Assembly: GCA_964035545.1 (NCBI GenBank)
Contig: OZ037770.1
Span: 6,334,729 to 6,398,728, forward strand
Direction: 5' to 3'
DNA from: Bugula neritina
Taxonomy: Eukaryota; Animalia; Bryozoa
DNA length: 64,000 nt
Shown here: positions 1 through 64,000 of the stretch, piece by piece
Layout of the letters: each line of letters begins with the position of its first letter
Numbering within the stretch: position 1 is the stretch's first letter
Translations under genes and position numbers: made by a program
The notes under the pieces: generated by a model
Told to the model about the DNA's origin: nothing
Seen by the model: the letters and a program-made list of their open reading frames with translations, nothing else
Databases searched by the model: none

Positions 1-500
1 AACATTGCACTACTGTATTTAGCTACTTTACAGTGTGTTATTGCATTTTGCAGTATGTTTCACTCTATTATCACACTGTATTACAGTGAATATCAGAAGA
101 GGAAAAAACTTTTTCCGGGATTGCGAATCTAAGTAAAAAATTGGTGTTTTTCTGCCAGACCAGAATGTAGGGAAGACCGTGAAGTGACGGGACGTGAGAT
201 CTCAGCTAATCTGCTGTTTCCTTCACTAGCAGTGCTCTAAGACTGTGTTAATTGCAGATTCTGACTAATAAGTTGAAAGGTCAACAGCTGTAAATTGGAT
301 ATGACAGCCAATATAACAAATGATTAATGGGACTTATATCATAGTTGCCAATTCAGCTTGCTCATGCAGTAACCAAAATCACAAACATGCTTTGAACTTA
401 ATTTTTCTCAAGATTTTTGAAGCAAAAAAACTTTTAAAATTTTTCTGAAACTGCTAAACTGTGTGCTTATGCCAAAATATTAATCTCAGAAAAAATGAAA

Positions 501-541
501 CTCGTACTAGTAATAGTCCTCACACAAACCTAAAATCTCTA
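501..541. mobile_element. Possible terminal fragment of a non-autonomous DNA transposon (TAG terminus, Academ-like)
   Basis: Reverse complement TAGAGATTTTAGGTTTGTGTGAGGACTATTACTAGTACGAG resembles, from memory, termini of common marine-invertebrate elements; no partner end found. Confidence 0.25.
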
Positions 542-1074
542 CTGATTTTATGTGCTTGTTCTATATGTCATGGAGACTACACCTCGCCCGTCTGGGAGGA
601 GACAACTCCAAAATACAAATGTCCCCAGAGGGACTTGTGAAAAGCCTCTATTGCTCTCCGACCTTGTTGTCAGCATGCCAAAACACTGTCGAGCTGTGAT
701 TTACAAGGGTTGGCCAAGAAAATATTAGTATGCATCTAATAACCCCAATGACCTTTTTTTATTTGGCCACTATTCTAATTTCAAAGAATTATGTTCAAAA
801 AATAAGCAAAAATCATTGCAACTTTTAACAAAAATTAAGTTGTAATTTTACTAGAATTTTTAATTTCAATACTGGAATGAGTATATTGGCCAAAAATTGC
901 ACTACAGAAAATAAAATCTGCTATTTCTTTAAAATATTCTTGTAAAAAACATATTTAGCTTTTCATTGATATGCATATTACCCTATATCACTTTATAAAT
1001 ATTGAGCAAATTATCAATTACTAATCAATAATAAGTTTATTTCAAGCGGTCCCATAATTAAAATCACCACTGTA

Positions 1075-2720
1075 GGTATTTTACAGTGTCCTATTGAATT
1101 TTACAATATGTTTCAGTATGTTGGAATATATTATTGTTTTTGAAAATGTAATGCAGTATTATTACAGTGTATCACAGGTTATGACATTGTATTACAGTGT
1201 ATTACAACATAGTGTGATACATTTTAGTGGTGCAATCATTATTGGTATTAATCGAAAAGGCCCACTCTATACTGTTTATTATATTGTGAGTTCGACTACA
1301 TCGACCTGTAGCTATGGACAGCAGTGGCACCACTAGTAACCACCAATCAGGACAGGCACATTAATTGATAGCAGGTGGAGCTAGCTACTCGTAGTTGTAG
1401 TGCGCTGAGTAGCTAGCCGGCAGAGCAGCTTGGGACTTCATCTAGAGTAGTTGTGTATTAAAGCTCACTAATTATGTAATCGTTTCTATTCATGTTAACA
1501 GCAAATAACCTTTTTGTATTCGTGTAAATAGTAAACTATCTTAGTGTAAACAACCTGGTGTAGTGGTTTTGTTTAAGTTGACCCACACATAATATGGTGA
1601 ATTGCGAAATTCACTACAATATTACAGGGTATAACATAATAATACAGTCCATTACAGTCTTTTTCAGTAATTTACGGTTTGGTACAGTATGTTACAGTAT
1701 GTTTCAGTATATAATAATGTATTGCAGTATATTTCAGTGTATTACATTGCATTATGGTGTATTAAAACTTATTACAGTATCTTTCAAGATAAAACAATGC
1801 ATTACAGTATATTTCAGTTTATAATAATGCACTACAGTGTATTACAGTTTATCGCAGTATGTTTCAGTATGGTAAAATGTATTACAGTGTATATCAGTCC
1901 ATTACAATGTCTTACGGTTTATTAGATTTTTTTCGAAGCCTACTTTTGTTTATCACAATGTTTTACATTATATTTTAGTTTATTTCGATGTATTACAGGT
2001 TTTGAAAGTGTAATGCAGTGTTTTACAGTGTATCACAGGTGTTGACATTCTATAACAGTGTATGAATATCACAGCATATAAATTACACTACAGTCTCTTA
2101 CAGTGTTTGTTTCAGTATTTTATGACGTGCGACAGTATATTACAGTATGTTTGAGTATACTACAATGTTATATTATGATGTATTTCAGTGTAAAATACTG
2201 TATTACAGTGTATTACTATTTATCACAGTATGTTTCGGTATATTACATTGTATTACTGTGTATTACGGTTTATTACCATATATTTCAGTCTTACAGCTTT
2301 CGAAAGTGTAATGCCGTATTTTACAGTGTATCATAGTTTTCGAGGATGTATTTCAGTTTAATACGGCATATGACAGGTTACAACATTGTACAACAATCTA
2401 TAATATATAGTGCGTTTATTTACTTTACAGTGCCTTATAGTAAATTACAGCATGTTTCAGTATAGTACAATCTATTACAGTATATTTCAGTCTATTGCAA
2501 TGTATTATAATTTATGAAAGTGTACTGTAGTATATTGCAGTGTATCACAGATTCTGACAATGTATAACAGTTTACTACAACACATTACAGCATGTAACGC
2601 TGTACTATACAGTCTAATACAGTGTGCTTATGCACTAATTACACTGCGTTATAACAATTTGAAGTATGTTTCAGTATATTATTACAATGTATTACCGTAT
2701 ATTTCTGTCTATTACAGTGA
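1075..2720. repeat. Degenerate ~10-bp satellite (consensus ~GTATTACAGT), interrupted by a solo LTR; also at 1-88
   Basis: Many tattacagtg/tattacagta/gtttcagtat units; produces spurious Y/S/V/I/C-rich ORFs. Confidence 0.85.
1213..1618 (+). mobile_element. Solo LTR, Gypsy family 1
   Basis: TGTGATAC...TCACTACA termini; colinear with the reverse complement of LTR 11378-11795 (e.g. ttaattgatagcaggtggagctagctactcgtag); flanks ATAG/ATAT. Confidence 0.85.
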
Positions 2721-3175
2721 TTCCCAACCTTTTTCATACTATTCCCCCCCTTTCATAAATGTTAATTACTAATTTCCCCTTACCTGAAGAGCGAATTGAG
2801 TCTATGACTCACTGAATGAGAATATATGATACAATGCAATATACTTTGTTCCATTATATTTGTATATACTATAATTATGATAATAGCATATTATCGTTAT
2901 TTTTATGTTATGAAACACAGAGCAGTTCAGTTATTGACGTTATGGCTCAAGCTGATAATATTGTGCCAGCTTGCTGACATCTGGCTCTGTTTTTGACCAG
3001 GCCCATCTTAAGTCACCCTGCAGGTTAAGGCAGTTTCTCTTCTCTTTGAATTGATGAGAATCCTACCTCAGACAGATAGATGGCGCTGGATAGTACCGGA
3101 ACTTTGCTTCATCAGTTCTCTGTGGGAAGAGTTTGCTTGTTGAAACCTATGATTATTTTAAGTAAAACTGTTGCA

Positions 3176-3468
3176 TGTAAAATTGGCACAGGTAATAATG
3201 GCACAAAAGGAATATTAGGTAGAAATGGTACACTGATGTTAATTTTTTTCAAGCTCAAACCCCAAACCCTCCACCCCAAGCCCCCAACCCTTAAACAACC
3301 AATCCTTAACTCAAACCCTCACCCAAACTCCAGAACCCAAGCACAAACCCAAAATCTTCACCTCAAACTCTTTTTTCAAACTCCAGACCCCCTACCCCAA
3401 TATTGAAAACTTAAGCCATTTTTTCCTACTTTTCCATTTGCGCCATTATTACAGGGCATAATTTTACA
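3176..3468. mobile_element. MITE-like foldback element with ~50-bp imperfect TIRs and a degenerate telomere-like (AAACCC) core
   Basis: Left tgtaaaattggcacaggtaataatggcacaaaaggaa matches revcomp of right end tgtaaaattatgccctgtaataatggcgcaaatggaa; C/A-rich centre ~3255-3400. Confidence 0.65.
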
Positions 3469-4899
3469 ATATCTGCATCTCATACAAAAGACTTATGTGC
3501 AAATCTGAGATCTGTTACGTCGGAAATAAATGTCTATCGGCATAAGTTTTGCAGTAGCCAATCATAGTATTATAGTAGGGCAATCTGAGTGTAGTATCTT
3601 GACTATCCACATAATTATAATAGCCCATATAGTTGATAATAGAGTAAGATTAAGCTTTTTCAATACCTCCCACATATAATAGCATTTATGCTAGTCCCTA
3701 AAACTAAATAAACATTATGGTAAACCAATCATCATGAAAGCTCTACTCATTTGTAACTGGAGGATTTGTAACACCCCATTAGTAAATTTCTTGCATTTGA
3801 GGTGCTTAGGCTGTGTAGTCATAGTGATATGTAATTATTGGGGCTTTGTAGAAAATTAAACTTGACAATTATTAGGATTAAATCATTATTGCTGTGGCTT
3901 CAACTAACGAACTTTAAAGTTATTATCTCGATTCTTTTCGGGAATGGGTGGATAATTTCATGCAATAACGAGTTTAGGCTTTATATCATTTTATCTACAT
4001 TGATGGCAGCACTAAACTAGAAATCTAATATTTTTTCAAGTTCACTGGGTGACAGAATATCTGCTAAATTTCATGCAGATATTAAATAAATAACGATGTT
4101 TGATGGTTATGCTATATTGTTAGGTTCACCCTTCCTTCTAATTCTGCAGCCATCAGATACAGTTTACTAAGACTACTCAAATGTTTAAAAAAACATATTA
4201 TATCAATTTATATTAGAAATGCAGTTGTATTATTTATTCTGCACAACCCAAACGTTTAGCTTTATGGTTGGAGTTATGCACTTTCTTTCTTTTGACAATT
4301 TCGCTTATGTAGTGTTGCATAAAGTTTCATGCAAAGCAGGAACTATTGAATACTCAAACTGTTGCATAATTTGCCAATTTCTGAATGTACAAACCATAAT
4401 TTAATAGAGCAAAAAAGAAGAAATTGATTCAAACTGTTTCCTAATAGATGTTTGAAACTAAGCGGCAAACTACTGACTGACCGAGCTCTATCTTAGTTTA
4501 TTATTGGATTAAGTAATATATAAAATACGTTATTGTATATATTTTGCCTACTGAGTTACAAATACTAATTATCATAACAGAGACTGCTGGGGGTATAATG
4601 TTAATTATAATAATACAGATATTCTACTATATAGTCTATTGTTTGTTTTAGTCTTTAAACACATCTACATGATTGTTATATAAGGTATGGCCTGTCATTA
4701 ACCACACATGACTTGTTGACTTCCCCATTAAATAATCACCATTATTAATTTTCATGTTTCTTTATCCGTTGAACATTTCCCCGCAAATTAGGAGGGTTTG
4801 TCAATCTGATGTTATTTTATATAAACTGTTATTGTTATATATTGCTACAATATATACTGTAATGTGGGAGGCCACTATAATGAACAGATCTCAGAAAGT

Positions 4900-5146
<247 letters not shown>

Positions 5147-7709
5147 CATGCACAGTGTTTACAATTGATATATTATTATGATGGAATACATAGAGAAGTA
5201 GAATACATCAGCGGTCTTCTACTTCATACTTCATGTAATAGACAACCGGAGTACTAGAATCTGTCAATAACCTTAATAGTAATAATAATGTCACCACTAG
5301 TAATGGGTTCATGTGTGGCTACTCAAAGCAAATCTTGCAAATGTTCATTGGTGAGCTAGCTGTGTTCTATTACTATTTTATATGGTTCATGCCAGAAAAC
5401 AAGCATTCACATTATTAATCATAATTATATTTGCTCAGTACTCTTAGTTCCAGTTATTTAGCTAATGCAGGGTGTTCCTCACTGATTACTGGTGAAGTGT
5501 AGAAGCTAATTGCTGTTGTTGTACCAACATCACCTAACTAAAGTGGTAATGCTGCTAAACTTATGCTTGCTGAAGCGTGATCTTTAGTTTAGGCAATTAT
5601 ACATTAGCTAGAATATTTTCATGAGTCACTTTATGATTGGCTAGTGTTGCTTATGATATAAAGAAACCAATGAATTTGTTAAAATTGCTAGTGATTGGCT
5701 GAGGGCCTGATCAAAACAATAGGAGGGCCTGGCGTGGCTATTTGCCCATCTCTGCTTTACAATTCCCATTTTTTTCATGTAATTCAAGTTACTCCGAATG
5801 CGAAGACAGCACGATTTCCCACAAATATTGAAATTAGAGGGTGTAGGAATTGTAGGCTATAAAACACAATTCAAGAGTTGTAAAAATAATTATATATAGA
5901 ATAATTCTGATTGATGAAGCTGAAAATAAAATCATTATACTTTAGGTTCAGCCAGTCACAACTCAAACTGTACCAGACTGTGTGTACACCAGGTTGTAAT
6001 AGTAAATTACCTACAGCCTACTTTGCATACTTTTTTACCTAATTGTGTTGTCCTTTAACAGCTTCAATTACACCTACGGCAACTCAAACAAGTAAGTTTT
6101 GCTAATTTTGATTAGCTGTGGGCTTTTCTAAGCCGTTAACTAAGCTGACTTTACTTAATTTTATTAGAACTAGATGAACTGTATGCTTAACGTCGTTTTA
6201 TTTTCAATAAAAAAATGGATAGTAATATATAATTTTGTATACTATATATAGTCGATTCTCATTATAATTTAGAATGCTTGAAGAAAACTGCACCTATACC
6301 AAAAACTCCATGCAGCATTTAATTTTCTATTCTGCTAAAATATCTAGCATTTTGGATATGCAGTTTCTGTTAATAAGTGAAAAAATAATGATTATAGCAA
6401 GTAATATATCATATAAGGCAAAAAATGGTAACAGGAGTTGTAACGCAAAGAAAGGATGCGAGCTAAAGGAAAATAAACCAAAGAAGGCAACATGCAATAT
6501 AGCGTCTGTGTGAGATAAGAGGTCAAAGCGATTTATTGCATTTTCATAAAAATTTTAAGCTTCTTCGTAAAATTAGAAAGTGACTCTATATAGCTGGCAC
6601 AGTGAATTCTATGCACTAGTTACTCCTATATACACTATATACACTACAGTTAGAGTTTATATTCTATACATTCTATACTCTCTATAGTCTGTACTATATA
6701 TATATTTATATATACTTTACTGCATAGTCTGTACCAGGAGTGTCCAACCTTTTCAAAGCAAGGACCACTGAAAGGGAATATTCTGGTGCATTGTAACTTT
6801 TCTTGTGGGCATGGGGGAGGGGGCAACAGTCTGAGTATTTTTCAAGTTATTTCATTCCAAATTCTTATTAATCATTACACATTGAAGTACCAAAGTTAGT
6901 CAATGCAGGCTGCATGTTTTATTTCTTGTGTATAGATCAGACAATTAAAATAAGGTGGGTTTTTATGTATATATACATGAATCGAAGTGAAAATCCACCT
7001 TCTAAACATTTTTATAGGGATAAGGGCGCGCACTGTCTTATGGGGTACAAAAAGCCGGTCGAATTCTGAGAGAACGTTTTGACTTAGAATTGTGATTTTT
7101 TCTTTAGTAAATAGGCAATGACATAATTATTCATGCAGCAATTGTGTTTCCATGAAAGCAAATGATTTCATACAGATGCCCTTACAGACTACATCAAAGG
7201 AAAACCACATACGGTCCTTTGCAATTTTCCTAAAGTTATCTTTTTTTTGTAATTGTGTCAGCTCAATTAAAATATAAATTAATAAATGGCCAACTCTGAG
7301 TCAGTGCTTGTGCCCAATGGTTGTTTAATTACAGCTTTTGTCCCAATTTTCAATAGATTAACTTCATTAAAAACACAAACTTTGAGTTAATTTATTTTAA
7401 ATCAGAAAAGCACAAAGCAATAGAAGAATAAAGTGTTTTGTGACAGGTAAAATAAAGCATAAGAGTAATTTAAGTTTGCAAAATGAAATTAGCTGTCAAT
7501 TTATTTTTAGCTTGGAAATGCTTTGGCCTACAGAAAAACTTTACAAATTTAAGGCTTCAGCTTTGCTTCAATGCTTTATTTTCTTTAATTCCATGGAGTG
7601 GAAAATAATTGCATTGCCTAATGCAATAATGGAAAAGCAGTGACAGCAAGCAGGTGATATCTTTTCACTTCACAAAAACGACTATAAAGCATTGCCTGCT
7701 AAAACTGGG

Positions 7710-8085
7710 CATTAGTTAGTTAACCCTGGTGCATTATATAGTTAGTTAACTCTGGTTGGTATTCTTGCCTATATGCTACTGTATATTAGTTGATTAACTC
7801 TATACTTGTTATTATTGCATGCCTTCTACTGTGTATTAGTTACTTAACTAGTTGTTATTATTACCTTCTGCTGTGTATTAGTTAGTTAACTCTATAATTA
7901 TTATGGTTACTTACTACTTTCTATATAACTGTGTACTAGTTAGTTACCCTGGTTGTTATTGTTGCCTTCTGCTGTCAGTTAACTATTTAGTTAATATTGT
8001 TGCTTACTATGTGGTGTGTATTAGTTGATTAACTCTACTTGTTAATATTGCCTATACTACTGTGTATTAGTTACCTCTGTGGTTT
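7710..8085. repeat. Degenerate minisatellite, ~45-50-bp unit
   Basis: Recurrent ctgtgtattagttagttaactct...gttattattgcct units, about 7-8 copies. Confidence 0.75.
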
Positions 8086-8142
8086 TTATTATTGTGCCAG
8101 GTATTTGTGAATTCTACTGATTCCCTAGAGATTATTGATCTA

Positions 8143-11100
8143 ATGGCAAAGTTGTGCAAGGCTATTTTTATATACTGCGTGTTCATCAACTTCACTCTAT
8201 GTCAAAACACTCAGAGGTAAAGTACTTATGATTATATTATCACCTTTTGACTGTGAATGTATAATACACATGCTAATAATTAATCATAGGCTAATCCCAA
8301 ATTGAAAGCTTTTCTTTGTGCTTTCTGTAAGTTTTTAAGATGGTTTTGTCCACGTTTTAGTAAATATATGTTGTAATAGAAAGGAATTAACAAGTAAATG
8401 ATGTATAGATGCTTGTAGTTTTTTATTTAAGCTAGGTGCGATTTCTTTATTTTATCCAACTTTTCGTAATAAAAATATCTTCTATATAGAAAATTGTGCA
8501 ATATAAATGTCTATAAAATGTGGATGTATACTCATCTTTCAGTTATTAAACCATCCATTGAACACTCAAACTCAACAAAAAAATATATGAATACATTGAT
8601 TTTTTTAATGGGTGTCTCATTGTTTGGAAGAGGGGGGTTAAAGTAGAAAATGATTTACGTACCTTTCCAGAATAGAAAAGTGAACATATATTTCACATCA
8701 AAGTGCTATCCAAGTTCGAACTAATATACCTACACTAACCTGCAGTATAAAACACATAGCAATATATAGTCACATTTCTTTACGCTTCCATAAATATGAT
8801 TTTTTATATAATTGTGTCATTTACTCATAGCTTATTCTTAGCTTATATACTTAATTAGCTGTTAGCAGTTAACAAGTTGCATGTTGCATGACTCCAGTCA
8901 ATAAACTTTTTAAAAGCCACTAAAAATAATGGGTAGCAGTTCTATATGGTGCCTCTCATCAGCAAGTGAACTATAATCCAAAATTGATTCAAGAGAGGTC
9001 ATGCAAAAATGTTATTTCAAAACTCATATACTACTCTGAAGCTGTGTTTAGCTGATAGCCAAAGTGTGAATAATCTATTATCAAATAAATATAGCGTGCC
9101 AAGAAAATTAATATGGCTACAGGTCAGTTATGTTAGGCAAAAACTCTCATTCTGCAATGAAATTGTTGGGACGTTTGCAGCCGCATGCCTCTCGTATCCT
9201 TTGGTGAATTACAAGAGCTGAAGCTAAATAACGATAGCAAACTCAGAAGTGTAGAGGACATTGAAGTGGATCAGCTGGAAAGTGGTGCATTTCTTGTGGG
9301 AAACCGGCACAGTGTAGCCCATATATCTCCTAGTCCTAAAGTGGATATACTGGCAGGTAAATATTGCTTCAAATATCTAACTTTATAACATGAAGAAACT
9401 TTGTCAATTTCATTCGTAACAGAGTTTGAGATACTTTAACAGCAAAATAATGCCATGGTATCTGTATGATAATTTACCATAAATTTGAGTGGGTATTAAA
9501 CTATTACTATTACTATTACTATTTAGATCAAATTTTTTTATTCAGCAGATTAAAAAAAACGAGTTACAAAGAGCAATCACTGAAAGCACGGGTAATGAAT
9601 GTGTTACATCAACAGCTAATATTGCCCTTTGAACAGTACCTACTTGTCACTTTCTTATAATCATAATTTATTCGACAAAATGATAACAATTTATATTTTA
9701 TGGGTGCTTGTAATTGTATAAATGTGCCAAAGTAAGCCCCTGCTTGCACCACTCCTCTGCATAAATTACCTACCAGCTTATTATGTTATAGTGCCAAAAC
9801 AGTTTTTTAGTTCAGCATGTGATAATTTATTTAATTTTTTTAGTGACTTAAGCTGCATGTACACAGGCCGATTTTGTACTTGTCGATTTCGCTATTGTTG
9901 ATTAAAAAATCGCCAATAAATCCTATCGATTTTTATTCCCGCGTTATTTTCCTGCTTGCGTTTTATTGGCAGATGGCTTCCAGTCTATATAACTTTCTTC
10001 TAGGTTTATGCGCAGAAGTCAAGATCAGTTGCATGTGCATTAGCGCAGTAAACATACCCCAGAATGTTATTTAGCAACGTTTTTTCTACAGGGAAAGAAA
10101 GAGAAACGGCATTCAGGAATGGGCCTGGGCATTTCGCTTATTTCAATGTTGTTCAAGACTTACTGCAGATAAACAACGGTTCTAACATCATAATCGCCGA
10201 TCTCAACAATCACTGCATCCGTAGAGTTGAACGTCGAAGTGGTCTCCACCCACACGTGTCTACATTTGTAGGTGAATGCAACAGACAAGGATATGTTTCC
10301 AATCCCGTTGGCCCTGCAGATGCCAAACTTACACATCCTCTAAAGTTACTTCACATTCCAGAAGAGAATATTTTTTACTACTTACTTGATAGAGTCATAC
10401 TCAAGCACAACTTAACTTCAAGTGAGTAGTTTAACTGTATCGCCTTTGTCTAGAATCTAGGTGCACTTGTCTAACAAAGGTCAATATGATTTTCAAGAGT
10501 TGAAGGAATGCTAAAATTATATTATTGATTTAAAATACAAATATAGCTTGCTTGTAAAAAACTTTATTATATTGTTTACGTGTATAACCGTTAGTATAAG
10601 TTTGTCTCATGTTTTACATGAGGAGGGACCGGGTAGGAGGGAAGAGTTGTAGTAAATGGTGGTTAAGGACATGGTGATTAAAATCATGAAAAAATATGAC
10701 TTAACTATTTTTCTAAATGCGTATAAAAGGATTTAGTTGTGCACAGCAATTGGAACACCAAGACATGTCGTATAAGGAACTAGTATGTGCTACATGAGTA
10801 ATTGGAAAGGTTTTTGTTGTGTTTATTGAAATAAAATAGCTTAACTGCCAAACTAACCAAATCTCTCATCGGGCGAAAGTTCTTTTTAAACAATCCTTTT
10901 AGATGAAAAAAAATGTAATGAAATATTGTCTATAATCAAGGAATTTACTAGATGATTACTACTATATAACAATGTTTAGATCTGATAAGCGTGATGTATA
11001 AGGATCTGGAGTACTTTATTGGTGCCTACACCATCCTGATGGACAGCCAGAACAGGTACATGTATGTCAACCATGCTGGAGGAGTGTCAAAGTTTGACAC

Positions 11101-14100
11101 TAGATCTGCCAACTAGACCAAGGTACTTGTAGCTGGCCTGCCTCATAGCAACCGGAGACAGTTGGTTGACGGCACATTGCTAAGAGCACGATTTGGTGGT
11201 AAGTAGCCATCAATATAATATTCATCAACATTTTATTTTTTTATGATTCTATTTCTATGATTTTTAAAATATGTTTTTGATTTTTTTATTATTTTTCTTC
11301 TTTTTAAACTTTAAAATCTATTTTTATTCATTTTTTCCCTTGTATATTTGTTATTTTTGTGCTATTAAGCTAAATATTGTAGTGAATTTCTCAATTCACT
11401 ATATTATGTGGATCGACTTATACAAAGCTACTACACCAGGCAGGTTATTTACGTTATAACAAGTTTATTATTTACGAGATACAAGAATTGAATTACTACT
11501 AACATGAATTGTACGATTACATAATAATGAACACTTTGCACACAACTACTCTAAGCGAAGTCCCAAGCTGCTCTGCCCGGCTAGCTACTTAGCGTGCTTC
11601 CACTACGAGTAGCTAGCTCCACCTGCTATCAATTAACAGTCCTTTCTGATTGGCTGGTATTAGTGGTGCCACTGTTGACCATAAAATGTAAGTTGGATGG
11701 AAGTCGATGTAGTCGATCTCCACAATAACATAACAAAGAGTCGACCCTTTCGATATATAAACTAATTGTTAATGGCACTACTGAAATCCATTACACTCGC
11801 CACACCTATCGAAAGGTACACTCTATGATTAATTCTTGCATGAGAACATTATAAAATAGAAAATATTTAAAAGTAGACAAGAATAAAAGAACACAAAAAA
11901 ACACCAGGATAACATAGTCAAAGTGATTTACATAACAGTAACAAGACGAACGATTAATGGCCCGTCGGTAGGGTCGATATGTCTCTCACTAGATCACGTT
12001 AAGGGAGCATGAACATAGGAGAGAAAAAGGGGTAGACTATATCACACTCACATAGTCCGAACCAAGCAACTCCTGGTGTCAAGAAGCCACCAGAAGAATC
12101 AAGCGTGGCAAAGGAATCGCCCCAAAGGGGGGGGGAGAAAAGGAGGGGTGGGTCGACTGGTCTCTTTCTAGAGGGTCGTGTCGAACACCAACAGTCCACA
12201 CTGATCACCGTCGAATTCCCAAGAGGAGAAAATATAAAGTTTCTTCATCTAGGCTTTCGTCTTTACTATTTAATTTTCATGCAGGATTCTTTTAATATTA
12301 CGTATTACATTTATTACTTCTTATTATTACGATTGTTCCCTCCTTGCAGTATTATTACGTCCTCGCTATAGCGAAAAAAGAGAAGGACTCCTCTGTCTGA
12401 TCGCATCCACTGCACCCCATTGTTGTAGGGCACCATCCGCCACGACAGTCACCAGAACTGCTGCTATGGCGCTACAGGAATCCAGTCAAGCAGTCAGAAT
12501 CGCAGTCGACGAATAATGCAATGAATGATGGGTGACTGCGTGACGGTGGTGCCAGGAGAAAGAATATGCTCCGCCATCAAAGTTTCACCTGCAACAGAAT
12601 GCCAGAAACTGTTGAAGGGGTCTTCACCTGGTCAGTACGACACTTTGACTGAGTCTCGCAATCTACTAACCACTGATTATTATTAAATCACGCGGTCGAC
12701 TTCCTCACTCAAGTCGTCAGTGAGATCACCTGAGTTAGAAAACCAGCTTTATCGTTATGATAAAGCGAGACTGATTTAAAGCTACCAGCTTGAATTCTAC
12801 TTAAATAATAGAATTATACTAGTAGCCTAACTATAAGACAGCCACGACATTAGTCTGCTGCCCACTTAGACCTCGTAGTACGCCAACCTGCCGGGTACTT
12901 GCATGCATGTTGGCAGTTGAAATAGAAAAGAACGCTCTTCGCAGTGAAAGTGATTACATAATACCCCTTTCACTAGCGAGCTTTACCCCCGGTGGTGTTA
13001 TGTTCACACCACTGGGTAGGCAACTCACAGTTGTGTTTCCTTGTATTTCGGAAACGCAACTCTCAATTGCTCGTCGCCCCAGATTTCTTTTATGATAGCT
13101 GATAAATGTTTTTCCACTGCATCACACAAGAAATCTTTTAAATTAGATGGAGGCACCCTAGTGCGTTGCCGACGCTCCAACTGCACTGGGGAATTTGCTA
13201 CTACTGGTGACTCTTCCACCACAGGTGGTGTCGCCAGTACGAGGGGGGGGGGTTCACAAGTACGGGTGGTCCTCTCCCAGCTGCCTCTTCCTCATGATTT
13301 TGAGAAATTTCCATCTCATCCGGGGCGTTCTTGTTCCGTGAGGAATAAGGTTTTGTTCCTAATACTTGAATAATTAAAAAAAGTAAAAAAGTAAATGCGA
13401 CAGCACAGGTTATGTGAGTTATTCTTAGTATCATTACTACTGGGTAGTTTACCTTCTTAACCTTTTCAGGGTTAAACCTTATGTTATAGGCTACTGTAGT
13501 TATAATTAAATAATTGTATCCGGGTGTTCGTCAGCGTATAGTGTGGGTAACAAAGAAAAAATGTAGGCTTGTACAAAACAAACTCCTATTTCGAATATGC
13601 AATAAGCAGATCCGAGTACTATTAATAAAATTCTTACTGGTAAAGGTGATCTAACTATTCCTGTTCCTAAGAGTCTTATAAGAATGTGCCCGGTTCTTAA
13701 GTTTGCGGTTAATCGAACAGCTAATGTTAAAGGGCGTACTATGAGCCTCACTAACTCAATAAGGCATAAAAAAGGACTAATTATTGCAGGTGCTCCCAAA
13801 GGCTGAAGGTGAGCTAAAAATTCTGATAAGTTAAATCTTATTCTTTTTATCAAAAAATTCAATCATAGGATTAAGGCTAGTCTAAGATTAATTACTAAAT
13901 GCCTAGTGGCTCTAAAAGTATAAGGCGTTAATCCAAATAAATTAAGTGTTAAAACTGTAGTTATAATAGCTGTTATTAAGGAAGAAGAGCCCAGTATTGT
14001 TTTTATATTTCTTCGTGCAACTAATTCTGAGACAACAGATTTTATTGTGTTGAAAAAAGAAAGCTTACAGCTAGTAAATCATATTTTTTTTATTAACAGC

Positions 14101-17100
14101 ACACAAAGTGTAATAAGTGTGATTCAAATAAGTATATAAGCGTCAATAAGTACCTCGGACAGGTCTTCTGGTGTGTCGGCCTCCTCCTCCTAGGGTGGAA
14201 GTGGCCGGGGCGGGTCAGGCGGCGCGTCGGCCGCCCCGTCCTGATCTTGCAGTATCTCTTCTATCTCTCTATACGCCATGCCTCGCCCCCTCATAGGAGG
14301 GCGTCTAGCGGGCTCTAAGAGAGGAGGTGCTTGACCTGCTGCATCAGGACTTGCCCAGTGAGGTTTTAGCCGTGCTTCGTTCTGGATCGACACTTGTCCA
14401 GACCGTTCCACTTTATAGGTATGATTAGGCATCACCTCAATTATGCAGTATGGGCCCACGAACTTCAGCTGCAACTTTGCTGCCTGTCCACGTCGCCAGC
14501 GATGACTGGTCATCCAGACCCAGTCTCCCACCTTATACAAGGGGGGGGGAGGTCGTCAGAGTCACCACTCCTGACCTGCCATTGCTACTCACGTAGCACC
14601 TCGTGAGCCGTCCCAATGTGTTTTACGAGCTCGTCCACGAAACCGTGGACGTTGCTCTCGGGAGCCGGAACATGATAGGTTACCCTGGTTTCTCTCCCAA
14701 GTATGAGAAAATTTGGGGTCTCCAGTGTACTGGAGTGAGGGGTACTACGGTAAGCTTGCATGATTAGCGGCAGTACCGGCAGTACCATGTCCCACTCTTC
14801 CTGGCTCCTACCGATAAGCAGGCTTCTCAGTGAGTCCCCTAGCATTCGGTTGTTCCGCTCCACAACCCCGTTCCTTTGCGGGTGATACGGGGTCGTCCGA
14901 CTCTGGTTTACCCCCCACATTTTACAGAGATCGCTCATAAGCTGCGACTGAAACTGGGCGCTTTGATCAGAGTGTATCTGCTCCGGCAAGCCGAAATAGC
15001 AGAATACCTGCTGATCCAAGGCTCTGGCCACCGAGGGGGCTGACGCATCTGGAATAGCCATTGCATCAGCCCACCGTGTGAAATGGTCAGTCAATGCCAG
15101 TATCCAGTTATTACTTCTCACGATTGTGGGCATGGGGTCTACCAGATCTACAGCAACTACTTGCCACAGACGACCGGCATGGAGGCGATGCCTCCCTGCG
15201 GTCTCAGTGGGGCGGGCATGCTTACTAGCTTGGCATACCTCACACTTCCGCACCTGGAGTCGGACATCCCGGGTCATACCGGGCCAAAACCACTGGAGTT
15301 GAAGACACCTAGCCACCCGACTAGCTCCTGCATGAGCTTGCTTATGGGTGTCCCAGATCAACTCCCGCCTCAGAGCGGACGGACAGACTACCCTCTCTCA
15401 TTCACTGCGATTGGTGCCGGCTGCCAACGTTATCGTTAGCAGCTCATAGCTGTTAAACCGGAGGGAGTCCCAGCGGTCACAGAAGTACTTAAACTCCACA
15501 CTCTTCACCCGCTGTTCAGCCTCACTTGGTTGCCGTCCCTCCTTCTTGGCCCGGACTAGGTCAGTTACCACCCCTGGTAGCGTAGCTTGGAGCCGACACA
15601 GCTCTCTGACGTTCCTGAGCAGCCTGGGGTTTGCGTGAAGGTTGTTAACAGCTTCATTAGGGGATTCGGACCAGAGTTGTCCTTCTTCCCAGCTGTATAC
15701 ACCCGCTTTCCCCATTTGTTGTTCAACGTCCGAGCAAGGGGGTCCACCATCCCTGCGCTCAATCTTCTGGCACTGCTTACACCCATCTGCCTGGCGGCGG
15801 CTGAGTCCATCGGCATTACCGTGTTTATTACCGGGTCGGTGTTCGATCCGATAAGAAAACTCTGCCAGGATTTCCAGCCAGCGTGCTACTTGGCTAGATG
15901 GTTCCGCCTGTCGACACAACCATATCAAAGACGCATGATCGGTCCGAAGCCGGAATGTACGCCCATATAGATATGGTCTAAAGTGTTTGACCGCCTTGAA
16001 TACTGCCAAAAGTTCCCTCCTGGTTGTACAGTAGTTCTTCTCAGGCGCCGACAGGGCTTTGCTATAGTAAGCCACCATCACCTCGCGACCATCTTGGACT
16101 TGCGACAGCACAACCCCCACATTATGTTTACTGGCATCAGTATCCAAAATGTACTCCTTCACAGGGTCAGGATACGCCAAGATGAGTGCTTCCACCAGGC
16201 GATCCTTTAGGTGGTCAAATGCCTTCTGCTTGGCCTGTGTCCACTGCCATCGCACCCCTTTTGCTGTCAGCCGATTTAACGGCTGTGCAATTCCGGCAAA
16301 GTCTGGTATGTACTGACGATAGTACCCTACCAGTCCCAGGAATGCCCGCAATTCAGGGAGGTCGACAAGGACAGCCCAGTCCCTCACAGCCCGTACCTTC
16401 TCGGGGTCGGTGGCGACCCCGTCTCGACCAACTACATGGCCCAGGTACATAACCTCGCGCTGCAGTAACGCACACTTAGAGGGCTTGAGCTTCAGACCAG
16501 CAACTCGAAGTCTGTCAAACACCTCCCTGAGTCGACTGACATGTGTGTCAAAGTCGGGGGAGATGACAAGGACATCATCAAGATAGATGAGCAAGGTCTT
16601 CCAGTGCAGTCCACTCAGGACCTGCTCCATGAGTCGCTGGAAGGTGGCCGGTGCGGACGTAAGTCCGAATGGCAACACCTTCCATTTCCAGAGCCCATCT
16701 CGCGTTATAAACACGGCCTTGTCCTGTGCTTCAGGACTCAGGGGCACCTGCCAATACCCGCTTAACAAGTCCAGCGTGCTGAAGAATTTGCTACCAGCTG
16801 AGGCATCGAGCGACTCATTGATCCTAGGAAGAGGGTAAGCGTCCTGGATGGTCACGCTGTTCAGCCTGCGATAATCAACGCAAAAACCTCCAGCTCCCAT
16901 CATTTTTCTGAACCAGGACAACTGGAGAACTCTAGGCCCCATGGCCTGGCTCAATCAGGTCGCGGTTCAGAAGGTCTTGCACCTGCCGGCTCACTTCTTT
17001 CTCCTTCTCAGGACCTAACCGGCGGGTCGGCTGCCGAATGGGCGCCGTCCCCGCCGCCAGGGGTATCTCATGACAGACAGTCTTAGTCAGACCCATGACA

Positions 17101-20100
17101 TGGTCGCCGCAACTAAACACGTCCTTGTACTCAGAGAGTAGCCGCGCCATTACCAGGCGTTCTCGCTTGCTCTCACAGCCATCACAGGCATCCTCGTACA
17201 ACCCCGCTAGGTGTTCAGGCACCGGCCCTCTGCCGTCTCTAGTGGGTACCTCACGGGCTTCGTCCGCTGTTTCCAGCGCGGGCCCGACATCCTCCTCCTG
17301 TACGGAGTGGAACTTCCCCACTAGAGACCCAGCCGGTAATTCTACCGGCTCCGTGAAAGGATTCACGCACTAGACCAGGAACTCCCCCCGCTCATCCAGT
17401 CTATTCAGACTGTTAGCGAGCTGGACGCCCCCCAGTGCACTTTCCACCACTCCTAGCTCGGAGATTTCCCTACAGTTCACTCTGAAGCGAACTGTAGCAC
17501 GGGAGCGCTCAAGTACAGTACAGCGCTGTACCACCTGCACTCCCCCCACCAAGGGTCGGCCAAATCGGTCGACACAGGCCAGCTCACGTCCGGCCATCAC
17601 CACCGCTGACTTGTTGAAGTCGATGTAGCACCTGTGTCGCTTCAGAAATGGCATGCCCAAGATGGCGTCCTCCTTGAGTTGACTGACGATGAAGGTCTCA
17701 CTGATCGTCTGATCACGGACTCTACCAGTCAACTGGATTACCCCATAGAAATGAATACACGACCCGTCCGCCAACGTGCCGTGTTACCCTTCATATGGTT
17801 CTAGGCTAGCCCTGTCCCTGGCACTGAAAGTGCCCAATAGATGCCGACTCATTAGGTTTGTGGTGCACCCAGTATCCAACAGGAATGTGGCAGCTTTGCC
17901 GGCCAGCTTGCCGGGGATGAAATAGCTGCTTCCATATGGCTGAGCACTCACTGAGCGGTTCGTCTCTTGAGGCGACACTTCATGTGCATGGAGTTGGGGA
18001 TGCACCTGTGCCTTTCGGTTGCAAGGGGGTCGTCGACGTCGCGTGGGCAAGCAGGTTACATCTCGGTTTTGCTCACACACGGGCGGCCGAGTGAATTCTC
18101 GGACTGGTGCTCGTGTGGGCAACCGAGGGAAATCTCTGTTTCGCTCCCACTCGTCGTACACTCCCTCATCAGGCAAACCTTGAAAGCGGTTTTTGAGTGC
18201 CCAAGCCGGAGGTTTTGGTGGGCCTTGCAGCCTACTCACTCTCCTTGGGGCTTGCCACTCTGGTGAAGGCGGCCTCCTCACCCGGTGGGGTTTGGGCCTT
18301 GACCTCTGCCTTGGGGGGTTAAACTGGGGCCCTCGGGGTCGCTCAGCTGTCGACTGCTGGCGTAGTTGCCTGATCTCAGCTAGCAACTATTGAATCAGGC
18401 TTGTGGTCAAGCTAATCGGCTCGTCGGCTGCTGCCGTGGCGACATGTACAGCTGTCTTTGTCGGCGACGTCAACACGTCGTCGTCTGCTCCGACTTGCTG
18501 TATTGTCGTACCAGGCCGGCATGCACTGTCGGCTTGGAAATAGGCATTCCCAAGCCTTAGAGCTCTCTCCATAGTCTCAACCTCGGCCACCAGCAGATGC
18601 TGTTTCAACCTGAGGTTGTTAATAGATTGGAGGAATGCATCCAGTGCTAAGCCCTGTCGACCATCAGCAGGCAAGTCGCCATAGGCGACTTGTGCCAGTC
18701 GTTCGACTACGGTAGCATGCTCTCGCAGGTTAGTCTTAGGATTTCTCCTAAGCCCCTGGAGTTGCAAGCGAGCATCTTGAGCGGTTAATCCAAACCGAGC
18801 TCGTAATGCTTCAATTATGTCACCGACGTTTTGGCTTATTCCATGGGGTTTAGCCGGCCCTGTCAGACATAACGGTAGCTGGATCAGAGTAACCCTGGTT
18901 GGCCATCTGCAGATGGCCGCCACATCACTAAACTCAGTGATGAATTGCTCAACATCTTATTCTCCTGAAAAGATGGGAGCCCGCAGATGGTACCTGTCCA
19001 TAGGCAGCGCTGGGCCGCCTATGTGATCCTCCTCTACTGCTGCTAGTTCCTGTCCGGGCGCGTCGTCCTCGTCAGCCATCTTCTTTTTACTCCCTGGCTA
19101 GGAGCATTTGTATTAAGTGGGATCCCACCGCTGCCACCACTGTAGTGAATTTCTCAATTCACTATATTATGTGGGTCGACTTAAATAAAGCTACTACACC
19201 AGGTTATTTACGTTATAACAAGTTTATTATTTACAAGATACAAGAATTGATTTACTACTAACATAAATTGTACGATAACATAATAATGAGCACTTTGCAC
19301 ACAACTACTCTAAGCAAAGTCCTAAGCTGCTCTCTCCGGCTAGCTACTTAGCGTGCTTCCAGTACGAGTAGCTAGCTCCACCTGCTATCAATTAACAGTC
19401 CTTCCTGATTGGCTGGTATTAGTGGTGCCACTGTCGACCAAAAGATGTAAGTCGGATGGAAGCCGATGTAGTCGATCTCCACAATAACATAACATAGAGT
19501 CGACCCTTTCGATATATAAACTAATTGTTAATTGCACTACTGAAATCCATTACAATATATATACTTAAAAATTGATCAGATGGCTTTTAAGAGAGAATAG
19601 CAATGAGCTTCTACAACCCTTTAGCCAAGTGAAAAATTGGTATTCAATTTTTGCAGTACTTTAGCCAATAAGAGCATTTGTTTTTCTGTAGAACAACCAA
19701 CTGGGATGGTTTGGCTTATACAGGATCAAGTATTACTTGTGTGTGACTATGAGAGTGTTTTGAGAGTAGTTAAGCTCGAAGATAATGATGTGTCCACTAT
19801 ATGCAAGGGTATGCAACTCCTAGATTCTACTATATCCTTATATGAACATTTAAAATTGAAGCTTTGTATATTCAGTAAACAGCTGAATTACAAGCAAATA
19901 TCTTTTGAAACTATATGACAGTTATGAATTCACAGTTTTTAAATATTGAAAAGAAATTAAAAAGCGCTAAAAAAGTTATCTGTCACTTTTTGCTTTCTTT
20001 AAATATTAAATAATCTATAAAATGGTAATCTTATAATCACCGACAATGTCATAAAAAGCTTTGAAACAGTCAAACGCTTACATCACTGTAATAAATAGAG

Positions 20101-23100
20101 TTATATAACATATCAACTTAGACATATTTTCACATCAGTTTGCGTGACTGCAAGCTCTGTGTATAATTCCTTGTACTCTCTTAACAATGATTATAGGTCA
20201 GCATGACAGCGACCCTACATTCAGAACTGGTGGTTTGGACAGGTGCCAAGTAAATTCTCCGCTCACCGCCAAGGTTATTGGCGGTCTAATCTATATTGGC
20301 GATTCTTCTGGATCCGGTAGTACCAGGGCTGGGCATATTCTAACACTCACTTATTGTGAGTTTAACACTCAATATATTTGGGTTTTATTTACAATTAATT
20401 CATTTAGAAGCAATTTATGTTTCTTTGAGTAAATGGAACAAATTAACTTTTGAAAAAAATTTGTTGTTAGCTAGCAGAGTAAATACGACATGATAATAAA
20501 CTGCTCTGTTTTAATAAAGGGTAACTACTTCTACTATTAATTTGAAAGTGTTCTAATTGTAGCACGAGTTTTCATGTTACAATTATGAATGTTGATAACC
20601 TAGTCATGTTGGTAAATTCACACATGCTATAGTCTGTAACATATGTACGTTAAGATTTTTGTGACAAAAAAAGGTGAAGTTCTGTAACTATAAGTTGGTT
20701 TACACAAATTTATATTATTTTTCTCCGGTGCAGACTTTTATATATACAGCTTTAGTTATTTCATATATATTGCATTAAAATCAGTTTTTATTATTACCAG
20801 CCCAACCCAAGTGTTACCCTCCTGAAGTTAAGGGTCTTAAGAACGTCTTGAGTTTTACTCCAAACAAGAATGAATACATAAACAAAGACTCCATTAAGTT
20901 CAGATGTGATAACGGTTATGGTCTCAGCAGCAGCTATGATACTGTGACGTGTGTAAGAGCTCTGTTTGATAATGGAACAGTGTACGGTGTCTGGGATAAA
21001 CCTACGCCTTTTTGCAAAGTGAGTATTTACTTACTTCCTCACTCACTCAACTACTTACTCATCCAGTCACTCCCTCACTCACTCATTTACTCAATCACTT
21101 TATAGTCACTAATACTCACTCAATCACTCACTCATTCACTCAATCACTTAGTCACTATTACTCACTCAATCACTCACTCAATCACTCACTCAATCACTCA
21201 CTAACAGTGTTGTAGTTGATCATGGAATGTTTGAAAAATCATCTGGTTAAAACTCTTCCTTGCAGAAAGCTACATTATGGAAGATGGAACCTAAAAAGGG
21301 GCAACGATCAGGAGGGACTTTTGTAACTCTGACTGGAATATTTACTGAGGAGCCTCAAATCTTTGTTGCTCAAGAACAAGTATTTAAATTCACTCGGTAA
21401 TTTCCTTTTAAATGTTTGTTTATAAAACAGTTTCATAGAAGATTTACAGATAGAGAAAAATTGTAATGTTATTTGATATGTGAATAATTGTTTTATTTTG
21501 CTTTTAGGGCATCAACGCAGACTGTAACTTTTCACATGCCTCAATCTCAAAATGGACTTGGCACAGCTTATGTGGAAGTGCTACCCGGGAATCCAAGTAG
21601 TGAAAACTACGAGTATTTACCAGATCCAGCAATTCATTCTATCAATCACAACAGTGTGATTTCCAGGTGGGCTAACTAGTTCCAACCCCAGGTACTTATA
21701 GTATGATCTCTAAATTATGGTGTATTCTTTACGTAATTGATCAATTTTCTTGGTTGTCAAAATTGCCAAGTAATTGATTGAGCTATTATAGTAAATGATA
21801 CATATAAAAATTCCCCCCCCCTCCATCCCCAGTGAAGTTTGAGCCCAAGAACTTTGTTTTACAAACAGTTGCTCTAGCCAGTTACACCACAGTGACTGAT
21901 GGCTGAACGCAACCCTACCATATAAGTATTTTTCCTTGGTTACATTTACCATAAGCGGCTTTTCCTAAATTGAAAGTGAGATGTGTTGCAAAATAAAAAC
22001 TGCTAACTCATTTGAATACAGTCTGATTGACTGAATAAAGTATGTTTTCATGCTGTCTAAAATACACTTAGATTTGTATAAATGTAGAAATTAATAACTG
22101 TTGATCTGGTGTGTGCTGTAACATGTACGTCACTGCATGTAGATTCCTTAGGCTTGGAATATATTGCAACACAATAGTTTTGTCGCAATATACAAGTAAT
22201 CTAACCAGCACATACCCCCTACAAAGTTTACTGACACATGTGAGCATGTAGTAGGATGTGCTGGCATGTGTTACCTTGTGCTAGTATGTGCTATCCTGCA
22301 TTTTTTTTTCTTGTGCCACTTGCGTGTATCAAAATATTACAATTACTTATGTTTATAGTAGAATTTCTCATAGTATTTTATTAAATCTTTAAATTATACT
22401 TATTGAAAAAGTTATACTGAGCCTGTTTACAATCATATCCACAAACTCAAGATTTATGTTATTTCAATTAAATGATTATGATACTTTTGTAGGGGAGGTC
22501 TTGAACTCTTCTTTAAAGGTGATAACTTTAATTCAGCATACAACCACACTCTGATGTTCAGCAGCATCTCAACTAGCGTTAGAGCTGTCACGGTATGATA
22601 CTCAGTTACAGTTATTATAACCCTAGTCATAGCTGTCGGTGTCTAACCCTAAATTTTTTTGGGAGTAGATGAAGCGCTAATAATGTTCGCCATTTATAAT
22701 AATCTAGTTAGAAATAATGCAAAGCTTTAGAACTATTTAAGTACACTGCCTTTAAACTTAGTATGACCTTACTTATATCATTTTGAAATGCTGCTTTGTT
22801 TAGGCCTGTGAGCTTGGAGACTCTTTAAGCACACTGACCTGCATATCTCCTGACTTTTCTCAGTTCTTTGATGGAAAAGGTAACATTGCATGCTTGTATG
22901 ATTCTGTCATGTTCAGTATCAACAAATTGTTTAATGGATGGATTATTTTACACCAAAGTCTTTCTCATGGAACTTACTATATTGAGATAGACAAATTCTT
23001 TTGACTGTATACAAAGCTTCTTTCCTCAGTTAAAAAAATATATCAAACAATTTTGAAAAATAGTAACAAAAATTGAATCAGAATAACTTTTTGGGAGACA

Positions 23101-24789
23101 GCCCTATAAAACATTTGCATTATTTATAAATTTTCAACAATCATTGTTTCTGAAATTGTCAATATTAGCTTTGGCATGTGCAGTGAAAATTGTAAGCTTA
23201 CCTTTCAGGTAAGAGAAGTGTAATCACTGAAACTGTAGAGTTTTTCACTTTGACTGCCACACTGCTGTTCGACGGGAAAGCTCACATCGGGAGTCAGTTT
23301 GACTTCACCATCTCCAACACAGAGCCAACTTTTGACACTTTTAAACAAATCATGGTAGGTTGCCACCCGCGCAGGACCACGGCGGTGAAAGGTGACCATG
23401 GTAGGTTGCAACAGAAAAACACAAAAAACCCACAACTTGAAACATAATTATAAAGTGAACTTAGTGGGCTTATTTAATTTTATTTATGCCCAGCATTTTG
23501 CTTTATAATATTTAGCTCATTAAACTCAGTTTTTCTGTCAAAATAATGCAAAATATGTTATGTGGATAACTGATTTTGTCTAAACACTTCGCATTACATA
23601 AAAGTCTTTTTGAATTATTATTCTTGAATTTTGAAATCACACTGATATTAAAAATTCTTTAGATATTTGACCTGTGGAGCAAAACAACCATAGATGTAAC
23701 TGGATCTTACTTGGACACTTCCCTGGTGATCTCCGACTATACGGTTTATCTGAAGTTTGTTGAAATTGGAACTCAGCTACTTTGTGAGGTCACCAGATTT
23801 AATCAAACTTCTGTTGTGTGTCGACCTCCACTTGATTCTATTAGCATACCTGCTCATTCTCTCAACCTCATTGCTGACTTACAGGTAATTCTTATATATT
23901 ACTTACAAGTAACCTTTAGTCTGGTTTCTGAAGCTTACTGTCTTTTCTGGTGTGAAGGTAACTTCCACCAGGAAGTTAAAAAGATTGCCTGCAAGTTGAT
24001 AACTTTTTAGCTTTTAATTTTAAATTTGATAATTTTTTAAGCCCTAGATATGTTCTAATAGACCTGAATGTTTCTTTTGCATTTTTTTATCTTGATTTTA
24101 TCTGCATCTTTGAAAAGCCTTCATTTTTATGCATCGCTCTTTTGAATGCAACAGCGGTAATACATTATGTATTTATATCTATTCATGTCTGCAGGTTTTG
24201 GTTGCTGGTAAAAACTACACCATTGGTCAAGTAAAGTTCTTTAGTAGCCATGTGGATACTCCCGTTAGATCTGCTCGTACTTCGGCAGGTAGGCAATCTT
24301 CAATGACTGTAACTTATCGTACATTTTTTTAAGGATTGACAAGAAAGTGAAGTTTCAGATTTTGCTGAGTGCATGTTGCGTAATTGATAAGAACTTCTGC
24401 TCTAGGTTAGCTTAAGTTTCACAAGTTGCTAAACTCACTGCTGCTTTGACTGAGTACATTTTTATATTATCTAACAGTATCTTGCTATGAATCCTTGTTG
24501 AATTGTAATTTTAATTCAAATTTGTCAATTCGCGAATAGTGTGGTATATTAATTTAATGTTAATCATTGCTTTTTGTGTGTAGTTATTCCAATGCTTGTT
24601 ATTTATATCAAAAGAAAATGCATATATAATATAATGAATGTGATTCCAGGGACTATAGCTAGCATAGTGGTACCAGTGGTAGTGATCGTTGTTCTAATCA
24701 TAGCTATATATGCTTACCTCCTGTACAAGAGAAAGCTTCCAAGACCGGCAATTTTACAACTGCTGAAATATGAAAGTAGCTGCATTTAG
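8143..24789 (+). CDS. Single-pass receptor-like protein: signal peptide, NHL beta-propeller repeats, Sushi/CCP, IPT/TIG domains, TM helix; one in-frame stop (possible pseudogene)
   Basis: GT-AG exons with consistent phases: 8143-8216 (MAKLCKAIFIYCVFINFTLC), 9181-9356, 10092-10421 (IIIADLNNHCIRRV, NHL), 10980-11198 (TAG at 11114-11116), 19692-19808, 20197-20355, 20801-21018 (Sushi: C..IKFRCDNGY..C..WDKPTPFC), 21266-21396 (MEPKKGQRSGGTFVTLTG, IPT), 21508-21666, 22493-22592, 22804-22879, 23239-23354, 23663-23884, 24195-24288, 24650-24789 (TM IASIVVPVVVIVVLIIAIYAYLLY then KRK). Confidence 0.8.
11378..11795 (-). repeat. 3' LTR of Gypsy element 1
   Basis: Direct repeat of 19141-19554; preceded on the element strand by purine-rich AGGTGTGGCGAG (PPT-like). 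Confidence 0.95.
13324..13434 (-). pseudogene. nad3: Mitochondrial nad3 5' fragment (NUMT)
   Basis: ATG directly after trnF; hydrophobic N-terminus then ...KPYSSRNKNAP, matching the SREKxxP motif that precedes FECGF in ND3; truncated there. Confidence 0.7.
13435..13500 (-). tRNA. trnF: Mitochondrial-type tRNA-Phe(GAA), nuclear copy
   Basis: Acceptor ACTACAG/CAGTAGT; D arm CCT...AGG; anticodon arm TTAACC-CTGAAAA-GGTTAA; short T arm GGTA-AAC-TACC. Confidence 0.88.
13506..14150 (-). pseudogene. atp6: Mitochondrial ATP synthase subunit 6 (NUMT), lacking only the first few codons
   Basis: Motifs NLFGLTPYTF, FLAHLQPLGAP, IELVSLIVRPLTLAVRLTANL, FEIGVCFVQAYIFSLL, LYADEHP; internal TGA codons read as Trp. 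Confidence 0.96.
14190..15361 (-). pseudogene. Gypsy-1 integrase
   Basis: H..H..C..C zinc-binding region, VAVDL, IHSDQ, GVVERNNR core, C-terminal KFVGPY; in-frame stops. Confidence 0.92.
15398..17366 (-). pseudogene. Gypsy-1 reverse transcriptase / RNase H
   Basis: FCVDYRRLN, DLLSGYWQV, LPFGL, YLDD, ILDTDAS, RTDH, NADGLSR; frameshift near 16930. Confidence 0.95.
17370..19079 (-). pseudogene. Gypsy-1 gag and aspartic protease
   Basis: ATG at 19079 (MADEDDAP); gag motifs RAPIFSGE, LRARFG, DAFLQSINN; protease FLLDTGC...DAILGMPFL; several in-frame stops. Confidence 0.88.
19122..19139 (-). promoter_or_regulatory. Primer binding site complementary to the tRNA-Leu 3' end
   Basis: TGGTGGCAGCGGTGGGAT, 1 nt inside the 5' LTR boundary. 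Confidence 0.9.
19141..19554 (-). repeat. 5' LTR of Gypsy element 1
   Basis: Direct repeat of 11378-11795, adjacent to the PBS. Confidence 0.95.
21030..21202. repeat. Degenerate (TCAC/TCAA)n microsatellite in an intron
   Basis: tcactcactcaatcactcac runs. Confidence 0.9.
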
Positions 24790-25031
24790 GGTTTTGAAAC
24801 AAATTAATGCATGCAGTTTTTTAAAAACTTCCATGAACAGCAAATTTTTGGACAAACTTCATAAATGTTAGCACAGATTCTGAAAAATGTTATGATGTAT
24901 AAACTGTGTGTTTTAAAAGTGAACAGTTTTCTCACTTGATATAGATAGGAATCAACTGTTGTCTATTTTTAAACTAATAAACATAGAATATGCACTTCAC
25001 AGCTCTTTTGTATTATTATGTTATATCATAT

Positions 25032-26489
25032 TGTTGTGAACTTATGCCTTCACTTATGGATAGGGTTATTTAAAGCAGTGCCACTATGCCAAGTTAACAT
25101 TAATTATATGCTTTATTTAATCGCAAGGTACAGAAGTAAAACTATACGATATCAGAAAAGCATGTTATATGTATAGACAATATGTACAACCTAATTATAG
25201 CTATCTCGCTGTCTGACTGCCGGCTATCCAAGCGCTAGCTGTTAGCTCTAATTAACTAGTCCTGCCTTTGTTCACAGCGTACGTTAGTAGCCTGGTAAAT
25301 ACTGTCAGGCCGAGTATAGGAGAGATGCTACGCATTACGGTTGTCAGCTATCACAGTAGTTGATCTGCTGCAAATGTAGACATCGTGCCGTAATGCATAT
25401 TCAGATAGAAGTAAAATGGAGTTGTCCTTTCGATATTCACAGGAGCATAATTCCTTACCTTTTCTCACCCCATCGAAAAGCAGATCCTCAGGCTAATGTT
25501 CCTGTCTAAAAGAAGGGAAAAGATGTCCCGGTTCTGGAACGTTTGGACGATGTAACAGTGGGGGGGGGGGGTGAGAGAAAAAGGCAGCCTAGGCTCTGGG
25601 TCTTCGTGACGGTATGGAAGGTAGTACTGGCTTCAGACAGGAACGACGAAGAAAGTAGTGTAAAACAGAATAATATGAAAATACACAAAGGAAAATTCAC
25701 AAGAGTCACACACAAAAGTAAACTGCATAAAATAATACAACATAAAATAAAAGTACAGAACAGAAATGTAGCCACCAAGAGCACTATCGATAAAATATTG
25801 TAATTCTGTGGCAAGGCAGATGAACATAACAGGACCACACTGCAGGCCGGTCAAGTCAGCTACCTGCTCTATATAATGAGAGCTTCCACAAATTAATCAC
25901 ATGTTGGCATATTAGTCCATAACTGTCAGAGAGAATAGGAGGGGGGTGACCGTGTGGCTGGCGGCGGCAGGTCTTCTAGTTCCTCTACCTCGAACCGTCT
26001 CACCTGCAACAGAGCACCCAGCTTCTGTTGTAGGAAACTCTACCCAGTCAGTACGACACTGTGACCAGGTTGAGCAACCAATCAACCTCCTGACTTTCAT
26101 AAATCATCTGGGTGATTACTCAACTCGAAGTCGCCAGTGAAATCACCTGACACCAGAAGCTCCAGCTCTATTCCTATGGAATAGCGAGACCACAGTTGGC
26201 TACTAGTCAAATTCTACTTAAATAGAAAAATTGCACCAGTAGACTTCCTGTAAGACAGTTGCCACACTAGCCCCATTGTCTACTTGAGGCTTTGTAGTTG
26301 CCAGCTGTCACAAGTGTGTGCTCACACTTTGACAGTTATAATCGGAAAGGGAACTCCACGCCGTGAGAAGGCTGACACAATAGCCTTCCCTTGGTGGGCT
26401 GACAAAATTATACACGCCAACTGAGGCCCTGCAACTTACAGTTGTATCTCTCAATAAGGAGGAGGTGCAACTCTTAATTGCTTGTTTTC

Positions 26490-26490
<1 letters not shown>
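25032..26490 (-). mobile_element. Truncated Gypsy related to family 1: 3' LTR (~25032-25459), PPT and 3' untranslated region
   Basis: Starts TGTTGTGAA after ATAT; PPT-like GGGGTGAGAAAA; 26040-26490 is colinear with ~12630-13075 (gtcagtacgacact, aagtcg.cagtga.atcacctga, gcaactct.aattgct). Confidence 0.8.
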
Positions 26491-27503
<1,013 letters not shown>

Positions 27504-28470
27504 GTATGGTGGTGGTGCGTCCCTGTTTTGTACACAAATAATAACTACTGCAACATAAAATTGCAAAGTTTTCAAGTTTGTAGAACAGAAAACTTTCCAG
27601 TCAAACTGCTTTAGACATAATTACGGTGCTAGTAAGTGTTGAATTTTGTAACAAATGCACACACGTCCACAGACACACCCACTCAAACACCAGCAAACGT
27701 GATCAAGTGATCAGTAATCAAGCAGTTGAAATTGTAATTAAATTAAATTAAATATTATACTGAATCATCATGGTACATGCAGGTGCCCTTCACCTAGCTA
27801 ATAGATGCCACCGGATGTCACACGGTAGTATCCTGTACTGCAAGTACATGTGTTATGTTTTCTATTTTTGGGTTGATGTGCAATCAAGAGAGTCTATTTA
27901 TTTGCTAAAGAACTTCACCAGGATAAATCGAGTTAATACAGTAGATTTTACACACAAGAATACAGCACAAAAACTATACAAATACATTTAGGTAATTTAC
28001 ACATCTATACAATCCAACACTCTATCTTCGACTACTAACAGCGGGAAACTCACTACTGCTACTAACTATCAGTGTCGCTAATTGGCTGTCCATTGTTCCG
28101 GGTCAATTACGTGACCCCGTGCTGTATCAGCGGGGTAAATAATATTTTCCCGTATTACGCTGCTGGTAGCTCCACGAGCCACCACACCGCCCCCACCAGC
28201 AGAAAGCCCTCTTTCTGATACAAAATATTTTACAGTTAGCACACATAACATCAGTAAACCAAAAGAAAAAGATATAAACACATATATAGATACAACAATG
28301 ACAGACATAATCAATATAACAGCATGTCACATACAAATGGCTAGCTGTAGAGAGAGAATACCGCTAGCTGTAGTGTTAGACAAGGAGGTTGAGCTGTCAA
28401 GCATTTACATGATAGTTTTGGACTTCCAAGAGAGTGGGGCTTACGGATCATTCAGGCAAAAGAACAAGAG

Positions 28471-29382
28471 TCAGTGTTTGACAAGCCGATGTTTGGCTTG
28501 ACGGGCACGTAGCTTTCTTTTAATCCGGCCGACAAAGCTTTTTAATTGTAGTACTGAGTAGATCCGGAGCCAACTGGGTGAACTCAGCCTGCAGCCGAAA
28601 GAGACGCTCCTGTACAGTGGCCAGGCGAACAGGATCTAGAGATGGGGTTCGTTTCTTACGAGGGGGGGATGCGACTTCTTCTTCCTCTTTTTCAGGGTAT
28701 GGAAACTCTTCGGGGGTATACACAATTTGAGGGCGTTCGGACACCAATGGAGATTGTTGTCTAGCATAGTCTAACACAGATTGGAAGCCGGAAGTTAGGA
28801 TGGCCAGTAACATTGCCTTATTTATTAAGTGCCGTATTAGCGTCAGTAATTCAGGGTAGAGCTTAGCATCTACCACACAGTTCTTCCCTGGAAAACATCC
28901 AGCTGCTCGATGTTTGGTGACAGGATAGGGGTAGGCGTCATCGTGTCCGCAGGGGCAAAATGTTAACAGGAAATGGGCGTTCACATGCAGCCTCAAGGAG
29001 CGGTGAGGCGAGCTCTCTTTGTAGCAAATCTGGCACTGTGTCCTTCCTTTGGGTCCCCAGGCCGCCTTTATCTGCTGCTCCGTCTCCGGCGACACCCACC
29101 GCCAGCGGCCGCGCAGTGGCTCGAGTCGTTCGCCATTGGCATACTCCTCGTGGTGCGAAGCGGGAGGTGCTCTATCCCGTACTCTGTGTACAATGGGTCG
29201 AGTGTAATCTGAAAGAGTTTCAACAGTGGTAGTACATTACACTGTAGTGTTGTCGGCTTGGACAGCCTGGCAACTTCTCGTTCAGTTAACACTCGTAGAG
29301 ATTTACGGTAGTGAGTAGTTGTAACAGAACACACATTGCAATGAGATTGTGAAATCTCTAAGTCAAACTGAGTTCCTACCAC
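28471..29382 (-). pseudogene. Extra ORF3 of Gypsy-2: C2H2 zinc finger, Cys/His cluster, NLS-like and coiled-coil-like segments (frameshifted)
   Basis: CQICYKESSPHRSLRLHVNAH; FCPCGH...KH...C; PRKKR; RLATVQERLFRLQAEFTQL; homolog of the C-terminus at 26490-26743 (+). Confidence 0.7.
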
Positions 29383-29528
29383 TGTAGTTCACTAACCTAT
29401 CTCTAGCTCAATTGACTCAGACGAGTTGGAGCTGAGTGATGCGATCTAGTTTCCATATCAAGACATAGTTCCCTCACCCCACGATCCGGTATCGTATGAC
29501 ATACTGAATATCTGTGAAATGGTTTGAA

Positions 29529-32500
29529 CTATTGACTAGGAACACGTCTGGTCTTGACTGCATCAGCATACAAAAAGATCGAGCAACGTGGTTGAGGTGC
29601 GTGACTAGGACTTTGCACACCCGGCGGATGAACTTTATTCTTAACTCCGCCGATACAAAAGTTGATATTTCCGTTGTGTTGACAAAACCCACAATTGCTC
29701 GATACCTTTCCGGTATGGCTCCCCGCTAGACTTTCATACGCGCCGCTTTTAATGCAGTCACATACGAAATTTTTTAAATATGCTGGAGGTTGCCTCGTAC
29801 GTTGTCTCCGCTCTAGGGGAAGTGGCGCACTCACCGGTGGACTAGCAGGGGCCTCTGATGGCGCTTCTAGTTCACCGGTAGTGGTTACTTCTTCCTGTTC
29901 TCTGAATGGAGCCACTCCCTTCGTGGGGGTTTGCACTTCCGGAACCGGCTCGGTTTTCGGAAGTGATGGAATCAGACTTGGCGTAGGAGGCGGCGGACGC
30001 ACTTCTGTAGGCAAAAGTGGTCGCTCGTCTTGTACCAAGTCTTTTTCCCACGAAATGACCAGTTCATACTCGGGTCCATGTCGCCCACACATTGTTGTCT
30101 GCCTCCTGGGCTCCAACAGCGGAGGGGGGGGGGAAGAGGGGGGGCTTTTCCCACTGCTTCCGGGCTAGCCCAATACAGCTTCAAGCGAGCCTCATTCTGG
30201 ATGGACATCTGTCTTGAGCGCTCGATCTTGTAGGTATGGTTGGGCATAGCCTCGACTATCACGTAGGGTCCCACGAACTTGGGCTGTAACTTAACCGCCT
30301 GTCCGCAACACCTACGGTAATTGACCATCCACACCCTGTCTTCTGGCTGATAGAGTGGTAGTTCCTCGAAATCCTCGCGCCGCACCTGCCACTACTTTTC
30401 TCACAGCATTTTGTGTGCGACCCTCATTCGTTCCACTAGTTCACTGGCATATTCGTGGACCGAGCTGTCTTGCTCTGGAACGTGGTAGGTAAGATGGTCA
30501 GGGACACGAGTCTCCCTCCCGAGTATTAGGAGGTTTGGGGTCTCACCAGTACGGGTGTGTGGGGTGCTACGGTATGCGCACATGACTTGCGACAACACCT
30601 TGTCCCATTCCTCCTGACTGCGTCCGAGGAGTAGACTCTGGAGCGCATCACCTAGCATCCGGTTATTGCGCTCCACCCCCATTACCTTGGGAATGGTAGT
30701 GGGTGGTCCTGCTCTGATTTACTCCCCAGAGGCGGCAGAGGTCGCTCATCAGTTGAGACTGGAACTGAGCGTCTTGATCAGAGTGTATCTGTTCAGGGAG
30801 CCATAAGTAACAAAATACATGTTGGTCTAGCGCCCTGGCCACTGTCGGGGCTGACGCATCTGGGATAGCCAGAGCGTCCGCCCGCCTCATAAAGTGGTCG
30901 GTCAATACTAAGATCCAACTATTGCCTTTGGGGGTTAGGGACATGGGTTTGACCAGGTCAACAGCTACTACTTGCCAGGGCCTGCCAGCATATAACCTCC
31001 ACCATCCCGCTTTACCAGGGAGACGGCCATGCTTGCTGGCCTGGCAGATTTCACACTGTTTTACTCTGAGTCGGACATCATGCCCCATTTTGGGCCAATA
31101 CCACCAGAGTTGTAATTCGGAGATCACTCGCTTAACTCCTGCGTGAGCCTGTTTATGAGTGTCCCAAATTAACTCACGACATATGGCACTAGGGCAGACC
31201 ACTCTCTTCCTCTTCGGGTGTCTGCCGTAAGCAGCTAGAGAAATGGTCAGCAGACCATCTTGCCGATCCTCAGCGAGTCCCAACGCTGGCAGAATAGCCG
31301 GAACTCGGCGCATCCCTGCCATATTCGTTCCTCGCTGGGTTTTCGCCCTTCTTTTTTGGCCCAATATATGTCTGCCACTACCCCAGGCAGCTCTTCCTGG
31401 AGCTTCTTCAGCTCCCGGACATTATCGGCCAAAACAGGGTTGGCGCGGAGGTTTTGTACAACCTCCGGGGACTTTTCAACTTTCGGTGTGAGTTGACCCT
31501 GGTCCCAGTCAAACTGTGTTCCGTGGTGAGCCAGCGTCTCTAATTCACATCGCGGGGGACCTCCGTCCCTCCTCTTGATGTTGAGACACTGTTTGCAACC
31601 TCCATCAGGTCGGCGGCTCAACCCATCCGCATTGCTGTGTCATCTACCCGGTCGATGTTCGATCCGGTAGGAGAACTCAGCTACGATCTCGAGCCAGCGG
31701 GCGATTTGACTAGAAAGTTCCGCTCTCTTGCACAACCAGATTAGGGAGGCATGATCTGTACGCAGCCGGAAATTCCTGCCGTATAGGTATGGTCTGAAGT
31801 GCTTCACTGACTTAATTACTGCCAGCAACTCCTTGCGGGTAGTGCAGTAATTTCGTTCAATGGGTAAGAGAGACTTGCTGTAGTAGGCTACTACTACTTC
31901 TCAGGTTTCCTGCACTTGAGACAGCACAGTGCCAACATTCTGGTCACTAGCGTCAGTGTCGAGGATGTACTCCAGAGTAGGATCTGGATAGGCCAAGACG
32001 AGTGGTGTCAGTAGGCAACCTTTGAGGCGGTCAAACGCTCCTTGTTTGACCGGGATCCACTGCCATGTCACTCCCAATGCGGTGAGCTGGTTTAACGGCT
32101 GTGCTATCCCTGCAAAGTCTGGTATGTATTGTCTGTAATACCCTACCAGACTCCAGAAAGCCTGGAGTCCGGTCAAGTCTTGGGGGGGGGTGACCCAGTC
32201 TTCTATTGCCCGTACCTTCTCGGGATCCGTTGCCACGCCGTTTCGACCGACAACGTGCCTTAAGTACTTGACCTCCGGCTGCAATAGAGCGCACTTGGAA
32301 GGTTTGAGCTTCAGACCGGCACCTCGGAGTCCCTGAAAAACCTCCCGCAGATGACTGACATGTGTCTCAAAGTCTGGGGAGATCACGATGACATCATCAA
32401 GGTAGATCAGCAGTGTCTTCCAGTGGAGTCTGCTGAGGACTTGCTCCATCAGCCTCTGAAAGGTGGCCGGGGCGGAGGTTGACCCGAAGGGCAGCAACTT

Positions 32501-34070
32501 CCACTTCCGCAGTCCGTCCCTTGTGATAAACATCCCCTTCTCCTGGGCGTTGGGACTCAGCGGAACTTGCCAGTAACCGCTCAACAAGTCTAACGTACTG
32601 AAGTACTTGCTGCCAGCTAGGGCGTCTAGTAATTCGTCAATGCGAAGTAGAGGGTAGGCGTCCTGTATGGTCACGCTATTGAGCTTGCGACAGTCCACAC
32701 AGAACCGCCAACTGTCGTCTTTTTTCCGGACCAGTACGACCGGCGAGTTCCACCGCAATGTGGGCTGGCTTGATGAGGCCGTGGTCCAGAAGATCCCAGA
32801 TTTGTCGGCTAACCTCCTTCTCCTTCTCCGGCCCCAGCCTGCGTGCGGGTTGCCGAATAGGGACTGTTCCTGCAGTCAGCGGTATATTGTGTCTGACAGC
32901 TCCAGTCAGTCCCTCGTCGTGATCTCCGCCGCTAAACACATTACCGTAGTCGCGTAGCAACTTCGCTATAGCCTGGCGTTCCTTGTTGCTTGCGCAGCCA
33001 CCACAGGCTGTCTCATATAACTCCCGGATGTGTGCTGGGACAGCCCCTCGCCCTTTTGTAGGGCGTCGAGGGGGTGCCTCCGTCGCATCTCCCAGCGACA
33101 GGCCCACGTCTTCCTCCTGGACAGAGTGGAACCGGCCTAGCATAGACCCAGCCGCTAACTTGATGGAGTCAGTGAAGGGGTTGACACACTGCATTAACAT
33201 CTCTCCTCGCTCAGTCAGTTGGTTTAAACTGCTGGCGAGTTGGATTCTTTCGTGCGCACCTTCAACTACCCCGAGTTCAGAGATCCGGCTATTGTTCACT
33301 CTGCAGTGAATGGTAGCTCAGAAGCGGCCTGATACGGTACAGTTTCGTACCATCTGCACGCCTCCCACTCAGGGGCGGCCAAACTTGTCGACACAAGCGA
33401 GTGCTCGCCTGGACATCACCATTGCAGATTTGCTAAAATCGATGTGACATCGGTGCCGTTTCAGGAATGGCATCCTGAAGATGGCGTTCTCTTTGAGCTG
33501 ACTGACGATAAACGTCTCTTGGATCGCTTGATCACGGACGCGTCCAGTCAGCTCAATTATACCGTAAAAGGGAAGGCACGACCCGTCAGCTAGGGTGCCA
33601 TACCCCCCCTCGTACAGTTTCATCTCGCATCTGACCTTAGCGCTGAGGATGTCGAAAAGTTGGCAACTTATGAGGTTCATGGTACAGCCTGAATCAAGTA
33701 GGAAGGTGACAGCTTTGCCCTCTATTTTGCTGGGCAATAAATAGCTGTTCCCATGAGGCTGTACCTGTACTCTCTCTTCGTGCCTCACTCTCGCAGGGAG
33801 TACCTCCCTCGCTTTAGGTCGTGAAGGAGGTAGCTTGGGACGGTGGTAGAGTGGCCTCGGAGGTGGGGAGGCTAAGTTTCCAGTTGCCTGCGCCGGCTCC
33901 CTCTCGGATTTTTGGTCTAGAAGGCCGTCGAATCGGTTGTGGAGTGGCATGTAGAAGGTAACAGCGGGGCGGAGCCCTTTGCCTGTCCGCCGTGGCTGTC
34001 GCCACTCTTGGTTGTCAGCCTGTGGTACCCGTCTGAGTGACCTCTGTTTCCTCTTCTCTGAGGGGTTCAT
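29529..34070 (-). pseudogene. Gypsy-2 pol (protease, RT, RNase H, integrase), with many frameshifts and stops
   Basis: FLLDSGC, SPVVLVRKKD, DLLSGYWQV, YLDD, ILDTDAS, VAVDL, IHSDQ, KFVGPY. Confidence 0.94.
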
Positions 34071-34108
34071 CGCTGACTCGCAGGAAGCGGGAACATCTGC
34101 GGACCGCG

Positions 34109-34865
34109 CACAGGATAGTTAAGGGCAACCTTTTAGCTGCAACTGCCTTGCTGAGATTTGCATTGTAATCATATAAGAATTCAGTACCAGTAAAATAAAA
34201 TCTCACCTAATTGTGCTAGAGTCAAAATTTAAAAACTATGTTGTAGATCTTCTTTTTCCCCAGAGTAAGTTTTTTGGAAATTTTAGTTTTCATTTTTTTT
34301 TGCAAAGTTATAGACAAAAAACTGCCCAATTTTGGCCAATTTTGCCAGAAAAACTGACTTTTCAGTACCAGTAAAATATCTCAGCAGCAAAACATAATAT
34401 CTGAATAAAAATTGCACTGCTGGAATCCTAAGATATTTCTCCAGTGCAACTTTTTTTCTTTTTCCAATAGCTCTGCTAGATTGCTCATAAATTGGTGATT
34501 TATACACTGAAAATGCCATATTTTTTCATAAGAAACTAGCAGCGCGCAGCACTTCACGCTTCAATGAGCACGTAGGGATGAGAAGATATTGGCGCGTACA
34601 TACTAATTACAGGCTTGCTAGCTGGCAGGCCATAATGAATAGCCCGCTTTTTACTTTGTTTATGTAGCACCCATAATGGAATGTTGATAGATAACGCAGC
34701 CCTAATGAAGGTTGCGGCTTATTGGTTGTAGTTTATTCTTAGGCTAAACAATTGCAAGTAGGCAACACGCATGCCACCCGCAGAACAATATTATTCAAGA
34801 ACCTGAACTACATTTTGAGAGAAATTTATGATATTCTTGCTGAGGATGCCCTTAACTATCCTGTG
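34109..34865. mobile_element. Non-autonomous CAC-terminal DNA transposon (CACTA/CMC-like), copy 1
   Basis: 19-bp perfect TIR CACAGGATAGTTAAGGGCA; 2-bp TSD CG/CG; internal direct repeat ttcagtaccagtaaaata. Confidence 0.92.
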
Positions 34866-36496
34866 CGGTAGTTTAACTCCGGAGTTAGGAGGGGGCAATA
34901 TCTGCGGAAATGTCCTTGATTTCCACACTCCCAGCAAAAACTGACCGTTTTCCCCGGTGGCGGCGCCGGTGGCCGTGAAGGCTCAGAGGCTATACCTACT
35001 GAGGTTTGGTGTGTCAGTGTTGCTATCAGTATAGCCAACATTTCAGTCAGTTGGGCGACTTTCGATGCGGCAGTTAACTGCGCTACGGCAGCCGTCGCAG
35101 AGGGCTCCGCCTCCCGCTCCGCTGCCGTGTCCGTGTGGTCTATCTCCACTTGGCGGGAGCTCCCCCGATTTTTATGCATCTGGAATGCCAAGAGATAAGC
35201 TTCTTCTTCCACCAGAGCATCTTCGACTGTGGTAACTCCTCTAGCTAGAAATTGGTGGTGGAGTCCCAAGTCGTTGATAGACTGTATAAAGGCGTCAAGA
35301 GTATACCTCTCATGGTTGACTTGGGGCAGATCGCTATACGCAATCTGTGCCAGCTTCATGACCGTGGCGGCATGTTCTTGTAGGGGGTGTGAGGGTCACA
35401 CCGCAGCCTTTGTAGATGGAGATGCCGAAGCGGGCCCGCACACAGGATAGTTAAGGGCAACCTTTTAGCTGCAACTGCCTTGCTGAGGTTTGCATTGTAA
35501 TCATATAAGAATTCAGTACCAGTAAAATAAAATTTCACCCAATTGTGCTAGAGTCAAAATTTAAAAAACTATGTTGTAGATCTTTTTTTCCCCAGTGCAA
35601 CTTCTTTGGAAATTTCAATTTTCGTTTTTTTGCAAAGTTATAGACAAAAAACTGCCCAATTTTGCCTGAAAAGCTGACTTTTCAGTACCAGTAAAATATC
35701 TCAGCAGCAAAAGCATGATATCTGATAAAAAGTTGCACTGCTGGAATCCTGAGATATTTCTCTAGTGCAAATTTTTTCTTTTTCCAATAACTCTGCTAAA
35801 TTGCTCATAAATTGGTAATTTATACACTGAAAATGCCACATTTTTTCATAGGAAACTAGCAGCGCGCAGCACTTCACGCTTCAATGAGCACGTAGATATG
35901 AGAAGATATTGGCGCCTACATAGTAATTACAAGCTTGCTAGCTGGGAGGCTATAATGAATAGCTCGCTATGTACTTTGTTTATGTAGCACCCATAATGGA
36001 ATGTTGATAGATAACGCAGCCCTAATGAAGGTTGCTGCTTATTGGTTTTAGTTTGATCTTAGACTAAACAATTGCAAGTAGGCAACACGCATGCCACCCG
36101 CAGAGCAATATTATTTAAGAACCTGAACTACATTTTGAGAGAAATTTATGATATTCTTAGTGAGGATGCCCTTAACTATCCTGTGCAGAGAAGAAAAGAT
36201 GCTATCGATGTCTGCGCCAACCCATAGGGCTTAGCTTTGTCCATCAATGACATTCTGAGCTTCAGCAGGGCCACCCTAGGGGTCCACTGGGCGACGTCCA
36301 TTACGTCGCTAAACTCTTGGATAAATTGCTCTACCTCTTCTTCGCCTGTGAATGTGGGCGCCTTTAACCGGTAGCGGTCCTTATTCAGCTCTCGAAGAAC
36401 CCTTCGCTTTTCTACCACATGATTCACAGGAATAACATCGTCTCTACGCTCACCTTCTACTGCCGGTAGTTGCATTCCAGTGTTTCCAGTCTCCAT
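34866..36496 (-). pseudogene. Gypsy-2 gag, split by DNA element copy 2
   Basis: KAPTFTGEEEVEQFIQEF...; removing the insert restores IFSSLRARFGIS; zinc knuckle CWECGNQGHFRRYC. Confidence 0.88.
35441..36185. mobile_element. Non-autonomous CAC-terminal DNA transposon, copy 2
   Basis: Same TIRs, highly similar to copy 1, same orientation; 2-bp TSD CA/CA. Confidence 0.92.
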
Positions 36497-36510
36497 CTTG
36501 GATTTGCACT

Positions 36511-36528
36511 ATCCCACTGCTGCCACCA
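36511..36528 (-). promoter_or_regulatory. tRNA-Leu primer binding site of Gypsy-2
   Basis: TGGTGGCAGCAGTGGGAT, one mismatch from the element-1 PBS, adjacent to the LTR. Confidence 0.85.
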
Positions 36529-36714
36529 CTGTTATATTTTTCAGTTTTGGGTTGATGTGCAATCAAGAGAGTCTATTTATTTGCTAGAGAACTTCACCAG
36601 GATAAGTCAAAATAATACGAGTATATTTTACACACAAGAAGACATCACAAAAACTTTACAAATACATTCAGTTATTCTACACATCTATATAATCCAACAC
36701 TCTATCTTTGACTA

Positions 36715-37663
36715 TGAAGAGTCAATTATTGTTATAGCTGTCACTTAGGCCCACTCAATTATTTTAATGTTCTTTTAGATGTAATGTATGACGTGCTCAT
36801 GTAGAGTAGCGCAAAGCAAAGCCAATGTTAAGATGTCTGTTTATAGCCGCGGTTTTGGATCGAGTAGTGGAACTGAGTAGTATAGTTCAAATCTCTATAT
36901 TAATATCTACTATAACTATTATGTCGGAGTATGATAAAGGAAAGTGTTCAGTGAGACTAAAAATATTATGGTCTACCACTGTTCAGCTGTGGTTATGCAA
37001 ATGTAAATGTCAGATTTTTATGTTATCTAAAACTATTATTATTTTAAGATCAGATGGGCATCAACACAGGAATTACTTTTTAATAACTTTGAGACAAATA
37101 TACGACTTACTTTCTACTAACAATTGAGATACTAGAATTGGTTACGTTTTGTACACAGATTGATGCAATCACAAACAAAGAGAGAAATTAATAATAATAT
37201 ACAATAGAATATGAACAAATTGAATAATATTCACTATATTAATATATTATTGTACCACCAAAAATTAACTGCGCAGTTGATTCAGACAAAAAGACAGAAC
37301 GATAAAACTAACAGTATAATCTAAAAAATGTAGAATTTTCCTTTAGTAAGTATAATATTATAACGGCTAAGGGCTAATTGCAAAATATAATAATCTTAGA
37401 AAACCGAAAGATGGCGATAGCGCCAAAAACAACAAGTATATCTGTCAGTCTCAAAACTACTCCAACAACTGACTTTTCAGACTTTTTAATATGAGAAGGC
37501 AAGTTTTCTTTTAATGGCGCATAGTAGTACAACTCCTACATTTACACATATAGATCTTGACTTTACATATCTTCCTATTTGGGAGTTACCTCCTCGATTT
37601 CTTTATTTTGACTCGATGTGAGGTATAGACAATATGTTGTTAACATTTGTAGCTTCCTCCTCA
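36715..37663. mobile_element. 949-bp solo-LTR-like insertion inside the Gypsy-2 5' LTR
   Basis: TGAAGAG...CTCCTCA termini; 4-bp TSD ACTA (36711-14 and 37664-67); removal restores the sequence seen in the 3' LTR (cttcgactactaacagcggg). Confidence 0.8.
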
Positions 37664-37807
37664 ACTACTAACAGCGGGAAACTCACTACTGCTACTAACT
37701 ATCAGTGTCGCTAAATGGCTGTCCATTGAACAATAGTTTTTGTAAATTATGATGAGTGAGATGCAATTTATACTGATCAGCTTTATATGACCAGCAAACT
37801 ACTGAGG

Positions 37808-37935
37808 AAGCAGCCAGGGTCTAGGATTTAAGTGTTATTGCTTGGTATACACATGAAGTTGCGAGTTCGAACTCCTGACAAGGGCCACAAGTAATGCTAA
37901 AAAGAGCATCTGGTCATAATTGCTCCTGTGTCCCA
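37808..37935 (+). mobile_element. Possible degenerate tRNA-derived SINE head
   Basis: B-box-like GAGTTCGAACT at ~37863 in a tRNA-length stretch; no clean cloverleaf. Confidence 0.3.
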
Positions 37936-39175
37936 TCTCAATAAGTCCTTAATTTACCAATTTTATAAACACAACCCCAGTTCCATCAGGGGCTTTCTCA
38001 CAGAGATAATGACTATATAAACTTGTGTGAGTGTGCTCATATGACCAAGCTGAGTTATTCTGCACACTCCCACACTTGAAACTATACTTCTATGCTACTT
38101 CATCAAGACAGCATTATATTAGCTCCTTTGGAGTTTTTAAATTATTGACTGTTTTCAATAGTTGAGATTTGGTTGGAATTGAAGCTTACTACAAAGGTAA
38201 TATATTGGTAACTCACTTTATTACAAAATATATATAAATAACTTTTATAGACTTTGAAGAATATATCATTTTTGTTTTGGGATGCGAGTTAGCTATTTCA
38301 AAATTTTAAATTGCATTACCTGATTGTTTAAAGTAAATGACATAGTGCTGTAGGTAAAAAACAAAGAGGAATAATATATAGTTTTTTAAATCAATGAATT
38401 ATAATCTAAAATAATAATACCTATATTTTAGGAAATTCAATAGTTAATTATTGATGCCAGCAAAGGAAATTATTAAAAAATAAATGTGTATAGCTTGAAA
38501 CACTGTTTCTAAAAGTTTATTCAAGCTGAAACTTTTAGAAAATAATATTAGGAAGTAATAATAAAAAAATCCCATGCCAATGTCGTGCAGTCTTACTTAA
38601 TTTTAATTGTCTTTATAGCAGAGATGTATACATCCAAATGTGGAGGTATATACTCAATAATATTATATATGTAATGGCGTTGTTTTTATATTTATTAGTT
38701 ATAACATTATTAGTACTTTTGATAGAATGTATTTTCACATATCTATTTGTAGTACAATCAGTTGTATATGCCTAATTAAAGCTACAATTTCTATACAGCA
38801 AAATAAAAATTACACATTATGAAAAAGAAATCCTCTATATTAGCAAACAAAATTTACTTAACTTATAAGGTAAGAAATCAAAAATCGAAACATAGAAAGC
38901 ACCTACATTCACAACTATAATAGCTTAAGTTGCGATATTGACACCACTTGAAGATGGTCTGCAGCAGAATAGTATCTTAAATTTTACCAAACTATGTTTG
39001 CTGCTGCTATATGTGTGAGTCAATCTATAAAGAAGATATTTCTACAAGTGAGCTCAGTTTTGAAACAGAACCTGCTAATGCTAATAACAATGTTATAAGT
39101 AGATATGATGGCTGGCAGGCATAAATATTAGTATAGTAATTATCACATAGACTTCTTGGTGGTCCCTTATTTGCA

Positions 39176-42100
39176 TTATAAATACTGTCCCATTGAGCTT
39201 GCTTGTCGAATTGGAGTTAAAGATGGGACAGGGAATTTAGGGTGATAAGAACTTGACAGCGAAAACTGAGACTCATTCTGTCGCAGCTTGACCAGTTTGG
39301 CAGCAACTTTCTCCTCTCGCTGTTTTGTTCTAAAATAAGAATCAAATAGTATAATGCAAAGCTTAATATTGATAACGCATTTTGTTAAGTTTGTTACAGC
39401 AAAACCATATTCTAGAGGAGAGATTAAACTGCGGGTTTTGTAAGAACAGCTTAATGCATTGAACCGTCAGTTATATAGTGATACACCATTTAGGTGTAAT
39501 AATATACATAAGGTTAATATTTCTATACTTCAATTTCTTTAGCAATTTTAATAAACTTCCTAATGCAATTTACAGATATTAAAATTATATACAAATTAAA
39601 TAGAAGTAGCAGCAGCCACCAAGAAATCGTCGGGAGAGAAAAAAATGTAAAGTTTATTGTCGCTGCAAACCTTTTAAAAAACAACACTTGGATTATTTAA
39701 ATGGAAAAGTTACATGGTACGGTTAAAAAGCATCCATTTTGCTGCAATTACTCTAATCAATCTATGCAAAATATTAAAAACTTTCTAGTAAAAAATTATG
39801 GTAATGTGAAAAAATAGCTTACCCGATCAGACAAACAGCTCCGATAACCAGGAAAGTAAGCACAGTAAAAACTATGACACCTATTGCTATTGCCCAGTAT
39901 AACAGTGGTCCTAAAAAATCAGCCAATACAAGCAATTTAATTTTGTCAGAAACAATTGTAACAATGATTCACTTTGCATCATTTGCATCGTTGCATCATT
40001 CATTTGTTTACACTTTGTTTACATTTACCCTTATATCTTTAAATATCTATAAATAGTTCATAGCTTTCAATTTCAAGACTTTGTAATATTTCATCTTTCC
40101 ACTAGCAGCCTTTGATACAAAATTTTTCTGGACTCTCTACCCTTTGCCTCAATAAACATTGTCTTTGAAGCTTTTAATTAGTTTTTATATAATGAAGTGT
40201 TTAAAACATATTTATCCAACACTACTATCTGAATATAAATTACAATTCTAACCACCATCACCTTCAGCTAGACCTCCAAAAGAAGCTTCATCTTTGAAAG
40301 TCACTGACGGACCAAGTCTATCAGCAATTCCAGCTCTCAGAGTTGCACTAAAACCTGGAGGTATCTGAGTATGTTTGTATTGAAAAGAAGGTCCTTGATT
40401 CAAATTTGATATTCTAATATCTGACAGACATGTTTTTGGCTTTGGACAGATCTTGAGAAGAAAATATCTTTGAATCTGTAAATACAACCTGGTAAGATAA
40501 TTTCTTTTTGCGTATTAAACGATTTGTGCAGCTTAGTCAACATCTCCATTTGTTTCTTGTTTACAAAATAATTTGTAAATTTTTTTTCTGAACGATTGAT
40601 TGAATTGCTTTACAGCTTTACAGCTTGTATATAAACCATTTAAAACGCAGACAGATATTTGTAATAGAGAAAAGCATTACATTTTTTGATGTCATCTATA
40701 ATTTTTTACAAAACTCATTCTAATTAACAAAAGGTACCAACCTGATTTATTAAACTATTTATATAAGTATGTATTTCATATATTTTAAAATATGCAGTTT
40801 ATCGATGTTTGCCAAACATAGTTTTACATTATGTTATAGTAAAACACTCACACTGTTTGGTATGACATCCCAATAAAAGGTAATATTTGAAGCATCTATT
40901 TTGTACTTTGCATTAATGGGTTGTGCCGGGGCTAAAAAAACACAACGTTTTAAAGCTGCTTTCTATATGCATCTGAAATTAAATTCTGTATTATGTTAGC
41001 CATGAGTCTTGTTATTTATAAGTATCATCTATAGATAACATTATATTTTAACAAGGCTTGCATTCTTTCATAAAATCGTCTTCTTTTTACTTGTCACTTA
41101 AACTTAGACACACCCACAAACGTAGAATACAAGTATTCAGAACAGACGTGATGTTTCAGGTAATAAGCTATAAGTAAGTAATAGTTTTTCTGAATACGAA
41201 AATTACAATTGAGCACATGAAAAAGCAAAAATAAAGTTCCGACTAAATTTAACATGCCTACGAATCATGCCAATGCGGAACAGTACAATGAAGTACATAA
41301 AATAACAATAAAATAGCATTCAGTGAGTAAGTGCTTTAACAAACAAAATGAAAAAGAAACATTTTGTTAGAAAATTGCTTTCTTACAAGAATGGAAAACG
41401 GAGGTGTATTTGGTTGAGGAAAGTTGTTCTCCATTAATTACAGCTGAGGTCCATGATTCGAAGTAGTAAGTTTTTCCATGAAAAATTTTAAAAAGTTTAA
41501 AGACTTCATCAGCGACCTAAAACATTTGAAAAACAAGCCCTTGCTACATGTGTCGTAAAAATATATTTTTGTATCTTGAGTGTATCTACTTTTGTGGTTG
41601 ATTTGTGTTGCTATCTTATCAGCTGAGGGTCATTTCTTGGCAACTCAACAATGGTCGAACGGACCCGCCTAAAGTTGCGCTTATACTTCTGCTGAAAAAA
41701 GTATCGGTTTTCAGTTAATAACGCTTGTCCGGGCTTATTGCCAAACTGAAAACTGTTGAAATCATATTGGTGTGGAAGCTTACATTCAACATATAAAGTA
41801 TGACCCGCCTAATTGCTATTAGATGCCCTTTGTAAATGTCGTGGATTAAAAAAACGCTCTCAGCATAAAAGCAATAATTGAGAAAGTGTAAGCAATATAA
41901 TTATTAACATATAAGTATGTCATCGTTATGAAAATTCATAAATACATAACGATGCTTACAAAGAGTAATTACTCCTTTTGAGCGTTATTCTGGATTTGAC
42001 CAATTAGGTTATCACAATACAACTACAATGCAATGCAACTTGGAAAAATTTCCACCTACCATGGCCAAATTTTATTTTTGACTGAAAATGGTGAAAGTAT

Positions 42101-45100
42101 AAATGCAACGTAAGAGTGTTTTTTCAACCTTGAATACAATATTCCAAAGCATGTCAAATAAGAGCAACTTTTGATAGAAGCACTAATATAGTCTTTTGTG
42201 AGCAAAAATTAGTTAAACATTGTTTTTGTTTCATAAATTTCAACACTGAAAGTCAACTTGGGGGATTCATGTCTTGGTGACGTTTCAAGACATATTTTTT
42301 TTACTATCATAGATGGATTGATGATACTTCTACTTACACGTATGTAATTTAAATTCAAACAATTAGTTTGTTCAAATTTTTGAGGTAAAGTTTATGTCAC
42401 ATTGATTCAAAGCCAAAATATTTGCTAATTTTTCAAATTGTTGAAATGCACATTTTTAAACATTTAGGATCATAATATTTTAAGCATTAAACAACTATGT
42501 ACTATATATTGCATTATAATCAATTCAGATTCCAATGGTATATAAGTGAGATCACAATCATGCATATGTTAGAATTTTAAAGATGTGAAATTGTGCAATA
42601 TTTTATGAAAGTAAAACTTGTTGCATATTATAACGGGAAATATGTGAGACTCTGCATAAAGGTGCTGCTGGACATATTTTTAAAAATCTTTCTGTAATGT
42701 GGGGAAGAAGTTTAATGAACAATAAATATAAAAGTTAGGTTGTTTTGTGCATCTGTAATGTATAAGATAAAGTCATCACAATATTAGGCAACACCTCAAA
42801 CTTTTGTTCGAGGGTTTATAAATTTTAAAAATTCTTGCAAACAGGTATGGCAAAAATGCTTGTAATGGTGCATGTCAACATCAAAATATTTATGGCTTAA
42901 AACGCTATGTACCAGAAAACATTTCTTTTCCTTAATACTTGCGGCGAATACTTTACTTCAATTAGAATCATGCAAAAGAGATCATCCAAGATAGTATGAA
43001 ATATAGTGTACGTGCGTGTGTGTCTGTTTGTGTGTTTTGATCTGTGGGTTTGTGTTTGTTTGTGTTTGCGTGTGTGTGTTTGTAATTAACAAAATCAAAT
43101 GCAAGTAACTTTAAACTATATATAACTGAAAACTAAAACTGGCAACATTGAGGTGTAGGGCCAACCTTCTGTAGTAGTATTGGCTCAGAGTTATCGCTAG
43201 TGCTCTGGAGATGAAGTTGATCATAATTATTAAACTCTGCTGAAGGCAGAATAACATCTACTTGAAGTTCATCTTCTGTCCTAGTGATCTTCATATCTGT
43301 AGGTGGAAGGGGATCTGTCAAAATAAAAGTCTTTGCCATTATTTTATTTGTTTTCTCATCAATTATTCTATCATTGAACATGTAGCCTAAATTTTATTGA
43401 ACTTTAGAGGAGATCGTGTTGCTTCGTACAACAAAAATTGATCAATCAGCAAACGCCGCTTCTCTTGCATGCACATGTTACATAATGTGTTGTAAAAAGT
43501 TGTTTAGCGTTTACAGAGCTAATTTAAAAAAAAGTAAATTTGATCAGAGTCAGTTCACAGTTTTTACAAGATGAGAGTATCTGAAAGGATTTACTCACTC
43601 AGTATCAGGTCATACACAGGGCCTGTACTCCTACTCTTAGTTTGCTCTATTACTAATGTGTAATAGAGTTTGTAAGCTTGCCCAAACTTTGCGTATTTTA
43701 TTTTAGTCTAAAACAAGCACATGTAATAATAGATCAGCTTAGCAGTTAGAGTGACCTAATCGTTACCTGCGCAGTATATGAGCATGTAACAACATATTAA
43801 ATGACTCTCTAAATCAAAAGGTTTTACAAGCAGTCAAACGTCAAAATATTCATGAATGAAGTGCTGTCAAATAGTTCAATTAAAATGAGATTCATAAGCT
43901 TTTTATGAAGTTTGTAATGTGCTATAGTGAGTTTACAATTTTAAAACATCTGCTTATATTCAGGTCAAGCAATGCTATTTTAGCTGTGAAAGTGTGTTGT
44001 TATTTCAAAGTTGCTTACATGCAGGTCTAAACTATGCTTAAAAATCCGTGATGACTTGTCACGCATAATGTTTAGGTTGCTGGCTCAAACATTTATTAGT
44101 CAATAATTTGTGCGTTAAATGCTAATACTCGCCAATGGGCGTTTCTTTTCAAATCTACGTCATTGGTACAGTATAACTTTAAACATTATAAAGTCAAAAT
44201 GCAAATTATATGAACCTGTTTTAAATCGGCTCTCTAAAAATTAAAACTTGAATTGAAATTCTAAAAGTGGACTAGCTAATGAAAACTAGCCAAAAACATC
44301 AAAGTTGCATGAGTTTTTTGCGCTGTTCACTCATCATGTTATCCAAACAAAAATCTGCACACAACAGCCCAGTATTGGGCTAGACAGACTTTCTGCATGT
44401 AGTCCTGGCGAGCAATCCACGTCATGTGACACTAGCCTTAATAATGTCATTAAAGTTTAATTTCAAGTTACATGACATCATATTTTAACATTGGAAACTA
44501 TGTGTAGTTAAACTAAATTTTTTCACTGTTACAATAAACCTAATTCTAATACTTACCACCGTTGAGCTAGTATGAGTTACAGAAACTCCTGAAGTTTGAG
44601 GTATGATAATAAGTTCAAGAGTCAGTCGCGGGCTAGGAGTGACCTCTTCTCTTTCAACTTTGACTATTGGTTGAGAGTCACTAGATACTTCTATACTGGT
44701 ATTTAAAATTCTAGGAGCTTCCCCATCTACACCAAATGTCTCAGAGTACAACACATCATATTCAGGTATATATACTAGGCTAAATTGGATTCTATGTGTT
44801 CATGTATATCATAACAAAATGCATGTAACAGATTTTTTAATATGTGCAATTATTTACAGAGTATAACATCATTGATGCTGTCAGCACAAGATTTCAAACA
44901 AATTGTTATGTGCATTATAAATTATCAAAAATGCATAATTCAAAGAAAAAGGACAAAATTGAAGTTCTGGCAGTCTACCTTTACAAGGTAAAAGTAAGTC
45001 TTGAACCTTGTTGCTGTGTAGCCTAATCGCATACATATATAGTTGCAATAAAACTTTTTTGATTGCATAACATAAAAATATGTGCAATGGCATAACTGAC

Positions 45101-47670
45101 TGGCCAGGAGAGGTGCTCTGAGATGGAGAAATGTCTACGGGCATGTCTAGAGGACAAGAAATTAAGTGATGATATAATAGTAGAAATTTGACAGCTTTAT
45201 TATAAATCTGGTTAAATAAAAAAACTAGAAATATTGTTTAAATTATTTTTTTCAAAAATTGCTCTGGAGCTCAACCGAAACAAGCAGATTAAACTGAAGG
45301 AAAATTAATCTAGTCAGTGAATACTGCATAACTTTTCAGTCTTGAACAAGGAGTATATGTTTGTTTTTCTGCTAGTTTCAGTATCAAGCAACTTGTGTCA
45401 ATTGTCAATATCTAACTGAAGAAATAGGAACCACATCATATAAAAAAGTATAAGTGATAAACTTGAAGTTGAAGATACATTAATTTTGAGCATTCTTGGC
45501 TTTTTAAAAATAGCTATGAAATGAACAAAGATAAACCAAATAGTTACCAATCACTACTGGTGTACTTGTTGTTCCTGATGGATACCATTCAGAAACTTGG
45601 CCTTCTCCTGTAACGGCTGAAAGTAACTGACAGGTTAAGAGTTTTCCTTTGGGATTTGGTCTGTCATCGCGTCTATTATAGTTTATTGTCACTCTTCGGT
45701 TGATATTTTTTTCTGTATGGAAAACATTTTTTTCTCGAAATTACTTGTTGAATTCAAATAAACTATGTAATAGACCAAATACAAAAATATTTTAATTTTT
45801 TGAAAAACTGACAATAGTGGCAGTTTGAGCAAACAAAGACTTGGTTTAGCTGTATGTACCACCTAAAAGACAGGGGTAAATGGTTAATAAAGATAGGCAA
45901 ATGTGACGTTACAAGAATTTCCTAATCATAGTTAAATATCAGCATTAACTAAATACTGCAGTGTGGTAACAATACCAGATGCCCAGTTAATTGACTGCAG
46001 GTTAGAAAACAGCTGGATAGGTACAAATAAAATTGAAAGAGTAGAACATATCCTTGATATGATATTTGCTAGGTTTCCTTGAATTGATCTCAACTTGATT
46101 TCTATCAGATCAATCTAAGAAAAGTGCTCAGTGCAAATGCTTATCTATGATGCTTTTATATTTGGATTTTGCAAAGTTGCGTCTCTCAAGTGAATGGTAT
46201 TGTTGTGGATCTTGAGAGTCATCATATCCATGTAAACTTATAGTAACTATGTGTTTTATTACAATAAATACTTATGACATATTTTTAATGCTGTAATTAT
46301 AGCTAAGGTGTTGGCGAAACTTTTTAATGCCCTAAATATCGTAATTACTATTAACTTTTTATAGCGTAGTAAATAGTTTATTATTATCCATTCTTTCGTC
46401 TCATGTAAATTTTTCACGCTCAAAGTTGGGTTGACAGACATTATAAATATCTAGGAGGATGTTCATAAACTTATTCGAGGTAGGTAGGTTTGAAATTATG
46501 CTGCAAGTAACTTACAAAATACATTTTTACGCTACATTTACATTTATTTCCAGTGCCTTTGTTTTTGTATCGTTTGCCATCTGTAACTCTAATAAGAAAT
46601 TCCAATGTCAACTAACAAAATGGCTGTTATCCTTATTAGTACTTTGCATACTGACTAGTAATAAATTATCCTTGTTATTAGCGCCAAAGTTTTAGTCCTT
46701 TTACTTCTAAGGATGATCCAAAAACTTTTATGGCTTCAGATCAAACTGAGTTCGTGCTGAACAGACCGACTAGCTCAGATCAATTGACATATTATAGACC
46801 TTTTGACACCTTTCTATTAAAAAAAAACTTGTTAAATCTGTTTTGAGATCATTTCTTGAACAGCGATGTTAGTAAAACCTAGATTAGCTCCAGATTTCAC
46901 ATTTTCCAGATAAAAGTAGTAGGTAACCCATGAGCAAGTTGCTAACATACCAGGAGGGTAAACTTTAACTTGAACCAGTATAAGAATAGTTTTGGAATTT
47001 TCTTCTGCCCATTGGCAGAGTTTTATGTGTCTGGCCTTAAATGGAGTATTGAAATATTCTCGTCCAACTGTTGGATAGGGCTGGTATCGTTCCGCTCTGA
47101 GCACTCTGTCATCTGGTGAATATTGCTCACATGCAGATGGTGCACTAATTGATGAGAATATTTTTACTACAGTGAGGAGTTCACCTAGAAGCAATTTATA
47201 AGTTAGTCGAATAGTAATCAGCGAAAGCACAGTGTCTTTAAATTAATTGATATACTAAAATTCTTGTTTATGCCAACATAATAATGCATGCAAATCAGAG
47301 TGTGAACCAACTAATTCCAAGAGCAAATTCCCCTGCGCTACAGAGCCTGAATATCTTGAGACAAAACTCACAAGTTTCTATAGAATCTTTATTGCAAGTA
47401 AAATGGCATAAAAATGTAGGCATAAAGTTATAAACTTACTGCAATATATAGGATAACAGTATCCTGGGTGATTATAGAGTTCTATCAAAGAAATATCCAC
47501 TGATTCTCCTAAATCTACTCGCCACCAGTTTACCTTGTTCTGTAACGTTTCTGTTGCATCGTATCCATACCGATTATTCACAGCTCTGAATGCTCCAGCT
47601 GTGTACCCATCTGCCCTCACTACAGTACTACTTTGATATGCTTGTTTGTTGTAGGCCATGTTGGTGTCAC
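39176..47670 (-). CDS. Type I membrane protein: F-type lectin (FTP/F5-8C-like) domain, FN3 repeats, TM helix, short cytoplasmic tail
   Basis: Approximate exons: 47670-47440 (NMAYNKQAYQSST...RAV...WWRVDLG...IELYN), 47145-46951, 45715-45548, 44775-44556, 43708-43598, 43315-43166 (PLPPTDMKI), 41517-41385, 40931-40852 (PAQPINAK..ITFYW), 40475-40252, 39911-39823 (TM WAIAIGVIVFTVLTFLVIGAVCLI), 39329-39176 (stop). 5' end uncertain. Confidence 0.72.
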
Positions 47671-47996
47671 CTAAGAGAAATAAATTTTGTGCATAATTTT
47701 TTTTTGTCTCAAAATTAACATCTTTGGGCTCCAGTTTGTTTATCTTGGCGCTTGGACCTACAATACATCTGTTAAAGCAAATGAATAATGAGTCATAACC
47801 TTGAGTTGATTTTATGTGACAGCTACATATTTAGCCATGTGAACCATTAGTTTACTATTATATGAACTGTCAGTTGACTGTTTGCAAAATTGGTTTACAA
47901 GGCGGAATTAACATCAGTTTACTATACATAATATTACTATGAGATCATGTGAAATCTCAACCCTTACCCGCACCATGTAAGATCTTTCCTAACTAT

Positions 47997-48373
47997 AATT
48001 GGTTCATTTTACTGCTAATAAAAATGGGCTTTTGCCCAAAACTAACAAACTATCAATAAATAAATCTAAATAATCAAGGTTATTTTTAATTTTCCTTGAT
48101 ATTCCATGTTTTTTCCTCTTTACAGCTACTTTTGATTGCAAAGCATTATATTTGTTTCATAACAGTCCTCAATCCAAATAAGCTAAATAAATAAGAAAAA
48201 CATGAGAATACATGCGAAATTAAAAAGAACCTTGATTATTTAGGTGAATTTTTTGATTTTTCACTAATTTTGGGCAAAAGCTGGTGCATGTTCATTAACA
48301 GCTAAATTGTGAAAAATAGCCAAAAACTGGTGATTTCCAGTGGATACCAAATTAAGTATAAAATGACCCAATT
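47997..48373. mobile_element. Palindromic foldback/MITE-like element
   Basis: gcttttgcccaaaa...ctaaataatcaaggtt.tttttaatt (from 48028) mirrored up to 48281; outer aattggttcatttta / taaaatgacccaatt. Confidence 0.65.
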
Positions 48374-49201
48374 GCAAATGATGTACAAACTATTTGATGA
48401 AGTCGGATAATGTGAAAGAGTTTTATTTTAAGTAACTGCATGATTAGTGTTTTAATAAGAAAACAATCTAATTTTCAAAAATAAAAAGAATCAAGCTGGA
48501 AGATGAATTGACAAAAATTATATTGACTGTATAATGCAACAGTCAATCCAGCACCTCAGTAGATAAAATTCTAGCCAAAAAAATAGAAGCCAAGTTCAAT
48601 ACAAAACCTGATGCTAACCTAGGACATGTTCCAATATCACTAATTACTCCAAAAAAACTATACTTCACTAGAATTGAGTGACTTTATCAGCTTAAAAAAG
48701 TAGTACATACATTTCAATGTTTGAGCCTCTTAATAGGCTTAATGAGGTAGCATGCATACATGTCGCATAGATGACTAATTATTATAAACCTCTGTCATCA
48801 AAGAGAAACATAAAAAAGTTTTTAAAATAAATTTCTCAAGAAAAGCTTGACTAACGTTAAAATTTAAACATGCATGTGAGAAAAAACTCTGAAAAATGTC
48901 TAAAACAAACCGCACAATCCATACACCTTCATAGCTACACAAGCTATATGCACTAATTTCAATTGGGTATATTAAGACATATCAAAATCTGCTTTGTCTT
49001 ACATGTAAATTATAGACAACTAAAGTATATTTTAGGCACTCTAAACTTAAGTTTCATAGACTCTTAACTAATGTATAAAGCTCTACAAGACATCTTAGAG
49101 CTTTGCTCAGCTAAGAGAATTGAACATGGTGCATGTAAATATGAGTGAAGTTAGAAATAACAGAATTAAAATCTTGAAAGCCCTTGTTTAGGCTGGTATA
49201 T

Positions 49202-49847
49202 TGTAATGGATTTCAGATTATGTTATTATCGAAAGGATAACTCTTGGTGGCTTACTCTCTATACGCTTGGCATAATGGCTATAAGTACTGGAGATCAATT
49301 ATCATAATAGCTGACAATTGGAATGCGTACAATCTGCTGGACAATTATTGCTAGCTACTAATGCACGCAGTTAAACAAGGCAAGACTAGTTAAATGGAAT
49401 CAACAACTGTAGGAGGCGTAGATGGTTTGCACTGGCAGTTAGCTGCTTAGTAGCAGATGCTAGTGTTATGCTTATGGTGATGGAGTTAATTAGTAGCGAC
49501 AGAGACGACTCGGCGTAGACGGTTACCCGACAATATCTTACAGGCGACAGTGGCACCACTAACGCTAGCCAATCAGGACAGTCACACTAATTGATAGCAG
49601 GTGGAGCTAGCTACTTGTAGTTGCAGTGCGCTGAGTAGCTAGCCGGCAGAGCAGCTTGGGACTTCATTTAGAACAGTTGTGTATTAAAGCTCACTAATTA
49701 TGTAATCGTTTTCTATTCATGTTAGCAGTAAATAACCTTCTTATATTTGTGTAAATAATAAAGTATCTTATCGTAAACAACCTGTCGCAGTGGCTTTGAT
49801 TAAGTAGACCCACAAATAATAATAGTGAACTGGCAAAATTCACTACA
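49202..49847 (+). mobile_element. Solo LTR related to Gypsy family 1 (646 bp, long variant)
   Basis: TGTAATGGATTTCAG...AATTCACTACA; perfect ATAT TSD (49198-49201 and 49848-49851); 3' ~300 bp nearly matches the 1213-1618 LTR. Confidence 0.92.
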
Positions 49848-52079
49848 ATATAGTGTGAGCAAGATCAAATCAGTTTTTTTTCTTACAAAATAGTGATCTC
49901 ACCATGATTAATAGGTCAGTACAGTTTTCTTTTCCTGTGTAATGAATCAAATGATCAGAATTCTATAGTTTTAATTGTGGTAAAGATATTCAGTAGGTTT
50001 AACTTTCACATTTCTATTTACATGATCTAAAAGCAATAGATGCTGTTGATTTCTGCACTCAAACATATTGGTTCCTAATCTCTGCCTTGCTATATAATTC
50101 TGCAGACAGAGTATTAGGACATAGTAGTTTAATATTAGTACTCAACGTCAACTGAGAAGTTCATTGATGGAAAATCATTTATTGTACTGAGTGGATATCC
50201 CAGGTTACCAAACTAAATTTAGCAGAACAGTTTGAAATTTCACAATACCTTGATAAAATTGATGTATTTGTTTAGAATATTACTTGCATATGTGCTATAT
50301 ATATAGCTATATTGCAGCCAAACTTATATGGCAAGTGAGGATCAGAAGCCACTGAATGAAATGTTAGGATATTGATTACTGCTAAGCCGGAGGAATGAGT
50401 TGATGTTGCAAGAAGCTTAATTTTACAGAAATGGAGTTATATGGACAGCAGCAGGCCATCTTTGCAAGGTTTAAGAAATTAACTCAAGTGCAATAAGTTC
50501 ATTACCAGCTAAACGATGTAAGGGAGAATTTATATTCTTCACTTACCACATAGTATCTAATAACAAACTAGAACCAAATTCAAAGTTGGTGCCGTCAAAC
50601 TAATTTAGAGGAACTGCGGCCCAAATTTAATATTGCTAAATTTTTAAACAGCTCAATCAAAGAATATTTTAGTGGTGATGAGAAGATTGATGGCGAAAAA
50701 ACTACAATGCTATCTGCAAGCTAAGATTTTTTCAATAAAATATTGAAGATTTTAGTCAACAAAAAGAGAAAGAAGAATTAATAAGTCAACAATTGCTTTG
50801 GCAAATAGTTCAGAGTTAAAGATTATTTGTCCATTTTCAACACGATGATGCTGTACTTGTGAGATATGGTAGAAGAGATGGTGTTGTGCTGGAGGTGGAG
50901 GCTCTGCAATCTAACCAAATCTAGACCCTAACAGAACCAAAACAGCTGCAGTGATTTAATAATCACGGTGAGACTACTCTTTGAGGGGAAAGAAAAAAAC
51001 AAGTTGTTTGACCATGTTCATATAAAAAGCTATTATAGTTTCTAAAAGGGCTAGATAATATAATGTAGGCAACAGTGCAAACCAAATTTGAGAATTAGAC
51101 AGCAAATTATAACTGCTATAGTATAGCCAACTGGGCTGGCCTATAGTACGTTGGGTTAAGGCAGCTTGCATCGTGAAGAAAAATTGCTAAAACATTTATA
51201 AGACTACGATACCTTATGATGAATAATAGTGTATAAACTGCAAATTTTTAAACTTAATATTGTTATAAAGAAAAATGTTTAGGACTTTCTATATATTTTA
51301 TGTAGTTGAATAAAAGGTCTTAAACAGATGTTAGAGTAGCAACATTACTATATTTTGATTATTATCTTATCCTAATGTAGAACAAATATATTATTGTTTA
51401 ATTACCAATTGTTGTATTAAATTGCTGGAATTGTTAAAATTATTGAAAGTCAATTTCGTTTTTGAAACTGTTAAACCTGCATAGCTAAACACAGAGTTAG
51501 GAGATGTTAACATGCATAATAGTCACCTATGCTTTAGAATGACCCAAAATTTACAAAAAAGATTGAATTAACTTTCAACTGAAAGCTGATAATTAATTCA
51601 CAATTTGGTGCAAAGGTAATGAATATCCAAAAAAATCAAACACAGGTTGGCTGTCAATCGTATGCCAGTTAAAAGCAATGCAATGGCAGCTCTTGTCTCA
51701 GGACCATGTCTACTTAAACTGGATGCAAAAAAATTCACAATGGTTGCTGAAAAATGTGCGGCTTTGTAAACAGAAAGTCATGTCAGCAGATACTTTAACT
51801 AATGGCTACTTATAGCTATAATTTATAGAATGTATATAGTTATTCTTAGAAGGCTGCAAGGCAAAAACATCATAGTACAATGATACTATATATTAGGTGA
51901 TAATGAAGAAATTCTATAATTCATGCTTACAAACAACATCTAGAAACCTGTATTATGCTGTTATAATAGAAATTACAATTTCATAACGTTATACCAACAG
52001 TTTACTTCAAACATGTTTATCATTCTACAATGATATAGCAAACATGCATGCAGTGTATTATATAATATGGAATCACTTA

Positions 52080-53513
<1,434 letters not shown>

Positions 53514-55957
53514 CTACAATATACGCATCAGCCAAAGTGCAATTACATGTGTAATTAACAAAAAGACCTAAACTTATTTATTTCTTAATCAATTTCGTGA
53601 TAATTATGTGAATTAAAAAATTTCAGTTAAAATAATATTTTGCTAAAACTATGCTTTGATCTAATATATTTTACATTTGCTGCTAGTTTTGTTTTGCTTT
53701 ACTATTGCCTATAGCAATCAGTTTTTACATTCTGCAAAACAAGCAATCCTAATAATCCTTGGTTCTGCTTTACTGATGACAAGCCTTATTTATATATTTG
53801 AATTGCTCAAAATTTTGCTAGATAAACTTATTTTTGGTAAAAATACAACTTAAACAAATTAAACAGGCTTGCTTACCTGTTACTAGCAATGATTGTGTAC
53901 AGGTAGAATATATGTTGCACTGTCTTCATGATTTAAACACAAAGATATAAATACTGTTGAGTAGAATTGTTGTACTATCTAATTCACTGCTTTTATTAAC
54001 GCTTATAGTTAAAATTGTAAATTGCAGATATAGAAAATTTTTGAAATTTTTCAAGGATCAACAAACAACCATAAATTAAAACTTTGATTGTTGAAGCAAT
54101 CTTCAGCTATATTTTTTCTCATTTTTCAATATACACACTTTCAACATCTCTGCATATATGGTATAATCGATTTACAAGTAAAAGTTGCTTTCTACTAGTA
54201 GAGATGTAGTTATATCCCACTATGGAGAGTACAGGCAACAACAATCTGAAGTTTGGTTGCTACATACTGTAAAATTTTAACTATGCTATAGGACTGTTAT
54301 TTTATTCAATAGTTATTATTCTTGAAATATTATTATTATAACTCACTTATAATGTCTTCACCACATTTGTTACAACGGGTCAAACAGTTTTTGATGAAAT
54401 AATGTTAATTATGATGTCATTAAACTTGATGTCAACTTATGCATTCAAGTCCCACGCAATTCCATGAGGACCTTTGCTACATATGCGCTATAATAAAGTC
54501 TGTTTAAGCCTACACAGGATAGTTAAGGGCATCCTCCACATAAATATGATGAATTTGTAGTCTCAGTTCTTAATTATTATTTCTCTGTGGGTGGTGTGCG
54601 TGTTGCCTACTAATCATAATATAGCATGAGGTTTAGCCGTGACCAATAAACAGCCACATCTACTAGAGCTGCACCTCTTCGAATTATTATTATTTGTGCA
54701 GTCAATGTTGAGTTTGCTCAGTGTCTGTGGTTAATTATCATCAATTTATCATAGGCTGCATGTATTACAACATGGCATTCTCTTCTCATCAAGTTACAGC
54801 TCAATAATAAGCCTACTATTTGGTGATTGAAATTATATCAATTTAAATTATTATGTTTTACCCAGTTGGATTACAAAAGCCCTCAATACTTTTTTAATCT
54901 TGTTACCTTTTGGGAAATTTTTTCAGAATGGCTATGTAACAAATAATCTAAATTGTACTCCCTTTTAAACTAAGGTTGAGATTATTGACTATTAGCTTTC
55001 TATCCATAGATGCCATTGGCATGACTGTAACACTTTCTGTGAGAGAAGGCAGTTCTAGTTCTACATCTTTTTAATCAAAGCAGCAAATAGTGATGATATG
55101 ACTCATCAAACACAGTGGCCCTGCTTAGTAAGGTAGCATTGTGAAAAATACCAATATGAGAAACATAGTATGGTTATGAGTTTACGGCTAATTTCTATCC
55201 CAAACATACATATACAATGCATATTTTAGATTCAAGTTTTATTTTGCTATCTATACTACAGATTATTCAAAGCTGTTTAGTGTAAGGCAGTGTACTATAT
55301 TATATTTTAAAGAGTCTTTCTATTGAACGGGGATGCAAGGATGTTTTATGGCCTTGTGACTACATCACTTCATAATCAATTATCTGTTTTAACATTTAAC
55401 TAGTGTAGTGAAAATAATAAATAACATACTGGAGCCACTTGAACCTTGTAAGAAGCTGACTTCAGTGATGGTAGTTTACTTGTTAATTGGTAATTTAACT
55501 AGGTTGGTGCGTCTACGCACTATAATAGAGGGAATTTAGGAATTTAAGTCATGGGTGCTTAGGTTAAAATATCAAAAATTTTAATTGATATAAAAATAAA
55601 AAATGCAAAACTTAAACTAATGCTAATCAACAATGCTTATATATAAACTTTCCATTATAAAACTTGTTGCCCAAATTTGGAATTAAACCACAGACATTTG
55701 GTTTTTAAGCTGATGAGCTATGACAGTCACATCAAAACTTCTAAATTCTGCCTTAACCCATTGTGGTCATACAATTAGCTAGGGTGCTGTTTTCGATAGC
55801 TACAATTAATATTTGCTACAGCCAGACCCACACAACCTGTTGTTTTTGTGGTTGCATTACGTAGGAGCAGTTGCTGCTTGGAATTACTAAAATACAAAAA
55901 TTGCGCCTTTTCTGACTCAGTGCAGGGTTATTCAGTTCAGTTACAAACAAGATAGCC

Positions 55958-58900
55958 ATGGGGAAAGATTACAATGAGAATCAGTGTGGATTTTTAGCAA
56001 CAATTTACTTTATACACCTTAAATCAGGTGCTGAAGTAGAGCATTTCAACAGAGAGTTTAAAGTCACAAAAGGATTAACTGCCAAGGATTATAGTAGAAA
56101 AAGAAAGCAAGCTAGTAGGCATTTCAATAACGCCCTATCCTACGTTAATAATAATAAGGAGAAAGAAAAAGATAATTTTGTTTCCTATTTCTCATTTCAA
56201 AACTTCAAGAAGCTGTCAGCAGCAAGTAAACTAAAGCACAACTACAATAATTGCCTAAAACCTGAAAACGCTGAAAACCATAGACCAATGTGGATAATGA
56301 AAAGAAGCAACAAATGCCATCTAGAGACTCCTGCTAAAACTGCTTTGAATTCTTTAAAAGCTGTATTGGACAAGACACCGACTGAGATAACTGCTACTGT
56401 GGTGGATGATTTTGTTAGAAATGTAATAAAACCAGTCACAGAAAAATTAAAAGGAACACCCTTCTCAGCAAAGTTATCTATTGGCTCAAAGCGTAAAGCA
56501 GTGACAGTTGACGCAGTCCCTAAGAAGGTTCGCAGAGCCATCATCAAGTCTGCCAATGATGAAATGAATGATGAAACCACTAATAAAGATTTCATATCGC
56601 TCTATGCATCTAAGCAATCACAATCAGAGTGGGATGTGCAAAGAAAACGATCATTTGGTGAAATGAGGCAAAACAGAAAGAAATCACACACCGGCAGACT
56701 AACTGATTATACATTCAATGAAATAGTTGTAAAATCAGCTTTAAAAGAAAATGAGGACATAAATTGGTCTGCTCTAAGCAAGTCAGCAAACTTGAAAAAT
56801 GCCAACAATAAAGCTCCCAGAAACGCAGGCCAGGTAAGACTTAATCAAATTGTAACTACTGCTGCTAATTACTTTTTTGACAGAGTTACCATTTTTTATT
56901 TTAAATATGTTATCTATGCAGAAAAAGTTTGACAAGATTATCACCATTACTTTATTTCATCTTTGATGGATCTTCCAAAAACATAAATTGCACACACACA
57001 TAATATATACTGACATATATACACACACATAATATATACTTACATATATACATACATACACACATAATATATATGTCATAGAAGTTGAGCAAAAGTAATA
57101 TTTGCAAATGTAGTACATCTATCATCTATGAAACAGGAGTGTATTGACTTGTTTACCAGGTTATGAAAGAAGTCGCAGAACATGTTTTGAAGCATCCTGT
57201 ACAAAGAAAGCCAAAAACCCGAATATCATGGCTAAATTACAAAAATCTCAGTCTAAATATCAAACGAAAAGCTTCTGTAACTAGGCTAAAAATAAAGAAA
57301 AAGCGGATGATAGACAACGGAGAGATTGATGTTGGGAAAGCCATAGTACCAATAGAATACCAGACTGTACAAGTTCAATCAAATGGCACATTGGTAGGTT
57401 GATTACTCCTAAAGTCAATAACTGAGCTTTTCAGCACACTTGTACTATGTTACAGTAAGTATAAAGGACTGATAATATCATTTCTTACTTTATCTAGTTA
57501 TTATTTAAAGTATTTGGTATATCATTCTTTAATTTTGCAGGTCAAATCTAAAAAAGAGGTATCTGGTAGAAAGTTCTCTCTTCTAAACATACGGAGAGAT
57601 CATCTCGCCAGAATGGAAAAGCTGAAGATTTTAAGATCTGCAGCTGACATAGAAAAGATGTCTGTAGTAGATTCACTAGCTTTCCTGGAGAGAAATGGTA
57701 GGATTTGAATTAAGTATATCCAGAGGCTCATTTGTCTTTAAAACTTGTTCTACAAATAAATGATACTGATTTTCTTAACATAATGAACAACATTCTATGA
57801 CTTTTGAGATTTATGAGCTACATAAATCAAAACTAGCGCTGCAATAGCTATAGAAAACTTTATTTGAACAAAAAAAGATATTTACAGCTAAAATGCTTGC
57901 AATGTGGAGCAAGGCTTATCTCAATATATCCATGCCTTGTGGAAATCAAAGAAGCCACAAAATTTCTGTCATCTTTTTAGAGATAAGCTTTTTTAGACTA
58001 AGACCAAGTAAATATAGTCAATATTCCAAAGGCCCATTGCTCCGAAGGTGCATTATTCCGAAGGTGCATTAGTCTGAAAATTGGTAGATATAGTATTAAA
58101 TCACTGAGAATATCATAAATTTTACTCACAATCTTGCTATATTATTGCTAGCTGTGGGTGGCGTGCGTGTGGCCTACAAGTTTGTAATTTTTTAGCCTGA
58201 GATTACACTATGATGCTGCCTCAATTAAGGGCTCCATCATCTATCAACATTCCATTGTGGCTGCTCCATAAACTAAGTACACACAGCAAGCTATTCACTA
58301 GCCTGTCAGCTAGCAAGCCTGCAATTAGTAATCTATGCATTAGTTTCTCTTCATCTCCAAGTGTTCACTGAAGTATGAAGTGTTGTGCAAGGGTGATATA
58401 ATAAGTATTTTTATTTCACAGTTCATGTAAAAATGACAGCTATAGGCAATGAACTCAAAATATCCAGTTCAATGGCTATAGCGACTGCAATTCTATTCTA
58501 GCTACAGTCAGTCAGCTTATATAGGCCCTTCACACGTTGACTATTAACTGAAAAACTAAATTAAAAAATATTAAAGGAAGCAAACATTTTGGGTCTACTG
58601 TACTGCATTTATGATAAGCTTAGAAAAAGTTTACCTTGTATTTTATAAAAAATAGTTTGCATTTGAAGTTGGCGTCAAAAAATTATTGGTATTGAATGAA
58701 ATAGTAAATTTCTGGCTTGGCAGTTAATTATTTAATATCACATATTTAATCTCTAAAATTATTTGTAAGCTGCTAAACTGCATTATTCTATGCTAGTATT
58801 CTTAATATCAGTAAATACGAGCATTGGAGACAAAAAATAATAAACATCTTACTCTGAAATTAAATAACCAAAGCTGCACACCAAACCAAACAACCCCACA

Positions 58901-61900
58901 AGACATGTAGATGAGGGCAACATTATTAGTATATAAGAGTTCAGGCCCGCCAAATAAAACCTCACCTAACCTAAAATTTGAAAACCATGTTGCAGATCTT
59001 CCTGTTGCTCAGACTATGTTCAATAAATAATTTTAGTTCTAATAATAGTTCTACTAATTTTCGGACTAATGCACCTTCGGAATATTGCCCAGTCCCCCCT
59101 AAAACTACCATAAAAAATCAGTCTGGAATGCGCAATCACATTGAATGCAATTCTTTAAAATAATTACTATTAAATGTTTAGGGATAGTGGTTGGCAGTAT
59201 GGACAGCCCCAAGGAACGCCTTAAAGAAGCCTCGCAAAGTAGACATATGGTTTTGTGGCATGACCATTCAGAAATTGCTGGTAAACATTTATTTATTCAT
59301 GTATTTTTGTACAAAGAAATGTTAGTTACATAATCAAGCTGTTCACCAATATATCTTATATGTATTTTTTTCAGGTAAAAGCCACTACTTGTTCATGGTA
59401 TGGTTTTTGTACGACCCATGTACATACTATACAGATGGAGAGTTTTCAAAGATGAACTGCAAAGTAAGCTGATAGAATTATGCAAGCTCAATATAGAACA
59501 CATTTCAATTAGGGTCATCTTATTTGAATTAAAGTTGCTACAATAAGCCAAGCTCTCACTACAGTATTACAAGTGTCGTTTAGTCTTTGGTAACAGCAAT
59601 TACTAATGACTAGGTGTTTTAAAGAACAAATGTTGAAATACACCAAAATATTCTGAAACATAAATGTTTACTTTATGCTAATTCAGGAAACACCAGTCAA
59701 TGTACAATCAGTGGTGGAATCACCTTACATCTATCTACTTGCCCAATCCAACTCTTCCGTTAAGGATCAACTTCTTTATGTTCCTACTCGACTAGAAGAC
59801 CTTAGAGAATTGGAGGAAAAAATTAGCTCAAAAGATGGACGAACATTTACTGACAAACTAAGATTTTTTTCTGGTGATAGTCCAGCAAGGCAACTAGAAG
59901 CTGGGCAGCAATGTGGAGGTAAGAGTGATAAACTATAAATTGTTTACACAGGATGAAATACAAGATAGCTTTTGCTACAATAATAACAATACGTGTTTGA
60001 CTTATTCCATGTATAAATTCCCCAAAAAGAATACATATTTACAAGAAACTATATTATTTATGATGAAACTTGATAAAAACATGCATATGTATGTTCAGGA
60101 ATGTTCCCATGTATGTGTGGCACCCAAGACATTTACTTCAGTAACACTAGCAAATATAGCCAAGAAGGAGCTTTCTATAGTTCACAAGACCGCCTTCAGC
60201 TGCTCCATAAGACAAAAACATGGGAAGATGGTTTTACTAAAGGGAACCTAGCAGTCTTTCAGACAATGAAGGTATGAAATTAAGCTGAGTTATAAATAAA
60301 CACTGGTTGGGAGAAACGGCACTTCCATGTAATACATTTATATATGAGCAGCAATAATTACACTTTTTCAGACTGAAGGGCTCAGGAATGAATTGTTTCA
60401 CAGAGGGGTTGCCTATTCAAGTGCAGAGAACATTTCAGGGCTAAGAAGAATTTTGAATGTTAGCCTAAAAGGTCAGAAAATTTAGAATGATAAGTTTAAA
60501 CTATATGTGGTTACAGCGTTGTCGGATGAGATACATAGAAAAAATATGGGCTGCATGAAGCCATAGTAACATAGAATAAATCTTCATCCAATCTTAGTTT
60601 TGCATCTAGTGAAAGTAGCGATTCATTGTTATGTATATACACACACAAGCTACTATGGGCGCACACATGTATATATAATCTTTATGAAAAACTTAGTTAG
60701 GAATATAACTTTGGTCTCACATAAGTTTCTAAATACCTACTTTACAGGTGTGAAAAGGCCTCCTGCTCTTCTTTGTACTAAGCTGGAATCACAGATCGAT
60801 ATAGGCAGCTACGAAATTTCATCAATAGAACCATTACATGATCTAAAAAATGTTATCAACAAAATTTTAAAAGAACTACCTAAAGCTGCAAAGAATAAAG
60901 AACTCAAGGAAAAATTGACCAATCTTGTTTCAGACATTGAAGGTGAGTAGAGATTCTAACTTGCTAGTAGAAATTGCTAACACACATTTTCAATATTGTC
61001 TATATCAAAATTAAATAGCCATTTCAAAAACAATTATAAACCTATACAAACATGAATTATAGCTCAAAATAGAGAAATGAAGGGAACAGAATGCCGGCTT
61101 AATTTGGTAAAAGTCACCATCATGCTACAAGATTTCCAGCACACTGAAGATGGGAGAGCCATGTACGTTATGCTAGCAGCATTGACAGAGCTGCAAAGTT
61201 TGGCATACATGTGTGACACTAATAGATGTCCTAGAACAATCCTCAGGGCATATAATCAAAGTTTTCTTTTTGCCATTAAGTGCATGGAACTATTTGAAAA
61301 CCCAGAAACTTGCACCAAGCGCGCTATGTTTGGGATGCCCTTCCATTGCCTTTCAGTGCACTTGCCTGAAACATTGAGACTTGTTTCAGGCAGATCATTA
61401 GTAGCCGAACACGCTGAAAGGCACTTTTATAAACTAAGGTGCGTACTAAAAAATAATACTAGTACAACAGGAATTTATGCAAAGTTTGTCCACTCACTTG
61501 AAAATGAATGCAAATAGCTTACTATAGGGGTGCTGTAGAAAGAACTCAGATCTATTTAAATTCAGCCCTGATAATATTACTGTGATCTATGAAAACAGTA
61601 TTGTTTTAGGGAACTAACGCTGAGGTGCTCCAATAGAAAATCGCAAAGTATTATAGCAAGTGCTATGTTTAGAATAGTGGTAGAAAGAAAGGCTGCTGAT
61701 GATGCCATTACCAGCTACGGCAGACAGGAGCACACTATCTCCAATGCATGTAGTGGCCTTAGCCTAGGACATAACACCATATTCTCAAACAAGTAGGTCA
61801 CTGTCTGATAAGTAAGAATAGTAGCTACTTTGTTGTGTATGATATTGCTACTAAACACAGGCAAATATGCTACTTAAAAGTCTATCACTATTTTTACACT

Positions 61901-62518
61901 AGTTTCCTCAAAGCTCATAGGACAGCAACACTTCACCATTTCCGACGAATTGCTGACTTTCTAGAAATTGGAGAAGGAGTTTGGTTCAAGGTACATGATG
62001 GGGGAGTAGAGTTCAAGGATGGAAAAAACTGCCCAGACAACTACAATTCAGGGCCAATATTAACTCATTTCAGGTAAATATCTTAACTACCTATATACCA
62101 CTATATATCATATATTGTATATATCATACAACAAAAGTAGACTGTTTCTTCCTAAAAATTAATCAAAGAAAATAAAATTAATTAAAGAAAATAAGCTTCC
62201 ACTTGAAGAAAATTAAATGGAAATTCTTTACAACTTGAATCTAAATTGCATGTCCTAGCTTGAAAAAAATTGCATACAAAATTTGAACAGCTACTATCTA
62301 ATTTTTATTAATTCTAAGCAGTACGTTTTATTTAACATGTTTGGTAACCACCAGAAAACTTTTTGTTAGATCGAGAAACATGAAAGACATTAACAACATG
62401 CTGAAGACAAGCTGGGAGTTTTGCATCAGAAATAAAAACTCATTAAAAATTCCACTTTTGTGTGACATGCTGACAGATAAGAAGACAGCTGATAAGCAAG
62501 GTAAAATATTCTTTTGAA

Positions 62519-62579
<61 letters not shown>

Positions 62580-63520
62580 GTTATTTATATGTTAATTACA
62601 AGCAATTTGAAAAATGAGCAATAATTTTCTTCTGCCTAAAATGTCTATTGATAAAATTTTAACAGTGTCAAGAAAATATGAAGAAATCAAGCCTGCTATA
62701 AGCAATGTGTTGAGTAGTTTGGCAAAGGACAAGCATAAAGAAGTAGAGAACTCTATTGCTGTTTCTGCATCCAATACCTTGAATGAAACAGATGAGAAGC
62801 TTGATGAATCTTCATATGTGTGTGCTGTACCATTGTTGACACAATGTAAGTAATTTTAGATGCTGCCTCCCAATTTTAAAATTACTTATCAATTTGAAAT
62901 ACATCAAATACACTAAGAAAAAATTATTTTAAATTGGCAGGCCAGACAGAGGTACCAAGCATTTTGCCTAAGAAACTTCAACAAAAGAACACAGTTACTG
63001 GTACGTTGCTTTAAGTATGGTTATCATACACATATAACATACTTATTTTCAGTAACATAAGTTATAGTCATTTAGATTTAGAAAATAGAACCATGCAGCT
63101 ACTATAATGACTTCAGGGCAGCCAATGCACTCACATGTAATCTGAAATAATTAGAATCACCCTGGTGTTTTACAGCATATATTTCTGCCCACCTTACTTG
63201 CAATCAGTTGCTTTTCAATTTTAGATCCTATGAGGAGTCTATGGCCTTACAGTAAAACGATTTTAGAAAGCTTTCTTTCAGCTAAACACCGGTTCAAACA
63301 ACATAACTCTTGCGTTAATAAATTAATGTTGAAATCTGCAAGCCATAAAGTAAAGCCATATTTCTTGAAATTTGTTAAAATATTAGAGGAAGAAGAAAAA
63401 GCAAAAACCATAAGCAAGTTCAGAGATAGAGGACTGATTTCTATGGAAAGTAACTCAGAAGACAATTGGAAGATTAAAATTATTAATTATTGGTTGAATC
63501 AAATTAATGAGTTTCTATAA
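55958..63520 (+). CDS. 16-exon DDE transposase (~1183 aa) with RAG1/Transib/CMC-like core motifs and a SAP-like insert
   Basis: Exons 55958-56833, 57160-57393, 57541-57697, 59182-59280, 59375-59463, 59687-59918, 60099-60271, 60372-60471, 60748-60942, 61063-61438, 61610-61792, 61903-62073, 62370-62500, 62666-62845, 62941-63000, 63225-63520 sum to 3552 nt, all GT-AG, no internal stop. Motifs VLWHDHS, RFFSGDSPARQLEAGQQCGGMFPCMC, EPLHDLKN, PFHCLSVHLPE, LVAEHAERHFYKLR. Confidence 0.82.
58040..59088. mobile_element. TIR element in transposase intron 3, containing a decayed piece (58101-58390) of the CAC-terminal family
   Basis: tattccgaaggtgcattagtctgaaaattggtaga (~58054) is inverted at ~59050-59084; tandem tccgaaggtgcatta subrepeats; 58101-58390 colinear with the revcomp of ~35860-36163. 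Confidence 0.7.
62519..62579. repeat. Compound (TA)n(CA)n(TA)n microsatellite in a transposase intron
   Basis: Directly visible. Confidence 0.95.
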
Positions 63521-64000
63521 TAAAATTATTTGCATCCTTTTTTTCTATTTTTTTTTCTAACTTTAAGAAAAATAAACCTAAAGGTGAAACCAAATCAATA
63601 TCAAAAGATGAAACTATTTTTTCTGAAGTGTAATTCAACATCACTAAACATGTTTGTTCTAGTTCAACATCATTATGATTAATATTATGACATGAGTCTT
63701 ACAGTTAGTGTTATTGATACTCATACTGATACTCAGTCTCATGTCGATACTCATAGCTGATGACTTTTATTAGATACGTCATTGCCAGTAACAAAATGAA
63801 TACAAATATATAAAAAATTTAATGAATAATAATTATAATAATAATATACATTATATTAAATTAAAATAATACTAATAGTAAATAATAAAAAATTATTATT
63901 AAAAATTACTAATATATTACTATTAGTATTAGCCGTAATACTAATAACTATAAGATCATCACTATGAATATTATGTGAGTATTTGCTGAAAAATTTACTT

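Follow-up and report, generated by a model that had tools for sequence, protein, structure and literature searches.

A putative autonomous CMCT-clade transposon with a 16-exon transposase in the bryozoan Bugula neritina

Described transposons with a RAG1-type core

The solved structures of CMCT-clade proteins, those of RAG1, ProtoRAG and HzTransib, all come from systems with a 5-bp stagger. Other members differ in their ends and gene content: Chapaev elements have CAC termini and target-site duplications (TSDs) of 3-4 bp, and plant CACTA/EnSpm elements carry subterminal repeat arrays and a second, TnpA-like gene. The clade is recognized by a RAG1-like RNase H DDE domain, H(3-4)H and C(2)C motifs and a TSD of 2-5 bp, with CA..TG termini in most families and CAC..GTG in EnSpm (PMC12730594). 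Here we analyze a window, the whole 64,000-nucleotide stretch of Bugula neritina DNA, which very probably holds most of a complete, autonomous CMCT cut-and-paste transposon from a deep marine-invertebrate lineage, encoding a single-chain, spliced transposase of 1,183 aa and unnamed in the literature searched (Table 1).

Table 1. Coordinates of the transposon, its gene and the short elements in the window
Feature	Position	Strand	Remarks
Non-autonomous element, 757 bp	34109..34865	-	TIRs shared with long element; TSD CG
Non-autonomous element, 745 bp	35441..36185	-	TIRs shared with long element; TSD CA
Left TSD copy, TA	54511..54512	.	TA also after right TIR
Left TIR, 23 bp	54513..54535	+	22/23 match to right TIR
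Exon 1, aa 1-292	55958..56833	+	Family-conserved helical N-terminal region; H-x4-C-x2-C motif in relatives
Exon 2, aa 293-370	57160..57393	+	Both junctions conserved in relative L065
Exon 3, aa 371-422	57541..57697	+	GRKxxLxxIR block preceding RNase H fold
Repeat of ~1.08 kb nested in intron 3	58015..59099	.	Ends are inverted CCGAAGG arrays
Exon 4	59182..59280	+	First catalytic Asp, D450
Exon 5	59375..59463	+	
Exon 6	59687..59918	+	Second catalytic Asp, D549
Exon 7	60099..60271	+	C567-x-C569, ZnC2 equivalent
Exon 8	60372..60471	+	Degenerate counterpart of family SAP insert, by position alone; without own Pfam match
Exon 9	60748..60942	+	EPLHD; H684 at RAG1 H795 position
Exon 10	61063..61438	+	H813-x4-H818 (ZnH2 equivalent) and catalytic E837
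Exon 11	61610..61792	+	Downstream intron absent in relatives L062 and L065
Exon 12	61903..62073	+	Conserved C-terminal block specific to family
Exon 13	62370..62500	+	
Exon 14	62666..62845	+	Variable tail
Exon 15	62941..63000	+	Supported by copies in same genome alone
Exon 16, with stop codon	63225..63520	+	Supported by copies in same genome alone
Start of 3' non-coding part (1,970 bp in all)	63521..64000	+	Continues past window

Boundaries, copies and target sites

The full element measures 10,978 bp. Its left end lies at 54513 in the window and its right end 1,490 bp beyond it, where the right TIR followed by TA that an earlier note on this DNA had predicted is located (G000:C6:6400218). The window contains the 18-mer CACAGGATAGTTAAGGGC five times, where 0.08 occurrences would be expected; across the genome there are 501 exact terminal 18-mers (0 for the reversed control) and about 250 TIR pairs. 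The same note had claimed 2-bp TSDs, and these flank 11 of 11 distinct short insertions, none of which has 3 or 5 bp, and 5 of 5 long copies, with a 5-bp duplication in 0 of the 16 insertions. TSD length is strictly 2 bp, without fixed sequence: TA accounts for 5 of the 16, and the remainder include AA, TT, AC, AT, AG, CG and CA. TA-specific targeting is ruled out by these seven other dinucleotides. A palindromic target preference, hinted at by the window's own site, is rejected as well: 25 positions pair, where chance gives 30 +/- 5.5.

The two short elements are in reverse orientation. Their identity with the left terminus over 24 bp, noted earlier, is real and sits at their far ends, 34865 and 36185, rather than at 34109 and 35441, which match the long element's right end. 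They resemble the long element at 90% over its right 478 bp and 76% over its left 110 bp, and by sequence read as older cognates rather than as deletion derivatives of the long copy found here.

All five full copies examined have an intact frame, splice sites, both TIRs and 2-bp TSDs. Copies on contigs C1 and C4 are identical over 11,027 bp, with differing flanks and TSDs, and divergence among four of the five is 0-0.6%; dead older copies are also present in the genome. Five ORF-intact copies and very recent copying strengthen the earlier reading of a complete autonomous element with non-autonomous partners that may still be competent, and support an element that is probably complete, autonomous and very recently mobile. 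Comparison with a 95% copy gives an overall dN/dS of 0.26 and a core value of 0.13, figures that indicate a transposase under purifying selection. This selection, together with 15 introns that are mostly old, would also fit a transposase gene that was domesticated or is decaying, its many introns recording a long stay as a host gene. That account is highly improbable and already largely refuted by the dispersal of at least five copies that carry both TIRs and differing TSDs, four of them with little divergence; dead older copies exist as well.

The earlier note had proposed looking downstream for a convergent second gene; no RAG2-like or other such gene was found in the 1,970 bp after the stop, where the longest minus-strand stop-free stretch is 73 codons and a gene of tiny exons is still possible. 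The element yielded no TnpA-like second long ORF and no Rfam match, and in searches for subterminal repeat arrays no 12-mer recurred within the left 1,445 bp and none was present more than twice on the right side.

The predicted spliced transposase and its fold

The 16 exons join at canonical AG/GT boundaries into 3,552 nt encoding 1,183 aa and a stop, with no internal stop, which reproduces the frame of about 1183 aa first read from this DNA. The ATG at 55958 is 1,445 bp in from the terminus at 54513 (previously put at 1.4 kb), and the catalytic codons (D450 at 59262, D549 at 59876, E837 at 61416) and the motifs EPLHD (residues 681-685) and PFHCLSVH (residues 811-818) fall at the positions first assigned to them. 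Most intron positions and phases recur in relatives that are about 50% identical, and relatives that lack introns are collinear with the spliced 16-exon protein; most of the 15 introns are old. The repeat within intron 3 has many free copies at 80-91%, is carried by every young intact transposon copy and is missing in one dead older copy.

Relatives are found in bivalves, cnidarians, amphioxus and one hemichordate. These relatives are unnamed. Among 38 relatives, the residues D, D, H, H, H, E, E are invariant in every covering row, and the H813-x4-H818 motif, lying after the second D and before the E, is invariant in 38/38; the Cys pair after the second D is C-x-C in the window and most relatives and C-x2-C, at the same place, in several. 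Pfam searches of these 38 matched SAP alone, pointing to a SAP insert as a family feature, and gave no match to RAG1, Plavaka, DUF1280 or DUF1258, the last of which we take to be linked to Mirage. Transposase_21 and DUF4218 had no match at E 0.1 in the relatives or the window's exons, and the single exons of the window matched no RAG1 or CACTA model. Sequence searches of the PDB, run with exon 10 and with three profiles, returned SAP matches only and no RAG1; genome scans with PF02992, PF12940, PF13960 and PF06918 were blank, but their controls were also silent, and these scans are given no weight here. The exon 1 model (pLDDT 72, pTM 0.35) had no fold match above background, and the exon 1 alignment contains one H-x4-C-x2-C motif with no Pfam, NBD, RING or Chapa match.

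The fold was modelled on the core of homolog P0031 (pLDDT 91), which is 31-48% identical to the window's core exons. Comparison with RAG1 and HzTransib, a check proposed at the outset, gave RAG1 as the best solved-structure match (Foldseek E 1e-8; Z 15.4, rmsd 4.4 over 373 residues), and the model shows an RNase H fold like that of RAG1 for the family; the aligned ranges imply that D450, D549 and E837 would be co-located. To our knowledge, RAG1, ProtoRAG and HzTransib are the only PDB representatives of the CMCT clade, and therefore RAG1's rank there tells little; these three are likewise the sole CMCT members among the solved-structure matches of the homolog core. Predicted CACTA and Plavaka models match this core as well as RAG1 does, and structural identity is 13-14% with RAG1 and 9-11% with HzTransib. 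Of the original RAG1/Transib-like reading, then, the RAG1-type fold and motif order stand, while the special closeness was overstated.

A divergent Transib/ProtoRAG-type element near the RAG1 ancestor, with a changed TSD length, would account for RAG1 being the best solved-structure match and tying for best named cluster in language-model features, for a motif order and spacing that resemble RAG1, and is compatible with the labile TSD length of Transib (bioRxiv 10.64898/2026.08.26.747230). We consider it improbable: identity is 9-14%, against >30% between TransibSU and RAG1 (PMC4411706), no RAG1 Pfam match and no PDB sequence match with three profiles was obtained, no RAG2-like gene was found, exon 1 lacks an NBD or Chapa match, and all other families have T as their second terminal base. 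The mode of action is probably like that of Transib/RAG1, yet the element is probably neither Transib nor ProtoRAG, because it has no 5-bp TSD, no RAG2 partner was found and the RSS-like CAC is not conserved.

In the proposed mechanism, the RNase H fold would carry D450, D549 and E837, with a zinc insertion formed by C567/C569 and H813/H818 as in RAG1, and the SAP-like insert would bind DNA. By analogy with RAG1 and HzTransib, a transposase dimer would bind both 23-bp TIRs, nick at the terminal C, open the flank through a hairpin and join both 3' ends to the target with a 2-nt stagger. The same transposase may move the ~750-bp elements in trans, and copy number could rise via gap repair or replication after excision.

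Lineage signature and comparison with known systems

The terminus C[A/T]CAG-N5-TTAAGG is common to five other families, mostly with 2-bp TSDs (one has them in only 1/3 copies). These five, in which both ends were found, all start CTCAG, with T as second base against A here. The 5/7 match to the RSS heptamer seen at the outset therefore holds for this element and is probably not a lineage trait. A Nematostella relative of 6,319 bp has intact TIRs and a 2-bp TSD (GCA_932526225.1, OW051992.1, locus L083 6014-12332), a short inverted pair of CTCAGTACCAAA lacking a TSD is present in a Branchiostoma copy, and termini looked for around relatives P0031 and P0221 and the L084 copy were not found. Of the CMCT features, the DDE residues in a RAG1-like fold (on the homolog model), H-x4-H, the 2-bp TSD and CA..TG termini are seen here; CA..TG termini are present in the window's family while related families begin CT, and CAC..GTG termini of CACTA/EnSpm type with a 2-bp TSD occur in the window's family only.

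The best reading is a deep CMCT lineage (the clade uniting CACTA/EnSpm, Mirage, Chapaev, Transib and kin), here as an intron-rich branch. This agrees with the first placement, in a lineage of the CMC/Transib/RAG radiation that is poorly known; the relatives are unnamed and no description was found in the literature. Whether the lineage ranks as an undescribed RAG1-fold superfamily, as distinct as Transib/RAG1, Chapaev and CACTA are from one another, we judge close to an even question and propose only tentatively. With the same reserve, it would be defined by the C[A/T]CAG-N5-TTAAGG terminus, 2-bp TSD and SAP insert, with the window copy a working member, and might extend across molluscs, cnidarians, amphioxus and hemichordates. 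A somewhat doubtful but serious possibility is that Repbase already lists this lineage under a different name, for instance as the long-branched Nematostella families EnSpm-1_NV/EnSpm-2_NV or as Lanisha, which has a coral member. The intact relative in the much-studied Nematostella genome points this way, as do the Kojima CMCT tree, which has EnSpm-1/2_NV on a very long branch plus Lanisha-2_StPi, and the CACTA models among the best structural matches. The absence of Transposase_21 and DUF4218 matches in 38 relatives argues otherwise, as do CTCAG termini against CAC..GTG in EnSpm and CA..TG in most CMCT families (PMC12730594), the inclusion in Lanisha of Rhizophagus and moss elements when no fungal or plant names occur among the named relatives, and literature searches that gave no description of the family. 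The family is apparently a separate, unnamed marine-invertebrate lineage, with Lanisha and EnSpm-1/2_NV known here from the published tree only.

An apparently active single-chain relative whose stagger is strictly 2 bp, together with a 750-bp donor, offers a test of how the RAG1 fold sets its stagger and reads its ends, and an outgroup for judging ancestral RAG1 features; it has no direct bearing on how V(D)J recombination arose. The terminal signature could be used to classify numerous marine-invertebrate repeats that lack a name, as well as “uncharacterized proteins”, and the transposase appears to stay mobile with 15 introns, most of them old and one holding a 1-kb passenger repeat.

Compared with known systems, the family shares with the RAG1 core and ProtoRAG (BbRAG1L) the RNase H D..D..E, the zinc insertion with its Cys pair and H-x4-H, a His corresponding to H795 and the best solved-structure match (Z 13.6-15.4), and differs in 10-14% identity, a TSD of 2 rather than 5 bp, the absence of a detected RAG2-like partner and of NBD, RING or Chapa matches, the SAP insert, a family-specific C-terminal block and lineage termini that are mostly CTCAG. 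HzTransib is likewise a single-chain transposase of the same fold with short TIRs, and its CACA start recurs in the window's family; however, its match (Z 10.7, 9-11% identity) does not surpass that of P-element transposase (Z 11.1), and the protein here is more than twice as long with a 2-bp TSD. Chapaev/Chapaev3 are also animal CMCT elements with long N-terminal regions, unlike this family in its 2-bp TSD and in the lack of a detected Chapa or RING finger or DUF1280 match. CACTA/EnSpm, Mirage, Plavaka and ESTA share the CMCT motifs, a 2-bp TSD occurs among them (as in Mirage) and predicted models reach TM 0.55-0.60; the terminus C[A/T]CAG-N5-TTAAGG sets this family apart from this group, as do the lack of Transposase_21, DUF4218 or Plavaka Pfam matches, the lack of a detected second gene or subterminal arrays, and TA in only 5/16 insertions, against the TA-specific TSD of ESTA. 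Lanisha and EnSpm-1_NV/EnSpm-2_NV in Repbase resemble it as deep CMCT branches with cnidarian members.

A complete long element and its transposase gene

The long element, a transposon whose left end lies in the window, is real and complete. Its right terminal inverted repeat (TIR) and the TA beyond it, both predicted by the earlier note, were found outside the window, and the same TA precedes the left end (Table); the element measures 10,978 bp, with 23-bp TIRs matched at 22 of 23 positions. The window spans C6:6334729-6398728 of the B. neritina assembly (216 Mb, 321 contigs, about 33% GC; C1-C6 are contigs), from which we fetched four further full copies. The frame and all splice sites are kept in 5/5 full copies, and only in-frame 6-bp indels differ. 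Divergence among four of the five is 0-0.6%; between the copies on C1 and C4, which sit in different flanks, all 11,027 bp agree. The fifth copy is 4.7% diverged (dS 0.076, dN 0.019; core dS 0.091, dN 0.012). A sixth copy, 12.8 kb long and on C3, appeared in the TIR list and in a profile search. Two older copies (74-77%) are interrupted by stops, and a profile search located more distantly related families of this lineage. With an intact gene between both TIRs, all five fetched copies intact and recent dispersal, the proposal of a complete autonomous element is upheld, and the element is probably still competent.

The 16 predicted exons, with canonical AG/GT boundaries, join into one open frame of 3,552 nt: 1,183 codons and a terminal stop, free of internal stops. 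Exons were searched singly (protein, family and RNA-family searches), and the joined frame was used for the frame check and dN/dS. The codons and motifs reported earlier lie where they had been placed (D450, D549, C567-x-C569, H684, H813-x4-H818 and E837), and the triad is spaced D-99-D-288-E, compared with D-108-D-254-E in mouse RAG1. Conserved junctions in relatives support the predicted splice model: nine donor and about seven acceptor sites share codon and phase with L065, a metagenome relative of 26-66% identity per exon, and the intron sites of a second relative, L062, agree similarly. Intron 11 is missing from both, and one further site differs in both. Exons 1-13 are collinear with intronless relatives of 1,033-1,283 aa.

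Exon 10 retrieved 420 representatives at E 0.001. Named relatives are uncharacterised proteins of Argopecten, Mytilus, Saccostrea, Crassostrea/Magallana, Pinctada, Branchiostoma, Ptychodera, Nematostella and Actinostola. Most of the nearest relatives (50-73%) are ORFs the size of single exons, taken from sequencing-run and metagenome assemblies. The nearest relatives and window exon 10 fall on one supported branch (98/93), an intron-rich sub-lineage. Among 38 relatives, SAP gave the only real Pfam match; it lies after the Cys pair and before the EPLH motif. Window exon 8 occupies this position, but is degenerate.

Table. Positions, termini and target site duplications (TSDs) of the long element, its relatives and neighbouring features
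Feature	Position	Terminus or character	TSD
Long element, B. neritina	window 54513 to C6:6400218	CACAGGATAGTTAAGG	TA
Terminal 18-mer	window 34109, 34848-34865, 35441, 36168-36185, 54513	CACAGGATAGTTAAGGGC; 0.08 matches expected	
Further full copies	C1; C2; C4; second on C6		AT; AA; TA; AG
More distant families	C6:7089914-7092439; C4:15507604-15510089; C5:6918961-6919736; C3:12191212-12194058		
12.2-kb family		CTCAGGTACATTAAGG	2-bp, 5/5
Passenger ORF, related 12.2-kb family	L070-L075 (ENA ERZ26692694), 15905-16519	protein-kinase-like; 6/6 copies shown	
9.4-kb family		CTCAGGGCAGTTAAGG	one 2-bp, one 4-bp, one none
4.95-kb family		CTCAGGGCAATTAAGG	TA
6.6-kb family		CTCAGGTGCATTAAGG	TA
Nematostella element, 6,319 bp		CTCAGGTAGATTAAGG	CA
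Short-element cluster	C1:14.6-15.6 Mb (loci L029-L046)		
Tandem repeat	window 1-2700	10-bp unit	
Intron 3 nested repeat	window 58015-59099		
Solo-LTR-like stretch	L051 about 1250-1830, just past the window	TATA-like and AATAAA motifs	
Exon-like stretches	window about 52100-53530, minus	resemble fibronectin type III repeats	
GC-rich stretches	window 14000-19500; 28000-36500	related minus-strand ORFs; 78% repeat 16375/32194	
Inverted repeat	window 26513-28687	long, degenerate; arms 77-100% complementary	

Short elements, termini and neighbouring sequence

Exact copies of the terminal 18-mer number 501 in the genome, most of them paired about 756 bp apart. The 2-bp TSD described earlier was seen in all 11 distinct short insertions checked (3 or 5 bp in 0/11); TSD sequence is free among short and long insertions, and a palindromic target was rejected by target-site comparison. 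Short elements are 93-96% alike. Their match to the long element is 87-90% across its right 478 bp and falls to 76-77% across its left 110 bp, which traces their sequence to an older relative and leaves them partners of the long element by shared ends. The earlier note's description of them as cognate stands, in the sense of older cognates that did not arise by deletion from the present long copy. In the C1 cluster, several flanks resemble the tandem repeat of the window, and two copies have identical flanks.

Termini of related families were compared by junction comparison and inverted-repeat search. The lineage signature, as read from these termini, is C[A/T]CAG-N5-TTAAGG with a 2-bp TSD. 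Likening the terminus to the RSS heptamer loses force, since the RSS-like CAC is absent from the related families' termini and is peculiar, among those compared, to the B. neritina family.

The intron 3 repeat looks unrelated to the short elements, yet about 290 bp of it match their inner left portion at 71%, and about 110 bp resemble, in inverted orientation, their right subterminal portion. Most of the solo-LTR-like stretch inside the long element (513 bp) is missing from the fifth full copy (95%). The fibronectin-like stretches lie directly left of the long element, which may be in or beside a receptor gene. The GC-rich stretches are probably decayed retroelements, and the second contains both short elements of the window.

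Fold and proposed mechanism

As a stand-in for the fold we used core residues 455-1010 of P0031, an Argopecten database homolog with 31-48% identity to window exons 4-6 and 9-12 (model pLDDT 91, pTM 0.92). Foldseek returned RAG1 first (E 1e-8, TM about 0.5), with ProtoRAG and HzTransib next, and an exhaustive aligner gave RAG1 a Z of 15.4 (rmsd 4.4, 373 residues, 14%), BbRAG1L 13.6, P element 11.1 and HzTransib 10.7. Model positions 12-450 align with mouse RAG1 585-1001; read from the ends of these ranges, the first Asp of the family would fall near RAG1 602 and the last Glu near 963, adjoining D600 and E962. The RAG1 likeness noted earlier is borne out as a RAG1-type fold, demonstrated in the family through this homolog, but it is not exclusive: predicted models of plant CACTA (TM 0.59-0.60), Plavaka (0.56) and an unnamed cnidarian cluster (0.61) match as high or higher. 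Exon 1, folded with 33 relatives, gave no fold matches above background.

What is observed is a single intact gene flanked by short TIRs, together with recent dispersal, a strict 2-bp TSD, the conserved triad and zinc ligands, and the RAG1-type fold of the family. The mechanism is proposed by analogy with RAG1 and HzTransib: a transposase dimer would synapse both ends, nick at the terminus, close the flank as a hairpin and carry out strand transfer with a 2-nt stagger; short elements would be mobilised in trans. Additional DNA binding is a probable role of the SAP insert and of the N-terminal region.

Place among known systems

The literature searched did not describe any such lineage, with Repbase EnSpm-1/2_NV and Lanisha outside the comparison; in Kojima's tree of the CMCT clade (CACTA/EnSpm, Mirage, Chapaev, Transib and kin), EnSpm-1/2_NV stand on long branches and Lanisha with a coral member. 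The long element departs from Transib/ProtoRAG, Chapaev and ESTA in features that were tested, and Pfam searches of 38 relatives gave no CACTA or Plavaka marker. Since TSD length is labile within Transib (bioRxiv 10.64898/2026.08.26.747230) and insufficient by itself, the exclusion of Transib rests also on very low sequence identity. CACTA and Plavaka models fit as well as RAG1, and RAG1 and Transposase_21 score equally, at 0.90, on language-model features; by these measures the family stands at a similar distance from the two wings of the CMCT clade.
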